Below, in pieces: positions 1 to 64,000 of a stretch of DNA of 64,000 nt. The position numbers were made by a program, and so were the translations under genes. Origin of the DNA: Tortispora ganteri (lineage: Eukaryota); assembly GCA_003707115.1 (NCBI GenBank), contig PPNB01000008.1, forward strand, positions 124,001 through 188,000, given 5' to 3'. How positions within the stretch are numbered: the stretch's first letter is position 1; each line of letters begins with the position of its first letter. The notes under the pieces were generated by a model. The model was given only the letters and a program-made list of their open reading frames with translations. It was not told the origin of the DNA and ran no database searches.

Positions 1-542
1 GTAGCGGTGAGCAGAAAACTCTTGCCAATTTAGCCAACATGATCCAGAAACGTCTGATTAGCATTTTTGCTAAAAATGAAAAGGGCGAAAGAGCATACAA
101 CGGAGGAAACGAAAAGTGCAATAGCGATCCTAATTTTTCCGAAAATATCCAATTCAATGAGTTCTTCCACGCAGACGAAGGCAGAGGACTTGGTGCTTCT
201 CATCAACTGGGATGGACAGGCTTGATTGGCAAGATTATTTATGATTTTTCCTTTTCTCTACCGCAGAATGCACCGCGAAGCAAACAGAAAGCGGCTGAGT
301 TCTTCTTTGATGATATTTTGTACCCTCCCGTCGAGGAACGGAAATCACGCCCCTTGAATCATTTCAGACGCCGTTCAAGCAGCGCTCGTGTAGGTACTTC
401 CATGCTGAACCGCACAGAATCCTCTAATAAACTGAAAGAGGATCTTGAGAAGGAAGCTGAATACCGTGAGAAGATTATTGAGGCCCTGGATAACTTTTAC
501 TTGCGATCCAAAGATGACGCAGAGGAGAGTTATGATTTGTAG
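1..542 (+). CDS. C-terminal part of glycoside hydrolase family 63-like protein (YMR196W-like); begins before window
   Basis: FNEFFHADEGRGLGASHQLGWTGLI motif typical of the YMR196W/GH63-like family; frame open from window edge. Confidence 0.75.
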   Translation, partial: SGEQKTLANLANMIQKRLISIFAKNEKGERAYNGGNEKCNSDPNFSENIQFNEFFHADEGRGLGASHQLGWTGLIGKIIYDFSFSLPQNAPRSKQKAAEFFFDDILYPPVEERKSRPLNHFRRRSSSARVGTSMLNRTESSNKLKEDLEKEAEYREKIIEALDNFYLRSKDDAEESYDL

Positions 543-717
543 GAGGCTATTTACGTATAAGATACAGTGTTTAGATCGAAGATTTTGTTTTTAGGCTGGC
601 AACCTTAACACGACTGCCGTTCCACTAAGAAATATAGCAGGTAATGTAAAAATAAAGTCCTGCGATAGAACGGAAATATATTGATATGATGACCCGACTG
701 CAGGTTTGCAAAACATT

Positions 718-2619
718 CTATTTAGCAACAGTGGTATAATCGACATGACCATGGTTCATTGCAAATTCAGAGTCCTGGACAGCAGCGTATTTGCGTGTCC
801 TAAAAGCTGGATCCCCTATGTTAGACTGAGATGTGTTTTGAGCGGAATAACTAGCACCAGACTTACTAGTGTTTCCATTACCAGTTGAACGGACACCAAG
901 TGGGTTCTTCGAGAAAGACAGCCTAATGCCCCCTTTGACGGAGTTCGAAAGGCCCTTACCATAGAGTTCGTTAAGCGACTGTGTAGCAAATATAACATTC
1001 TCAAACTCCACAAAACACATGGGCCCATTGCTTCTCACCCTGAAGCTGAGACGCTTGTAGCCTTCTTGCTTGGAAAACAGCTCACGCAGCTCATCCTCAC
1101 TAGCATTCATGGGAAGGTTTCCAACATAAAGAGTGTTACAGGGGGGGTTCTGATCGGCAGGATTGATGGGAGGCACTAGACGACCTCCTGCTTGAAGATC
1201 TTCAATAGTAGTTGCGGTACTAACAGCACTAGCACCCGTAGGTAAAATCACCGAAGATGGATTTGAAGCAGTAGGCTTCAGAGACATTCCTGGTTTCGGA
1301 TGTGACTGAAGTTGCCCCTGAGATTGAATAGATTGCTGTGTCTGATTCTGAGATTGAATTTGATTCTGAGACTGTTGAGAAATCGATAAGTGTTCTACTG
1401 CTCGAGCAGCCGCGACACCAGCAGGATGTTCCTGTATAGTAGCACTAGTGGAGTTCGTTTGAGATCCATCAGGTTTTCTTGGGAAATTTACAGCAAATGG
1501 AGAAGAAGGGGGTAGAGATCCTGAAGGAGAGATAGGACTGGCAAAAGGAAAGTGGTGTGGATTCGGGATGCCAGGGCTCGCGAGGGAAGACGCTTGACGA
1601 AAAGAGCCGCCAGACACGGCAGGCATGGAGCTGAATCTCTTGGGAGGCGGAGGCATTCTGAGCTCTAGATTTGGCCAGGAAGAGGTATCCTTATGTCGCA
1701 TATCAGATTCATTATCGATAGAGTCAGTATCATTTGATACGCGCTTAATTTGGCTGATTGAATCAAGCGACCCTAGACTGTTCTGGGGTGATGTTCTCAG
1801 TGGAGAAAAATAAGAGGATCGATCTGTGTTGGATGACGAAACATCAGCGCTACGTAAGGGGCGCCCGCCAGACACTGGTTTGACGGGAACAGTGTGTTCT
1901 TGCGCATTCATATCCGTGAAAAGACTAGGTGTAGCAGGATGGAGCTGTTGACCGGGAAAAGAGCCATCAGAGGATAAAAAGGCTGATGATGGTACAGATG
2001 AGAACGAAGAATGATGAGAGGCCGGCTTGACAGGATGCTGCTGATTCGGTGTACATATGAGCTCACAAGTAAGCGGAGCAGATGAAGGGGAAGCATGTAA
2101 ATGAAAGATATCAGTGCGACCATCTATGATTGAATGAGCTTCCAGGGCGCCTTGGTAGGTGCGGAAATATGCAATTGCAGCTGATACTAAAGGGGAATCT
2201 GAACCAGAGGACGAGTCTGAAGAAGAAGAAGTGTCTGAGGTCAACCGACACGAATGGAAGTCTTTGGCAAAGGTGAACATGAGCGTTAGTTCAGCGAGAG
2301 ACACAGTTGGAGGGACATTGATTATTCTGATGACGTAAGGAGCTTCAGGTTTAGCAGCAATACTGGCAGCAGTGTCGGAGTCAGCACTATGGTTTGCAGT
2401 GCTTGACATTGCGACAGCTGACTTTGGCCAGGAGCTGTCAGTGCTGAACATATCGTAGTACCGAGAGGTAGTGAAAGTAGAGGGCTGAAAAGCGGAGCGG
2501 GGTGCCTCAGTTGTGATAGGAGAGGTAAGAGTGCTCTTTGAAATGCCTACTGTGTGAGGTATAGGAAGCTCTTGTGCAGGCAAAGAAGTTCTCAATCCTG
2601 GCGGAGGGAAGGCGGACAT
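718..2619 (-). CDS. WHI3: Whi3/Scw1-family RRM RNA-binding protein
   Basis: C-terminal RRM with [18 protein letters not shown]...GPMCFVEF...[16 protein letters not shown]-rich and S-rich low-complexity middle. Confidence 0.85.
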
Positions 2620-4452
2620 TGTGATGTAGGATTACGAGCAAGAGCAGCAGAAAGGCGAATCAGTAAAAAAATTGAGGGAATGCTTCTAAATAGTGTGTCT
2701 TGTTGATATATGCCGAATATATACAGTACTGTAACTGCCGTGTAAATTGTTTGTTGCTGTTCTATATGAGTAGAAAGATGCTAGTCTAAAGATCTATCGA
2801 TCGATGGACGAAATACAGTGGGTGAAGGTGACCTTTTAAGTGCGAAAACCGAGGTCCTGCTGAATACTAGAAATCTTCTGATGTAGTGAAAGACTGAAAG
2901 TGATTACCGTCGTTTAAGAGATCGCGGACAGTAGCGGTAAGAGAAAAAAAAAAAGGGCTGACAGGCCAGTTATAGTACAAGAAAAACCTGCTAAGGTAAA
3001 TGCGAGCGACAATAATTGAGTAGTGTGAATCTATTCACAGCTGCTGCAATATATCTGAGAGTAAGCGGTAAAATAACTAACCGAAAAGCAGCGGATGAAA
3101 ATGTTGCGGTAGAGAAAAGAGGTAACAAGAACTAGGTGGTAGAAAGATAGGTTTTTCGGCACAAGAGGATTTTTGTGAAAAGAGTGGGTAATTTTAGCTT
3201 CAAAAAGTCAGTAAACTTTATTGACGTTAAAGTATACAAGAGGGTTGTGCTTAGACAGTAAAACAAGGGAGCAGTTTACCAGGGTGCAGGGTTCAAATTG
3301 AGATCGATAAAGAGGTCGCAATTTTTACAGCAACTTAGTGTAAAGTTGGACAGGGTATAGCTAAGTATAGTATATTTGATGCCTTTCATGATTTTATAGA
3401 ATTATTCTTTCATTAGGTAGAGAAGCAAGTTATATATGCAGTTGTAGTGCGAATGAGTGAGGGATGGGAAATTCAGTATGTAAAGCTAAATGCAAGTAAA
3501 TCAACCCTTTCGGGTAGTTTGGATTAGGGTATTCTAAAAATAAGAGAAGGAAAAATAGGATTATGCGTATTCCAGCGAATACGTCGTTATTGAAACTTTA
3601 GTGACCGCGTGGAACTTAGTATCGTTTACGCTCTCCATTTAGCATGTATTTGAGAATCATATAATACTTAACTTGTTCGAGAGTAATAATTATAAGAATT
3701 ATAAGAAAATTAATTAGACAACTTAAGGCACCAGCCAATATACGAATGAGCAGAGAGTTTCCACAATAAGTTAATATCAAAACTTAATCTACCCATAGGA
3801 TAAATTATGGAAAGCTTAATTGGACGTCTGGTTTTATTGCCTATTTAGGTTCATCAATATCACCCTCTTGAGCTCTTTGGAATATCATGGTAGTGCTGAA
3901 AGCTCGTAAGTAATTGTTCAGCTAATTTTTCGATGCGAAATTATGTTTTTTCTAGCAACTGCGTAAATTGATGGATTGATGTGTTACACACGGTAAGATA
4001 TGATATGTAAACTTTTTTATTTTGAAATACATAGATAACGAAACTTTAATTCCTAAAACAGATATGAATATTGAGTGTCGTTTCTGGAATAACTTAGATC
4101 CTTTGGGCCCGTTTAGCAAAAATTAGATGACTTTGAAGCAAGCTCGAGAAGTCTATATGCAATCAGTTTACTTCATATTGCTCTGGGTTTTGAGAACTTT
4201 GCTTAAGCTTGCACAATATTATCTTGCATATACCCACTACGTTCAGAATGCTACGATGCCAAGTAAGTGGAAATTAATACCTACAATTGTAAATGTAACA
4301 TAAGAAAAGCTAAGACAAATAAGCTTCATATTATTGTTTATACACCAATAAATAGACAGTATGCAAAGTTAGTCGAATTATAGTTTATGTAATACGGTAT
4401 TTGAATATGTAGTTATTTGTATGTGAAACAATAGCAATTATTCTTGTAGAAC

Positions 4453-5271
4453 TTACTCATCTTCAGGCAGCTCAAATTCATCATTAGGCTCATGAGGTTC
4501 TTGATTTTCCGCCCATTGGGTAATGTCATCAATATACGAAACTATAGTTTCGATAGTGTCGTTGTCTTTTGCAGATAGCGGCAGGAACTCGATCATGCCG
4601 AAATCTTGATTCAATTGAACAATTGCTTCAGTCAAAGCCACATACCGCTGATTAACAAACATTTCGTTTTGGTCGTTGAATAAAAAGGTATCTGGAGACA
4701 AAAATCGCTTTATTTGTTGTTTTGAGTACCGGTCTTGGATCAGATCAACCTTTGACAAAATATTCAAATGAGGGACCTCTAAAAGCATCATCGCAGACAT
4801 CGCACTGAGCGTTGCTGAAAAGTATTTACTTATATCAACTACATACGGTGCTTGCAGCAAGTACGTAGCACACATACTCATGTTGTGAGACTCTTTGAGA
4901 TGTTTGACTATGCTTGGTAAAACCGGGATGTGCGTGTATAGTTCGATTTGACCTGGGCAGTCGAAGATTAGGTACTCGTCATCATAATCGCCTAAAACTT
5001 CATCTAACCAGTCAAGATTCTTTAATAAAAACTCAAAACAGTATATTAGCCCACCATTAGGCCCCAGTTTCATGGCATCAGTGGCGTCGTCGAGACTAAT
5101 GAGCTCTTTGATATCGATCGAAAATTCGTACTCACTAGGTTCCGCGGCGGGATCTAGATTGACAATATGTGCAGTTCTGCCAACTGTACGCAAATAAGTA
5201 ATAATAGAATTAGTGAATGTAGTTTTACCAACACCCGCAGGCCCAAGCACTAACACGCCAACCCTCGACAT
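4453..5271 (-). CDS. GPN3: GPN-loop GTPase 3
   Basis: [19 protein letters not shown]-loop, [26 protein letters not shown]. Confidence 0.92.
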
Positions 5272-5346
5272 TGATAACTACACACTCTTGAACCGAAAAT
5301 TTACTGTTTAACGGACTTATCTGCTCTTTACGTTACCCTGCTCTAT

Positions 5347-5356
5347 ATCACGTGAC
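5347..5356. promoter_or_regulatory. Cbf1-type E-box (ATCACGTGAC) in GPN3/SAM2 divergent promoter
   Basis: RTCACGTG consensus upstream of a methionine-cycle gene. Confidence 0.6.
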
Positions 5357-5510
5357 ATTACACCATTTTTTTTAGCCGAGAGATTCCCAGCGATTTACAG
5401 TTAGCCCGGTCAACACGTTCCCTTGGAACGCAACGCTAACCCACTCCATCGTTAAGAAAAGAGTAAAAAAAAATCTTTCTTTTCTATCTATTTGCGCCAA
5501 TTCTTATACA

Positions 5511-6665
5511 ATGAGCGAGCAAGAAACTTTCTTTTTCACTTCTGAAAGTGTCGGCGAAGGTCACCCTGATAAAATCTGCGACCAAATTTCCGATGCTATC
5601 TTAGATGCTTGCCTAAAGGAAGACCCCCTGTCAAAAGTAGCTTGCGAGACTGCTACCAAAACTGGTCTTATTTTAGTCTTTGGTGAAATCACCACATCTG
5701 CTACTCTTGACTATCAGAAGATTATTCGCGAAACTATTAAGAAAATCGGCTATGACCATTCGGAGAAAGGTTTTGATTACAAAACCTGCAATGTCATGGT
5801 CGCCATCGAGCAACAGAGTCCCGATATCGCTCAAGGTGTCCACATTGACAAGGCCTTAGAGAATCTGGGTGCTGGTGATCAAGGTATTATGTTTGGATAC
5901 GCGACTAACGAGACCGAAGAGCTTTTACCATTGACTATCTTGTTAGCCCACAAACTCAACAAAGCTCTTGCTGATGCTCGTCGTGATGGTACTCTTGCTT
6001 GGCTCCGTCCTGACACCAAGACTCAAGTTACCGTCGAGTACACCAAGGATGGCGGTGTCGTCATTCCTAAGCGTGTCGATACTGTAGTTATCTCCACTCA
6101 GCACTCTGATGATATTTCTACAGAAGACCTTCGCAAGGAAATTAAGGAAAAAATCGTCAAGAAAGTCATCCCTGCCAAGTATCTTGATGACAAAACCGTC
6201 TACCATATCCAACCTTCTGGACGTTTCGTTATCGGTGGTCCTCAAGGTGACGCTGGTCTCACCGGCCGTAAGATTATTGTCGATACTTATGGTGGTTGGG
6301 GAGCTCACGGTGGCGGTGCTTTCTCCGGCAAAGATTTCTCTAAAGTCGATCGTTCAGCTGCTTACTGTGCTCGCTGGGTCGCCAAGTCACTTGTAGCTGC
6401 GGGTCTTGCTAAGCGCTGCCTCGTCCAGTTCTCTTACGCTATTGGTGTAGCTGAACCTCTTTCCATTTTTGTCGATACATACGGAACGTCGTCCTATAAT
6501 TCTGCTCAACTTGTCGAGATTATTCAAAAGAATTTCGACCTTCGTCCTGGATGTATTGTTAAAGAACTTGATCTTGCTCGTCCTATCTACTTCCGCACTG
6601 CCTCTTACGGCCATTTTACTAACCAAGAGTACCCTTGGGAAAAGCCTAAGACTCTGAAGTTCTAG
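5511..6665 (+). CDS. SAM2: S-adenosylmethionine synthetase
   Basis: [28 protein letters not shown] signature motifs. Confidence 0.97.
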
Positions 6666-7001
6666 GAAGCTTATCGAACTGCTTTTTCGATTTCAGTGAA
6701 TAGAGAAGAAGAAGAAAAAATGGTTGTTTTTACTCTAATATTCAAGGAACGAAAACCAGATTGGCGCTCAACTCGCCATTTCTCACGCTCATTAAATGGC
6801 ACTACAATCTACTCATAAACTCCACTTGCCCCTTTTTACGATTATTACGTTCTGCGCGGCCCTTTCAACTCATCTGCGCTTCCTTACCCGAGGATAAACC
6901 AAAAAAATAAATAGATAAAAGAACACAAAAACTTGCCTATGTAGTTCGTACAACATCACATTGTCCCACCTGAACTTACTACACCATCTATTTCTATCTA
7001 A

Positions 7002-8651
7002 ATGCCATGGTCTCAATTCTCTACGCCGGATGGTCGCATTTACTACTACAATAATGACACAAAACAATCTTCATGGGAGAAACCAATAGAATTGTATACG
7101 ACTCGAGAAAAGGCACTTTTGAATACTCCATGGCGAGAATACGCTGCTGAAGGTGGCAGAGTATACTGGTACAACAAGGAAACCGGTCAGTCAGTATGGG
7201 AATTTCCTGAAGAGGCGATAAAACCAGAGGCGGTAAAACCAGAAGTACCTCCTGCACATAGAAAGGAAACTAGCACTTCTATGTCTAATGTCCAGTATTT
7301 GTCGTATGAGCCAGTCACTGAATCCTCGCCTCAAACCTTCATTGATGCTCTCAAGCGAAGTAATATCGACTACTCTTTCACGTGGCCAGACGTTGTGAAG
7401 AAGATAGGCATGGAACCAGAGTTTATGTCGGTTTTATCGGCCAGAGATCGACGAAATTTATTTGATGAGTACATATTATCGTTAAAGCAAGAAGAATTCA
7501 AAAGAGTCAAAGCCGATCGCGAGTCGTTTAGAGACCGTTTTCTCGAAACACTGAGAAACCATTCCGAGATACAATGGTATTCACGTTACTCTCATGCGGC
7601 GAGAACTTATTTAGCTTCTGATCCAGTATTTACTGCATTTAACGATTCAGGATACAAACATCATTTATTTAAAGAATATGTCGGCAAGCTGAAGCAGGAA
7701 CATGAAAGCGAAATAGAAGTATTGAAAGCCAAACAGACACAAGATTTGGAAGAATTGCTGAATCAATATAACATACATGTATACATGGAAGATTCGATGT
7801 GGGATAAAGTATATTCTCGGATTTTAAATGAACCAGACTATGCTAATCGATTCTCACACTTGTCAAAACTCGATATCCTTTCAGTTTTTGAATCACACAT
7901 ACAGAAACTTGAAGCAAACTATCGGTCTACTAATATGAAAGAATCACAGCAGGAACAACTTCAGGCAGCTATAGCGCGTTCTGAGTTTATGAATTTATTA
8001 TTGAAACTCAAAAATGATCATAAAATTTTATACAAAACAGATTGGAAAGAGATATATCCCATTGTGTCTTCTGATAAATCATACATTGCTTTATGTGCTT
8101 TTCCGTTCGGGTCTACACCCTTAGATCTGTTCCGAGATGCTGTGGAAGAATCAAGAAAAGAGATAAAGACCCTTAGAGATACAGTCCTCCAAGTTCTTTC
8201 CGACAGCAATATTGATTTATCAAAGGCTGTGCAATACGGCGACGTTTCTTCATTGTTAGCTTCTGACAACCGCACTGCGGGATATTCCTCAACAGACTTG
8301 CAGTTTGCGTTTAAGAAGGCGCAAGAAAAAGCGGAAAGAGTTGCTGAACTCGCAGAACAAAATAGGATAGCTAACCAACAGGCTGCTATAAACAGACTGC
8401 GACGTGCCATTAGAAATACACCAGGAGTGCTCCCTACAGATGAGTACGTAAACGTGCGTGCTAAGATAGAACATCTTCCGGAATTTATTGCTCTGCAGTC
8501 TGATGAGGACCGAATTCAAGCGTTCAATGCCTACAGAGCCAGCACTATCGAGGCACCAAAACCGCCAAGGGATCGAGTTGTACAGAACAATGCATCACAT
8601 AAATTACCTGAAGATCCTCGGGCTAAGAAACGTATCCGCTATGAAGACTAG
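7002..8651 (+). CDS. PRP40: U1 snRNP protein Prp40 (2 WW + FF domains)
   Basis: Two N-terminal WW domains (GRIYYYN...SSWEKP; GRVYWYN...SVWEFP) followed by FF-like repeats, GSTPLDLF motif. Confidence 0.88.
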   Translation: MPWSQFSTPDGRIYYYNNDTKQSSWEKPIELYTTREKALLNTPWREYAAEGGRVYWYNKETGQSVWEFPEEAIKPEAVKPEVPPAHRKETSTSMSNVQYLSYEPVTESSPQTFIDALKRSNIDYSFTWPDVVKKIGMEPEFMSVLSARDRRNLFDEYILSLKQEEFKRVKADRESFRDRFLETLRNHSEIQWYSRYSHAARTYLASDPVFTAFNDSGYKHHLFKEYVGKLKQEHESEIEVLKAKQTQDLEELLNQYNIHVYMEDSMWDKVYSRILNEPDYANRFSHLSKLDILSVFESHIQKLEANYRSTNMKESQQEQLQAAIARSEFMNLLLKLKNDHKILYKTDWKEIYPIVSSDKSYIALCAFPFGSTPLDLFRDAVEESRKEIKTLRDTVLQVLSDSNIDLSKAVQYGDVSSLLASDNRTAGYSSTDLQFAFKKAQEKAERVAELAEQNRIANQQAAINRLRRAIRNTPGVLPTDEYVNVRAKIEHLPEFIALQSDEDRIQAFNAYRASTIEAPKPPRDRVVQNNASHKLPEDPRAKKRIRYED

Positions 8652-8764
8652 TCTATATTAGTTGAGCATTTTTGAGTGCTTCATCCTCTATTTTTTTTAT
8701 TTCGTTTGCATTTTATGTCTGTGCATAAAATATATAAGGTCATTATTGCATGCATTAGTAAGAT

Positions 8765-10612
8765 TTACTCGACGGTTTCCAAAAAGAAATAGTTACCAGA
8801 GGCTTTCTGTTCTTGGTCGCGCTGGGATCCCATTTTGTTGATACGAGGACGGAATGAGTTCGGGTCGCGGCGGAAAGTGACATCGAGATTCTTTAAAAAT
8901 TTGTTGCAACCAGTAAGCAAGCCTTGAGGAGTGGTTGCAACAGCATCAACACCAGGAATACCTTCATATACAATGACACGGTCGGCGAGGTATGTGGCCA
9001 TAATGAAATCATGCTCGACAACGAAAGCAGTTTTCTTGGCATGCAAAATGAAACGTCTGATGACTTTAGCGCAAATAATACGCTGTTCAGAGTCCAAATA
9101 TGCAGAAGGTTCATCGATCAAGTAAATGTCCGCAGGTAGACCGAGGGCCAAAACGATAGCGACACGCTGTAACTCACCACCTGACAAGTTTTGTACTTCT
9201 AAATCTATTAAATCATCAATGCGTAAAGGTTTGACAACGTCAGTCTGAAATTGAGGATGCAAGAAAGAAGCACGAATTTTCTTGTGGAACAATTGTCGTA
9301 CAGTTCCTGAAAATTTGGGAGCGATTTTTTGTGGTTTCATAGACACTCTCAGTTCGGGGATCTTCTGATTGTTATCGGGAGCCAAAGCACCAGCTAGCAT
9401 TCGAATAAATGTTGTCTTTCCTGTACCATTTTCACCCATCATGACAATGATTTCCGAGTCGGTGAACTCGCCGGCTTCTACGGTGAGCTTGAAGTCACCG
9501 AGAGTCTTCTGCATTCGTGGGTACTCGAACGAGCGCGATTTATCGACGGGGATCAAATCAGTAGCGTCTGCGAGACGAAACTCGAGTGATTCTGTGCGGA
9601 AACGCATGTTTTCAGAAGGGATATTGCCGTCAAGAAAGATATTAATACCTTCGCGCACAGATGAGGGGAGTGTGACCACACCGTACACGGAAGGCACACC
9701 GTAAAGAATACAAATGAAATCGGACAGATAGTCAAGCACAGAGAGATCATGCTCGACAGCAATAACGTAACAATCGTGACTAGTCAGTAGAGATCTAATG
9801 ATATTGGCGGCATTGAGACGCTGCTTGACATCGAGGTAAGAGGACGGTTCATCAAACATGTAGACATCAGCTTTTTGGACAATAGTTAAACCGATAGCAA
9901 AACGTTGAAGTTCACCACCAGAGAGCTGAGAAACTTCACGGTTGAGAACGCTCTTAAGCTCAAGGACTTGCTCTACTTGAGCGCGGTTAGGCAGTTCTGA
10001 ACGCTCATCAAGAAGTTTGCCGACTTGTGTGACAGGCCCCTTTATGGCACGCGGAAGATGATCAACATACTGCGGCTTGATTATGGCCTTCAGATTGTCT
10101 TCAAGGATCTTTGTGAAGTAGTTTTGAAGTTCAGAACCTCGAAAGTGCTTAAGAATATCTTCCCACGTAGGCGGGTTGTCGAACCTACCAAGGTTAGGCT
10201 TTTGCTTGCCTGAAAGGATCTTCAAAGCGGTGGATTTACCAATACCATTTGAGCCGACCAATCCAAGCACTTGATTAGGTCTTGGTGTAGGGAGCCTGTG
10301 AAGCTTGAAAGAGTTCGCAGTGTATCTGTGCGTCACTTCTGATTCCAGATTGGTAGGCAAGTTGATGATCTGGATAGCGCCAAAAGGACATTTTTTAGGA
10401 CAGATACCGCATCCAATACACAAAGTCTCAGAGATAAACGCGATTTTAGATTCAGGGGTAACTTCAATACACAGCTTACCCGTTCTGACAACAGGACACG
10501 CTTTTTTACATTCTTGACGGCATTTCTTTGGCTTGCATTTGTCAGTGGACACTATTGCAATTCTTGTAATTTTGTCTGACACAGCAGATTTCGACTGGTT
10601 GACTTTTGACAT
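8765..10612 (-). CDS. RLI1: ABCE1 ribosome-recycling Fe-S ABC ATPase
   Basis: [15 protein letters not shown] and [13 protein letters not shown]e-S motifs, two ABC cassettes with LSGGELQR. Confidence 0.97.
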
Positions 10613-10859
10613 TGTTAATGCAATTTATACACCTGATTATCCACTTGCAGAATATGTACTTTTACAACACCGCCTTTTTCTTAGGCCTATGATTTCTATC
10701 GTTTGTGTGGTTTTTTTTTTACCTCTTTCACAGGCAAAGTCTTCAACCACGTCCCAAAAACTTTTGAAAAAAATTATTAGAGTTTCACAACCCTAATATT
10801 ATTAATTTTCTTGTTGATAATTATACGGCTTTCATAAAAATGAATTGCCTATTGAATAG

Positions 10860-11760
10860 ATGTAAATTTGTCAAATAATGGATATACGGTTTTCAAACGC
10901 TTTATTCAAAAAAATTTTAGATTCAAGTAACCTCTGAGAGATCTACAGCGCATGAACTTCTTTATGTCATCACGTCAGGTTTGCTGAGCAATTAACTGGG
11001 TTACAATTGGTGGGGGAAAATGCCCTAACCCATGCACGAAATGTATAAATAAGCTGATCGTTTGCTCAGCAACTGTAGTTTCTTACTTATAATAGGCGGG
11101 ACCTGATGAGTGCTAGGCCGAGGGAAAAACCTATGCGATAGCCTTACCGTTGGCTGGATTACTACTCATTGAAACATAGTTTCTTTATGTGGTCTTCTCT
11201 TTGCTGAACGTGACGTGTTGTATGAATATTGTATACATGCAATTGCTCTAATCGCATTGTTATTTTCTATCAGCATTAATGCACTCGAACGGCTGGTCTA
11301 TTATGAGCTAGGGCAAATATTATTGTAGAAATCCGAAATATGATATGATTTATGTTCTGTCTAAAAATAAAAGGGCTATAATTTTCATCTTGATGAGTGT
11401 CAAGGTGCGTAGGGGGTATGCCTCTGCTGTATAGACTGAATGCTGAGTTGTTTTTTTTTTTGGCTGAACGTTCGCTCGATCAAGTTGATATTTGGATCGA
11501 GCTAGAGCCGTACAACAGCACCGTCTTTTGTTGACCCTTTTTCATGTAGATTTCCATATACGTAGATTTACTAAATGAACAATGCTCTCTGCAAAGCTCG
11601 ATGGTTACATTTTTCTTATTGTGCTGGATCTGGAACAAAATTAAGGACGAAAAAATAGAGCAGATGTCGCAGCCGAAAACACCCAGCTTTTTACCCACTC
11701 GACCACATTTCCGTCTATTATTTATCGCGTTGACTTCTTTAACAAAACACATTTTTGTGG
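10860..11760 (+). ncRNA. Candidate telomerase RNA (TER); boundaries approximate
   Basis: Template-like CCCTAACCC 11023-11031; 5'/3' pairing AAATAATGG..ACGG (10873-10889) with CCGT-CTATTATTT (11711-11723); several long helices; Sm-like ATTTTTG 11751-11757; TACTAAC 11805-11811; no credible ORF. Folding done by eye only. Confidence 0.5.
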
Positions 11761-11804
11761 TTATAAATAAGACGAGAAATATCAGATAACTTGTCCTCAT
11801 ATAA

Positions 11805-11836
11805 TACTAACATTAATACCTACTATTTTCTCTTAG
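11805..11836 (+). other. Perfect spliceosomal branch point (TACTAAC) with pyrimidine tract and TAG acceptor
   Basis: TACTAAC 11805-11811; first downstream AG at 11835-11836 after TATTTTCTCT. Confidence 0.55.
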
Positions 11837-12059
11837 AAGGAAAAACACTGCGTACAGAGAAAGTGATAACTAGCTGAACCTTTGACACTATTCACTATAG
11901 TCGAGTAGAAGAATCGTTGGCTAGAACTAGTTTTAAGCTCAATTTAAAGTAATTAATGCACAGTATTTACTGCTGTATATACTGAATTTGTTTTGGATTT
12001 CTATATACTTCCCCTCTGTTTACTTCGAAATTAGATAGTGTTTTGTCGACTTGCCAAAA

Positions 12060-15000
12060 ATGGACGAATCTACAACAATATCGAATCTAAATAATGCATC
12101 TAAAATTGATTTTGAGCTAGACCCAGAGCTCTACGGCTTAAGACGGAGCTCACGCGCACACCATAGTGTTGCCCGTCTGGTAGAAGAAATAGATGATTCG
12201 GATCCCTCACCGAAAAGAAGAAAGACCTCAAAATACGTCTCTGAATCAAACTCTGATACCGATGACGATATGCCTCTTATAAAGCAGCACAAACCTCGGC
12301 AAAAGAGAAAGTCGGCTACACCTCAGCCTGATATCCCTACTGAAATACGATTTTCTACGCGTAACCAGAAAGTCATGAACTATAACGAGGACGACGATGA
12401 CGATCTCTCGCTCAGTGACGAGGAAATGCCTAATGACTCCTTAGGGGATGATGATGACGATAATGACGATGATGATGAAGACGATGAAGACTATGGCTAC
12501 GGTACTAAATCTAAATCGCGATCTAAAAAACAGGTTTCGACTCCGCGAACGGGCACTTCAACACCCCAGATAGAAGAATTCAATGAAAATGATCGCGGTA
12601 TAGATCAAGTCTTAGATCATCGTCCGATTGGAATCTCTGCTGATACTGCGTCCTATGACTCTTCTTCCCTTGATCCCTATTCTGACCTAGAATACTACGT
12701 GAAGTGGCAAGGTGCTTCTCATATTCACAATTCTTGGGAAACTTATGACCAATTAAAAAACCTTCGAGGAACAAAGAGGCTTGATAACTACATAAGATAT
12801 CAAGTATTTTATGACCAGGAAGTACGAAAAGATCCTATGACTACTAGAGAGGATATAGAATCAATGGATATTGAACGGGATCGTCAGCGCGAGAATTATG
12901 AGGAATACAAAACCGTCGACAGAGTAGTCGCTGCTCGTCGTATATTAGATGGTTCTGTCAGCAGACTGCAATATCTCATTAAATGGTGTCGACTTTATTA
13001 TGATTCTTGTACGTGGGAAGACGCACAGCTCATAGCTAAACTTTCCCCTAAAGATGTCGACGCATTTCGGTCACGCGAATCGTCTAGAATTGCTCCGGCT
13101 TTGTCTATTGTTTATGGCCCACAAAGACCACCATTTGAGAAACTCACTGAACAGCCAACTTACATTAAGGGTGGCGAACTGAGAGATTTTCAATTGACTG
13201 GTTTGAATTGGATGGCTTTCCTGTGGTCGCGTAATGAAAACGGAATTTTGGCGGACGAAATGGGGTTGGGCAAGACTGTTCAAACAGTTGCTTTTCTTTC
13301 GTGGCTCATTCATGCGCGAAAACAAAATGGACCGTTCCTTGTCGTAGTTCCATTGTCCACGATGCCGGCATGGCAGGAAACTTTTGATCTATGGGCCCCT
13401 GATATCAATTACATTGTCAATCTTGGTAACAGCAAAGCGAGACAAATTCTTAGAGAGCACGAATTTTTTGTGAATTCCAACATAAAAAAGCCGAAATTTA
13501 ACGTTCTCTTAACAACTTACGAATATATCCTAAAAGACCGCAGCGAACTCGGGTCTATCAAATGGCAATTTTTGGCTGTTGACGAAGCTCATCGCTTAAA
13601 GAATGCAGAGTCCGCTCTGTATGAATGTCTTAAGAACTTTAAAGTTGCCAATCGTCTTCTAATCACTGGTACTCCACTACAGAATAATATAAAAGAGCTT
13701 TCTGCATTAGTGGAGTTCTTGATGCCTGGCAGAATAGCTATTGACCAAGAAATCGATTTTGAAAATCCTGACGTGGACCAGGAAAACTATATCAAGTCTA
13801 TCCATGCTAGTTTGCAACCTTACATTCTACGTCGACTTAAAAAAGATGTCGAGAAGAGTTTACCCTCAAAATCTGAACACATTTTACGCGTTGTGATGTC
13901 TGACATGCAGACAGAATACTATAAGAATATTATCTCTCGCAATTATGCTGCACTGAATGCTGGTGCTACTTCCGGCTTGCAGATGAGTTTGTTAAATATT
14001 ATGATCGAGCTCAAAAAGGCCAGCAATCATCCATACCTTTTCCCTCACGCCGAGGAACGTTATTACTCAATGGTTGGGAATGACCGCTCACGCGAATCAA
14101 CACTCAAGGGGCTGATTATGACTTCTGGAAAGATGGTACTTCTTGATAAGCTGCTAAGTCGTCTTAAGAAAGATGGTCACAGAGTATTGATTTTTTCTCA
14201 AATGGTTCGAATGTTGGATATTTTAGGCGATTACCTGACGATAAGGGGTCATACCTTTCAAAGGCTCGACGGTACTATTCCTGCTGCTTCAAGGAGAATA
14301 GCTATTGACCACTTTAATTCGCCAGACAGTAACGATTTTGTGTTTTTGCTGAGTACTCGTGCAGGTGGCTTAGGCATCAACTTAATGACTGCTGATACTG
14401 TTATCATCTTTGACTCTGATTGGAATCCGCAAGCTGATTTACAAGCCATGGCTAGAGCTCACAGAATTGGCCAAAAGAACCATGTTCATGTATATCGATT
14501 TGTTTCAAAAGATACTATTGAGGAAGAAGTTTTGGAACGTGCTAGACGCAAAATGATTTTGGAATATGCTATAATATCTCTTGGTATGATCGACAATGGT
14601 GGTAACAGCTCCAAAAATGAACCTACGGCCAAAGAACTTAGCGTTATTCTGAAAGCTGGCGCTGGGAATATGTTTAGGGCTACAGATAATCAAAAGAAGC
14701 TTGAGGAAATGAACATCGATGACGTTCTTGAACATGCTGAAGACCATGTTACTACACCAGATGTAGGTCAGTCTCATCTTGGTGGTGAAGAATTCTTGAA
14801 GCAGTTCGAGGTCACTGATTATAAGGCTGATGATGTTGAATGGGATGATATTATTCCTGCTGATGAGCTCAATCGAATCAAAGAGGAAGAGAAGAAAAGG
14901 CAAGAGGAATTATTTCTTCAGCAACAAATTGAAATGTATTCCCGACGTCGTACAGCAGCGGTCAAAAGTGCGACATCGACTCCTATGGGTGATGACGGCG

Positions 15001-16436
15001 ATGACGAAGATGATGACGAAGGTACTGGCACGGATGGTCCTCGCCGAAAACGAGGCAGAAAGCCTAAGGTAGATGTTGAAGATTCGAATAACATCTCCGA
15101 AAAGGAACTTAGAATGATTTATCGTGCAGTGTTGAAGTTTGGAGATCTTGATAGCGACTGGGAATATTATTTCTCTGAAGGTATTTTGCCTACCGGAAAA
15201 AAGGAACTTGTAAAAGAAGTTTTTTTTGAAATGAGAAAGGCAGCCGAAGAAGCTGTTAAGGCTGAAGAGGCCCGGCGTACTGCTGTCGCAGAGGAGATTG
15301 CTAAGCTTAAGGCAGAGGGAAATATTGAAGCTTCAACACGACTTCGCAGACAAGAAAGAAAGGGTGTTTTTATTGAGTTCCGTGGTGTTAAAGGTTTAAA
15401 TGCCGAGCTTATTGTTGATCGGCCAAAGGATATGGCTATCATTCGTGAACTTATTCCACTCGAGCAAGCCAATGCTGACTTTACTTTGAATTATTCTGTT
15501 AAACCTGCTCATGGTTGGAGTTGCGATTGGGGTATCAAGCAAGATTCTAGTTTATTGGTCGGAGTGAGAAAATACGGTTTTGGTTCATGGTCTGCTATTC
15601 GTGATGATCCCTTCCTGGGTATGAGTGACATTTTTTTCCTGGATGAGTACAAAGGTGACAAGAGATCAAAAGATAAGGCTCCAACGGTAGTAAAATCTGA
15701 AGATAGAGATAACTCTTCCAAGCCTGAAGGGAATTCCCCTGAAGGAAAAGCGGAAACTGCTGAAATTAAGCAAGAAAACGACAACAATGCAGACACTCCT
15801 ACTCCATCAGATAAGCCGCCTAAAAGTGAGAGATCTGCAGCTAAAATACCTGGACCTCATCATTTAGCACGTCGCGTTGAATATCTACTGCACGTTATTA
15901 AAGATGCTAAGTATGGCACGTCTAAAGCTGTGGTTAATGGTTCACGAGAAACGCCTAGTATAGCGCCCAAGAAGAAGAGAAAGCCCGCCGCATCAAACTC
16001 GAAAGGTTCAACTGAAACAGGAGTGACCAAGTCATCTTCTAAGAATGCAGCAGGATCGCAACAGAAAGAAAATAAACCTACAGAATCTCCTAAGGGTACT
16101 CCAGCACCCGGCAGTAACAAAGTTATGGAAGATGATTATTCAGAGTATGAGAGCATGGATGAAGGCGAATGCAAAACCACGATGCATCCTGTGCGAAAGT
16201 CATTGAGACGTTTGAGAAAAGGTGGCGACGGCCTAGACAAGAAAGAATGGGTGGCTATTCTAAAGAAGGAACTTACTACTGTTGGAAAGTATATAGACGA
16301 TATAGTCAAGGGGTATTCTGGCGACCAAGAGAAACGCAGCCGACACTTATGGGTGTTTGTGAGTTATTTTTGGCCTGCAAAGGTATCAAGTTCGAAAATT
16401 CGGACTATGTATGAAAGACTCAAAAGCTCTGCTTGA
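12060..16436 (+). CDS. CHD1: Chromodomain helicase DNA-binding chromatin remodeller
   Basis: Tandem chromodomains, SNF2 ATPase ([25 protein letters not shown]), SANT/SLIDE-like region; first ATG at 12060. Confidence 0.96.
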
Positions 16437-16615
16437 ATTTTGGCAGAGATTCAAGCTTTTTTGTGAAAGATATATGACATTTATCTATCTCGGAATGTGT
16501 TTGTAGCGCCGCACATACCTAATTAAGTAATTTTAGATCAAACTTTTTCATTGAGGCCAAAACAAATATATTATTGTATTTTGACAATACCTTTTAAGCT
16601 GATCATATAACCGGA

Positions 16616-17902
16616 ATGAGTAAAAGGAATATAATTTGGGAACTTGATTTACTTGAAGCATCGCTAGGAAGAGATACGAGACTAGCTAGGTCTAAATTCG
16701 CGGCTAAGAAGCATGAGAAAAGAGAAGATGGTGGAAAAGAAATCGATCGTGCAGCTGTCGAAACCGAGATAGTCACTTTGAAAAAAGATTATATGTTGCA
16801 AAAAGTTCACTATGGATGTAAACAAATAGCTAGGGCGATGAAAAAAGTTCGACCAGTTGAAATGCAGAGGCTGAAAAAAAGAATGAAACAACATAAGAAA
16901 CAAACAGAGAAAGTTGCAAGGTATGAAGAAGAAATGGTAGTGCTGAAGAACCTAGATTATGATGTTTATGGTGCATGTCATTTATCTAAACACGTTAAAA
17001 ATGATGAAGAGTTATTGAAATATATGGAAGAATTTGTCTGTGAAAATGACCCGACTGAATTGTACAAAAGCAGTAGCGTTGCTGAGCGTAATGTCGCGGC
17101 ACGGTTATATGGACAGAGTTCAGTAAGCGATACAGTCAAAGAGGTGCTTAATACTCTTAAGAAAAGCTATCAATATATCGAGAATGGTGATAAAAGCGCG
17201 AAGAAGGATGTTCACAATGAAGATGTGCAGAACGCACAAGATACCGAGAAGAAGGAACAAGAGACTGAAGAATCAGATGAAACCGACCGAATGGTTGTGA
17301 TTATACCTGACGACGACATCTCTGTAGACACAACTGAAGTTGAGGAATTTTTCAGTGCTGACGAGGATTACAACGACGACACGGATTCAGAACCATTAAT
17401 GACCGAACCGGCTACTATATCTAATGATAAGCCTTTAGACTTTCAAGATCCAAGCCTGCAAGATATAAATTCAGATAATGAGGAAACAAAAGAATTGAAT
17501 AACTTGCCTGAACTAACTACAGGATATTATTCCGGATCGGATGCATCTGATATTGAAATGGAAGAGGTACCGGAAGAACCAAAGAAGAAGAATCGAATGG
17601 GGCAAAGAGCTCGACGAGAACTGTGGGAGAAGAAATATGGAAAGAATGCTAATCATCTGAAAAACGACAAAGGACAGAATCAAAAGGGATCGAATAGTTT
17701 ACGACCGGTAAAAGATTTTCGATCACATCGAGATAACAAGATTCATAAAGAGACTAGGTCAAGAGAAGACTTTAAGAAATTCAAAAAAGATACAACAAAA
17801 GCTGTCGACCTTGAAACATTGCATCCATCATGGGCGGCACGCAAGAAAGAAATATCAGCCTTTTCAGTAAAACCAAAGGGTACAAAGGTGAAATTCGATT
17901 AA
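16616..17902 (+). CDS. BUD22: Ribosome biogenesis protein Bud22 (SRFBP1 family)
   Basis: KKNRMGQRARRELWEKKYGKNANH and LHPSWAA...GTKVKFD C-terminal motifs. Confidence 0.88.
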   Translation: MSKRNIIWELDLLEASLGRDTRLARSKFAAKKHEKREDGGKEIDRAAVETEIVTLKKDYMLQKVHYGCKQIARAMKKVRPVEMQRLKKRMKQHKKQTEKVARYEEEMVVLKNLDYDVYGACHLSKHVKNDEELLKYMEEFVCENDPTELYKSSSVAERNVAARLYGQSSVSDTVKEVLNTLKKSYQYIENGDKSAKKDVHNEDVQNAQDTEKKEQETEESDETDRMVVIIPDDDISVDTTEVEEFFSADEDYNDDTDSEPLMTEPATISNDKPLDFQDPSLQDINSDNEETKELNNLPELTTGYYSGSDASDIEMEEVPEEPKKKNRMGQRARRELWEKKYGKNANHLKNDKGQNQKGSNSLRPVKDFRSHRDNKIHKETRSREDFKKFKKDTTKAVDLETLHPSWAARKKEISAFSVKPKGTKVKFD

Positions 17903-18161
17903 TGAATGTAATATTATATTACGTATAAATTATGATACACGGCTATTACGCTTTATGGTTGGTCAATTGGTGGGAAAGTGTTCATGTGACTGAAAACAGC
18001 AGTTATTAGAGAAAGGCGAAACTTGAGGGAGATATCCTCCCACTTACAAGACACCTGCTAACTTGTGCAAGACCTATACATTTAGCAGTTTTAAAGGCAC
18101 ATAATAACAGCCTTAGAGTTCTTAAAAAGGTCGAAAAAAGGTTGAAAAGTTTTGCATTTCA

Positions 18162-18887
18162 ATGTCAAGTGACGGATCCGAAGAACCTGTTATTGTATCA
18201 CCCCCAGAAATGTCGTCCGATTCATATGTAGAGACACCAGCTACCGCCACTACCGCTCCTACTGCTCCTACCGCACCGGCCACTTCTATCCCTATTGATA
18301 AGCAGCCTACCGCCAGCAAATACAGCGTCAAACAGGTACTCCTTTGGAAGAACCCTGTTGTCACAGGAGGTATTCTAGCATTTGTTGTTATTGGCATGAT
18401 TATTAGCACTAAACTCGACATGCCTCGTTTAATCATTAGACTCACTGCATTTTACCTTTGCAGCGTGGCAGTCGTAGAGTTTGCTAGCGCAAAGGCTAAG
18501 GGACAGTCAAAAGGTCTTGTAACTTCTTTCAAGCCTGTGAAACCTGTCGTTAAAGCTAGCTGCATCGAATCGCGTGCTGAGAAAATTGCGTCAAAAGCCA
18601 ATTGTGCTGTTTCTGGTATTTACAGCATTGTTTATGCCGATAATCCTGCCGTCACTGCCGTTGTGGGGTTCTCTATGCTGCTGCTAATGGGTCTGCTACG
18701 TACTTTCTCTTTGCTTGCCATTGTCCGTATGGCCATCTTGCTTGCTTTTGCGGTGCCTCCTCTCTATGTTAAATATGAGAAGCAAATTCACCAATATTTG
18801 TCTAAAGCTCAGACCGTCACACAGGAGAAGGCAAATTGCGCTTGGACAACCCTGCAATCAAAGATCGCGAAATCCAAGAAGGCATAA
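18162..18887 (+). CDS. Reticulon-like ER-shaping protein
   Basis: LLWKNPVVTG start of reticulon domain, two long hydrophobic segments, AFAVPPLYVKYEKQI. Confidence 0.8.
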   Translation: MSSDGSEEPVIVSPPEMSSDSYVETPATATTAPTAPTAPATSIPIDKQPTASKYSVKQVLLWKNPVVTGGILAFVVIGMIISTKLDMPRLIIRLTAFYLCSVAVVEFASAKAKGQSKGLVTSFKPVKPVVKASCIESRAEKIASKANCAVSGIYSIVYADNPAVTAVVGFSMLLLMGLLRTFSLLAIVRMAILLAFAVPPLYVKYEKQIHQYLSKAQTVTQEKANCAWTTLQSKIAKSKKA

Positions 18888-18978
18888 TTGACCTTTTAAT
18901 CCTGGTCTCGCCCGCAGCTCGTTTACTTGTTTCCTTAATTGTTAGTTTCGGGTAAATATATCCGTTTATATACATATA

Positions 18979-19227
18979 TTAAGTCATTTCCTCGTCTTTA
19001 GCTCCAGTTTTTTTTAGCTCTTCTCGCAACTGCTCAGCGAATGACCCAGGATGGTCTTCGTCCTCCCATTTCTCCTCCCATAGGTGGTCCGTGCCGCCCT
19101 CAGGTCCGCTTTCTCCAGCCTTCCAGTCTTCAACAGGGAAATCTTCAAACTCGTCGTCTTCCTCTAAGCTTATGATCGTATCATCAGCCGCCTTCTTGAC
19201 GCCACTGTTATCGACGGGTTCAGTCAT
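18979..19227 (-). CDS. SEM1: Proteasome lid / TREX-2 subunit Sem1 (DSS1)
   Basis: LEEDDEFEDFPVEDW and LWEEKWEDED..F.EQLREEL; ATG 19227 preferred, upstream ATG at 19266 possible. Confidence 0.92.
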   Translation of the reverse strand: MTEPVDNSGVKKAADDTIISLEEDDEFEDFPVEDWKAGESGPEGGTDHLWEEKWEDEDHPGSFAEQLREELKKTGAKDEEMT

Positions 19228-19434
19228 TGCCGTGTATAGTCTCTGTACAGGTTGGACCAGCGTCATTCACCGGCTCTAATTGGTGTTGTCATGGCAATTA
19301 TGAATATTCGCTCCTGCCTATTTCTATCAAGGAAACAAAAGCCTCATCCACAGACTCCCCCCCTAGGTAGCGCCTGTAGATCGAATCCTTGTACTGTAAT
19401 CATTACGACTGCTGTCGCGACTGATATTATTACT

Positions 19435-19860
19435 ATGCGTTTGAATCTATACGGTTATTTTTTGCTACTTATATCTGCGGCTGTCGTACAGGCGCAAGGT
19501 ATTCAAGTGAACCAGGACGATGTCGCTTCGACTTCTACTAGTAGCTCGACATCGCGTTGGCCAACTACTGTCTGGGCTACATCTATAGTTGGTGGTGTGA
19601 CTAACACATATCTATCTACATACACACAACAGTTCAGTTCATTATACAGTGCATTTTACCAGCCCAGTTCTGGTAGTGTCGGACTAGGGAGTATTTCTGG
19701 CGAAGTTGGTACTGTGCGCGTGTACTCAACATCAGGCGCCCAGCCGGCCGCGACCCCGTTGATTTCTTCAATTATTCATTACTTAGAAATTCAGTCGCGT
19801 CTACCAACTTTGTTTATGACGATAAGTGTTCTTTTCGGCCTTGTAATTACCTGGATATGA
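19435..19860 (+). CDS. Kre1-like GPI-anchored cell-wall protein
   Basis: Signal peptide, S/T-rich stretch, YTQQFSSLYS...PSSGSVGLGSISGEVGTVR Kre1-like motif, hydrophobic C-terminus. Confidence 0.75.
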   Translation: MRLNLYGYFLLLISAAVVQAQGIQVNQDDVASTSTSSSTSRWPTTVWATSIVGGVTNTYLSTYTQQFSSLYSAFYQPSSGSVGLGSISGEVGTVRVYSTSGAQPAATPLISSIIHYLEIQSRLPTLFMTISVLFGLVITWI

Positions 19861-19929
19861 ACATTTCGTCCTTTGACGATATACATTAATGTACCTTAGC
19901 CCTTTGACGGGACCCCCTGACCTATATCA

Positions 19930-20748
19930 TCAGGTAACACACTCATTATTCTTTCCCTGCAGCATCGCATACAACGATTTTGCTTTGGGTATACTTGCGT
20001 GCGACAAACAAAATTCTTGCAGTTCATATTTGAAGTCGCCGAAAGCCTCGATCCCCTGACGCCGCATGATAGTTGCATCCAAGAACAAGCATATTCGTTC
20101 GACCATACTTCGGCGAACAGCATTCGGTTGACCCTCCATCGCTTTGCTGCCGTTTACTAGCACATAGTGCAAAATTTTCGGCAGCCTTTCGTGTATCAGA
20201 TAGAACGGTAACCTACTTATTATTTCATACATCTCTTCCAGGATCTTCAACGTAGGCGGCTGCTTGCTCAGCCATTCTAATTGCTCTATATCGTTTCCCT
20301 TAGCCTCGTTCCGTGGTATATGTACGACGCTACCGTCTTCGAACTGCACTTCGTTGATGCCCATGTCCCATAACGGCCGCGTGAATCGTAGCACGTCTAC
20401 CGTCAGATCGTCTCCAATACTGCTTTCGCAGAATTCTTTAACGGTGTACCTGCCGACATCAAGTCGATCCAATGCGCCGCACGCGATCAACCTGGCCATT
20501 CGCTGTAAAGGACCGTTACTACATTTCGTTTCTTTCAATATAGAGACGAGAAATGGGTTGCGTTCAAGCGAATCAAACGACCGGCCAGCAATGTAACAGC
20601 CTATCACCGGGCTGCGTGCCTTAATATCACTGAGCGTCATCAGTTTTCTTCCGCTAGTGCTATTCTCCAGCATGTTTTTCACATAGTCGAACAATTCGGC
20701 CAGGGGAACGTATGATCTGCTGCTCACATATTCCGCAATATGGTCCAT
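19930..20748 (-). CDS. CNOT11 (NOT11)-domain-like protein
   Basis: C-terminus VERICLFLDATI...ELQEFCLSHASIPKAKSLYAML resembles the CNOT11 C-terminal VRLVCVFLQSLI...EVQAFCIEFSRIREAA.LFRLL pattern (recalled from memory). Confidence 0.55.
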   Translation of the reverse strand: MDHIAEYVSSRSYVPLAELFDYVKNMLENSTSGRKLMTLSDIKARSPVIGCYIAGRSFDSLERNPFLVSILKETKCSNGPLQRMARLIACGALDRLDVGRYTVKEFCESSIGDDLTVDVLRFTRPLWDMGINEVQFEDGSVVHIPRNEAKGNDIEQLEWLSKQPPTLKILEEMYEIISRLPFYLIHERLPKILHYVLVNGSKAMEGQPNAVRRSMVERICLFLDATIMRRQGIEAFGDFKYELQEFCLSHASIPKAKSLYAMLQGKNNECVT

Positions 20749-20784
20749 CTAGCGCTAAAAAGGGCGAACGTACGAAAAGAAGTT

Positions 20785-20977
20785 CCGATACCGGAGCCTA
20801 TCAAGGCCCCCCCCTCCCCCAAGCGCCGCACCATGCCTCCTCTTTTTGTTACCACTACTCAATCATATTGAACAGTTGTGATTGGCTCATGAAATTACAT
20901 CCCGATTTCGCAGTCTAATAACGTTATTCTATTGGTTTATTTGGCCGAGAAACACATCGGGTTAGGTAATTGACTCA
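20785..20977. promoter_or_regulatory. LEU1 promoter: Leu3-type CCG-N4-CGG (20785-20794) and Gcn4 TGACTCA (20971-20977)
   Basis: Consensus matches upstream of a leucine-pathway gene; TATA-like tracts at ~20984 and ~21012. Confidence 0.65.
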
Positions 20978-21073
20978 CAATTTTATATATATTACTACTA
21001 ACACACCGACCTATATATAGTTAGTTACACTTTGATCTACCTCTATTATTTATAATTTCCATCATCCGCAGAA

Positions 21074-23416
21074 ATGCCCGTACAAAACACAGCACCTAAA
21101 ACTTTATACGATAAAGTGTTTGATGCACATGTTGTTGATCGCCAGGATGACGGCACTTGCCTACTTTTCATTGATCGTCATCTAGTTCACGAAGTTACTT
21201 CTCCACAAGCATTTGAGGGGCTTGCGAAAGCCAACCGCAAAGTGCGACGCACCGATTGCACTCTCGCCACCGTCGATCACAATATTCCAACTTCAAGCCG
21301 CGCTACATTCAAGAATATCGCATCGTTTGTCGAACAAGAAGACTCGAAACTACAATGTCTTACTCTTGAAGAAAATGTCAAGAAATTCGGCGTCAAGTAT
21401 TTTGGCCTAGATGACGCCCGTCAGGGTATCGTTCACGTAGTTGGTCCCGAGCAGGGATTTACTCTTCCCGGATCCACTGTAGTGTGTGGCGATTCGCACA
21501 CTTCTACTCACGGCGCCTTCGGTGCTCTTGCCTTCGGTATCGGCACATCTGAAGTTGAGCACGTCCTCGCTACACAGTGCCTACTTCAGTCCAAATCTAA
21601 GAACATGCTTGTTCAAGTCAATGGTAAACTTCCCAGTGGCGTCACATCCAAGGATTTGGTTCTTCACATTATCGGTCACATCGGCACTGCTGGTGGCACC
21701 GGCCACGTTATCGAGTTTGCGGGCGAGGCGATTCGTGACCTCACTATGGAGGCCAGAATGTCTATGTGCAATATGTCCATCGAAGGTGGCGCTAGGGCCG
21801 GTATGATTGCACCTGATGAAACTACTTTAAATTACATCAAGGGCCGCCCTCTTGCGCCGAAAGGCGACCAATGGGAGAAGGCCGTCCAGTATTGGAACAC
21901 TCTCAAGTCTGATCCTGGTGCCAAATTTGATACTGTTGTTGAAATAAATGCCGCAGATATCCCACCAACTGTCACTTGGGGTACCTCTCCACAAGATACC
22001 ATGGCTGTAACAGGCACTGTGCCTGATCCTGCAAAGGTGCAAGATCCAATCAAGAAAGCTGCTATGATCCGTGCTCTTGAATATATGGGACTAGAAGCCA
22101 ATATGCCTATCAAATCTATTAAAATCGACAAGGTATTTATAGGCTCGTGCACCAACTCACGAATCGAGGACTTGCGCGCTGCCGCCTCTATTGTCCGTGG
22201 TCAAAAAATTGCAGACAATATAAAAAGAGCAATGATTGTTCCTGGATCTGGTCTGGTAAAGCAAAGAGCGGAAAAGGAAGGACTTGATCAAGTTTTCAAG
22301 GATGCTGGGTTCGAATGGCGCGAAGCAGGATGTTCGATGTGTCTCGGTATGAACGAAGATATTCTCGACCCTTACGACAGATGCGCATCGACTTCGAACC
22401 GCAACTTTGAAGGCCGTCAAGGCGCTAAAGGTCGTACTCATCTTATGAGTCCTGCTATGGCTGCTGTTGCTGCTATTACCGGTTACATTGGCGATGTGCG
22501 TGAGTTTCAGCCAAACGCTTCTCCAGCTACGGAAATATTTCCAGATGAAGCTCAGTCCGACCTGGAAGCTAACGAGACCCTTCCTGCACCCACTATTCCT
22601 GAATCTGAGGCAGACAGAGAGTACGACATTCCTGATGATTCTCCCGAAGAAGAAGCTCTCATCGAAAAGGCTCAAAAAGTGTCTTCTGCAACCGGAATTC
22701 CGGTATTCAAACAAATAACCGGCATTGCTGCTCCTTTGGATATGGCTAATGTAGATACCGATGCTATTATTCCCAAGCAATTCTTGAAAACTATCAAACG
22801 CACCGGGTTGTCAGCTGGCCTGTTCTATGAACGCCGCTTTAACCTGACTGTTGGCTCTGATGGTAAACCGGTCCTCACAAAAACCGACTTCGTTCTGAAT
22901 GTTGCACCCTATGATAAGGCCAAAATGTTGGTCGTTAGCGGTGACAATTTTGGATGCGGAAGTTCACGCGAACACGCTCCTTGGGCACTTGCTGATTTTG
23001 GTATCCGATCGATTATTGCGCCCTCTTTTGGTGATATCTTCTTCAACAACTCTTTCAAAAACGGATTGCTTCCTATTGTCTTAGACAAGGAAACTATCAT
23101 TGAGAAACTCATGCCTGTTGCTCGGGCTGGCGAAGAGATGGAAATAGATCTTGAAGCTCAGCAGATAAAAGACTCTAATGGTAATGTGTTGGCCTCCTTT
23201 GACGTTGAACCTTTCAGAAAGCACTGTTTGGTCAATGGTCTTGACGATATTGGACTCACTCTGCAAAAGGAAGATCTGATTCAGCGATATGAGAAGCTCC
23301 GCAGTGATAAATTCTCTTGGATGGAAAGTCAGTCGAAGGAACTGATGGTGAAGCCACTTAAAACCCGTGCTGCTGCATTGAGCAAGCCTGGTATCAAGAG
23401 CGCTGTCGATTGGTAA
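21074..23416 (+). CDS. LEU1: 3-isopropylmalate dehydratase (fused large+small subunit)
   Basis: [40 protein letters not shown]. Confidence 0.97.
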
Positions 23417-23515
23417 TTTATACAAGTTTCATGAAAAATACGATCAGTGGTATTATGTTATTGTATGCATCATGTATATATATTCTTTAATCAGCCTTAA
23501 TTAAGTTGTGCTAGT

Positions 23516-24469
23516 TTAGTCTCTAATGACCCAGTGTCCATGATCTACAGGAGGCTCATACCTGATGGTCTGACTGCTGTAAGAAACTGAAGGTATGTCC
23601 GTCTTTTGAGCCTCGTAGTCCACTTGTGCAGCGGAAGTGGGCGCCCGGCCATCAAAAGATGAGAACCCCCATCTTATGCCAAACCTACGCGGAGGGTATG
23701 CTTTGCCGCCATATTGGACATCCCTAGGGTCAGGGAAGTACTGACGGTAGCCGACAATGGCAGTGAAGAAGCCGATGAGGCTACCACATATTGCATCAAA
23801 GGGGTGATGTCGTCCATCAGACACCCTAGAAGCCGCAATCAACGCTGCACCTAGTAGCGGCGCCCAGCACAAAAATAGTTTCCAAGTAGATCCGCGTCGA
23901 TCAAACACTCTGAACCTTCCTGCCCAGAAAAGGCTAAGGTAAGTTAAAGATCCAAAAGCCATGCTGCTATGTCCTGAGGGGAATGACCTGAACCCGTCCA
24001 GCAGGCGATCAAGGTTCGGTTGTGTGCAGATGCTCATATTAGACAGAATTCCAACTTCGACTTCGAATGTCGAGGGAATGCATCTAGCGATCAAGTCAGG
24101 TCGTGGCCGACCGACAACTATTTTTAAGCAGTTCGTAATGCCCAAAACTAGAGAGTATGTGAGCGCAAAGCCCAGTACCGCGCAATTGAAGTCCCATAGC
24201 CGTCTTTGCCATGAGTGTTTAAAGGCCGGAAATACCACTAGAGCCATTGCGGCGATTGGAACAGGGATCGTATATATCAAAAGTTCAGTAAGATTAACTT
24301 GTTCGCGTTCAGTGAATGAATGCTGCAAGTAGATATTCTCTAATGAGAATTCCTGCGCTTTAGGCGTAAAATCACCTACAACCACAAAGAATGCAGCAAG
24401 TCCTAAGGCTAGGACATAGTCAATTACGTACGACAAGAAAGTGGCTGCTTTGGAATCGACACCGAGCAT
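23516..24469 (-). CDS. PAP2-family lipid phosphate / DGPP phosphatase (Dpp1/Lpp1-like)
   Basis: K-x6-RP, SFPSGHSS, SRVSDGRHH catalytic motifs; multiple TM segments. Confidence 0.9.
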   Translation of the reverse strand: MLGVDSKAATFLSYVIDYVLALGLAAFFVVVGDFTPKAQEFSLENIYLQHSFTEREQVNLTELLIYTIPVPIAAMALVVFPAFKHSWQRRLWDFNCAVLGFALTYSLVLGITNCLKIVVGRPRPDLIARCIPSTFEVEVGILSNMSICTQPNLDRLLDGFRSFPSGHSSMAFGSLTYLSLFWAGRFRVFDRRGSTWKLFLCWAPLLGAALIAASRVSDGRHHPFDAICGSLIGFFTAIVGYRQYFPDPRDVQYGGKAYPPRRFGIRWGFSSFDGRAPTSAAQVDYEAQKTDIPSVSYSSQTIRYEPPVDHGHWVIRD

Positions 24470-24811
24470 CGCACGTAGAATAACGAAAACAAAGAGGAGT
24501 ACGTGACGACAAGAGCTATAAAAGACGCCCTGAAATGCACAATGAAGGTTAAACTATACAATAAAGGTTTCTTCACAAGTGTAAGAGGGTGGCGAGAGTA
24601 CAAAGAAGAATAGGAAAGGTGGTAAATCAGGGTAGGTCTGTTGTGTGCTTTATATGTAGGAAGGGTCGCGTGGGTGCGATGTGCGTAAAGTGGCTGAGGC
24701 GGTATTTTTATCCCAACTGAGCACCAATGGTAGGACCCTTTCAACAGCGCTTAAGCCAAGAACCAATAACTTGACGATTGCGATTAAATAAAAATGACAA
24801 CTGAGCTCAAA

Positions 24812-27058
24812 TTATATTGATGACAGACTGTTATAAAATTGCAGTACTTCCGGGTGAGCAGTGACCTTTCTGAAATCAAAATTCTTGATTTCCAGTGTCT
24901 CACGCGAAGTGGCTCGGGACAAGGCTACATAGGCCTGGCCATTCTCGAATACACTTCCAAGATCCACAGTTACTCTCTGCAATGTCTGCCCTTGAGACTT
25001 GTGAATAGACAGTGCATATGCTGGTATTAGTGGTATTTGCTTTCTCGTCGCATACGGCACTCCAGGTGGATTCTCCAAAGTCCAGGTCTCCTGTTTCACG
25101 AGGACCTCATGACTCTGTCCATCTGCTAATTTGAATCGAACTAGCGGGTATTTCTTTCCTTTAGTTGCCGCACCAGCGGCCTTCTTATAGAGCTCTTTCA
25201 TCCTTACTAATCGTTGGTCCCAAAACAAATTGTTGATATCACTATTGTTCGAGTCATTCTTAGCTTCTTCGAAAACAGAATCAGCGGTAGATATTTCTTC
25301 AGTAAACTCAACTAATTCGTTATCATCAGCTTGCTCGCTTTCTATCGTTATGGATTCCTCGGCAAAAACATCAGTCTCGTATTCCTTGAGACTATCGATG
25401 AACCGACTTTCAGATTCTGACTCTTCTATCAGCTTGAACACTTTATCCCAGTGCACGCCGCGCACAGAGCCCTGTTGAATACGAATCATCTCCGTCCATA
25501 AGTCTTCCGAATAGAATCCAACTATCTTGCCTAAACTTCCATTAACAAGAGTAGGCGATAAGTTCTTGATAAGCATAACCTGGCAGTGCTTCTTTAATGC
25601 TAGTTCTTCATGAGCCATGCATGATCCATTGAGCATCCGCTTCTGATCGTCCGCTGCAAGGTTGTTGAGAAATATATCATGAGAGCGGAATAGAACGTAA
25701 GCATCAGGTAAATTCTCCATCTCTTTTCTATTGGCTTTGTCAACTTCGTCCCTTCTGGAAAACAACCGCGTAGGCGTAAGACCATCGTCATAATGCACAG
25801 AACGTTCCAACTCTTTAAACTTTTGGATGGTAGAGTCGGACATGCGTCCAGTTCGCATTTGGTTCAGCATTTTGACAAACTCTCCGTCACGCTGTCGAAA
25901 GACTTGCTTTAGGCCGATTGTATGGTCTATAATTTCACTCCAGCATTGCGCTTTGAATGAGAACACAGCATTACGTTCTTTCACAACAGGAGGAAGTTGG
26001 AAGAAATCGCCAGTAAAAACTACTTGTATTCCGCCGAACGGAGACGAATTTCTGCGTATTTCTTTGGCGACTTTATTAAGTTTATCAAGGAGTGTACCAT
26101 CAATCATTGAAATTTCATCAATGATGAGAACCTCACAGGCTAGCCATCTCTGTTTCGCTTGTCTGCTTTGTTTTATTTTTTTGAGTAGCTGTTTCGTATC
26201 ACCATTGCCAAGACCGATACCAGCAAAACGATGCAATGTGGTTCCTTGAATGTTACAGGCGGCCATTCCAGTCGATGCCGTAATAGCTAAAGCTTCATCG
26301 TCCAATATTCGGCGAAACTCTGCTATAATTTGCTGTAACAACACCGATTTACCCGTACCTGCAGAACCAGTAAAAAAAACATTTTTGCGTTTATTTACAA
26401 CTAGATCCAGAACATGTTTTTGTTCTTCAGACAACGTGATTCTATCTCCGGTTGAACCAACCGATAACACAGACGATTCACCAACCGTGTCTCCAAAGAC
26501 GGAAGGTTTTTCGACTGCTAACTGTTCATCAGGTGGAGCAGGGTCAGACGTAACTTGCGTTGACTGTGTTGGCACATCAACAATTTGCTGCTGGGCAGGC
26601 GCAGGCGTAGGAGGGAAGAATGATCCTTTCTGTAGACTATAAGAGCTTCTTACAGACTTATCAGCAGTAATTACGCGCTTTGTTGCAGCAGCTGAACGAG
26701 AAGTCGAATAGTACGATGATTGGCGCTTGACGGGCAGCTCTTCTTCCTGCGAGACAAAGAGACTTGATTGAACTGGAGCATTCTGAATTTGAGGCGGCAC
26801 TTTTTTAATATACTTTAAAGAGTCATCATTGTCCCAGTCAAATGAAAAATCGTCATCAAGCATGGAATCTAGTTGTTGTTGGATCTGCTGGCGACCAGTC
26901 GCCGCCGTCTGGAACGAAGACGTGCGGGTGATCAAGTTGAGTGTTGAAGGGTTCGAGCTAGCTAACGGCTTCTGCGAAGAAGACTGGGGCTTAAAAAATG
27001 AATTTCTATGAGCTGACATTGTGCGACGTAATATAACTGCTCGAGGCCAGATGGTCAT
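24812..27058 (-). CDS. PIF1: Pif1-family 5'-3' DNA helicase
   Basis: FFTGSAGTGKS, IIDEISM, FGGIQVVFTGDFFQLPPV, SIHKSQGQTL, GQAYVALSRA; ATGs at 27058 and 27019. Confidence 0.92.
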   Translation of the reverse strand: MTIWPRAVILRRTMSAHRNSFFKPQSSSQKPLASSNPSTLNLITRTSSFQTAATGRQQIQQQLDSMLDDDFSFDWDNDDSLKYIKKVPPQIQNAPVQSSLFVSQEEELPVKRQSSYYSTSRSAAATKRVITADKSVRSSYSLQKGSFFPPTPAPAQQQIVDVPTQSTQVTSDPAPPDEQLAVEKPSVFGDTVGESSVLSVGSTGDRITLSEEQKHVLDLVVNKRKNVFFTGSAGTGKSVLLQQIIAEFRRILDDEALAITASTGMAACNIQGTTLHRFAGIGLGNGDTKQLLKKIKQSRQAKQRWLACEVLIIDEISMIDGTLLDKLNKVAKEIRRNSSPFGGIQVVFTGDFFQLPPVVKERNAVFSFKAQCWSEIIDHTIGLKQVFRQRDGEFVKMLNQMRTGRMSDSTIQKFKELERSVHYDDGLTPTRLFSRRDEVDKANRKEMENLPDAYVLFRSHDIFLNNLAADDQKRMLNGSCMAHEELALKKHCQVMLIKNLSPTLVNGSLGKIVGFYSEDLWTEMIRIQQGSVRGVHWDKVFKLIEESESESRFIDSLKEYETDVFAEESITIESEQADDNELVEFTEEISTADSVFEEAKNDSNNSDINNLFWDQRLVRMKELYKKAAGAATKGKKYPLVRFKLADGQSHEVLVKQETWTLENPPGVPYATRKQIPLIPAYALSIHKSQGQTLQRVTVDLGSVFENGQAYVALSRATSRETLEIKNFDFRKVTAHPEVLQFYNSLSSI

Positions 27059-27155
27059 GAGAGGGTGCAAAACAACTTGAGATGCACTATGCGAGCGAGC
27101 GTTTTAGCAGACAGACTCTGAGTGTAAGTAATATTCATACACAAATAATTCTATC

Positions 27156-27161
27156 ACGCGT
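27156..27161. promoter_or_regulatory. MCB element ACGCGT upstream of PIF1
   Basis: Exact MluI cell-cycle box about 100 nt upstream of a DNA replication/repair gene. Confidence 0.45.
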
Positions 27162-27276
27162 GTTACTATAGCAACAATGGCTTAAAAGTAATTACCAATT
27201 TTTATGAACTTTCTTTCAGAGTTTTGCTCACTACCATTTAATTATTAACTAGTGCTGGACGCCTACGAGGACGAAA

Positions 27277-28089
27277 ATGTTGTACCGTAAAGAGGTTGAA
27301 TGTTTGTCCAAGCGGTTTAGTCGTAGCATGAGTTTGCTGAACCAACTGAGCGACAACAAAGGTGCACAGAAAGTGCGAACTGTCAAAGGACGAGGACCTG
27401 GAGGCAGCAAAGGTGGTACGGCCGGACGAGGCCAGAAGGGCCAAAAGGCGCGGGAAAGCATACCCAACTGGTTTGAAGGTGGTCAGACGCCTATTACAAA
27501 GATATTTCCTAAACGCGGATTTAAAAATGTAGTATCTAAGCGCAAGTATGTTCCTGTAAACCTCGGAGATATTCAGGCTCGAATCGATGACGGCAGACTT
27601 GACAGCACGAAACCGATTACTATTAAAGAGCTGTACGATTGTGGACTGGCACGGATAACAGGAAGTGGCAAAAAGAATGGAATTAAGATCTTGTCGAGAG
27701 GTGCAGGAGCACTCAAGCAGCCAGTTGAGATTGTTGCATCTTCTGCGTCTTTTGGAGCAATTGAACACATCGAGAAAGCTGGGGGAAAGTTTGAAGCTCG
27801 ATACTTTAACGGCCTTGCATTGAGGTACTTGACGAAACCGGAGAAATTTGAGCACCCTATCAAACTTGCGGAGCCGACGAGCCGACGTGACATAGAATAC
27901 TATTCAGATGAGAGACGCAATGGGTATATTGCCGGTAAGGAGCGGCCGTCTTTTGAGCAATACTACAACTTTAAGAGTAAAGTGAAATACACGGATACAA
28001 AGAGTATCGAGGAGGAGTTTGTTGATTCGGAAGGCCGCAAAGCTTTCGAAAACAATCGCACTGTTTCTTTTGCAGAGTTTACACAGTAG
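27277..28089 (+). CDS. MRPL10: Mitochondrial ribosomal protein uL15m
   Basis: GRGPGGSKGGTAGRGQKGQKAR, FEGGQTP, EPTSRRDIEYY. Confidence 0.92.
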   Translation: MLYRKEVECLSKRFSRSMSLLNQLSDNKGAQKVRTVKGRGPGGSKGGTAGRGQKGQKARESIPNWFEGGQTPITKIFPKRGFKNVVSKRKYVPVNLGDIQARIDDGRLDSTKPITIKELYDCGLARITGSGKKNGIKILSRGAGALKQPVEIVASSASFGAIEHIEKAGGKFEARYFNGLALRYLTKPEKFEHPIKLAEPTSRRDIEYYSDERRNGYIAGKERPSFEQYYNFKSKVKYTDTKSIEEEFVDSEGRKAFENNRTVSFAEFTQ

Positions 28090-28270
28090 CTTCTGAAAGA
28101 CTAAGCAAACTGCAGATTATGCGTTTATGACTACAGAAATGCTGTGTATTTGCACATTGTCATTATCATTAGTTAACAGCATGTATATACGACTTCTATT
28201 GAGTAGTTCTAGCCTCATAGATTGACTGTATGTGCAATTCGCAGGTGTAGAACTTAACTGCAACCTTAAC

Positions 28271-29260
28271 ATGACGAGTATAAGAATCGGAACCAGGACG
28301 AGCCAACTCGCAATGGTGCAGGCCGAGTATGTAAAAAGCGAGCTTGAACGGTGTTATAATGAAGATAAATTTGATATTCATTCTATGAAAACTCTTGGAG
28401 ACAATGTACTGGACAAACCATTGTACACATTTGGTGGTAAATCACTGTGGACGTCTGAGCTGGAAGCGGTATTATTAGATTCGAATATCGACATGATCGT
28501 ACATTCGCTGAAAGACGTTCCGACTACTTTACCTGAAGAATTTGAGATCGCAGCTATTTTAAAACGCGAGGATCCACGAGATGCGCTAGTTATGAAAACT
28601 GGTAGTCCTTACAAGTCATTAAAGGATCTGCCAAAAGGTGCGGTAGTTGGAACTTCTTCTCTCCGGCGAATTGCTCAATTAAAACGAGCGTACCCACATC
28701 TCCAGTTTATGAGTGCTCGTGGAAATTTAAATACAAGACTGGCAAAACTCGATAATCCTGCTAGCGAATACTCATGTCTCATTCTGGCTGCTGCTGGACT
28801 CATCAGGCTGGGGTTCAAGGAAAGAATTACCATGTATCTGGAAAGTCCCGACCTGCTCTATGCAGTCGGTCAGGGAGCACTCGGCATTGAAATCAGAAAG
28901 AACGATAAACACATTTTGAAGCTGCTGGAACCGCTCGTAGATATACCAACAACATATGAATGTATTGCCGAACGGAGTCTGATGCGTACTCTTGAAGGAG
29001 GGTGCTCTATACCTATTGGTGTGAACTGCAGCTACAACAATGGGATACTTACGATGAAATCCACTATCACGAGCGTTAACGGTGACGAACAGGTTGCTGA
29101 CGAGATTATTGAAGAGGTTAATGACAAAGAAAAAGCTGCCGAAATCGGTAATTTGATGGCTGAACGGCTCAAACTAAAAGGCGCACAAGTGATACTTGAC
29201 GAAATCAATAAAGAACTTGCAGCTGCATCTTCTAGAGGTGCTAAAGAAAGAATCGAGTAG
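28271..29260 (+). CDS. HEM3: Porphobilinogen deaminase
   Basis: IRIGTRTSQLA, VHSLKDVP, GTSSLRR, RGNLNTRL, LEGGCSIP; ATG at 28271. Confidence 0.96.
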   Translation: MTSIRIGTRTSQLAMVQAEYVKSELERCYNEDKFDIHSMKTLGDNVLDKPLYTFGGKSLWTSELEAVLLDSNIDMIVHSLKDVPTTLPEEFEIAAILKREDPRDALVMKTGSPYKSLKDLPKGAVVGTSSLRRIAQLKRAYPHLQFMSARGNLNTRLAKLDNPASEYSCLILAAAGLIRLGFKERITMYLESPDLLYAVGQGALGIEIRKNDKHILKLLEPLVDIPTTYECIAERSLMRTLEGGCSIPIGVNCSYNNGILTMKSTITSVNGDEQVADEIIEEVNDKEKAAEIGNLMAERLKLKGAQVILDEINKELAAASSRGAKERIE

Positions 29261-29371
29261 CAAAAAGAGATAGAATCAAATAGCTGACTAATGTCACTAT
29301 ATCTCATTAGACAGCCTTAGCTGTTCGCATCAATCACATATTAAATTTATTACTGCTGAGAAATTCCCGCA

Positions 29372-30175
29372 CTAAGCATCCACTTCCATAACATCAGATC
29401 GTGTTACGGCTTCTTCGACTACTTCAAACACAGGTTTTGTTTTCTTCTGCAGAACTCCAGTAGTGCCACGCGGAAATATGTAGCTTCTCTCCTTTTGAGC
29501 ACGCACATTGGGTGTGCGATAATTACGATGTAGACATGCAGGCTTGTCGATTTCCATCACGCACAAATCGACATTTGATCCAGAACCCAAATCGTTCCAG
29601 ATACCGGCTTCAATAGCTTGCGTACATAAATCCATGGCTTCTTCCTTGGTCAGTTGTGATTTCCAGTTAGACTCTAAGACGGCCATTGCTGCTAGCGAAC
29701 CGGAGCCCAAGCTTAAATACGGGCCAACATCTGTAGATCCGTGCGCTTGGACTGAGAATAAATGAGCGCCGAGCGCATCAACACCAGCAACAATTAAATA
29801 TGCGCCTAAATGACCTTGGTATTTGAAAAGATGCTGCTTTAGCAGGGTTAGGCATGCTTGCACTCTCGGTGGACGATTGTTGTAGAGGCTTTGGAGTTCT
29901 AGCGTTGAAGAAATAAGCTGAGTGACAAACTCACAATCAGCAGCAGTTCCAGCACCAGCACACCAAATCTTAGGACTCATTCTATGTAATTTCTCGCAGT
30001 TCTTGTCTGCAACTATTGGTCCGGCTGTTGCGCGAGTATCGGCGGCAATCACGACGCCGCCATCGAACTTGCATCCGACAATAGTGGTTCCTGTAGCCGT
30101 CGCAGTTGGCAATTTAACGCCACTGTCTTCAAGAGCTTTATTCCTTAGATAATTGTCAAAACTAAGACCAGGCAT
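29372..30175 (-). CDS. PUP1: 20S proteasome beta2 subunit
   Basis: Propeptide MPGLSFDNYLRN, catalytic G|TTIVG, AGIWNDLGSGSNVD. Confidence 0.95.
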   Translation of the reverse strand: MPGLSFDNYLRNKALEDSGVKLPTATATGTTIVGCKFDGGVVIAADTRATAGPIVADKNCEKLHRMSPKIWCAGAGTAADCEFVTQLISSTLELQSLYNNRPPRVQACLTLLKQHLFKYQGHLGAYLIVAGVDALGAHLFSVQAHGSTDVGPYLSLGSGSLAAMAVLESNWKSQLTKEEAMDLCTQAIEAGIWNDLGSGSNVDLCVMEIDKPACLHRNYRTPNVRAQKERSYIFPRGTTGVLQKKTKPVFEVVEEAVTRSDVMEVDA

Positions 30176-30239
30176 TTAAAAGATAACGGTGTTAAAGGGC
30201 AATATATAGAAAGCTGCTGTCCCTGTCTATGTAGTCCTA

Positions 30240-30248
30240 GGTGACAAA
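30240..30248. promoter_or_regulatory. Rpn4/PACE-like site GGTGACAAA upstream of PUP1
   Basis: One mismatch to GGTGGCAAA, 65 nt upstream of a proteasome subunit gene. Confidence 0.45.
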
Positions 30249-30367
30249 GCTGGCGTATACAATGGACCTTCCCTTGACAACCAGCAACACCAGACTCCGA
30301 ACACCACCGACAAAAAAGCTGATACTATTGGCATATTTTCTGTTAATACGACTACATTAAATGAATA

Positions 30368-30733
30368 ATGGCTATACAGCTACTAGGAAAGACATTTCGT
30401 GGCCATCAGCCGATTAGACTTGCTATGGCAAAGAAGATATACGGGCTAGGCCTCAAGAACGCTACGAAAATCTGTTCGAAACTAGGAATCTATCCATTCA
30501 TGAGATTTCACCAACTGAACGAAAGCCATGTATTGGCGCTGACTAAAGAGTTAAACCAGTATACTATTGAAGATGATGCGAAACGCCAACTTAGAGAAAA
30601 TATTGCCGTGAAAAGGTCTACTGGATCCTACGTCGGCAGAAGACATGCTATGGGTCTGCCGGTTCGTGGGCAGAACACGAGAAACAACTCTATGACGGCA
30701 AGAAAGCTAAATAGAGTTGATAGAAGAGGTTAA
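30368..30733 (+). CDS. SWS2: Mitochondrial ribosomal protein uS13m
   Basis: GSYVGRRHAMGLPVRGQNTRNN uS13 motif. Confidence 0.92.
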   Translation: MAIQLLGKTFRGHQPIRLAMAKKIYGLGLKNATKICSKLGIYPFMRFHQLNESHVLALTKELNQYTIEDDAKRQLRENIAVKRSTGSYVGRRHAMGLPVRGQNTRNNSMTARKLNRVDRRG

Positions 30734-31039
30734 TGAATGTTATTTTATGTTAATAAAATCTGTTAAGATATAGTGTCCTGAAATCTAATGCGCTAAGCTC
30801 TAGCGAGCTAAGGTCGAATCATAATTGTAGCAACATCAATGTTTACAGACAGCTATATCCGTAACAAGGTGTATACGCAATTCTCAAAGCTTTATGAAAC
30901 ACAACTAGATCAAAAATCTTAAAAAATAATAACGCTGATTCTATTATTAAATGCAGAAGTCATCTGAAGATTGTTGTATTCATCCATTAGTGTGGCATTA
31001 TGAACATGTAATAAATTTCCAGTGTATCAATGACAATAC

Positions 31040-31282
31040 TCATACATAAACAACCATAATATACTCCCCGACCGCCTTAACTAGAACTTCTTTATCACCA
31101 ATATCACCACCAACTTCTGTCTTTCCATCAATCAATTTCAATATGTTCACGATATCGACCTCGTCTGCGCTGCCCTTGACAACTATCGGAAGCTCTGTAT
31201 TCTTCGATAAAAGCATCACACCGTTTACACCATCTTCCATTAGAATCTCCTTCGCCCATCGGTCCAACAACTGTTCTTCCAT
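31040..31282 (-). CDS. Small Roadblock-like protein, LAMTOR5/Ego2-like
   Basis: 80-aa ATG-initiated ORF; helix-GVxGVxL-strand pattern ending in a hydrophobic strand, resembling LAMTOR5. Confidence 0.5.
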   Translation of the reverse strand: MEEQLLDRWAKEILMEDGVNGVMLLSKNTELPIVVKGSADEVDIVNILKLIDGKTEVGGDIGDKEVLVKAVGEYIMVVYV

Positions 31283-31612
31283 GTCGAGGCGTCGAAGGAA
31301 ACGATGTTACCAATGTTACTACCCTTTAAACACAAAGGGTAAGGCCGACCAATAAGGTTTGACAGTTACTGTGATGTCTCGAATGGCGGCGATAGCTCAT
31401 TTACAGGCAATAAAGAGTAGTAAAGGCGTAAAATTAATTGGCAAAGAGTAAAAAGCAATTTGTTCAATTAGTCACTGTTTATTAGGCAAATGGCAAAATG
31501 CAGGGTGGACCAACCGCAGCTGGACTGATCTGGGTCGATACACACTTCCTTACAATCCAACCACACCACACCCCTTGTTACCCAACCCACCTTTTGACAT
31601 CTGCCAATCTAC

Positions 31613-32245
31613 ATGATCATCTTATACGCCTTGTCCTTGGTAGGCATAATAGTAGGCTTTGTTGCACTTACGCTTTCAATTGCATCAGGCCTGTACTACT
31701 TGTCCGAACTCGTAGAAGAACACACTACGTTCACCAAAAGATGGATAGACAGAGCAATCCTCGTGACTATCGCTGTACATGTCGCACTCGTGCTCTTCGA
31801 CAAGTTCCCCTTCTGGCTTAGCATAGTTTCTATTGTTACGCAACTTATTTACAGGCAAAACCTTGTCACGTTCCCTTATATCCAGCTTACCAGCCCGACA
31901 TTCATCCTTTCGTGCTCCCTCATGTTACTGAACCATTACCTGTGGTTCTCACACTTCACCAATCTCTCGGATCAGGCAAAGTATCTGTATGACCCATACT
32001 CTCAGATTAATCTTCCGAGCTTTTCGCAGATATCCTCTTTCTTTGGACTCGTCATTTGGCTCGTACCTTTCTCTCTATTCATATCGCTCACTGCCGGCGA
32101 AAACGTTCTCCCGGCAGCCAGCGACGGCTCTGCGGTTGGCGAGTCTAAAGCACATCGTTCTACGCTCATCAAAGTCATAATTGATCGTCTTAAAGACTAC
32201 TTTCAATTCATTACCGGTAACAGAGACCGTCGCGGTATCCTATGA
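31613..32245 (+). CDS. SVP26: Svp26/TEX261 ER-Golgi cargo adaptor
   Basis: LTLSIASGLYYLSELVEEHT, NHYLWFSHF, FISLTAGENVLP. Confidence 0.92.
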   Translation: MIILYALSLVGIIVGFVALTLSIASGLYYLSELVEEHTTFTKRWIDRAILVTIAVHVALVLFDKFPFWLSIVSIVTQLIYRQNLVTFPYIQLTSPTFILSCSLMLLNHYLWFSHFTNLSDQAKYLYDPYSQINLPSFSQISSFFGLVIWLVPFSLFISLTAGENVLPAASDGSAVGESKAHRSTLIKVIIDRLKDYFQFITGNRDRRGIL

Positions 32246-32520
32246 CCTATCCTATATTCTTCGCGCTTTTGCGCTCTCCTTCCACACTCAATGGTAGCGC
32301 CGCTCGCTTACACAGCATTTGTTATTTAATTCACTTCTTAAAATTTTTCTTTTCATCTTTTATGCTACAATTTGCCACCCTGAATAATGCTGTTGCTGGT
32401 TACTGCAGCCTGCTGCATCGCTCGCCTCTGGCACCCGGTCTCGTTCCTGACGTGTTTTGCTGCATCATTTTTCCTCCCACCACCACCTTTCTACCTTTAC
32501 AACCTGCAAGAAAAGAAATA

Positions 32521-33309
32521 ATGTCGCGGCCCGAACAAGAAGCGCCTCCAGAAATTTTTTATAATGACTCAGAAGCCTCAAAATATACAGGATCTTCTCG
32601 AATACAGCGTATTCAAGCTGAAATGACCCTCAGAGCCCTCGATCTCCTCTCGCTGCCGCCATCTTCATACATCCTCGATATCGGCTGCGGCTCTGGCTTG
32701 TCCGGCGAGATTTTGTCAGAAGAGGGCCACTATTGGGTAGGCATGGATATAGCTCCCTCTATGCTTCAAATTGCTCTAGAGAGAGACGTAGATGGCGATA
32801 TCTTGCTTAGTGATATGGGCCAGGGCGTGCCGTTTCGTCCTGGCTCATTTGATGCAGCCATAAGTATATCGGCGATCCAATGGCTTTGCAACGTCGACTC
32901 ATCGGAACACGACCCGAAATACCGTCTCTCTAAATTTTTCCAGACACTTTTTTCATCCTTAAAGCGTGGTGGGCGTGCTGTCTTTCAGTTTTATCCTGCC
33001 AACGACACGCAACGTGACACCATCTTGCATGCCGCGAAAGTAGCCGGATTCACGGGAGGACTTGTCGTTGACGATCCCGAAAGCAAAAAGAACAAGAAGT
33101 ACTATATGGTCCTTGTTGCTGGTGGATCCCCTGGCGATATAAACCTTGATGGCGTGGCTATGGACAACACTATGAAACCGAAATCAAAAAAATCAACTGA
33201 ATCAAAGAAGCAATATATCATGAGGAAAAAGGAACTAATGAAACGAAGAGGTGAGCGCGTCGCAAAGGACAGCAAGTATACTGGTAGGAAACGAAGAATA
33301 CGATTTTAA
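32521..33309 (+). CDS. BUD23: 18S rRNA m7G methyltransferase
   Basis: MSRPEQEAPPEIFYND, LDIGCGSGLSG, SKYTGRKRRIRF; true ATG at 32521. Confidence 0.95.
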   Translation: MSRPEQEAPPEIFYNDSEASKYTGSSRIQRIQAEMTLRALDLLSLPPSSYILDIGCGSGLSGEILSEEGHYWVGMDIAPSMLQIALERDVDGDILLSDMGQGVPFRPGSFDAAISISAIQWLCNVDSSEHDPKYRLSKFFQTLFSSLKRGGRAVFQFYPANDTQRDTILHAAKVAGFTGGLVVDDPESKKNKKYYMVLVAGGSPGDINLDGVAMDNTMKPKSKKSTESKKQYIMRKKELMKRRGERVAKDSKYTGRKRRIRF

Positions 33310-33451
33310 GTCAATACGAATAAACTGTTCATAGATCTATCTGTAATCATATGAACGTGTCACCAAGTAGCGAGTAAGAGAAGAACTGCGTCTACGTTGT
33401 TTTTATCATATTCTTGCAATAAGCGTCTAGTTATTTAGTAAAATAATTTAA

Positions 33452-34561
33452 CTACATCTTCTCGAGGTTATTGAGAACTGCACGAGTGAAGTCAGAGGTA
33501 GTGTTGTTTCCTTTCAAGTCAGCTGTGCGGACCTTTCCGTCAGCAAGTACTTTGTAGGTGGCATCGGAGATTCTAGTAGCATAGTCATCAAGACCAAGGT
33601 GACGAAGCATCATAGAAGCAGACAAGATCATAGCAGCAGGATTAGCTTGGTCCTTGCCCTTAATATCGAGTCCGACATGTCGGCAACCAGGCTCAAAGAC
33701 AGCGTATTCAGTGCCGATGTTGCAGCCAGGAATAAGACCGGGTCCGCCGACCAATGCGGACCCAATGTTGGACAAAATGCTGCCGTATAAGTTAGGAAGC
33801 ACAAGGACATCAAACTGTTGAGGATAAGAAACGGCTTGCATAGAGGCATTGTCCACAATCATGTCCTTGCACTCGATGCCGGGATACTCTTCGCCGACGT
33901 CACGAACGGTCTGTCGGAAAAGGCCATCAGCGAGCTTCATGATGTTAGCCTTGTGAATGCAAGTAACGAGCTTGCGATTGTTCTTCAATGCAAAATCGAA
34001 AGCAAAACGCGCTATTCTCTCACTCTTCTCGCGAGTAATAATCTTCAAGGATTCCACTACGCCGGAGACCGATTGGTGCTCTAGGCCAGAGTACTCGCCC
34101 TCAGTATTCTCGCGGATAAGAGCAAAATCTACATCTTTGTGGCGAGTGTTGACACCGGGTATGCTCTTAATGAGCACAACATTAGCGAAAATGTCTAATT
34201 CTTGACGCAGGGCAACGTTGAAAGATGCATGGCCAGACCTGTCTACGGGAGTAAACAGGATACCTTTAAGACCAATCTTGTTGCGCTTCAAGGACAGAAC
34301 ACTCTCGTTAAAGGCTTCGGTTTTATTGCCTACACCGGTTACGTTAATAGTTTCCCAGTCAATGGGTACATTCTCCGCCTTAAAGATTTCTTTTACGGAA
34401 TCTGTGACTTCAGCTCCGATACCGTCACCAGGAATGAGGGTAACTGTGTAGGTACCGCCATACTTCTTTGGTCTGAAAACGTCAGAGATCGAAGTAGCAC
34501 TGCGAGTGCTGTTGCGGACAATTCCGCTCGTAACTGATTTGCTTGACAATTGTCTCAACAT
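33452..34561 (-). CDS. IDH1: NAD-dependent isocitrate dehydrogenase subunit 1, mitochondrial
   Basis: Presequence, KKYGGTYTVTLIPGDGIG, FEPGCRHVGLDI. Confidence 0.94.
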   Translation of the reverse strand: MLRQLSSKSVTSGIVRNSTRSATSISDVFRPKKYGGTYTVTLIPGDGIGAEVTDSVKEIFKAENVPIDWETINVTGVGNKTEAFNESVLSLKRNKIGLKGILFTPVDRSGHASFNVALRQELDIFANVVLIKSIPGVNTRHKDVDFALIRENTEGEYSGLEHQSVSGVVESLKIITREKSERIARFAFDFALKNNRKLVTCIHKANIMKLADGLFRQTVRDVGEEYPGIECKDMIVDNASMQAVSYPQQFDVLVLPNLYGSILSNIGSALVGGPGLIPGCNIGTEYAVFEPGCRHVGLDIKGKDQANPAAMILSASMMLRHLGLDDYATRISDATYKVLADGKVRTADLKGNNTTSDFTRAVLNNLEKM

Positions 34562-34716
34562 CTTCGAAGCAGAATGTGTGGGTAAGCTATCTCTTCTGCA
34601 AAGGTACTGTAGAAAGTAGAGAGAGTATACGGGATACCCGGGACAAAAGATAATAGTGTTCCCAAATCATCCGGCCATACCCTGGACCCTTATCCTTCTG
34701 ATCAATCTGTTCAATT

Positions 34717-35085
34717 TTAGAATGCTGGCGGGCCGGAAACGTGGGACGCTACAGAATCAGAAGGCGCAGTACGAGCCGGTAACGGTACGGCAATTCCCGG
34801 ACCAGACCGCAGTCTGCTGGCAGTTCCAGTCAAAGGTGCGCCTTCGACGCTGAGGGAGATGACCTGCTCGCCGCGAAGGACAATAAGGCCTAAAGTGCGC
34901 CGCTGTTCGACAGGGTTACCCGGCGGAGATTTCTTGGTCACTCTAAACTCCTCAGTGTCTGCGAGAACGAGATTCATGTGCTTATCGAAGGCTAGGAGCT
35001 GGCCAGAGAGCTGGCTACCGTTTTCAGTTGTGACTCTGAGACGATAATCAATTAAGTCCGCTAATTTAGCTCTTTTTAACGGCAT
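34717..35085 (-). CDS. SMB1: Spliceosomal Sm B protein
   Basis: GQLLAFDKHMNLVLADTEEFR and RRTLGLIVLRGE Sm motifs; ATG at 35085. Confidence 0.92.
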   Translation of the reverse strand: MPLKRAKLADLIDYRLRVTTENGSQLSGQLLAFDKHMNLVLADTEEFRVTKKSPPGNPVEQRRTLGLIVLRGEQVISLSVEGAPLTGTASRLRSGPGIAVPLPARTAPSDSVASHVSGPPAF

Positions 35086-35202
35086 TATAGTGAGCGAAAT
35101 GCGGCTGTTGATGCAAATGTGAGGAGGTCGAAAGATCGTGTTGGGGGGCACTATGAGTGGGAGCAGTGGCAGTCGGTTGCTAGGAAAAGCGCTGGAATAG
35201 AG

Positions 35203-35226
35203 GCCCTAACTATAGGGCTGTGACTG
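35203..35226. promoter_or_regulatory. RPL11 promoter: inverted Tbf1-like sites (GCCCTAA / TAGGGC) abutting Homol-D box TGTGACTG
   Basis: GCCCTAACTATAGGGCTGTGACTG about 100 nt upstream of the RPL11 ATG. Confidence 0.65.
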
Positions 35227-35323
35227 TGTATTTGTCCCAAGCAAAGACTGCTAAACTCACAACGACGCATTGAAACGTACACTTACATCTCATTTCACAC
35301 CTCATCATTCTCAAAACTACGAA

Positions 35324-35851
35324 ATGGCTGACGACAAAGGATCTAACCCCATGAGGGACATTAAGATTGAGAAGCTCACATTGAACATTTGCGTTGGTGA
35401 ATCTGGTGACAGACTCACTCGTGCCGCTAAGGTGTTGGAGCAGCTTTCTGGTCAGACCCCCGTTTTCTCGAAAGCCAGATACACTGTCCGTACTTTCGGT
35501 ATCCGTCGTAACGAGAAGATCGCTGTCCACGTTACTGTCCGTGGTCCTAAGGCTGAAGAGATTTTGGAGCGTGGCCTCAAGGTGAAGGAGTTCGAACTCC
35601 GCAAGCGCAACTTCTCCGATACCGGCAATTTTGGTTTTGGTATTGCTGAACACATCGATATGGGTGTCAAGTATGATCCTGGCATAGGTATTTATGGTAT
35701 GGATTTCTACGTTTGCCTCGGACGTGCTGGTAACCGTGTTTCCCGAAGGAAACGATGCCACGCTAAGGTCGGCGCCTCTCACCGTGTTACCCAAGAGGAT
35801 TCCATTAAGTGGTTCAAGCAGAAGTACGATGCTGTTGTCCTTAACAAGTAA
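35324..35851 (+). CDS. RPL11: 60S ribosomal protein L11 (uL5), intronless
   Basis: [37 protein letters not shown] at 35324. Confidence 0.97.
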
Positions 35852-36064
35852 TATCTTCTCTGTCTTGTTTACCCTTGTTTATGACCCCCCACTTCCCAAA
35901 GAAATCTACCTCTACTTTATGCGTAGACGAACAAATATTCACAGTCCTGGACTATTTTAAACGCTCTGTATATTTCCCGTAGTCAGGTGGTAGCTCCTTT
36001 TCCTCCCTGCTACCATCTCCAATTTGACCCCACCAAAACTCTATTTGCGTTTCATCCATTCACT

Positions 36065-38377
36065 ATGGACACTTTAGAAGACCAGATAAGGGACCTCAAA
36101 GCGAAAAACACCCAGTTGTGGTCCATAGTTGAGCAGCAGCGTGCTCTCATATACAAGCTGCAGTCCGAGATTGACTCTCGCGATGGCAGATCTCCTGCCA
36201 GCAAACCGGCTTCCCCTGTCCTCAATATTCCACCTCGCTCTCCTTCTAGACCATCCTCCAGTCCAGCCAGAAGTCTTCCTGTCTCTACATATTCTTTATC
36301 ACTAATATCACCGTCAAATTCGCAGCGCGAGAACCTCACACTTGCGGAATTGTCCTTAGATCACCCCGCTACCCCATCGGCTGCGTCCTCTGACTATGCA
36401 CCTAACGGCATATCTGATTCCCCGCTAGCCGCGCCTCCTCCACTCTCTGGCTCTCCCACACATCTATCGTTTTCAGAACCACATTCTACTACTTTTGCAC
36501 CACCGGCCCCCGCTTCGCTATCGTTTGATCCTGTCAAACCGGTCGATTCCTCCTTCGCTCCCCGTGGTGCCAGCCTCGCCCAGGACAACCGCTACTCTTT
36601 CTTATCCCCAGACACATATTTCCCTCCGAACTTCACTATTCCAGAATCAGGTTCTCTCAGTACACAACCAGACAAGCCACAGAACACACATCTGCTTGTT
36701 CAACCAGAGGATCTGTACCTCTACACAGTTCACATTCATTCTTCGCGCCTAGAGGGCTCGAAAGTCAGACGAAATAAAGCATCCGACGCCACCATAATAA
36801 TAACGGTACATGACCGCGAATCCGACAAGGAGCTTTGGCGCGTTTCGAAATCCCTGCAGAGTCTGATCACATTCGACAACACGGTGAGACCTATGTTGTC
36901 AGCTAGCATGCTCCCTAGGGTTCCCGATAAGAACCTTTTCGCTTCTCATACACCTTCGCGTATCGAAGCACGCAACGACATGCTCGAGGCGTATTTCCAA
37001 GCTATTCTCGCGTATCCACTGCTCTCGGACGACCTTGCAGGCAAGCTGTGTCTTTATCTTTCTGAAGATTTTGTAGATCCGCATACATTTGAGGACGTTT
37101 ACTACCGTAAAGAAGGCTATCTCACCAAAAAGTCCAAGAAATTTAATTCCTGGAAAATGAGATATTTTGTTTTAGACGGTCAAGTCCTTGAAATCTACGA
37201 CAAACCGAACGGATCGAAAATCGACACTATACGTCTCTTTGGTTCTTTTGTTCGACGCCCTTTAACAACGTCATCGGCAATTCCTGGCGATACCCCTGAC
37301 GAGGCTGAACGCGATTATAAAAATGGGATCATTATTTTAGAACCTAAGAAAAGAGATCACCAGTCTTTCACGAAACACGTTTTGTGTGCCGATACTCCTT
37401 CAGAGCAATCGTCCTGGTTGGAAGCGTTGCTCGAGTTTATGGACAACACAGATGATTCTTTGAGAGTATCAGCAAACCCTCCTCGCGCTAACTTCTCTAC
37501 ACCAGCCTATAAATCGGATGAATTCTATGCAATTGGTTATGATCCAACTCCGCAAGTTGCCTTTTCTCCTTCCTTGACGCAACAGCTGAGCAATCAGAAC
37601 GACTCTTCTGAGGACGCCTCCTCGAGAAAATCACCGAAAAAGAAAGGTGGTCTATTCAGATTTAGGTCAAAAGGAACCCCTATACAAGAAGAGCATGCCA
37701 GGCGGCCTCTTTGTCTGGATTCTGATGATGAAGATGACGACTCTACTTCACTGTCTTTACAGCTTTCTGTTTCGTTAGATAACTTCCAAGACATTTCTAA
37801 CACTGTATTTGGCAAACCACTAGATTACTCGGTCAAACCTGTCTCCAAAAACAGCTCCTTCATGGTACCTACAGTGATACTACGTTGTCTTGAATTCTTG
37901 GATCACGAAGATGCGCACCTGCAGCAAGGCATTTTCCGTTTGAGTGGCTCTTCTTCTACTGTACAGGCTCTTAAAGCGGCTTTCAACAAAGACCCCGATC
38001 TTGATTTGATTGGATACTTCAAATGCGCAGATATATACGCTGTTCATGCAGTTACAGGTACGCTTAAGCTATATTTACGTGAACTCCCTGAAGTGCTCAT
38101 ACCGCGGAACATTCGATCTGCTTTAGGTGACGCATTGAAACTTGAAGATCATGAAGCCGCCATTTATCAGTGCACCAAAGTCGTTGAAAATCTACCACAA
38201 GTCAACCATAATGCTCTGTCGATTTTGCTGAGCTATTTATCGAAAATTGTGGACTTCTCAGATCAAAACAAAATGAATGCTAAGAATCTCGGTATTGTGT
38301 TCTCTCCAACTATCAATATTCCTGCTGCTGTGTTCTCGTTTCTTATTATCCATTCCTCAGCAATCTTCCAGATGTGA
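36065..38377 (+). CDS. PX-PH-RhoGAP protein (Bem3-like)
   Basis: PX-like region, PH (KEGYLTKKSKKFNSWKMRYFVL), RhoGAP (GIFRLSG, LKLYLRELP, NKMNAKNLGIVFSP). Confidence 0.85.
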   Translation: MDTLEDQIRDLKAKNTQLWSIVEQQRALIYKLQSEIDSRDGRSPASKPASPVLNIPPRSPSRPSSSPARSLPVSTYSLSLISPSNSQRENLTLAELSLDHPATPSAASSDYAPNGISDSPLAAPPPLSGSPTHLSFSEPHSTTFAPPAPASLSFDPVKPVDSSFAPRGASLAQDNRYSFLSPDTYFPPNFTIPESGSLSTQPDKPQNTHLLVQPEDLYLYTVHIHSSRLEGSKVRRNKASDATIIITVHDRESDKELWRVSKSLQSLITFDNTVRPMLSASMLPRVPDKNLFASHTPSRIEARNDMLEAYFQAILAYPLLSDDLAGKLCLYLSEDFVDPHTFEDVYYRKEGYLTKKSKKFNSWKMRYFVLDGQVLEIYDKPNGSKIDTIRLFGSFVRRPLTTSSAIPGDTPDEAERDYKNGIIILEPKKRDHQSFTKHVLCADTPSEQSSWLEALLEFMDNTDDSLRVSANPPRANFSTPAYKSDEFYAIGYDPTPQVAFSPSLTQQLSNQNDSSEDASSRKSPKKKGGLFRFRSKGTPIQEEHARRPLCLDSDDEDDDSTSLSLQLSVSLDNFQDISNTVFGKPLDYSVKPVSKNSSFMVPTVILRCLEFLDHEDAHLQQGIFRLSGSSSTVQALKAAFNKDPDLDLIGYFKCADIYAVHAVTGTLKLYLRELPEVLIPRNIRSALGDALKLEDHEAAIYQCTKVVENLPQVNHNALSILLSYLSKIVDFSDQNKMNAKNLGIVFSPTINIPAAVFSFLIIHSSAIFQM

Positions 38378-38467
38378 TCTACAAGCACAATTGAACGCTC
38401 TATTACTGTATTATTATCAATTTTCCATATCATAAACCGTCTTAATAGAAATATTACTTGTGCACTA

Positions 38468-41400
38468 CTATTTTTCTCTAGAAGAACGAGATATGTTCCA
38501 ACTCACTCGACGCTGTAAACTGTTTCCAGCAGGTATACTAACAGATCGTGTTGGTATCGCGGACATGGGCCCTTGGTTTGTAGCAGACCCATTAACGCGT
38601 TGCAGCTGTCTTCGAATGAAGTCACCGGCGTTCCCAGGTAGATCAATCTTCTCTAAGTTCTCAATTTTAGCCCCATTCAGAATTATCAGTTCGGCTAGAG
38701 GGAAATAAGTGGCGTTGGTGTCGCTCTTGAGGTAAGATACAACAACAAGATCGCTCGTTTCTTGTTCTGGGTTCATCCTGATATCCGGCTTTGCACCAAA
38801 AGCAAAGGCACGCATCAGTAAAGGAATGTCTTTGTTAGAGACAGCTTGTCTCAGTAACGTATCGCCATCATGCGTTTTATTCAGAAACTTGCGCTCATTA
38901 TATTTAGCCATGATAAACGCAGACTTCTCAGACTTATCAGCATTGGGCTGCGGTTTCAATTCAGGAAGCAGCTGTGCTTCCCATATATCATTTGACAGCT
39001 TGTTATTATACATTTTTATGGCTTCAATGAAATCGGGTGTAAACGACACAGTATCCAGAGTCAACGAACGTACTTTGCTAATGTGAGTGCCTAATGACCT
39101 ATGCACTCCTCCACAATCAATGCAAAGTGTTATCATCAAATTAATAGAAATCCAGGACGGATCAGGACTGTTGCAATCTGCGCATTTGCAGTTACTTTCG
39201 CTAATTCCCTTGATTATTGACAATATATTCAACTGATCCGTTTCAACTTTAAATGAGGGTAGATTTAATCTTCTTCCGGGCACTATAGGTTTGGCCAAAT
39301 TTCGAATGTTCTCACTAACAGTATTGCGCTTGTTCACACTAGATAAGCCTCTCGAAAGTACGTTCTGAATATTGTTGGAACCATGCTTCGTATGTATCGG
39401 CGTAGAACTTCCTTCTTGACCAACAGTAGACTCAGAGCCATCTAAACTAGACACAATGGCATTAGATATAGCGGATATCCACGACTCCATGTCATCCTCA
39501 CTTGTCGCCTGATAAATTCGCTTATACGAAGGAGTAACCACTTCGAAACAAAACCGTCTTTCTTTGCTTCGAGCTTCACGTACCTGCGCAAGTTGCAAAT
39601 TAATTGGCTCGTTATGCATTTCTGGATTCTGTTTCCAGTTAGTGTATTCAGAAAGTCTTCCACTGGAAACGGTCACCCAGTACTTATGCCAACCTGATAT
39701 GTTCAAATTGATGCCTTCGCCAATTGTGACAGGCCGGTTTAACGCCCAAAGCAAACCTTCTTTGCGTGCATTTTTTGAAACAACATCTAAATCAGAATCA
39801 GCATTTGACGAAAATGGAGAAACGGGAGAGCTTATATTAGAGACCTCCCTAGGTGCGGGTGATTTCGGGCCAAAACTGCCACTAAGTGGCTTCTTCTCAC
39901 GGATACTCGATTGCTTTTGCAGTGCTCTGCGTTGTTCTTCACGTCCAGACCGTTGTTTAATCCATTCTTTATTGGTTTCTCCAGCTGACTGCAGTAGTGT
40001 GTCAAGTTCAGGCTTCAAAATCTGAATATTGTTAGCAGCGTCGAGGTAAGAACGTGCCTGTGCTTCGCCATATTGGCACAGTTGGTACACTATTTCGTTT
40101 TCCTTGCGACCACCATGAAGATCTTGCATAAACGAATAATAATCAAATCGGTGCAGTTCGAATGTTTTCTTTTTATCCTGGTATTTTATGTCAATGTCAT
40201 GCTTTTTCTTTCCGGCCTGTTCCTGCTTAGACAAATAGCGTGAAGTCCAGTTATAGTACTCTTTTGATTCTTCATCGAACTCTTTCTTACGAAATTCGGC
40301 AGATTTGATGTCCACATCGTACAAATGTTTCACGGGTTCGATAACAAAATTCAGAAGGTCTTTGCAGCTGGTACTCTGAAAGTTAAGAATAATTCTTCCG
40401 ACACGTTCGAAATAAAAGTCGTAAGTGTTTTTGAAAGGAGAATTTTCGGCCTCTGACAGTGACTTTAAACAATTTAAAAACTGTCCGTACTGTTCGTTGC
40501 TAGCTAATTGAGATTCATAGGCACTTTGAGCAGACTTTAGTAGTTTTTTCATTTTAGCACGCTGCGCTGCAGTGCGTTTTTCTAAATCAGCCATAGTTGC
40601 TCGGAAAACTGGGCCGTCTTCAGGATGGTTGAGATCTTCTGGTCTAGGAGGCATTACCAGGCCGATTGGAGTAGATGCTCGCGGGCTAACGCCGGCTTCA
40701 AGAACAGGAATATTGATAGAGGAAGGAGTGACAAGAATCTCGGTTGAGTCACTTTGAGAGGATTCTGAAGGACATATGCGCAGACCATTGAGACTGGGAA
40801 GTGAAGAAGGGCTAAAGGGATCTTCAGCGTATGAGCCGCTAGAGGGTATAAGCGAAGGCGATATTGCAGACATAGCTGCAGCTGAGTCTAGTAGCGGGGA
40901 ACCGGGCGTTTTGGGCAAATCTTGGATCCAAAATGAAAATTGGACTAAAGGACAAAGAGCGTGTGCTTCTTTATTATAGTCTGCAAAACAAATAGAGCTC
41001 CTCCAACCATGGTACCTTGTATTGATCGTAGTGTAAGGTGTCCATGTCCATTCCCAGATGAACTTGAGAGAAGGCTGTCCGTTAGTAGAGTAGTCACCCA
41101 ACAAACGGGCATTCGGATAGGTATGCATATTAGGATTTTGTTTAAAGTCCCTGTTGATAATATTGTCTATGTCTTTAGCACTTGAGGCATGGATGAATGT
41201 AAACCCGTTTAGTGAAGTGTCAGCGCCATCGATCTGCGAAATGGTGAAGTGAAATTGCATTTTGAGAGGTCCAGATTTGTAGACTTTAAGCAGTAAAGGA
41301 GCAATACCATGTGCATCTACATCTTGCACAAATTCTACTAATCCATACTTAGCTTCTCTTTTCGCTGTGACCATAGTTGCCGGTGTAGAATCATTTGTCT

Positions 41401-41518
41401 CAATTGACAGGATTGTATCCTCGCCTGAGATCACATTTATAAGATCAAGACGTAGTCGCCGCTCATTCGCCATATATACCGCAGCTGGATCATTGAGACT
41501 GCTCGATACGGCCCCCAT
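38468..41518 (-). CDS. BAR-PH-ArfGAP protein (Age1/Csx2-like)
   Basis: EDGPVFRA BAR start, PH domain, CADC-x16-CIDC.GVHRSLG ArfGAP zinc finger. Confidence 0.88.
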   Translation of the reverse strand: MGAVSSSLNDPAAVYMANERRLRLDLINVISGEDTILSIETNDSTPATMVTAKREAKYGLVEFVQDVDAHGIAPLLLKVYKSGPLKMQFHFTISQIDGADTSLNGFTFIHASSAKDIDNIINRDFKQNPNMHTYPNARLLGDYSTNGQPSLKFIWEWTWTPYTTINTRYHGWRSSICFADYNKEAHALCPLVQFSFWIQDLPKTPGSPLLDSAAAMSAISPSLIPSSGSYAEDPFSPSSLPSLNGLRICPSESSQSDSTEILVTPSSINIPVLEAGVSPRASTPIGLVMPPRPEDLNHPEDGPVFRATMADLEKRTAAQRAKMKKLLKSAQSAYESQLASNEQYGQFLNCLKSLSEAENSPFKNTYDFYFERVGRIILNFQSTSCKDLLNFVIEPVKHLYDVDIKSAEFRKKEFDEESKEYYNWTSRYLSKQEQAGKKKHDIDIKYQDKKKTFELHRFDYYSFMQDLHGGRKENEIVYQLCQYGEAQARSYLDAANNIQILKPELDTLLQSAGETNKEWIKQRSGREEQRRALQKQSSIREKKPLSGSFGPKSPAPREVSNISSPVSPFSSNADSDLDVVSKNARKEGLLWALNRPVTIGEGINLNISGWHKYWVTVSSGRLSEYTNWKQNPEMHNEPINLQLAQVREARSKERRFCFEVVTPSYKRIYQATSEDDMESWISAISNAIVSSLDGSESTVGQEGSSTPIHTKHGSNNIQNVLSRGLSSVNKRNTVSENIRNLAKPIVPGRRLNLPSFKVETDQLNILSIIKGISESNCKCADCNSPDPSWISINLMITLCIDCGGVHRSLGTHISKVRSLTLDTVSFTPDFIEAIKMYNNKLSNDIWEAQLLPELKPQPNADKSEKSAFIMAKYNERKFLNKTHDGDTLLRQAVSNKDIPLLMRAFAFGAKPDIRMNPEQETSDLVVVSYLKSDTNATYFPLAELIILNGAKIENLEKIDLPGNAGDFIRRQLQRVNGSATNQGPMSAIPTRSVSIPAGNSLQRRVSWNISRSSREK

Positions 41519-41656
41519 ATTGGATCACACAACAGTTTTAAAGAGTTTTTTGGTGCAACAAATAGCGAGTCTCTTTCTGAGATGTGTTGGTACTACAAGT
41601 TGAGAGGTACGCTTCTTTAGTGTTGCTACGCCGGGTAGCTTTTCTTCCGATGAATC

Positions 41657-41723
41657 ATTTATTTATATATTTATATAAATAAATAAATAAATAAATAAAT
41701 ATATATATAAATATATATTTATA
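41657..41723. repeat. Pure A/T tract with (TAAA)n and (TA)n microsatellite
   Basis: About 65 nt with no G or C, between the PYC stop and the ArfGAP start. Confidence 0.8.
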
Positions 41724-41780
41724 ACTAATAACAAAATAATTTTGCTAACTTATTATTGTATAAATCAACTAAATAGACAT

Positions 41781-44700
41781 TTAAGATTTGATCTCAGCAA
41801 CCAAATCACTACCATCAACGGAATCGCCTTCTTTCACCTGAACGGAAGCAATCACACCGCTAGCAGGTGCAGAAATAACCATCTCCATCTTCATCGCAGA
41901 AATAACAACAAGAGGGTCACCCTTCTTGACTTCAGAGCCTTCCTTCACGCGCACTTCCACAACAACTCCTGACATAGGCGCACCAACTTGTCCGGGGTTG
42001 GAAGGATCAGCCTTGGGACGGGTCACAGACTCAACTGCAGCGTGCACATCGTCAACTGCAACCTGACGAATCTCACCATTCATCTCAAAGAAAACTTCGC
42101 GTTGCCCAGTGTTCTTTGACAAAGGTCCAATAGCAAGTAGTTTCATTATCAGCACCTTACCCTTCTCTATCTCAACGGCAAACTCCTCGTTGATCGCAGG
42201 CCTCGTAAGGAAATAGCGCGTAGGTACAACGCTTAAGTCACCGTACTTAGCAAGGAACTTCTTGTAGTCCTCAAATACTTTCGGGTACATAGTATAGCTG
42301 GCAACATCGTACTCTGTAATCTTGCCAAATTTCTTAATAAGATCCTTCTTGAGCTGATCAAAGTCGATAGGGGGAAGATACAATCCAGGTCGCTTCGTAA
42401 GTTTAGGGCGACTATTGCGGAGAATCTTAGTCCTGAAAGGTTCAGGGAATCCACCGTACGGTTGTCCCATCAAACCCTCAAAGAAGTCCAAAACGGAATC
42501 AGGGAAATCAAGTGTGTCTGCACGTTCCACAACCTCTTCTGGAGTAAGTTTGTTGGAAACCATAAACTGAGCAAGATCACCCACCACCTTGGAAGTCGGC
42601 GTGACCTTCACGATATCGCCAAGAAGAGCATTCGCCGCCTTATATGCCTTCTTAGTTTCTTCCCATTGAGTTCCAAGACCAAGCTGTTGGGCTTGGAAAA
42701 GCAGGTTAGTAAGTTGCCCACCGGGAATCTCGTGCTCATAGACTTCAGGATCAGGTCCCAAAAGAGGTGCTTCAAAGCAACTGTAAAGTAGTCTCATCTG
42801 AGCCCAGTAGCTGTCAATAGCACGGATATGCGCACGGTTCAAACCGGTATCAATGCTTCCATCTAATGAGGCAATTAATGCAGTGATTGACGGTTGTGAA
42901 GTCATTCCAGACATCGAATTAGATGCAGCGTCAACAACATCAGCACCTGCAGCAGCACAGGCAGCCATCGAAGCAACACCAGTACCAGCAGAATCATGAG
43001 TGTGCACATGGATAGGGAGGTCGGGATACTTAGCACGGATAGCACCAATCAGCAGAGTAGCAGCCTTTGGCTTCATAGTACCAGCCATATCTTTGATTCC
43101 AAGAATGTGTGTGCCCATACCAACAATTTCATCAACCATTTTCATGTAGTATTCCAAGTTGTACTTCTTGTCAGGATTAAGCATATCACCTGAATAACAT
43201 ACTGTGGCCTCAACAACACCACCAGCTTTCTTGACAGCAGTCACGCCAACCTTCAATTGCTCTAGATCATTGAGAGCATCGAATACACGGAAGACATCAA
43301 CTCCGCATTTCTTGGCTTGCTCGCAAAAGTGCTCAATAGCATTGTCGGGTAATGACGAATAAGCAACACCATTGGCGCCACGCAGCAACATTTGGAAGGG
43401 GATGTTAGGTACAAGAGCACGCAGCTTCTTAAGACGATCCCAAGGATCTTCGTAAAGGAAACGCATAGCAACATCAAATGTAGCACCACCCCAACATTCA
43501 AGAGCAAACGCACCAGAGAGGGCATAGGAAGTGCTTGGGGCAATATTGGCTAAATCAATAGTGCGTACACGTGTTGCTAGCAAACTCTGGTGGGCATCAC
43601 GCCAAGTAGTATCCATAACCAATGTTCCTTTGAAGTCTCTGACTGCTTTAGCAAATGCTTCAGGTCCATCTTTGACCAGAATGTTTCTCCAGCCTTCAGT
43701 ACATGGAGTACTAACATCAATAGGTCCATCAGGGCCTTGAAGTGTAGGAATGAGAGCATCTGTCGTGAGCTTGGGTTCGCCAACTTGGCCTTTAATGGAA
43801 CTTCCGTTGACAGCTAAGTCTCCTAGATAAGCGAGAAGTTTCTGAGCACGGTTTTGAGAAGTCATCATATCGAACAACCCAGGAGTATCGTCGATGAAAG
43901 TAGTCCAACAGCTACCTTTAATGAAAACATCATGAGTAAGTAGCGCGAGCAAGAATGGAATGTTAGTCTTAACACCACGAATACGGAACTCAACCAAAGC
44001 TCGGATGACTTTTCTTCGAGCAATTTCATAGGTAGAGCCAGAACACGTGCACTTGACCAACATAGAGTCGTAGTGAGGAGAAATGATAGCACCAGCAAAG
44101 CCGTTACCACCATCCAAACGAACACCATTACCGCCAGAAGATCGGTAGACCTCTATTTTACCAGTGTCAGGCTGGAAATTTTTGAGAGGATCTTCTGTAG
44201 TGATACGGCACTGAATTGCAAAACCACGAGTGGTGATGCGATCCTGAGTCAGACCAAGTTGAGGCAAAAGGGCACCTGCAGCAATTTGAATCTGAGCAGC
44301 GACAATATCGATACCAGTAATCTCTTCGGTGATGGTATGCTCGACTTGAATACGAGGATTGATTTCAATGAAGTAATGACGGTTTTGGTTATCAACCAAA
44401 AATTCGGCGGTACCAGCGTTGCTGTAGTTAACGCTTGTAGCAAGCTTGACAGCGTCGGCGAGAATGGCGTCACGGACTTCAGTAGGTAAGTCTTTAGCAG
44501 GAGCAATTTCGACCACTTTCTGATGGCGTCTCTGAACGGAACAGTCACGCTCGAACAAATGAACAACGTTACCGGCGGAGTCACCGAGCAGTTGAACTTC
44601 GATATGCTTGGGCTTGTCAAGAAAACGTTCGATAAAGCAGGTTCCGTTGCCGAAAGCAGTTTTAGCTTCGGAAGTTGCGCGGAGGAAAGCGTCGCGAATA

Positions 44701-45308
44701 TCGTCGCCTTCGCGAACGACACGCATACCTCTTCCACCACCACCAAAGGCGGCTTTGATAATGACGGGGTAGCCATACTTCATTACAAATTCCTTAGCAT
44801 GTTCTACGTCCTCAATTGGGCCGGGGGTACCAGGAACCACAGGGACATCGCATTCGATAGCGAGTTTACGGGCTGAGACCTTGTCACCGAGAGCGTCAAT
44901 GACCTCGGGAGAGGGGCCGATCCAGGTAATACCCGCGGCTATTACTTTGCGAGCAAACTCGGAGTTCTCAGACAAGAAGCCGTAGCCGGGATGTATCATT
45001 GAAACGCCATGCGCTTTAGCAATTTTGATAATTTCATCCATCTGAAGATAAGCCTGCACCGGAGTGTATTGGCCGGTTGTGCCAATTTGATAAGCCTCGT
45101 CAGCCTTTTGGCGAAACATAGAAAGCCGATCCTCGTGTGAGTAAACGGCGACGGTAAGCATAGAGAGCTCGTGAGCAGTACGGAAAATTCTAATAGGGAT
45201 TTCACCACGATTAGCAACCAGAAGCTTTGTCATTGAGCCCAGGATTGTGCTTTGAGCACGGATTCTGGTGACAGAAGCCTTTGGCTGTTCTTGTCCTTCG
45301 GCAGTCAT
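41781..45308 (-). CDS. PYC1: Pyruvate carboxylase
   Basis: ANRGEI biotin carboxylase, RDAHQSL carboxyltransferase, AMKME biotinylation motif. Confidence 0.97.
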   Translation of the reverse strand: MTAEGQEQPKASVTRIRAQSTILGSMTKLLVANRGEIPIRIFRTAHELSMLTVAVYSHEDRLSMFRQKADEAYQIGTTGQYTPVQAYLQMDEIIKIAKAHGVSMIHPGYGFLSENSEFARKVIAAGITWIGPSPEVIDALGDKVSARKLAIECDVPVVPGTPGPIEDVEHAKEFVMKYGYPVIIKAAFGGGGRGMRVVREGDDIRDAFLRATSEAKTAFGNGTCFIERFLDKPKHIEVQLLGDSAGNVVHLFERDCSVQRRHQKVVEIAPAKDLPTEVRDAILADAVKLATSVNYSNAGTAEFLVDNQNRHYFIEINPRIQVEHTITEEITGIDIVAAQIQIAAGALLPQLGLTQDRITTRGFAIQCRITTEDPLKNFQPDTGKIEVYRSSGGNGVRLDGGNGFAGAIISPHYDSMLVKCTCSGSTYEIARRKVIRALVEFRIRGVKTNIPFLLALLTHDVFIKGSCWTTFIDDTPGLFDMMTSQNRAQKLLAYLGDLAVNGSSIKGQVGEPKLTTDALIPTLQGPDGPIDVSTPCTEGWRNILVKDGPEAFAKAVRDFKGTLVMDTTWRDAHQSLLATRVRTIDLANIAPSTSYALSGAFALECWGGATFDVAMRFLYEDPWDRLKKLRALVPNIPFQMLLRGANGVAYSSLPDNAIEHFCEQAKKCGVDVFRVFDALNDLEQLKVGVTAVKKAGGVVEATVCYSGDMLNPDKKYNLEYYMKMVDEIVGMGTHILGIKDMAGTMKPKAATLLIGAIRAKYPDLPIHVHTHDSAGTGVASMAACAAAGADVVDAASNSMSGMTSQPSITALIASLDGSIDTGLNRAHIRAIDSYWAQMRLLYSCFEAPLLGPDPEVYEHEIPGGQLTNLLFQAQQLGLGTQWEETKKAYKAANALLGDIVKVTPTSKVVGDLAQFMVSNKLTPEEVVERADTLDFPDSVLDFFEGLMGQPYGGFPEPFRTKILRNSRPKLTKRPGLYLPPIDFDQLKKDLIKKFGKITEYDVASYTMYPKVFEDYKKFLAKYGDLSVVPTRYFLTRPAINEEFAVEIEKGKVLIMKLLAIGPLSKNTGQREVFFEMNGEIRQVAVDDVHAAVESVTRPKADPSNPGQVGAPMSGVVVEVRVKEGSEVKKGDPLVVISAMKMEMVISAPASGVIASVQVKEGDSVDGSDLVAEIKS

Positions 45309-46159
45309 TATCGGCAGAGAAATGCGGATTTAACGCAAAATTACAAGAAGAAAAAAGGACAATCAGTCGAGTAACAAAAGAATTAAGCGATTACTATCGA
45401 TTTGCAGATGTATTTCGACTCTAATTCTAGAGAAATGCGAAAGGACAAGAGATAAAGGAAAAATGATGTTACGTTTCGGATCTCTTATATAGGGGGAGTT
45501 AGCTAGGGTGGTAGGAAACAGAGCTTTATTTCTACTCCGAGCCAATCCGGTAAGAGCAATTGAAAGTAGTCCCCTAACCCTAGCTAATAAGGTTTGTAGA
45601 GTAATTTCTCTGTGTAGGCCGAGAGCGTGTTGTAAATGTTAGAAGGGCGATGTGTAGGCTGGAGGTAGGGAGGTGAATTGAAGAGTTGAGTGTTTGCGTG
45701 TCTTATTAATCAAGAGGAGGTCCTTTTAAGGATGCAGGATTGTACAACAGGATTGTACAACGGGAACGTACAGAGCAATTGCGACGCTTTACCCACCAAA
45801 ACGTGGGGAACTCCTATTGGGACTAGTGGAACGATCCGTTAGCCCATTTTGGATCTCGGTTACTGCGGAGAGAGAGCATAAATAGCCGGAGCGGCAAAGA
45901 ACTACGGTTATTTTATGGGGAAACTGCAAGCTACAATGTTGAAAAAACGAGTGTGAATAATTAGGAAATGCTTTAAATGTGGTAAGATATGTAATTGAGA
46001 ACTGACGGAAAGAGTAGAGCGGTGCAGTGTCCGGAAACTAACGAAGATCAAGTGAATAGCCGCTGGGCGCTTAACTCTATTTTCGATGAATCTGGGGTAT
46101 GTGTGTAAACTCGGAGGTAGTTTTCGCTGGATTTAGATTCGTAAAAAGCTTGAGCAGTG

Positions 46160-47392
46160 TTAGCGTAGACGGTATGCTATGCGGTCTATGCGATGTGGGT
46201 CAGCTGCGAGGAGTTGCATGATATGTTTCTGCTCTTCTATCGATCGCATAGTGAAAGGCGTTGACGAGTCGAGGTCGGTCTGCGACGAATAAGAAGGCGG
46301 GGGTTTACGCGGGATGTTGAGGCCTTGAATAACGTAGGGATAGGATGAACATGTGATGTCGCTCTTAGAATCAAGTGAATTTGATCGCGAACTATCTGTT
46401 GAAGTTTTGACGTAAGCAATAGGGTACATGACGGGATTGTGAGCGAATGATTGACGTATAGGTCGACTGTAATTAATATCCTGTTTGTCGAACCAAAACG
46501 CTTGTTGATCTGCGCTATGCCGGGACATAGAGTCGAACAGGAAATCGTCAGAGTCTAAACCGAGCCGGTTGTTCTCCCTGATTATCTCTTCGACCGTCTT
46601 GAGATGGTGTTTTCTGACTATCTTGGATATACGTTTGTCTATTTTGGCATAGCAGAATTTGGATATACTGCCACGGATATGACATAATAGTGGAACACCG
46701 ACAAGTAGGCCGGCTAAAATCTGGAGAGCGCTGATAGCCCATACACCTAGAGAGAATGTCATGAACGAGATCAGAACGACATTGATAGGTGTAGTTAATG
46801 CGATCTCACGCAAAGTCTCGATAAAAGTTGTTGTCACATTAAGCACCTGGAATAGTGTGATTGCATTAATCGCCTGTCGTGGACCATCCGCGAATACTGT
46901 CCTGATCCAACCCTTCAGCGAGAAATACGTCAGTAGTGCAGTGTAGTCAATAAACCGTTTTGATTTAGTAATAGCACCGAACACGCAAAAGTAGTTATAT
47001 CCTTTAATACATGTATAATAACTCTGTGCCCATGGATCCGTGTACGCCCGCGATATGTCGTCGGATCGAATCACTTTGTAAGCGCGGCAGAACTCGTAAC
47101 CAATAAGAATAAATGAAAAGCAAATACAGCCTACAAATATCCAGCGCGAAATGGTCATATTGACCACAGGCATTATATCACTGGTCCATCTGTCTTTGTA
47201 CATAATGAGTACGACGCAAGTGTATACATCAGAAATGTAGAAAGCGATCATAAGCAATGTATAGATCCACACCCATATATACCCTGCGATATATGTGAAT
47301 GATTTTTTTCTGAAACGAGGTATATCCAAGTATGTCCATTTGTGGTTAGGATACTCTTGTCGCATCCATCTGCTACCAGAACAACATCCCAT
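46160..47392 (-). CDS. Kch1/Prm6-like low-affinity potassium transporter
   Basis: W.R...HKW N-terminus, SDVYTC, ADGPRQAINAITL, KIDKRI.KIV motifs. Confidence 0.8.
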   Translation of the reverse strand: MGCCSGSRWMRQEYPNHKWTYLDIPRFRKKSFTYIAGYIWVWIYTLLMIAFYISDVYTCVVLIMYKDRWTSDIMPVVNMTISRWIFVGCICFSFILIGYEFCRAYKVIRSDDISRAYTDPWAQSYYTCIKGYNYFCVFGAITKSKRFIDYTALLTYFSLKGWIRTVFADGPRQAINAITLFQVLNVTTTFIETLREIALTTPINVVLISFMTFSLGVWAISALQILAGLLVGVPLLCHIRGSISKFCYAKIDKRISKIVRKHHLKTVEEIIRENNRLGLDSDDFLFDSMSRHSADQQAFWFDKQDINYSRPIRQSFAHNPVMYPIAYVKTSTDSSRSNSLDSKSDITCSSYPYVIQGLNIPRKPPPSYSSQTDLDSSTPFTMRSIEEQKHIMQLLAADPHRIDRIAYRLR

Positions 47393-47645
47393 AATGAAAT
47401 ATGTTTGGTGGAATGGCAGCTTATATCAGTAGGACACTTGCTTATAAGTTAAATTCTACATGTTCTAATCTCAACCAATTTGTTTGAAAGTACTCAAAGA
47501 CATGCCGCATTTGGAGAATGCTCATCAGGGGTGTAAGAGACAAATTCTTTTCTTTTAAAGGGACGCGCAAATTAGCGTTCGCAAATGACACATGATTTAC
47601 CAATCACAATGTGATTATATAAACTCTATTTAATAAATACAGTTA

Positions 47646-47757
47646 ATGCCGCCTGACTTTTTGTTTGTTACTATATACTATTGATTAGATAAAATAAATA
47701 GTATGCCGCCTTATTACTTTGTTGTTACTATATACTATCGATTAGATGAAATAAATA
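47646..47757. repeat. Two-copy ~57-bp tandem direct repeat in the LEA gene 3' region
   Basis: ATGCCGCC...GTTACTATATACTA.(T/C)GATTAGAT.AAATAAATA starting at 47646 and 47703. Confidence 0.85.
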
Positions 47758-47815
47758 ATGTAGATTTATTTGACTAAACGTGTAATTTATTTGACTGAAC
47801 GTCACTCATATGCGT

Positions 47816-48361
47816 TTACAATTTCTCTTTAATCTTCTTCTTTGCATCGTTCCAACTTTTTTCGGCAAATGACTTAGCATCTGCAGCCTTCTCTTCTAGC
47901 GTAGATTTTGCATCTGCAGCCTTCTCTTCTAGCGTAGATTTTACATCTGCTGCCGTCTGTTCGAATGATGATTTAGCGTTGTTAGCCTTCTCCTCAACAG
48001 TCTCGCCAGCGCTTGCTGCTTTTTCCTTCAAAGCCGAGGGAGCATCAGCTGCCTTTTCTTGCGCAGCAGTAGCGGTTTCTCTGACCTTCTCCTTAACGGT
48101 CTCTTTAGCAGCTGCTACTTTGTCCTCCATCTCCCGCGCAGACTGCTTAGCATTTTTCTTGGGTGTTGTTTCGTTTACGAGCTCCTCAACAGGTACATCT
48201 GCCTGTTCGGCCTTGACGTAGGCCTCAGAGTCGCTCGCTAAGTTCTCGCGCCACCCGGATGGGCCCTCTTTAGACACATAAGTACGTTTAGGCATAGCAA
48301 TTGTAACAATAGGACTTCTTAGAGCATAAGATCTTGCAATTGACTTGTAAGCAGCTCTCAT
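47816..48361 (-). CDS. LEA group-3-like hydrophilin with probable mitochondrial presequence
   Basis: Arg-rich, acid-free N-terminus; A/K/E-rich 11-mer repeats (AADAKSTLEEK) with a 33-nt DNA repeat at ~47877-47950. Confidence 0.7.
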   Translation of the reverse strand: MRAAYKSIARSYALRSPIVTIAMPKRTYVSKEGPSGWRENLASDSEAYVKAEQADVPVEELVNETTPKKNAKQSAREMEDKVAAAKETVKEKVRETATAAQEKAADAPSALKEKAASAGETVEEKANNAKSSFEQTAADVKSTLEEKAADAKSTLEEKAADAKSFAEKSWNDAKKKIKEKL

Positions 48362-48884
48362 TTGTCTTATTATGTCCTAAAGAGGCGTATGTATTGGCTT
48401 TATATATGTGACGCACCATATAAGCTCTAGCATGACATCATACCACAGGGCGTCTCATCAGGCGGGTCTAGACCACACGCTCTGGTTATTGGTAGAAAGT
48501 CACGTTGTTTTAAAGGAATTTCACGTTACATTCTAGAACAATAGTATCATTTCGAACTAGTGCTCTATTGCCCTTCTTTCGTTTTCATGTGCCGGTAGTG
48601 CACAAGGTACATATACCATTTATAGCGTTTCTGGAGATAGTGGTACCGTCTGTAAGTCGTTGCTGCTCAGTGATACTAAAAATCAAATATCAATTGCAAC
48701 CGTTAAGATCGCTTCAGCCGGATATTCTAGTACTAGAGTCATGATTTTGCAAATTCTAGCCAGTTCTCCTACAATGTCTTTGATCGATATCGCGTTGTTC
48801 CTAAACAAGTAACTCCCAGAGATGGCGTGCCCACAAATAGCATTTGTGAATGGTCAAATAACAACTCTTTTGCGAACGACTATT

Positions 48885-50095
48885 ATGGATTTTAGTGTAA
48901 TAAAACAAACAGGATTTGCAACAATTGAGGTGTGTATGTTTTATTGTATAATGGAATTTATTCTAACTCTTTTTAGTCCTCTTTGTCAGTGCTTATAGTG
49001 TTGTTTTCGGGTTATGCAGCGGTAGTAAAGGGCTTGCTCACACACCCAAAATCGATATCGCATGTGTGTGTATACATATTCCTGCCTGCAATGATATTTA
49101 CCGAAATGGGTCCATTCTTAACTGTGAACAATATAGAGAAACTTCTACCAATCATTGTACAGACAGTTTGCATGATGTTGGCTTCGTATTTGCTCGCAAT
49201 CATTAGTGTGTCTTGCGGGGCACAGGACTTTGTTGTAGCTGGCTCAGTATTCAACAACTCTACAGCTCTACCTCTCTTGCTTGTACGTGGTCTTGCTAAA
49301 TCCGGCGCATTAGACGCTATATTGCCTGAAGAAAATGCTCCACTCATAATTAAGCGAGCCAATGCTTACACATTGTGCTTCTCCGTTATGCACACATTTG
49401 CGCGCTTTTCGATAGGCCCTTATATGATGCACAAAACACGCCGTGCCAGTATGATCAGAAGAAGCTCGCTGATCCAAGCAGGAATGTATGAAAACTTACC
49501 TCTACTTGAGTCTACCAAGCCAAACACTTTGTCGCACAAGGTGAAATCCGCATTAAAGGCCGTCAAACACCAGCTAGGTGCAGCTTTCAACCCCGCAGTC
49601 ATCGCCTCCTTAGTCGCCTTGGTGGTGGGCATCACCCCTCCATTACACTATTTTATTTTCGACTTTGGACCTGTCGCTAGATCTTTTACAGCTGCTGTAG
49701 CTGATATGGGTGACTTGTACGCTGCTCTGCAATTGTTCGTACTGGGCTCACAACTGGTTTCTCCACCTGAAAGGCACGTCTCTAAGATATCGCTACTTGT
49801 GCTTTGCACAATTCGATATTGTGCCATGCCAGTAATCAGCATGTCGGCCGTATACCTTTTGCGATCAAACTACCCTAATTTATGGCATCGCGACCCCTTG
49901 CTAGATTTCATGCTCATGATCCTGCCAGTTGGACCTTCAGCTGTAAGCCTTGCCGCTGTCGCTGAACTAGCTGGAGCTACTTCACACGAAATATCTGTAA
50001 TTGCCCGCGTCTTGCTTGTTATATACATATTCACACCTGCCATAGCCCCTTCGGTGGTATTCGCTCTCTATCTCACAGGCAGACTATATAACTAG
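48885..50095 (+). CDS. Auxin efflux carrier / membrane transport family protein; 2 exons (48885-48929, 48977-50095)
   Basis: Many TM segments, FNNSTALPLLL motif; ORF lacks ATG unless the short intron GTGTGT...CTAAC...TAG is spliced, giving MDFSVIKQTGFATIE|SSLSVL. Confidence 0.75.
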
Positions 50096-50302
50096 ATATA
50101 ACACTTATAGGACTATATTTTTTTTTTTCGTTAATTTACGATATAATAGTTTTTCGTAGAGTAGAACGAAAACAAAACAAACAAGCGAACAAACCAGGAG
50201 TTCTGCAACAGTAGCGGGTGCAAGTGCAGGAGTATTCTGTCATTAACTAGGATGCGCTACGCACAACAAACGGAGAAAAGAAAATACGTTAGGTGAATCA
50301 GT

Positions 50303-51265
50303 TTAACGAACCATTACGTGCGCTGTTGATGACATAGGAACAGCAGATGGTGCTGAGCCTGCAGTGGAGTCGTCCTGAAAATAGGGATGCAAAAGAGCAC
50401 GCTTGGCCGATATTCTGAACGCAGGATCATATACCAAAAGACTCTCTAAAAGGTTCATACCGTCGATATCTAGAGTATTAGCCAAATCAGGAAGCTGCTC
50501 AGATAGTGGACGAGGGTTCCATTTAGGGAAAGTAGATTTGTAATCGGGTAGTGAGGTGACGCCAGGCCATGTTTCTTCGTCAGGGGTTCCAAGTATGCGA
50601 AAGATTTTGAAGATCTCGTCAATTTCTGAATCTCCAGGAAATAGAGGCCGTCTAGAAGCCATTTCTGCAAAAATGCATCCGATAGACCACATATCAACAC
50701 CTGTAGAATATTGTCTGCCGCCGAGCAATATCTCTGGTGCTCTGTACCAGAGAGTGACTACTTCGTGGGTATAGGTGTGGAGAGGAACGCCAAAAGCCCG
50801 CGCAAGACCAAAGTCCGCAAGTTTCAGGTTACCCTCCTTGTCTATGAGGAGATTTTGAGGTTTAAGATCGCGGTGGAGAATACGGTGGGAATGACAGTAC
50901 TTGGTGCCTTTCACAAGCTGAGACATGAACCGTTTGATCATGCCAGATCCAAGGCCTTCGCCTTTCGGGATGGATTCCATATACTTCTTCAAATCGAGGT
51001 CTAGAAACTCAAACACCAGATATAACTTATGATTATCTGCGTGCACGATATTGTAGAGCGACACAACATTCTCGTCTCGCATTTCCTTGAGCAGCGAAAT
51101 TTCGCGAATGGCAGTAGATGGTACGCCTTCGTCTTCGTGTTCTAAACGGATCTTCTTGAGAGCAACTGGCCGGTTACCATTCAGTGTATCACATGCTTTG
51201 TATACTACACCGTAAGTACCTTCGCCAATCTTTTCTAGCTTCTGATAATCCGATAATTCAACCAT
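50303..51265 (-). CDS. CDC28: Cyclin-dependent kinase Cdk1
   Basis: [40 protein letters not shown]. Confidence 0.97.
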
Positions 51266-51351
51266 TGTAGCGCGTCAGTTGTTTAGTGCAAAGGGGGTCT
51301 CTTTTGGTTTGAGTTTGTTTACTTTCGTACCTCTAGCAACTACAACCCTAT

Positions 51352-51360
51352 GTCACGTGA
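51352..51360. promoter_or_regulatory. Cbf1-type E-box GTCACGTGA in CDC28/FMN1 divergent promoter
   Basis: Exact RTCACGTG match. Confidence 0.45.
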
Positions 51361-51587
51361 TATGTTTTTGGAATATCTGATATTTATAATTGCTGCCCTT
51401 TTCTAGTGTAAATATGTTTTGTGAAGCGGAAAAAACTACAGAAAGTAGTTATTATAACATATCGACAACGATTCTTGCTGTATTGGTGCAGTTGGCTGCC
51501 ATTAGCTGGGCTAGGCATTCAGTAGGGTTGTTAAGGGGAGAGCTGTCGAATTGTGAACTCACCGATCGACAACTATTTTCCTCACCA

Positions 51588-52163
51588 ATGCGCGCAGATG
51601 CTGCTGTAGGCCCCGACACTGTCGGCGAGCCTTTCCCGCTATACTTAGATGCGACTGTTTCTTCTGGATTTGGACGCGGATCGCGCGATTTGGGTGTACC
51701 TACAGCCAATGTTCCGCCAGAAGAGCTTTTCAAGAACGTCGATGCACACACAGGCGTCTACTACGGCTGGGCAAAAGTGGATTGCAGAGAGGTGGACAGC
51801 GACGAGAAAAAAGTGGCTGCTGAAACGCAGATTGCCGAACGCAGGCGGACAGTTAAAATTGACGGTGGCGAGCTTTTGGAAGCCCAGGACAAACACGTGT
51901 ATCCGATGGTGATGAGTCTGGGGTACAATCCTTTCTTTGATAACAAACTACCTACCGCAGAGGTGCATATTCTTCACAAGTTCGCGCACGACTTTTACGG
52001 AGCAAGGCTGAGAGTAATAGTACTTGGCTACCTCCGCGAAGAGCAGAACTACGACTCGTTGGAGGCGCTGATCGACGATATACAGCTAGATATACGGATC
52101 GCGCAAAAGTCTCTAGAAAGAGAAGGTTATATAAAGTACAAGTCAGACCAATTTTTTGACTGA
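51588..52163 (+). CDS. FMN1: Riboflavin kinase
   Basis: GFGRGSRDLGVPTAN, MVMSLGYNPFF, EVHILH; ATG at 51588. Confidence 0.93.
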   Translation: MRADAAVGPDTVGEPFPLYLDATVSSGFGRGSRDLGVPTANVPPEELFKNVDAHTGVYYGWAKVDCREVDSDEKKVAAETQIAERRRTVKIDGGELLEAQDKHVYPMVMSLGYNPFFDNKLPTAEVHILHKFAHDFYGARLRVIVLGYLREEQNYDSLEALIDDIQLDIRIAQKSLEREGYIKYKSDQFFD

Positions 52164-52183
52164 AACAGGCTAGTCCTTGAAGC

Positions 52184-53764
52184 TCATTCCAAAATGGGCA
52201 GAAAGTTGCCGACAATCATCATAGGAATATCGAACACATCACGACGCACAGTCCATGCACATGCAGTTCGTATTCGTCGACAACCGGGACTTAGCAAAGT
52301 GCACTGTCTCAGCGTAGCACCTCTGGAATCGCCAAATGCTAATTGCGAGAACACTTCAAAGTATTCTACCACGCTCTCATCATCCATGAGCTCCATTATA
52401 AACCGTTTTTCGTTAATGAGTTCGCTCTTCCTCCATCCCGTCAAAATACAGAACTCTTTCCCTACCGCCGCTATTTCTCCGGTACGTCTCCAGACTACTG
52501 TAGGGGTGCCTGAATACGAAATGAATTTTTCGTACTCATAAAGGGACCTCTGGAAACAGCGCTCCATGAAGATCATGTCGTCTTCTACCAATGTTTTCAT
52601 GCATGCAATAAATGAAGGACGATAGGCTGCCATTGCACGTGCAACACGCATTAGATGCGGTTTATCGAACCTTTTCCGTAGATACTGAATCAATCGATGG
52701 TAACCTTCAGTGTAAAAATACGGTTTCACGGTATTATCGTAAATCCGCGACAACGAATTGCCGCTCGTGTTTGTCTGTTTTTGCGTAGTGGCGACATTCG
52801 GGGCATCAATTAGAGAGTCGTGCGGCACCTCGTGGTTGAGGGGCGAAAATGCTAAGCTCCCGGGTATAACCTGCTGTTGCTCGTTTGCGCTAATGCTCAG
52901 CCGCCTAGCTCCGTCAGCGAAATTGGAGGTCTCGCTGGGCGAATTCGAGTAGGCCGATGACGCATATGCGCCTATCGTGCCGCCGTTGACCTTGACCCAA
53001 CTTGGATCAACCATAGGCATCTCTGGATAAGCGTACTGGCCAGCTGACGAGTCGTTTCGGAATATAGGTCTAGAATCAAGGCCTAGAGTTGAGGAGTTGG
53101 GCCCACTATTTCCTGTGCTGACATCTGAGGGTGAGTCGTTGCCCAGGATATTGGAAAGAACGCTGTACTCTAAGTTTGCCGCCTCTGAGCCGAAATCGTA
53201 GTTGCTAAGATTAAAGTCAGGCTGTGGCGCGTGAAGGTCTGTCAGAGAAGACGGGTCAATTGTACCATCAATTGTACCATCAATTGCAAATGGCTGATGC
53301 GACGTTAAGGCTGGTTGGGGGGTCTGTGGGTTGAGAAGGGCAGGAGCAAGGTCGTGCGGGACAGCGGTGAGAAGTTGATCATTATGCTGGAGTTTCGTGT
53401 CTGCAGGAGAAGCAAAGGTGTCATCAGTAGTCGTCGAGTACGAAGGAGAGTTACTGACGCCGATCATGTCTTGGGGAGCGATGTCCATTAAGTATTTTGC
53501 GCGCTTTCGCTGGCCATCACGACAAGTGTCAGCGAGTTTACGGCGCACACACCGTTTACATGGCCGCTCGTTATCACAAGTAAGATGCGCCTTTTGGCAG
53601 TGCAAGCATGCTCTGTATGCTTTTTTCCGTTTCTGCTTAGTTTGCGAGCCGGCTTGAGAGACATTGTGGGCCGAATGTCTGCCGGCGTCCTTTGGTTCCG
53701 GTTTCTTAGATCTCAGAAGCCCCGCAGAATCAGGTGCTGACGCCATCACTGCTATATCACTCAT
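52184..53764 (-). CDS. ERT1: Zn(II)2Cys6 gluconeogenesis transcription factor Ert1/AcuK
   Basis: CLHCQKAHLTCDNERPCKRC cluster; C-terminal PAS-like GTPTVVWRRTGEI...RRDVFDIPMMIVGNFLP; start ATG uncertain. Confidence 0.88.
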   Translation of the reverse strand: MSDIAVMASAPDSAGLLRSKKPEPKDAGRHSAHNVSQAGSQTKQKRKKAYRACLHCQKAHLTCDNERPCKRCVRRKLADTCRDGQRKRAKYLMDIAPQDMIGVSNSPSYSTTTDDTFASPADTKLQHNDQLLTAVPHDLAPALLNPQTPQPALTSHQPFAIDGTIDGTIDPSSLTDLHAPQPDFNLSNYDFGSEAANLEYSVLSNILGNDSPSDVSTGNSGPNSSTLGLDSRPIFRNDSSAGQYAYPEMPMVDPSWVKVNGGTIGAYASSAYSNSPSETSNFADGARRLSISANEQQQVIPGSLAFSPLNHEVPHDSLIDAPNVATTQKQTNTSGNSLSRIYDNTVKPYFYTEGYHRLIQYLRKRFDKPHLMRVARAMAAYRPSFIACMKTLVEDDMIFMERCFQRSLYEYEKFISYSGTPTVVWRRTGEIAAVGKEFCILTGWRKSELINEKRFIMELMDDESVVEYFEVFSQLAFGDSRGATLRQCTLLSPGCRRIRTACAWTVRRDVFDIPMMIVGNFLPILE

Positions 53765-54374
53765 GTATTCACGATGCAAATAGAGGTATTATTGTGTGGC
53801 AAAATCCTTATAGGATGTTCGTCAAGATTGTTGTTGTGCCTTCTCCACGGGCTTTGCTGTTAACGGTCGCCGTCACCGTACTTACTTGTACTGACGCGGT
53901 GTTGTATGTCTGCAAAAAAGTATACAAAAGGGACACACCGCCTATTCGGTGTACCAATCTAGCTTGAGATGCGAATGCAGCTGTAAACCAAATAGTCCAG
54001 TGACAAAACTACGTTAATGCGGACTCGGTTGTACGGGGTATGGGAGCGCTTGATGCAATTCAGTGACGAAGAAAAAAGGGCAAAATCTGGGGTCGCAACC
54101 ATGACAACACTGATGTGGGTTTAGGTTTACTGATGTCAATAGCGGCTGTTATTGGATAATTGCTAGATAAAGTTGACAACCGCGTTTGCGGGCACCGCGG
54201 CTAAAAAAAACCTTCATTTGTCTATTAACTGGTGTTCGAGGCTCTAAGCATTGAGAGACCGATCCAATACTGTGTCAATACCTGTAGTTGGCGGTACTGC
54301 AGTGTATGTAGCGGTATACGGATTATATTTTTAAAATTGCATCGTACAAACATCGCTAACTTCAGGTTCCGACA

Positions 54375-55484
54375 ATGCGGTCGTACATGGACTGCCTGGT
54401 CGCGCAGTTTTATAAGGAGACAGGATGGAACGAGGATAACGAGCTGTACAACATGCCTAAAACCGAAAAGTCGCTGCTGGACTTTAAAGTGCCTCAGGGA
54501 CTTCAAATGAGCGTGTCGAGTCTTAGTACTCCCAACTTCGCGAACACTTATCAGATTGCAAACAGATCGGGCGTCAATGGTTACATATCATACTTGTATA
54601 CGAGCAAAGAGCTTCAGAATTCATTAGCAACTAACGTTGCAGAATTAAAGGTGTTTATGCCCGGATTCCACAATCTTCTTCCGCTTAAGGATCCGCGCAA
54701 AGACCTATCTGTGAATAGAGCTAGTCTGTTCTACAGCCGTATGTACCTCCCCTCTAAGACACTAGAAGCGCTATCGATATTCCGGCTATCGCGTAGAAAT
54801 CAACTGGTCGTGTCATCTGCTTCGGCGCCTAAATTGAATGGATTTGGCGCATTGACCGTTAGACTAATGCAAGATCTCGGGCGCTGGTCATTAGAGGAAG
54901 TATACTGCTCTAAAGGTGGGCTTGTCGGTTTGCGCGGTCTGTACAATTTCAACTACAATCAAATCAGCGCAGAGTTGCCGAAAACTCAATTGAGTATGGC
55001 ACGCCTATCTGCAGGTGGTGAAATATACTACGGCGTGCTGAACAAAACAGGAGGGTTGTCTGCAGCCATCAGGTACGCTACTATCTCTGCAAACACCAGC
55101 ATTCCATTACAGATGACATTAGTAACCAATCCACTATCTGGCCACATTGCGGCGTCATATGCTGTGAAGGCATCTAAATGGCTGTCATTTTGCTCGCGTA
55201 TGAACTTCAATATCTATTCGTATGAATCGAATTTAACGATCGGCACAGAAATTTGGCGATTGCAGGGTATACACGTCGACGCAAATGCGCCTGCTGTTGA
55301 CAACCCTCTAAAAGAGCCAACAAACGTGGTAAAATTGTCTGCAGATACAGCATCACCTTCGATCAATTGTGTGTGGGAAGGCCGCTATAAGGACATATTG
55401 TTCAGTACTGGCGCCTCGTGCACGATCAGCGATGGGCTTCTCAGAGTCGGATCAATAGGGGTTGAATTTGTGTATAGTCGCTAA
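54375..55484 (+). CDS. MDM10: Mitochondrial outer-membrane beta-barrel Mdm10
   Basis: M..YMD....FY..TGWNEDN, FYSRMYLP, FNIYSYESNL. Confidence 0.92.
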   Translation: MRSYMDCLVAQFYKETGWNEDNELYNMPKTEKSLLDFKVPQGLQMSVSSLSTPNFANTYQIANRSGVNGYISYLYTSKELQNSLATNVAELKVFMPGFHNLLPLKDPRKDLSVNRASLFYSRMYLPSKTLEALSIFRLSRRNQLVVSSASAPKLNGFGALTVRLMQDLGRWSLEEVYCSKGGLVGLRGLYNFNYNQISAELPKTQLSMARLSAGGEIYYGVLNKTGGLSAAIRYATISANTSIPLQMTLVTNPLSGHIAASYAVKASKWLSFCSRMNFNIYSYESNLTIGTEIWRLQGIHVDANAPAVDNPLKEPTNVVKLSADTASPSINCVWEGRYKDILFSTGASCTISDGLLRVGSIGVEFVYSR

Positions 55485-55726
55485 TATTGAGGCTGTAAAG
55501 ACTGATATCTCGCACAGAACAAGAATATAAAATTGCAAAGAGCGTGATATTGTGTTTATTTTTTTTGCCAATGACGTAATATGCAGCCCTGATCCGCCTC
55601 AAAGTTAGTGATTACCCATTTATATATATAATGCCACCAACAAATACTGATATTACTTGTGTGAGCATTATACTGCATTTTTTCTGCTATTGATTGGCTC
55701 ATATTGTAACTCTCTGGTTTATCGAA

Positions 55727-56032
55727 ATGAGCGATACCGTGCAATTAGTCTTCGATACTGCGAAAGAATACACCAAAGCCGCTCTTGGAAAGAACGACGC
55801 TAATCCTCAGACTCAACCTGAATCTAAAAATTCATTGGACAATGGCAATGACAATTCTGGTGCGAACACTCTTTCTGAAATTGCTAATAGAGTAAAACCG
55901 TCGAGGTTAGAAGAGTCTACCTCTATACACAATACCCCTGACACTCTGATACCGGATGATATCAAGGAGGAGCTACCACAGGGACCTATAAGCATGCCCG
56001 CAGACATGTACCATCCTTCAGCACCAAAGTAG
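55727..56032 (+). CDS. Small hydrophilic hypothetical protein (101 aa)
   Basis: ATG in GAAATG context, TATA-rich upstream (~55620), TA-rich 3' element (~56078); no family recognised. Confidence 0.55.
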   Translation: MSDTVQLVFDTAKEYTKAALGKNDANPQTQPESKNSLDNGNDNSGANTLSEIANRVKPSRLEESTSIHNTPDTLIPDDIKEELPQGPISMPADMYHPSAPK

Positions 56033-56306
56033 CCTTGAATAAGAAAAAATTGTTAAGCTAGCTTGATCATATACATCTATATATATGTTACATTATATTT
56101 TGACACCGTGTAGTGTATTTTGATTTAGGAACAGTACACAACCTTGAAGGAATAAGCTATTTCCAGATTGGGTTAATTTACCGTTCTACTCATCTTGGCC
56201 TGCACCACCCACCCACAGAGAGCCCTTTTTGTCAAGACCCTTATTCCTCGCTAATTTTTTAACCTCGTTTTTTGTTTCTCTTGAGATACTTGTTTTGGCA
56301 TAATAA

Positions 56307-57965
56307 ATGGATCAGGCTAGCCCAGGTCCAGATATAGACCGCTACCGCATGCCTCCTCCTTCTATTCCTGGTCGTTCTTCTTTAGTTCAAGAAACAACTT
56401 CAACGTCTTCATCTGTACAATCAAACATACCTTCAGCAGTCCCTATATCCATTCCATCGCCGCAAAAATTGCCATTAGCCACTCCATTATATCCTCGTAT
56501 GACACCGCCTGAATTTTTGGAACAGTTAGAAGATTTCCCTTCCCTAGAAGTCCGTTCATATCAGCCTTCCTCCCTCCCTGCTATTGTCGACGACCGCGTC
56601 TCTCGTCTCGATGATTTCCATGCAATGCCCCCTCCTCCGCCCTCGTTGGCTCGCTCATATTCGCGATCGCCTTCTCCAGCGAAATTAGCCCGACTCGAAC
56701 CATACGCACACTCTCCCTACCTTCTACCTACTTCACAATTCAGATCACTGTCGCCGGCACGTGCTGGCTCACCTGTCCGGCAGCATTCTCCCGTCAGAGC
56801 CTCCCAGCCGTTCGATTTCTCATCTACCGCTTTGCTGTCGACGCCAAAAACAAGCCAAAGAAAAGGCCACAGATATAAACAGTCTTCTGTCTCTATCAAT
56901 TTCTACCCGGACGCCCCCGTCCGTGCCCCGCTTCCCGTCCCGCTCTCAAGGCCTATCCCTAACTTCAAAGAATGCATTGAAAGCTGCACAAAAGGTCAGA
57001 AACTGCGATTTTTGTGGTGCCTACTCCATTCTCTTATAGCTCTTGAGTGCTTCTGGTACGGAACGGGTTCTCTCGCACTAACAACACTTTCTCACTTGCT
57101 CTTTTATGACGCTATCAGCGCCTTCTTGAGCACGCTTGTGGATATTTTCGGCAATTTCGAGGCATGGAAACTTTCAAGTATACGGCATCCTTTTGGTCTC
57201 GAACGCATAGAGGTACTGGCAGGAATAGCCATGTCTGTTATTCTTGCCTTCATCGGCACAGATGTGTTCTCGCATGCTATTCAAGGCCTCATAACCTCTG
57301 ATGACCACGGACACGGACACTCACATCACTCGCATTTGACGCCTGCAATCACCTATAAGGCCATAGATGCATCTGTGTTTGCTGCGCTAATAGCGACTGT
57401 AATGTCTGCACTCGTACTGCAAAATCATTCACGCATCGGAAGAGCCGTGCGATTCCTGCCTGTGCACAGCCATGATAAACCACACGACTCAAAACCGCCT
57501 ATCCCTGAGCGAGTTGCCAATATGCTTACGAACCCTGCTCATTTTTTAACCCTCTCATGCTGCTGTGCAGTGCTTTTGCTATCTGCACTGCCGAAATCGT
57601 GGTTCTCTGCTGCTGACAAGAGTCTGGCACTAATAATGTGCGTATGTATGTTTGTGTCGGGATCAGTATTCACGATTGCTCTCTGCAGGATCATATTACT
57701 GGCTAGTCCTGACCCAAGTAAAGTAACTTCTGCGCTTGAGCAAATTGGAAGTCTTCCAGAAGTGCAAAGCATCTCTAAGTTGCGCAGCTGGCGAGTTAAC
57801 TATCGTCTGTTTATTGTGTCTATGTCGCTCGAGGTCACTTGCGATGTAGAAGAGTACGACTTGTTACGCAAAAGAGTTCTGGAAATTGTCGAGCAAACTA
57901 TTATGAAATACAATGAAGGAGCAACATCTGAGACTACAATTGACATCACACAGATGGACAAATGA
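56307..57965 (+). CDS. ZRG17: CDF-family ER zinc transporter (Zrg17-like)
   Basis: Pro/Ser-rich N-terminus, RKGHRYKQSSVS, SSIRHPFGLERIEVL, His-rich loop. Confidence 0.85.
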   Translation: MDQASPGPDIDRYRMPPPSIPGRSSLVQETTSTSSSVQSNIPSAVPISIPSPQKLPLATPLYPRMTPPEFLEQLEDFPSLEVRSYQPSSLPAIVDDRVSRLDDFHAMPPPPPSLARSYSRSPSPAKLARLEPYAHSPYLLPTSQFRSLSPARAGSPVRQHSPVRASQPFDFSSTALLSTPKTSQRKGHRYKQSSVSINFYPDAPVRAPLPVPLSRPIPNFKECIESCTKGQKLRFLWCLLHSLIALECFWYGTGSLALTTLSHLLFYDAISAFLSTLVDIFGNFEAWKLSSIRHPFGLERIEVLAGIAMSVILAFIGTDVFSHAIQGLITSDDHGHGHSHHSHLTPAITYKAIDASVFAALIATVMSALVLQNHSRIGRAVRFLPVHSHDKPHDSKPPIPERVANMLTNPAHFLTLSCCCAVLLLSALPKSWFSAADKSLALIMCVCMFVSGSVFTIALCRIILLASPDPSKVTSALEQIGSLPEVQSISKLRSWRVNYRLFIVSMSLEVTCDVEEYDLLRKRVLEIVEQTIMKYNEGATSETTIDITQMDK

Positions 57966-58023
57966 AACATGATGATACACTATGTTTATTAATCATTCAG
58001 AGTCTTTTATTAGGCATAAATAT

Positions 58024-58986
58024 TCATCTTCGTCTATTTGCACGTTTGCTTTTACCTGGACGTTTTGAAATACCACCTTTTCTTGGTTTCTTAGAATGAT
58101 AGTCCGAGACGTCCATTGAAGAAACAGCATCGTTATTCTTTCTTCCACGTTTCTTACCGCCCATACCATATTTTTTGTCTTTAGCCATTCGCTTAGCATT
58201 CGATTTCTTCGAACTTCGATCATTACCTGCTTCCATTAATGCAATTTCAAAATCGTCAGCATTGCCTGCGCCCATTTCAACTGAATCTAAATTAGCGCCC
58301 ACACCTTTCTTTCGTAGCATCTTTATCTTTTCAAGCGTCTCTTTCTTCGCCTTCGCCTTTTCTTGCTGGCGGGCTACCTGTGTCTGTTTACCAAATTTCT
58401 TGAGATCGCGTTGGCGCCTGGCGGCTTCGGCAGCTTTCTTGCTGGCTTCAGCATCTATGAGTTTCGCGCGAACTTTGTCCATATGTTCGTCGGGCTTGAC
58501 CATTTCGGCGAAGAAATCTGAAGGTCGGCTGAAAGGGATACCTTCATCCTTAAAAATTTGTTTTGCTTCAGTGACAGCAGCAAGTCCCTGTTTATAGAAA
58601 GCAAGTTCTCGTTGCAGATCATCTTCTACATCCAGATCAGTGTGTACAGCGGCATCCGTGACAGCCATCAGCTCAACAAATGGTAAATTCAGTTCAATAG
58701 CAGCTAATGAACTCTGTAAAGCTTTGCGGTTATTCACAGTAAGTTTCTGGTACGGTATCGCATCCGCATCTGAATCCAGCTCAACTTCTTCATAATCGAT
58801 GTCCTCCTCTTCTTCTTTTTCTCCTTCTCCTTCTTCTTTGTCCTCTTCGACTTCCTTTCGCTGCTCGTCGTCGTCGAAACTCGACATAGATGATACATCA
58901 TCATCCAACGCAGCTGTATCTAATATATCATCACCTTCTCTGCTCGAAGGATTAAACAGCTGTTTTACTCGACTAACAATCCCCAT
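58024..58986 (-). CDS. EBP2: rRNA-processing protein Ebp2
   Basis: DDLQRELAFYKQ, RPSDFFAEMVKPDEHM, KRPGKSKR; ATG at 58986. Confidence 0.93.
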   Translation of the reverse strand: MGIVSRVKQLFNPSSREGDDILDTAALDDDVSSMSSFDDDEQRKEVEEDKEEGEGEKEEEEDIDYEEVELDSDADAIPYQKLTVNNRKALQSSLAAIELNLPFVELMAVTDAAVHTDLDVEDDLQRELAFYKQGLAAVTEAKQIFKDEGIPFSRPSDFFAEMVKPDEHMDKVRAKLIDAEASKKAAEAARRQRDLKKFGKQTQVARQQEKAKAKKETLEKIKMLRKKGVGANLDSVEMGAGNADDFEIALMEAGNDRSSKKSNAKRMAKDKKYGMGGKKRGRKNNDAVSSMDVSDYHSKKPRKGGISKRPGKSKRANRRR

Positions 58987-59189
58987 AGTGTAGTTTTCCT
59001 TCAGGTAAGCAGTCTTGTGTGGGTTCCAATAAATTTTAAGAGTAAACCAAATGGAAAAAAAAAAATTAAGGTTTTGTCCAATAAGAGACCATGCTTGCCC
59101 AATTACTTCCCAAACCGAAATCGCTCTTACACACAATTTTTCTTAATTGTTTTCTCTCCACATCACGTGTTGTCGCAATAACAGCTCGA

Positions 59190-60053
59190 ATGGATGAATT
59201 AGAGACGCTATGTGCGGCTGTAGAAAAAGCCAGAACCTCACTGATTGCTGATCTGCCGTACGAAGAGAATGGGATCAGTCTACTCGCGCTAAAGAACGAC
59301 ACTATGTTGGCGTACATCCACCACCTGGTTCTTCTGATTCTCAGCAAACTTGAGCTCGGAACGGGCACATCGCCTGACATTTACGATGAGCTCACAAAGG
59401 CTTGCATTTCTGATCGTGTTGTGCTGGAACGTGGTGTAGGCTCACTCGAGTCGAAACTGTCGTATCAAATTCAGCAGGTGCTGAACGCGCACAAGAACGC
59501 CGAAATGCAGGCCTCGATCTCAGCCGAGAAAAAAATTGATGAAGAAATTGACACTATTAATGAAATAGACTCAGATGAAGATGAAGCGGCATTTAGGCCT
59601 AATCTGGACGGTATGGCGAAGTCACAGGCAGAAATGGCGAAACATGAACAGTACGAAACCCAAGTGTACAAACCGCCAAAGGTATCTGCTACTTCGCTCG
59701 ATAAAAAACCACGCCGTGCTCCACGGAGCACTCTCATGGAAGAGTTCCTGAACGAAATGTCAGATCGGCCAGTAGATGCACCCTCGGTCGGTGCAGAGAT
59801 CATGGAGAGAGGTGTCATCCAGACCGCAATGGATCGCAAGAAGGAGAAGGAAAGAACTAAATACGAAGAAGAGAACTTTACGCGTTTAATGCCCGACAAG
59901 AAATCCAAAAGCAAAAGAAAATTACGTGATAACTTCTTCGGCGAAGACTGGGTGTTTACAAATTCTTCTAGTGGCGGCTCTGACCGCAATAAATCAAGAA
60001 AGGAGTCTGCTTACAAACGATCTAAACGTCGGGCCCGCGGTTATGACGATTAA
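59190..60053 (+). CDS. LCP5: SSU processome protein Lcp5/neuroguidin (Sas10/Utp3/C1D family)
   Basis: GISLLALKNDTMLAY, LESKLSYQI, YKPPKV, YEEENFTRL; ATG at 59190. Confidence 0.88.
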   Translation: MDELETLCAAVEKARTSLIADLPYEENGISLLALKNDTMLAYIHHLVLLILSKLELGTGTSPDIYDELTKACISDRVVLERGVGSLESKLSYQIQQVLNAHKNAEMQASISAEKKIDEEIDTINEIDSDEDEAAFRPNLDGMAKSQAEMAKHEQYETQVYKPPKVSATSLDKKPRRAPRSTLMEEFLNEMSDRPVDAPSVGAEIMERGVIQTAMDRKKEKERTKYEEENFTRLMPDKKSKSKRKLRDNFFGEDWVFTNSSSGGSDRNKSRKESAYKRSKRRARGYDD

Positions 60054-60226
60054 TTATGCGAGAATTAATGACTACTATGAGGAGATATACCATTTCTTAT
60101 CCATGAATTAATTATATTGAGTAAATAGGGGAAAATTTATAAGCGTAGGAAAAATAAACGCAGAAAAATAAACGCAGAAGAAAAAATGTAGAAGAATCCC
60201 ATGACCACGGATGAAGTTATTGTTTT

Positions 60227-61879
60227 TTAAATCAATTTCATATTCGCAATATTATCTGATGCGCGAAAGTTGTTGCTCATTTTGACGTGCATATGCTTCC
60301 CATGTTTGGATTTCTTCAGTCTTCGTCTTGCAACCATTACCGGTACTGAACTTTTGCTCACAAGGTAGTTCGAGAACGAGCCTAGCAGTACGCCTTTCAG
60401 AGCTGACCTTCCTCGTGATCCTACAATAACCATTGTCGGATCAAGATAATCAATAATCTCAGTAAGAACATGTTTGGGGTTCTTGCAGTGTAACACCTCG
60501 AGAACGCAATTCACTTGCAGTTTGGTACGTTTCAATAGTGAAACAGTTTGTTGTGTTATAGTCTCAATACTCGTAATTCGCTCGCTTTCCATGGCAGAAC
60601 TAACCTCGTCTCCAACGGAATCTGGTTCCTCAATCGCATACACAAGGTACAGAATGTTTCCGTCGCGAAGTACAGTGCCAATAGTCCATTCCAGTGCATA
60701 CGCAGCTTCTGGCGATAAGTCCGACGGGATAAGGTATGATCTGCGTACGTCTGATGATTCTTCAAGTGAAGGAGGTTGACCTCTTGTAACTGTTCGAATG
60801 ACTCGTTGCGATTCTGGTGTACTTTGGATTGCTGAAATAGAAATGTCCAGGTTTGCTGCATGTTTCCTGTCCACCATTTCTTCCACGTCGGAAGTGTAAG
60901 GGGCGTATTCATCTGCAGCTGTGTCTTCATCATCTGATTCAGCTTCATTAAAAGCTGAGTGCGGCCTAATTTTAAAACGGCGCTTGTAGGATCCGTAGTT
61001 ATCAATATCCCGGTACCCAGAACGCGGTTCGTCGCTAAAAAGACTCTTAACTTTGTATTTGGAGCTGGCTATTGTTTTTCGCTCTTCTTCCAAAGCACCG
61101 AGTAAGCTGCTAGGAGCATGCATTTCTGCAGGTCCTGATTCGAATATTGAGGTATTGAGCCCTTCTAAGTCTGAACTCGAAGAGTCTGACACGTCTTCGT
61201 AATCATCTTCATCCGATGAAGTCTGAATAGCTTCGTCGTCCTCGTACTCTCTTCGGGATTCGTCATTGTAGAGCCTGCTGGTAACGTCGGGGGAAGAGCC
61301 AGTAGAAGATGCTCGAACCAAGTTGCCTAAAGTTCCGCCGGCTTTGATGAGGTTCGCATCTGACAACTTGAGGAATGCGTGGCTGAAATCCATATCACCT
61401 TGAGAAGGTGATCTTGAAGGGCTGCGAAAATTACTGCTGCTTGATTTTCTGCGGGATTGTGAAGACGTGCGACAGTTGCTACCAGTGCTAGACGGCGTGA
61501 GGTTACGCGGCATTCCATGCGAAGAAGTTGAACGAGCTCTAGCGGCCCCGGGCGCCGATATTGACAGGGAGGAAATCGGAGCAGAAGCGATAGGATGGAG
61601 AGAGAAGCTTTCAAGTTGCTCGGCGACCCTGTCGACGGAGACCTTAGGAGGGTCAATGATCATTGGTTTTGGTTTATGTGGCGGGTTTTTAAGCACTTCA
61701 GCGTCGCTGATCAGAAGGCTTTTCGGTCTGACGGAGTCAACTTGTGACATAGAGCGCAATTTGCCTGAAGATGTTGATCGTTCTACTGAACGATCAGGAG
61801 CAGACTTTCGACGCTCATGTTCTTCCAGCAGTTTCACGATTTCAAGCCTTTCCTCCTCTAAAGCTGCTTCTAGTGACAT
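60227..61879 (-). CDS. Fungal universal stress protein (USP)-domain protein with long disordered N-terminus
   Basis: MSLEAALEEERLE start, DLSPEAAYALEWTIGTVLRDG, VGSRGRSALKGVLLGSFSNYLV. Confidence 0.88.
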   Translation of the reverse strand: MSLEAALEEERLEIVKLLEEHERRKSAPDRSVERSTSSGKLRSMSQVDSVRPKSLLISDAEVLKNPPHKPKPMIIDPPKVSVDRVAEQLESFSLHPIASAPISSLSISAPGAARARSTSSHGMPRNLTPSSTGSNCRTSSQSRRKSSSSNFRSPSRSPSQGDMDFSHAFLKLSDANLIKAGGTLGNLVRASSTGSSPDVTSRLYNDESRREYEDDEAIQTSSDEDDYEDVSDSSSSDLEGLNTSIFESGPAEMHAPSSLLGALEEERKTIASSKYKVKSLFSDEPRSGYRDIDNYGSYKRRFKIRPHSAFNEAESDDEDTAADEYAPYTSDVEEMVDRKHAANLDISISAIQSTPESQRVIRTVTRGQPPSLEESSDVRRSYLIPSDLSPEAAYALEWTIGTVLRDGNILYLVYAIEEPDSVGDEVSSAMESERITSIETITQQTVSLLKRTKLQVNCVLEVLHCKNPKHVLTEIIDYLDPTMVIVGSRGRSALKGVLLGSFSNYLVSKSSVPVMVARRRLKKSKHGKHMHVKMSNNFRASDNIANMKLI

Positions 61880-62433
61880 TTCCTTACAGGATCTTTTGAG
61901 GGCAATAAGTGTTGGTGCAAGGAGAATGCAAAAGCCAGATAGGATGTACGGATACAAGTCCGGAGGCTTAGTTCAGTTAGAACAACGAGAATAGCCAAAA
62001 AAAAAGAAGGGGAAATTGGAGTGAAAACAAGTAAGCAACCAAGCTATTCACTTTCAAACCAATGATTCTACAGAATTGAGCAATATAAATGAATCAAAAG
62101 TGATAAGGGCTTAGAAGGTGCACTTTTTAGCCTATGCCAAGTACTAGACGCTTGAGGTTTCTCTACGGGTAGGTCAACTAGGGAAATAAGGTTTGTAGCA
62201 CCTATCAATGACCAATAATGTGAAAGAACGTTGAGTTGTGATTAGCCCTATCTGTGAAGGAGATAAGTGTTTCCAGTAAGATCAATTATGTAGTTTTTCT
62301 TACTTTTATTATTTATGGTAATATATGGCTGTAGGACATGGCAGTTACGGAATTTGGTGGTGTAAAAACTAGGGGGGCTTGATCAATTTTTCGGTCCAGA
62401 ACTTGTCCATAATCGATCAGAGCATGTTCCATG

Positions 62434-62491
62434 AATCACTCATAAATCATTCGTAAACCATTCCTATATCATTCATAAACCATTCATAAAT
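62434..62491. repeat. Degenerate 11-bp minisatellite, about 5 copies (AAYCATTCATA)
   Basis: aatcactcata aatcattcgta aaccattccta tatcattcata aaccattcata. Confidence 0.75.
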
Positions 62492-62788
62492 AGTTTAACT
62501 TAGATGAGTTTGTAGCCGAAAGTTCCTATTGTAGGTTCTAATGGTTCGAGAACCATACCATTTGAACGCGGTAGTAGGGGCAGTTTGACGCACCATACTT
62601 TGTCGCTTAAGATGACACCTCAAATCTACAGATCATCCAACACGCATTAATGTTCTAAATATTATATACATACAGTAAATAAATTGTTTTTTCAATTTAT
62701 TAGCATATTCAGCATGATAATAATTGCACAACTAAATACATACCATTACATGCCCCACAAACTCAAACTCTACCAACACCCCCAAAAA

Positions 62789-64000
62789 ATGGCCTCGAAG
62801 GCGGAAACAGCGAGGTCGCTCGCTAAAAGACGCCTAAATTTTGGAATTGTCTCAATTTCACTTATATTTGTTTGGTTTCTCGCTATTCAAGGAATCGGCA
62901 TATACTTATTCTCAACAGGTTTCCTTCTTTCAAGAACAGAACTGCCACAAAAATCGTCTACCGATACTGGCATCCCTCCTAAATTCTCAAAAGCTATTGT
63001 CGTATTAATTGACGCTCTGCGCTACGATTTCACTGTGCCCACATCCGGTCTACAATGCCACAATCATTTAACTGCGCTCAACGAAATCGCCTCTACTAGC
63101 CCGAACAACGCCGTCCTCTTAAAGTTCCTGGCCGACCCGCCTACCACCACGCTTCAACGACTTAAAGGTCTCACCACAGGCTCGCTCCCGACTTTCATAG
63201 AAGCAGGCTCGAACTTCGACGGCACATCCATCAACTCGGACTCATGGATTCACCAACTGCGTGCCGCTAACAAAACTATAGCCTTTATGGGCGATGATAC
63301 CTGGATGGCTCTCTATCCGGACTCATTCTACCCTCCTCTCACGTTCCCCTACGAATCCTTCAATGTATGGGATCTACACACTCTGGACGAAGGTGTCATA
63401 TCGCATCTTTATCCTTTGCTGGACTCAAACTCACCCCAATATGACGTTCTCATAGCCCACTTCCTCGGTGTAGATCATGCTGGCCACCGTTACGGGCCGA
63501 ACCATCCAGAAATGGCCTCAAAACTTGACCAAATGGACTCAATTGTTCGCAAAATTGTCTCCTCCATTGACGATGAAACTCTTCTCATAGTCATGGGTGA
63601 TCATGGAATGGATCCCAAGGGCGACCATGGTGGCGACTCTCAACTCGAAATAGAGTCTGCCCTGTTTATGTATTCAAAAAAGCCTATATTCCATCCTTCA
63701 AACCATGGACTCAGCCCAGATTCTGACACTGTTTCTCAAATTGATTTGGTGCCTACTATATCATTATTGATGGGCTTGCCGATACCCTACGGCAACCTAG
63801 GCAAACCAATCCCAAATTGCTTTATCGGTACAAAAGGTAACGATCATTTACAGCTTGCTCAGGCTCTGTTTGCCTCGACAAGTCAGGTTAAAGAATACCA
63901 CGAAGCGTATGTGCAACTATCTTCTGCTTCGGCACAAGTACCCGCTTCAATGGTTCAAATGTGGGACAAGGCGTCAGCGAACTATCAGAAATGCGCCTCC
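62789..64000 (+). CDS. GPI13: GPI ethanolamine phosphate transferase 3 (partial, runs off window; absent from ORF track)
   Basis: Manual translation: GFLLSR, LIDALRYDF, ADPPTTTLQRLKGLTTGSLPTF, HFLGVDHAGHRYGP, GDHGMD. Confidence 0.93.
   Translation, partial: MASKAETARSLAKRRLNFGIVSISLIFVWFLAIQGIGIYLFSTGFLLSRTELPQKSSTDTGIPPKFSKAIVVLIDALRYDFTVPTSGLQCHNHLTALNEIASTSPNNAVLLKFLADPPTTTLQRLKGLTTGSLPTFIEAGSNFDGTSINSDSWIHQLRAANKTIAFMGDDTWMALYPDSFYPPLTFPYESFNVWDLHTLDEGVISHLYPLLDSNSPQYDVLIAHFLGVDHAGHRYGPNHPEMASKLDQMDSIVRKIVSSIDDETLLIVMGDHGMDPKGDHGGDSQLEIESALFMYSKKPIFHPSNHGLSPDSDTVSQIDLVPTISLLMGLPIPYGNLGKPIPNCFIGTKGNDHLQLAQALFASTSQVKEYHEAYVQLSSASAQVPASMVQMWDKASANYQKCAS

Follow-up and report, generated by a model that had tools for sequence, protein, structure and literature searches.

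A candidate telomerase RNA gene in the gap between RLI1 and CHD1 of the budding yeast Tortispora ganteri

Does the long gap that separates RLI1 from CHD1 in the yeast Tortispora ganteri contain the gene for its telomerase RNA (TER), or do its conspicuous motifs belong to a promoter region? The question is of some weight, as telomerase RNAs are still largely unannotated in the deep lineages of the budding-yeast subphylum (cf. Waldl et al.). A preliminary description of the locus, which is contained in a stretch of 64,000 nucleotides of contig PPNB01000008.1 (assembly GCA_003707115.1, positions 124,001 to 188,000, hereafter the window, whose numbering is used throughout), had proposed a telomerase RNA on the basis of six features, all of which are present in the sequence where it had placed them. 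Our own answer is a tentative one: with a rough probability of 0.45, the gap corresponds to a plus-strand RNA polymerase II gene that encodes the telomerase RNA of this deep-branching budding yeast. Its resemblance to such a gene is chiefly due to a splicing-type end signal at its 3' side; the helices and the Sm heptamer on which the preliminary description had relied occur, in contrast, at chance level. The features discussed below are collected in Table 1.

Table 1. Position of the genes, sequence motifs and proposed RNA elements at the RLI1-CHD1 locus.
Feature	Position	Strand	Remarks
RLI1	8765-10612	-	615-aa ORF; domains Fer4_RLI and ABC_tran (two stretches); left flank, ATG towards the gap
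AACCCTAAT, predicted Tbf1-type site	10788-10796	+	AACCCTAA at 10788, hexamer at 10791; from the sequence
Proposed mature RNA	10860-11766	+	about 0.85-0.9 kb, ORF-free; putative 5' end at about 10850-10950
Perfect 11-nt inverted repeat	10981-11072	+	TTGCTGAGCAA 10981-91 / TTGCTCAGCAA 11062-72; template-like motif in the 70-nt loop
AUGCCCUAACCCAUGC, possible longer template	11020-11035	+	terminal redundancy 4 nt, period 12 nt
CCCUAACCC, candidate template (DNA CCCTAACCC)	11023-11031	+	1.5 repeats; would specify GGGTTAGGG
Distal arm, possible three-way-junction region	11457-11679	+	UUUUUGGCUG (DNA TTTTTGGCTG) 11457-66 / CAGCCGAAAA 11670-79
8-bp hairpin in distal arm	11474-11502	+	GCTCGATC 11474-81 / GATCGAGC 11495-11502
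CGUCUUU/AAGGACG pair in distal arm	11522-28 and 11643-49	+	predicted from the sequence
AUUUUUG, Sm-like site	11751-11757	+	AU5G; fits yeast AU(5-6)GPu except for the U that replaces the purine after it
AUAAGA, 5' splice-site-like	11767-11772	+	A-first; 10 nt beyond the Sm-like site
UACUAAC, perfect branch site	11805-11811	+	38 nt from the 5' splice-site-like motif
Pyrimidine-rich CUACUAUUUUCUCUUAG	11820-11836	+	terminal UAG (11834-36), 25 nt past the branch A
CHD1	12060-16436	+	1458-aa ORF; domains SNF2, chromo and CHD1-like_C; right flank

The gap and the search for relatives

The RLI1-CHD1 gap measures 1447 nt and ranks second by length among the 37 gaps of the window, the median of which is 218 nt, in agreement with the earlier statement that it is several times longer than most. 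A gene extending from about 10870 to 11836 would be bordered by spacers of 258 and 224 nt, lengths that are usual for the gaps of the window, so that its size fits the local spacing. The G+C content amounts to 0.36-0.41 within the proposed gene, whereas the flanking segments 10550-10850 and 11750-12050 have 0.31-0.32. Reassembled reads agree with the sequence at every base: two DNA sequencing runs yielded identical contigs, with 0 differences over positions 8700-14575, and the matches found in two further runs consist of short conserved coding pieces, with nothing in the RLI1-CHD1 gap.

Comparison with known RNA families, which the preliminary description had suggested as a check by covariance models, brought no TER family to light: a cmscan of positions 10400-12200 against 4227 Rfam families (E <= 10) gave two chance-level matches to unrelated families, and the Rfam search of the whole window gave no match at the gathering score. 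These null results weigh little, because searches based on homology of sequence or structure are known to miss the telomerase RNAs of distant yeasts. The closest relatives of the CHD1 protein (best of 6770 matches) are 54-61% identical and thus too distant for the non-coding gap to be aligned, and a metagenome scan with CHD1 detected a single locus of 52-54% identity, devoid of both RLI1 and CCCTAACCC. No TER located between RLI1 and CHD1 appeared among the matches listed by a literature search. A box C/D snoRNA was also considered, on account of UGAUGA at 11105 and 11391 and of CUGA recognized by eye, and was rejected, as there are no terminal stems and no Rfam match.

A splicing-type signal at the proposed 3' end

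An Sm-like site near the proposed mature 3' end, where known telomerase RNAs possess an Sm site, is provided here by AUUUUUG, which is non-specific on its own: the preliminary description had rightly located the heptamer, but the window contains 22 copies of ATTTTTG (11 on each strand), as expected by chance. The heptamer at 11751 can, moreover, pair with an ACAAAA just upstream. What distinguishes this copy is its surroundings, since among the 102 AU4-6G sites of the window, the one at 11751 alone is followed by UACUAAC within 100 nt, a motif that occurs 8 times in the window for 6.3 expected. The complete series formed by an Sm-like site, [AG]UAAG[UA], UACUAAC and YAG, in this order and spacing, is unique in 128 kb (both strands), for an expected number per window, according to first-order Markov simulations, of 0.013 with the strict and 0.087 with a looser definition of the 5' site. 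Its position coincides exactly with the 3' end proposed for the RNA, and the template-like motif lies on the strand that bears it. An intron-like cassette thus follows immediately upon the Sm-like site, as read at the level of the sequence. Its 5' splice-site-like element, AUAAGA, was recognized post hoc, after inspection of the sequence; it matches AUAAGU at 5 of 6 positions and is non-canonical at both A1 and A6. The cassette found 3' of the Sm-like site had no place in the preliminary description.

No canonical GU 5' splice site occurs near the branch site on its upstream side, the sole partner of the GT[AG][ACT]G[TA] type being a GTGCGT located 432 nt away, and an ordinary intron in the 5' untranslated region of CHD1 was rejected for this reason. 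Intron-like 3' cassettes of this layout, which serve for spliceosomal cleavage, are known from the telomerase RNAs of fission yeasts, filamentous ascomycetes, Candida and Hansenula polymorpha, and not from those of Saccharomycetaceae. The motifs support a telomerase RNA with its end at about 11757-11766, between the Sm-like site and AUAAGA.

From these elements we infer the transcription, the ends and the folding of the RNA, the function of its template and the telomere repeat itself. Transcription would start at about 10850-10950, downstream of the Tbf1-type site and of an AT-rich, TATA-like sequence. With CCCUAACCC as template, the reverse transcriptase would synthesize GGGTTAGGG-type repeats, or, if the template extends to AUGCCCUAACCCAUGC, a 12-nt repeat unit containing TTAGGG, the TTAGGGCATGGG variant. 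An Sm ring would bind AUUUUUG and the 3' end would result from the first splicing step only, the spliceosome using UACUAAC to cleave at AUAAGA (11767), while the A at intron position 1 would prevent the ligation of the exons. The released 5' exon would then be trimmed back towards the Sm site, to give an RNA of about 0.85-0.9 kb.

Template-like motif, helices and promoter-type sites

The motif CCCTAACCC was observed twice in the window, against 0.11 expected, and no place other than the copy in the gap has two CCC runs within the 5' half of the RNA as proposed. The second copy, at 45572, lies in another promoter, that of a pyruvate-carboxylase-like gene; the motif is therefore not specific to a single locus. 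This second copy was judged to be a promoter element, on account of its distance of 264 nt to the gene downstream and of the 11-nt inverted repeat, TTAGCTAGGGT, to which it belongs; its surroundings (45309-46159), considered as an alternative site for the telomerase RNA, lack the Sm/branch composite and were discarded. Of the template proposed in the preliminary description, the presence and the rarity of the motif are thus retained, but the copy found in another promoter and a credible rival reading, in which the 11023 motif is a Tbf1-type promoter site 13 nt upstream of the TATA box TATAAATAAG (11044-53), count against it.

Along this line it is conceivable, even if unlikely, that no RNA gene occurs in the gap, which would instead be an extended regulatory region common to RLI1 and CHD1. 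In such a region, CCCTAACCC at 11023 and AACCCTAA at 10788 would be Tbf1/Tay1-type sites, two further sites of the form TTGCT(G/C)AGCAA would bind another factor, and the splicing-type cassette would be coincidental. The TTAGGG/CCCTAA hexamers of the window are consistent with this interpretation, as 5 of 12 are intergenic, for an intergenic share of the window of 20.6%, at distances of 119-905 nt from the nearest ORF, and as other promoters also contain them, e.g., at 45572 and, in the divergent promoter of LSM/RPL11, at 35204. The sources consulted describe Tbf1 motifs as marks of ribosomal protein (RP) and snoRNA promoters across Ascomycota, and the Tbf1-marked Ribi promoters of Saccharomyces cerevisiae as tending to hold several sites. 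The Tbf1-type site at 10788-10796, which precedes the RLI1 ATG by about 180 nt and the proposed RNA start by about 70-100 nt, could belong to the promoter of RLI1, to that of the proposed RNA, or to both. The sequence AAAAAAATTTT at 10908-18, which we take to be RRPE-like, was counted in favour of a region with promoter function only. In addition, long gaps occur elsewhere in the window, with 1833 nt in one case and 729-879 nt in four others. Against a promoter region stands the position of the 11023 motif, located 411 nt from the ATG of RLI1 and 1037 nt from that of CHD1, as compared to total lengths of 104-325 nt for 8 of the 12 divergent gaps of the window. Such a region would moreover leave about 1 kb without explanation in a compact genome, and the probability that the cassette arose by chance on this strand of the gap, as obtained by scaling the simulated numbers from 128 kb to 1.4 kb, is 1e-4 to 1e-3.

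The structural statistics, which are at the level of chance, also fit a region without RNA gene. Of the helices put forward earlier, the terminal one, which joins AAATAATGG/ACGG (10873-10889) to CCGT/CTATTATTT (11711-11723), can indeed form, but is matched by 17% (narrow limits) or 51% (wide limits) of 500 mononucleotide shuffles, and the one formed by TCATCA (10967-72) and TGATGA (11391-96) is matched by 41%. The distal arm fares better, its duplex energy being matched by 1.2% of the shuffles, but it was chosen post hoc; a yeast-type three-way junction at this place would be hypothetical. The duplex energy of the 11-nt inverted repeat is matched by 1.4% of the shuffles. Each of its arms is near-palindromic, of the form TTGCT(G/C)AGCAA, so that a pair of protein-binding sites in the DNA would explain them as well as an RNA helix; the 11-bp helix, if formed, would enclose the template and leave no room for a pseudoknot inside, at variance with the TER cores known so far. 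Inspection of this single sequence showed a U12 run at about 11450-61 and A-rich stretches at 11363-76 and 11650-55, but established no pseudoknot or triple helix. Folding of the whole region is uninformative (z of -0.98 on the plus and -1.01 on the minus strand); among windows of 150 nt, a local z of -3.8 was obtained for the plus strand of 11363-11512, as compared to -2.5 for its minus strand. No P6.1-type hairpin (4-bp stem, NUNGN loop) occurs in 10860-11770, and, as budding-yeast three-way junctions are devoid of P6.1 (Qi et al. 2013, PMC3592445), its absence excludes only a junction of the filamentous-fungus type.

A quite improbable alternative retains the spliceosome-cleaved, Sm-class RNA and gives it another beginning, at about 11090-11150, past the TATA box, for a length of about 0.6-0.65 kb. 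In this case CCCTAACCC would be a Tbf1-type element of its promoter, and the RNA would be either a telomerase RNA with another template or a new Sm-class RNA. The Tbf1-type site precedes the consensus TATAAATA by 13 nt, a disposition that resembles the Tbf1-TATA arrangement which Preti et al. are reported to have described in 2010 for snoRNA promoters of S. cerevisiae. Both the splice cassette and the Sm site hold wherever the RNA starts, and in neighbouring yeast families the telomere repeats vary widely, many of them with no GGG. These points are countered by the absence of any CCC run from 11032 to 11540 and of another template that would stand out, and by the absence of a match to U1, U2 or any other Sm-class Rfam family in 10400-12200. 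The distance of about 490 nt that would separate RLI1 from the RNA start likewise exceeds 8 of the 12 divergent gaps, yet it remains below three of them (610-834 nt).

Finally, a fast-evolving gene for a small protein, or the presence of only unstable or cryptic transcripts, is very improbable: the gap does contain an ATG-initiated ORF of 106 aa (11480-11800, minus strand), its largest, but this ORF has no Pfam match and 0 matches at E <= 0.001 in 1.84 billion representative proteins, lies on the strand opposite to the Sm/splice cassette, and has a length expected, as a rough estimate, about 0.3-0.6 times by chance in the six frames of 1.4 kb of such a composition, which agrees with the earlier view that the gap holds no credible ORF.

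Telomere repeats and telomerase RNAs of other fungi

The telomere repeats reported for budding yeasts go against the premise that T. ganteri has TTAGGG telomeres. TTAGGG-like repeats have been inferred for their ancestor, and no living budding yeast has been reported with plain TTAGGG: this repeat is found in none of the Saccharomycotina listed in the compilation of Cervenak et al. 2020, where all analysed species are said to lack it. The proposal that this yeast has kept the ancestral fungal system as a whole, with plain TTAGGG repeats, a 9-nt CCCUAACCC template and Aspergillus-like, A-first spliceosomal 3' cleavage, is distinct from that of a telomerase RNA gene as such, and we regard it as doubtful. 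Should it hold, T. ganteri would be, by the literature consulted, the first species of the Saccharomycotina in which telomeres are of the canonical TTAGGG kind, and would represent a living intermediate between the telomerase RNAs of filamentous fungi and those of yeasts. A telomerase RNA with the CCCUAACCC template would make the inference of a TTAGGG-like ancestor directly testable, and the locus would show whether the formation of 3' ends at an A-first splice site is older than the divergence of yeasts from filamentous fungi. Should the promoter interpretation hold, the gap would be an ordinary promoter region with Tbf1-type sites.

Compared to telomerase RNAs described in other fungi, the candidate shares its general layout with that of Hansenula (Ogataea) polymorpha, which is also shorter than 1 kb and has an Sm-like end (683-690) followed by a 5' site (690-695), UACUAAC (720-726) and a 3' site (738-740) (Smekalova et al. 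2013, PMC3851723, also the source of the yeast Sm consensus AU(5-6)GPu). The spacing is alike, UACUAAC lying about 30 nt past the 5' site in H. polymorpha and 38 nt past it here. The 5' site, however, is a canonical GUGAGU there and AUAAGA here, and the H. polymorpha repeat, TGGCG3-4, is not TTAGGG-like, unlike that expected from the TTAGGG-type candidate template.

With the telomerase RNAs of Aspergillus and Neurospora, the candidate would have in common a short, 9-nt TTAGGG-type template, as in N. crassa (Qi et al. 2013, PMC3592445), and an A-first 5' site after an Sm-like motif, which in Aspergillus reads AUA(A/C)GU (Kannan et al. 2015, PMC4299874), as against AUAAGA here. Branch and 3' sites direct a cleavage limited to the first splicing step in these fungi (Kannan et al. 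2015, PMC4299874; Qi et al. [quoted passage not shown] 2015, PMC4299874). The 5' splice site lies 14 and 27 nt past the mature end in Schizosaccharomyces cryophilus and S. octosporus, respectively (Kannan et al. 2015, PMC4299874). The RNAs of Aspergillus and Neurospora, however, reach 1.5-2 kb and possess a vertebrate-like P6/P6.1 junction, whereas the candidate would be of about 0.85-0.9 kb and has no P6.1-type hairpin.

The telomerase RNA of Yarrowia lipolytica, the locus of which was found via a search for 1.5 telomere repeats, measures about 950 nt and has, besides an Sm site located at about 920, candidate 5' splice-site and branch motifs (Cervenak et al. 2019, PMC6746865). It resembles the candidate in its deep-branching host, its intergenic locus, the Sm site near the 3' end and the splice-type motifs downstream. 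It differs by a 10-nt repeat, TTAGTCAGGG, by its location between FRE2 and FRE3 homologues instead of RLI1 and CHD1, and by its validation through RNA-seq, deletion and complementation, the candidate being known from its sequence.

The Tbf1-type sites of RP, Ribi and snoRNA promoters represent the last comparison. They too are intergenic TTAGGG cores, placed upstream of genes related to growth and sometimes multiple or palindromic, such as those seen here at 10791, 35204 and 45572. Unlike a plain Tbf1-type promoter site, however, the RLI1-CHD1 locus combines its template-like motif with the Sm/splice cassette, a 1-kb excess of ORF-free DNA and a distance of 411 nt to the nearest ATG.

The gap between RLI1 and CHD1

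The candidate telomerase RNA (TER) gene, proposed on the plus strand at ~10860-11766, belongs to the compact and AT-rich genome of a budding yeast, ORFs occupying 79% of the window. Since the closest relatives of CHD1 (the best of 6770 matches, from Lipomycetaceae, Trichomonascus, Dipodascopsis, Nadsonia, Sugiyamaella and Yarrowia) reach only 54-61% identity, the host is placed by its protein sequence as a deep-branching member of the Saccharomycotina, without close relative in the protein collection. The preliminary description, all of whose motifs are present at the positions it gave, was right about the unusual length of the RLI1/CHD1 gap, which at 1447 nt is the second longest among 37 intergenic gaps (median 218 nt), and about the lack of a credible ORF, the largest one (106 aa, minus strand) having no Pfam family and no match among 1.84 billion representative proteins. 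The G+C content amounts to 0.36-0.41 within 10850-11750 versus 0.31-0.32 on either side of it within the gap, and a second assembly built from the same reads shows no base differences. A TER gene at ~10870-11836 would be separated by 258 nt from the RLI1 ATG and by 224 nt from the CHD1 ATG; in the window, divergent gaps for the most part measure 104-325 nt and tandem gaps 179-403 nt. The TATA-like sequences ~85 and ~57 nt upstream of the CHD1 ATG are CHD1's own, and the RNA gene could have as its promoter the Tbf1-type site at 10788 with the AT-rich TATA-like sequence that comes after it.

Elsewhere in the window, the longest ORF-free gap (2620-4452, 1833 nt, between two minus-strand genes) contains a TTAGGG at 3524 and gives no Rfam match at gathering score. 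A 62-nt intron-like element at 54304-54365 (GTATGT ... CGCTAAC ... CAG) stops 10 nt short of the MDM10 ORF (start at 54375), and MDM10 may possess a short upstream exon; the window showed no second canonical intron candidate that was convincing, which suggests an intron-poor genome. The WBS/Bud23-type methyltransferase ORF (32242-33309, 355 aa), whose domain begins only at residue ~131, overlaps by 4 nt at its start the end of the Erv26 ORF (31613-32245), and may either start further downstream or contain an intron. A gene for a PIF1-family helicase (24812-27058) is situated 13 kb away. In S. cerevisiae, Pif1 inhibits telomerase; the proximity to the candidate is probably a coincidence.

A splicing-type cassette at the proposed 3' end

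Many fungal TERs are reported to acquire their 3' end just 3' of an Sm site, by the first splicing step of the spliceosome only. The layout downstream of the Sm-like site, here as sequence motifs only, corresponds to this arrangement.

Features of the RLI1/CHD1 gap and its flanks (window coordinates)
Feature	Position	Strand	Remark
RLI1	8765-10612	minus	Fer4_RLI and ABC domains; left flank of divergent gap
AACCCTAA	10788		TTAGGG/CCCTAA-type site, 179 nt upstream of RLI1
Sm-like site AUUUUUG	11751-57	plus	
AUAAGA, 5' splice-site-like	11767-72	plus	downstream of Sm-like site
UACUAAC, perfect branch site	11805-11	plus	
Pyrimidine-rich tract ending UAG	UAG 11834-36	plus	
CHD1	12060-16436	plus	right flank of divergent gap

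Taken alone, the ATTTTTG put forward as an Sm-type site is non-specific, 22 copies being distributed over the window, and UACUAAC by itself is not enriched (8 versus 6.3 expected). The composite pattern begins with an Sm-like site, which is followed by [AG]UAAG[UA] (within 40 nt), UACUAAC (15-120 nt) and YAG (5-45 nt). It occurs exactly once in the window, both strands counted, at the candidate 3' end; first-order Markov simulations predict 0.013 occurrences per window, rising to 0.087 if the 5' site is loosened, figures that are optimistic because the pattern was defined after seeing the sequence, though its elements are individually defined in the literature. Since chance alone already predicts, per window, 0.52 occurrences of an Sm-like site followed within 100 nt by UACUAAC, what carries weight is its location on the right strand and at the right end of a 1.4-kb gap (~0.6% by chance, and less once the 5' site and YAG are added). 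An ordinary intron, e.g., in the CHD1 5' UTR, was rejected, no canonical GU 5' site being near enough; the only canonical-type partner, GTGCGT, lies 432 nt upstream.

A plus-strand telomerase RNA gene with its end at 11757-11766 is probable (probability about 0.6). The estimate balances a prior that is low, a genome having a single TER gene but some hundreds of long ORF-free gaps, against the template-like motif, which counts modestly, and the Sm/splice cassette, which counts strongly.

The template-like motif and Tbf1-type sites

Plain TTAGGG occurs in no Saccharomycotina species tabulated by Cervenak et al. (GBE 2020), whose text describes it as absent from all analysed species; TTAGGG-like variants listed there for deep branches comprise TTCAGGG/TTTCAGGG in Lipomyces, TTAGCGAGGTG in Trigonopsis vinaria and TTAGTCAGGG in Yarrowia. 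The reported repeats lower the prior for TTAGGG telomeres in the host. That the ancestor had a TTAGGG-like repeat is an inference that recurs in later papers.

The 9-mer CCCTAACCC at 11023-11031, proposed as template, is indeed over-represented, with 2 occurrences in the window versus 0.11 expected, and is followed 13 nt later by TATAAATAAG. The second copy (45572, reading CCCTAACCCTAG) precedes a pyruvate-carboxylase-like gene by 264 nt, and other hexamers also occur in promoters, which supports, as a serious rival, the reading of the region as a promoter with Tbf1-type sites and no RNA gene. TTAGGG/CCCTAA hexamers are intergenic in 5 of 12 cases, for an intergenic share of 20.6% of the window. 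Motifs of the TTAGGG-binding factor Tbf1 are reported as a mark of promoters of ribosomal-protein and snoRNA genes across many Ascomycota, in some cases paired as palindromes, and ribosome-biogenesis promoters of S. cerevisiae often contain several. The intergenic hexamers of the window, judged by their placement, behave like Tbf1 binding sites, so that, with a second copy in a promoter, CCCTAACCC alone identifies no template. The promoter reading is considered unlikely; still less likely is an RNA starting past the TATA box at 11044, with CCCTAACCC as its promoter element. The full proposal, a TER ending at 11757-11766 whose start is upstream of 11023 and whose template is CCCUAACCC, would have slightly less than an even chance. 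The 9-mer is bordered by AUGC on both sides (AUGCCCUAACCCAUGC, 11020-35), a 4-nt match and so weak evidence that the repeat may be not plain TTAGGG but a 12-nt unit, TTAGGGCATGGG, copied from a template of 16 nt with a redundancy of 4 nt. A repeat of this kind would agree with the "TTAGGG plus extension" pattern described in neighbouring lineages.

The 851-nt gap upstream of the pyruvate-carboxylase-like gene (41781-45308, minus strand) holds an 11-nt inverted repeat, TTAGCTAGGGT at 45499-45509 and its exact reverse complement at 45577-45587, with 67 nt between; the right arm overlaps CCCTAACCCTAG (45572-83), and the 45498-45587 region looks like paired promoter sites for a TTAGGG-binding factor. 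A CCCTAA at 35204-35209 occupies the middle (119 and 120 nt) of the divergent promoter that RPL11 shares with an LSM-domain gene, which is what control of ribosomal-protein genes by a Tbf1-type factor would predict in this yeast. In the RLI1/CHD1 gap, the box C-like TGATGAGTG occurs twice (11103-11113 and 11389-11399) and also resembles the core of the PAC promoter element; a snoRNA reading was discarded, inspection by eye showing no snoRNA-like terminal stems and Rfam giving no match.

Structure and comparison with known telomerase RNAs

No Rfam family matches the candidate region, which is expected for distant yeast TERs, reported to escape such searches, yet is still a failed homology test. 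Whole-region folding is no better than shuffles on either strand (z ~ -1), and 150-nt sliding windows yield no consistent signal. Two of the helices proposed earlier fall to chance level: the end-joining helix is equalled by 17% (narrow limits) or 51% (wide limits) of shuffles, and TCATCA/TGATGA by 41%. The distal arm (11457-66 with 11670-79) is unusual, 1.2% of shuffles reaching it, as 1.4% reach the perfect 11-nt inverted repeat 10981-91/11062-72 enclosing the template-like motif, but both were selected after the fact and these percentages are nominal. Because each arm of the inverted repeat is a near-palindrome, it may represent a pair of DNA sites instead of an RNA helix; if formed in RNA, it would differ from known TER cores by enclosing the template without a pseudoknot. 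From this one sequence, neither pseudoknot nor template boundary helix is supported, and no P6.1-type hairpin occurs in the candidate; P6.1 is described as absent from budding-yeast junctions (PMC3592445).

The 3' end invites closer comparison. The H. polymorpha TER is reported to contain an Sm-like site (683-690), GUGAGU (690-695), UACUAAC (720-726) and a 3' site (738-740), and mutation of its branch site or 5' site impairs the RNA (PMC3851723). According to PMC4299874, the 5' site lies 14 nt (S. cryophilus) or 27 nt (S. octosporus) past the mature TER end, and the Aspergillus 5' site reads AUA(A/C)GU, the A at position 1 blocking the second step. For the Y. lipolytica TER (~950 nt), an Sm site is described at ~920, and further downstream come motifs that are candidates for the 5' site and the branch site (PMC6746865). 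If confirmed, the candidate would join this known kind of TER and be of added interest on two counts: for a budding yeast, its template might be of the ancestral TTAGGG type, and its cleavage site would begin with A.

Follow-up and report, generated by a model that had tools for sequence, protein, structure and literature searches.

Beyond a few families of budding yeasts, telomerase RNAs have proved difficult to locate. Among the fungal examples, the telomerase RNA of Neurospora has the donor AUAAGU, and the pyrimidine tract is weak in Schizosaccharomyces pombe. According to PMC4299874, it is critical in S. pombe that the branch site be strong and lie far from the 3' splice site, and the Sm site and the donor of this species share one nucleotide. 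The same paper also has donors that lie 14-27 nt beyond the Sm site and donors of the form AUA(A/C)GU that begin with A; in Aspergillus, which has the AUA(A/C)GU donor, the first A blocks the second step (PMC4299874). The Hansenula telomerase RNA is 689 nt long; the donor GUGAGU follows at 690, with UACUAAC at 720-726 (PMC3851723). The same source gives AU5-6GR as the Sm consensus of yeast. Poly-U is the sole recurrent motif in yeast telomerase RNAs (PMC6115765). As for the telomeres themselves, TTAGGG-like repeats have been reported for basal budding yeasts, and the motif listed for the Trigonopsidaceae in a supplementary table is TTAGCGAGGTG, not TTAGGG (both from PMC7857110). A search of the literature found no further telomere motif for the Trigonopsidaceae, no published telomere repeat for Tortispora, and no description of a telomerase RNA from the family. 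Such an RNA would fill in a position close to the base of the subphylum. It could help to date the divergence of the TTAGGG repeat, to decide whether 3'-end formation by the spliceosome is ancestral in Ascomycota, and to tell what blocks the second step: a donor that starts with A, a distant AG combined with a strong branch site, or both.

The window, by which we mean the whole stretch of 64 kb that was analysed, is gene-dense budding-yeast sequence with 43.7% G+C, and noncoding DNA makes up 13481 of its 64000 nt (~21%). For its BUD22 protein the identity to the Tortispora caseinolytica protein is 82%, other named matches of comparable coverage reaching ~29% at most, which places the yeast close to Tortispora among the early-branching Trigonopsidaceae. 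RLI1 and CHD1 are divergently transcribed, and the spacer between them is 1447 bp in length (10613-12059). Only one of the 37 noncoding gaps is larger, the other gaps measuring 1833, 879, 851, 834 and 822 bp and then smaller. The + strand of the spacer has no ORF longer than 62 aa, and 1138 nt of such sequence lie upstream of the ATTTTTG motif described below. A 106-aa ORF on the - strand (11480-11800) has neither a Pfam family nor a homologue. The possibility that the promoter region had undergone an extended tandem duplication was rejected, the local alignment score of 91.5 not being significant against shuffles (80.9 +/- 8.6); the one repeat that stood out in that test is an 18-nt sequence at 11424 and 11970, identical at 17 of 18 positions. 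Coordinates of the features discussed here are collected in Table 1.

Table 1. Features of the RLI1-CHD1 spacer, its flanking genes and the likely introns of the window (positions are those of the window; a dot marks palindromic features).
Feature	Position	Strand	Basis or remark
RLI1, ABC ATPase with Fe-S domain	8765..10612	-	ORF and Pfam ABC_tran, Fer4_RLI, Fer4; left flank of the spacer
Palindromic 13-mer GTTTGCT(G/C)AGCAA, copy 1	10979..10991	.	Own inverted repeat
TGGGTTA, inverted partner of TAACCCA at 11026-11032	10997..11003	+	Paired in the fold
CCCTAACCC, 1.5 TTAGGG-type repeats, C-strand sense	11023..11031	+	Candidate telomerase template or promoter site for a TTAGGG factor (Tbf1/Tay1-like)
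Consensus TATA box TATAAATA	11045..11052	+	14 nt 3' of CCCTAACCC
Palindromic 13-mer GTTTGCT(G/C)AGCAA, copy 2	11060..11072	.	Own inverted repeat
Box C-like TGATGAGTG	about 11103 and 11392		snoRNA-like units
Box D-like GCTGAACGT	about 11203 and 11464		snoRNA-like units
Run of 11 T	11451..11461	+	Candidate telomerase pseudoknot U-tract or plain poly(dT); between CCCTAACCC and the Sm-like site
Sm-like site AUUUUUG (ATTTTTG)	11751..11757	+	Sequence; 7/8 match to the yeast consensus AU5-6GR
Donor candidates GTGGTT (11757), GTTATA (11760), ATAAGA (11767)	11757..11772	+	None canonical
TACTAAC, perfect branch-site consensus	11805..11811	+	Sequence; branch A 11810
Pyrimidine tract ending in TAG (11834-36)	11820..11836	+	Or the change from T-rich to A-rich sequence in a transcription start region
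Upstream ATG with 9-codon ORF in the putative CHD1 leader	11956..11985	+	Read from sequence
CHD1 (chromodomains, SNF2 ATPase, CHD1 C-terminal domains)	12060..16436	+	ORF and Pfam; right flank of the spacer
Likely intron, 47 nt	48930-48976		GTGTGT donor, TTCTAAC, 10 nt to AG; restores the N-terminus of a Mem_trans protein
Likely intron, 62 nt, MDM10 leader (5'-UTR)	54304-54365		GTATGT donor, CGCTAAC, 6 nt to AG

The initial annotation had drawn attention to an Sm site followed by the signature of a half-intron, and the positions it gave for ATTTTTG, for TACTAAC (11805-11811) and for an AG 26 nt away are all confirmed in the sequence. An Sm site near the putative 3' end, as is characteristic of telomerase RNAs, is present in the form of AUUUUUG; the base that follows its last position (11757) is U, where the yeast consensus wants a purine. 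Directly 3' of the motif lies TGGTTATAAATAAGA. A half-intron is characterised by a branch site with a 3' splice site downstream, and both are found at 11805-11836: the first AG past TACTAAC is 11835-11836, its G lies 26 nt beyond branch A 11810, and the 12 nt that precede this AG are 92% pyrimidine. In the whole window ATTTTTG occurs 22 times (11 copies per strand) and TACTAAC eight times (six on the + strand and two on the - strand). Six of the eight TACTAAC copies are in coding sequence, and the two noncoding ones are at 11805 and at 20996, in the TATA-rich promoter of an aconitase gene; only the copy at 11805 is followed by a long pyrimidine tract.

The rarity of this arrangement was estimated with shuffled sequences and with a Markov-2 model trained on the noncoding DNA of the window itself. 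The window has a single ATTTTTG-N20-50-TACTAAC, where shuffles gave 0.01 on average and one of 100 shuffles reached this count, and a single TACTAAC-N8-38-YYYYYNYAG, for which 0.17 were expected and 17 of 100 shuffles reached the count. The Sm-like site and the branch site occurred together in 15 of 4000 simulated 1447-nt strands, and the full composite, including the pyrimidine tract and the AG, in none of the 4000. In 25 Mb simulated with the noncoding model the full composite appeared at 0.12 per Mb of strand. With the genome size borrowed from T. caseinolytica (~9.2 Mb; PMC5499181) and a noncoding share of ~21%, this corresponds to an estimated ~0.5 chance composites per genome. The arrangement of the Sm-like site, the branch site and the AG is thus real and statistically unusual, that is, non-random. 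A genome has one telomerase RNA gene, and the chance that this gene bears such a composite is roughly 0.1-0.3 by our own estimate; from the gap sizes we estimate that about 1/5 of the chance composites would have at least 650 nt of ORF-free sequence upstream. When one gene at 0.1-0.3 is set against ~0.5 chance composites times ~1/5, the comparison, taken alone, favours a noncoding RNA. This preference is pulled back by the overlap with a TATA box, by the weakness of the donors and by the promoter-like surroundings of the template candidate, all of which are described below.

Our preferred reading, held tentatively and at somewhat less than even chances, is that 11751-11836 may be the 3'-end processing module of a + strand Sm-class long noncoding RNA from the RLI1-CHD1 spacer, telomerase RNA being the likeliest kind. 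For such an RNA we infer every step of the following mechanism. The precursor would run through the Sm site into an intron-like segment of 70-80 nt, and a spliceosome would assemble at UACUAAC, the perfect branch site. Cleavage in the first catalytic step would use a donor that is weak and atypical and no more than ~10 nt from the Sm site, either AUAAGA at 11767 or GUGGUU, and the second step would be disfavoured by the odd donor together with an AG that is far off for this genome. Trimming to the Sm-bound site would then leave a mature end near 11757-11767. With AUAAGA as the donor the layout is that of a 70-nt mini-intron: the Sm site, 9 nt, AUAAGA, 37 nt, UACUAAC, and 25 nt ending in UAG. 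Such a layout fits the processing of the fungal telomerase RNA family, and the interpretation as a whole is plausible and consistent with what is known of fungal telomerase RNA processing, but unproven. Of the earlier proposal that the 3' end is formed by spliceosomal cleavage, the anatomy stands, being real, rare and preceded by ORF-free sequence, and the donors are its weak part.

The question of the donor is best viewed against the other introns of the window. Two likely introns, both predicted from sequence, have branch sites weaker than TACTAAC and 6-10 nt from there to the AG, so a remark made earlier about the only other intron then recognised, namely a weaker branch site and a much shorter distance to the AG, holds. 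The 26 nt found at 11810-11836 is long for this genome. If the likely introns, which measure 47 and 62 nt, are typical of the genome, a donor for the TACTAAC at 11805 is expected ~30-50 nt upstream of it, which is the region of the Sm-like site; with introns so short, only an atypical donor beside the Sm-like site could serve this branch site. The initial annotation had stated that there is no canonical donor, and this was borne out: GTATGT, GTAAGT and GTGAGT are all missing from the + strand between 10613 and 11800. It had further proposed that ATAAAT/ATAAGA or GTGGTT/GTTATA acts as an atypical donor. Candidates of this kind are indeed present, with points against each of them. GTGGTT at 11757 shares its G with the Sm-like site, an overlap of one base, and neither it nor GTTATA has the conserved G at position 5. 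ATAAGA (11767-11772) agrees with the Aspergillus-type AUAAGU at five of six positions, the mismatch being at position 6, and differs at three positions from the likely donors seen in this genome (GTGTGT and GTATGT). Moreover, ATAAGA is the tail of TATAAATAAG, and the same bases hold a consensus TATA box, TATAAATA, at 11762-11769.

If the donor were instead distant or degenerate, 11805-11836 could be the 3' part of a fully spliced intron, lying either in the CHD1 5'-UTR or in a noncoding host transcript that starts after the TATA box at 11045. The branch site, the pyrimidine tract and the YAG do resemble an efficient 3' splice region, a likely 5'-UTR intron lies in the window before MDM10, and donors in this genome may deviate from the canonical sequence, as GTGTGT at 48930 does. 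Of the loosely matching donors, GTATGA (11220) and GTATGC (11416) lie nearest. Introns starting there would measure 617 and 421 nt, respectively, far above the 47 and 62 nt of the likely introns, and the putative first exon and leader would contain several upstream ATGs, among them the one at 11956. The CHD1 reading frame is closed upstream of 12051, and none of five syntenic loci has a comparable acceptor near CHD1. On these grounds the CHD1 5'-UTR intron, which had been put forward as the alternative to spliceosomal cleavage, is poorly supported, and we regard a fully spliced intron of either kind as distinctly improbable.

A stronger competitor, nearly as likely in our judgement as a noncoding RNA, is the core promoter of CHD1 with motifs that came together by chance. 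Here the TATAAATA at 11762 would be the TATA box of CHD1, transcription would start ~65-80 nt downstream of it, at the switch from T-rich to A-rich sequence at ~11830-11845, and ATTTTTG and TACTAAC would be chance 7-mers in AT-rich promoter DNA. The palindromes, the TTAGGG-like sites and the TATA box at 11045 would regulate RLI1, CHD1 or both. The position of the TATAAATA at 11762 agrees with such a role. It lies 298 nt before the CHD1 ATG and is the sole consensus TATA box within 500 nt of that ATG; nine of 36 genes in the window have a TATA box within 500 nt, at distances of 45-421 nt, and the 298 nt of CHD1 falls inside this range. The surrounding TATAAATAAG occurs twice in identical form, at 11044-11053 and at 11762-11771. 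About 66 nt past TATAAATA a pyrimidine tract is followed by AAGGAAAAAC, as at yeast start sites, so that a TATA-type yeast core promoter shares with the window its TATA box, the spacing, the tract and the AAGGAAAAAC sequence, and two of the five elements of the half-intron have an ordinary explanation in a promoter. The single motifs are also unremarkable when taken one at a time: ATTTTT+G is a frequent motif of noncoding sequence, with 421 per Mb in the model, TACTAAC has arisen by chance in another TATA-rich promoter, that at 20996, and none of the seven other TACTAAC copies of the window is in a recognisable intron.

What a core promoter of this type leaves unexplained is the intron-like order and spacing of the Sm-like site and the perfect branch site, the joint occurrence of which is rare by each of the estimates given above (one of 100 shuffles, none of 4000 simulated spacers, 0.12 per Mb). 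Furthermore, a CHD1 leader of ~220 nt would contain the upstream ATG at 11956, and TATA-like TATATAC sequences lie nearer to the CHD1 ATG, at 11977 and 12003. Read as a promoter, the spacer would also exceed the other divergent promoters of the window (822-851 nt) by ~600 nt. Should the promoter nevertheless be the right explanation, the finding would be an ordinary one, and would serve as a warning that TATA boxes and transcription start regions can mimic half-introns.

For a telomerase RNA the upstream part of the spacer should hold a template, and the candidate is CCCTAACCC, ~720 nt upstream of the Sm-like site and on the same strand. The window has two copies of CCCTAACCC, at 11023 and at 45572, the latter in the promoter region of PYC. 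TTAGGG-type 9-mers are not enriched, with three loci against ~2.9 expected (64 kb, both strands, six permutations). The flanks of CCCTAACCC form ATGC(N8)ATGC with a period of 12, and a telomere repeat of either TTAGGG or the 12-nt unit TTAGGGCATGGG would fit 11020-11035. The motif listed for the family, TTAGCGAGGTG, is poorly matched in the spacer, where the closest sequence (at 11678) has 2 mismatches in 11 nt. No helix that could act as a template boundary was found within a few nt 5' of 11023. A hunt for templates by terminal direct repeats was given no weight, equally good chance candidates turning up on both strands and in other gaps.

CCCTAACCC pairs with a TGGGTTA in inverted orientation, 22 nt before it, and on both sides there are copies of GTTTGCT(G/C)AGCAA. 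An 11-bp helix that would enclose the template (10981-91 with 11062-72, the arms being 100% complementary) was rejected, both arms being copies of one self-palindromic motif: the two 13-mers are complementary to each other because each is palindromic in itself. They are probably dyad DNA sites for protein binding rather than the strands of an RNA helix. Judged by its sequence, the ensemble of CCCTAACCC, the inverted TGGGTTA, the 13-mers and the TATA box at 11045 looks like a promoter-like module.

Sites for TTAGGG factors together with a TATA box mark snoRNA promoters in Saccharomyces cerevisiae. The module might accordingly drive further small RNA genes, such as a pair of C/D-box snoRNA-like units, with the Sm-like and branch-site motifs unrelated to them. 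Two ordered C...D pairs, 100 and 72 nt apart and made of identical 9-mers, are what suggests such units; in a sequence of 1447 nt, chance alone should give about four exact 9-mer repeats. Terminal stems were sought and none was found, the poly-U that precedes the second box D cannot act as a guide, and a 431-nt segment had no Rfam match even with relaxed filters. The C/D snoRNA idea is thus unsupported, and small RNA genes of this sort are the least probable of the explanations, very unlikely in our view.

With E values up to 10, Rfam returned nothing relevant and no telomerase family for 1701 nt, the three matches (bacterial sRNAs and a plant snoRNA) being at chance level, and at the gathering score the window and five syntenic loci together yielded one tRNA only. 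The negative result with the Rfam telomerase models carries little weight, because the models are narrow. Fold z-scores were ordinary and uninformative: -1.19 for 801 nt of the + strand, -1.44 for the - strand and +0.63 for the 3' 301 nt. A search for a pseudoknot, a three-way junction and a P6.1-like element produced, from the single sequence, the run of 11 U and hand-drawn pairings only. The lack of an Rfam match, of a fold signal and of conservation for the spacer is in line with a CHD1 promoter, and the first two also weigh against the noncoding RNA.

Conservation was assessed by synteny. A metagenome scan with the N-terminus of CHD1 gave 12 yeast loci, in five of which, including those of Candida albicans and Candida intermedia (both assigned through clusters of exactly matching sequence), RLI1 is the divergent neighbour of CHD1 across an ORF-free spacer of 1.8-3.2 kb; the Hanseniaspora uvarum loci have no RLI1-CHD1 synteny. 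The telomere repeats published for C. albicans and for C. intermedia have no match of at least 11 nt in their own RLI1-CHD1 spacers. By this measure the telomerase RNA gene of these two species is not at the RLI1-CHD1 locus, and a conserved gene position for the telomerase RNA is not seen in their spacers. The idea that a large gap means a hidden gene was dropped: long RLI1-CHD1 spacers are normal, and as two of them have no telomere template, spacer length alone is no evidence, a point that also counts for a promoter. The window has no nucleotide or tblastx similarity to the five spacers, the sole tblastx match being of low complexity, and the composite of Sm site, donor and branch site is absent from all five except for one long, weak match on the - strand of one of them.

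Compared with described telomerase RNAs, an Sm-class noncoding RNA at this locus would be in familiar company with regard to its 3' end. As in the fungal RNAs of S. pombe, S. cryophilus, S. octosporus, Aspergillus, Neurospora and Hansenula polymorpha, a U-rich Sm-type site is accompanied by intron signals within tens of nt. The pyrimidine tract of the window is a good one, unlike the weak tract of S. pombe. Similarly to the Hansenula RNA, the branch site is a perfect UACUAAC (PMC3851723), and similarly to S. pombe it is strong, with an AG that is distant for the genome concerned (PMC4299874). The donor may start with A some nt past the Sm site, as with the Aspergillus AUA(A/C)GU, whereas none of the donor candidates of the window matches the proven donors GUCAGU and AUA(A/C)GU (PMC4299874) or GUGAGU (PMC3851723).

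The RNA as a whole may be compared with those of the basal lineages. It differs from them in that its template candidate precedes a TATA box and belongs to a DNA module with palindromes on either side. The ~650-830 nt that the spacer allows is of the same order as the lengths of ~950 nt in the Yarrowia clade (PMC6746865) and 689 nt in Hansenula (PMC3851723), and other shared traits are the putative Sm site at the 3' end, the central U-rich tract and a TTAGGG-like core in the candidate template (PMC6746865, PMC3851723). A more specific proposal, which we consider unlikely, is that the ancestral ascomycete design has been kept in full, with a 9-nt TTAGGG-type template CCCUAACCC, a 3' end made by the first step only, the A-first donor AUAAGA and a length of ~750-830 nt. 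Under such a design the A-first AUAAGA would resemble the donors of Aspergillus and Neurospora, in contrast to the G-first donors of Candida and Hansenula.

The ORF-free spacer between the divergent RLI1 and CHD1 genes contains several repeated motifs (see table). Two copies of a self-palindromic 13-mer enclose TGGGTTA, the TTAGGG-type motif CCCTAACCC and a TATA box, and judging from the sequence the palindromes together with the enclosed elements resemble a compact regulatory unit lying upstream of RLI1. By our own arithmetic, approximately 0.001 occurrences of the 18-nt repeat are expected by chance, and its second copy overlaps a TATATAC element that precedes the CHD1 ATG by 75 nt. It could also be proposed that the spacer encodes C/D-box snoRNA-like units, and the box C-like and box D-like 9-mers form two pairs in C...D order, separated by 100 and 72 nt. 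Such ordered pairs may be a coincidence or may represent diverged C/D snoRNAs.

Features of the RLI1-CHD1 spacer and of other regions of the window
Feature	Positions	Details
Self-palindromic 13-mer GTTTGCT(G/C)AGCAA	10979-10991 and 11060-11072	two copies, spaced 81 bp
Box C-like 9-mer TGATGAGTG	11103-11111 and 11392-11400	
Box D-like 9-mer GCTGAACGT	11203-11211 and 11464-11472	
18-nt repeat CTGCTGTATA(G/T)ACTGAAT	11424-11441 and 11970-11987	17/18 positions identical
ORF-free gap, 1.8 kb	2632-4452	flanked by RRM-protein gene and GPN3
TTAGGG-like element with inverted partner	45498-45586	CCCCTAACCCTAGCTAA at 45570, TTAGCTAGGGT at 45499
Mem_trans (auxin-efflux-carrier-like) gene, candidate 5' part	48822-49090	
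Likely 62-nt intron, MDM10 5' leader	54304-54365	GTATGT ... CGCTAAC ... AG

Elsewhere in the window, the gap next to GPN3 is larger than the RLI1-CHD1 spacer, has no ORFs longer than 62 aa and gave no Rfam matches. It carries ATTTTTG at 3169 and, on the minus strand, a TTAGGG-bearing direct repeat, TACCC-N10-TACCC (approximately 3512-3531), and may harbour an ncRNA not yet annotated, or else a long leader. The inverted pair CCCCTAACCCTAGCTAA/TTAGCTAGGGT, located approximately 260 nt before the start codon of the pyruvate carboxylase gene, is another putative TTAGGG-like promoter element.

A likely intron lies in the 5' leader of MDM10 and ends 10 nt before the ATG of that gene. If the Mem_trans ORF is counted from 49091, the first 44 positions of the profile are missing; the gene probably starts at 48822, and would contain a predicted 47-nt intron (48930-48976) with an unusual donor, GTGTGT.

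Among the 12 yeast loci found in metagenomes with the CHD1 N-terminus, five (L001, L002, L003, L007 and L009) have divergent RLI1-CHD1 order and an ORF-free spacer of 1.8-3.2 kb, with no Rfam matches in these spacers. A 36-nt stretch at 1882 in L007 has 12-nt terminal repeats with a period of 24. The RLI1-CHD1 synteny with a long spacer is kept from a Tortispora-like yeast to CTG-clade Candida species.
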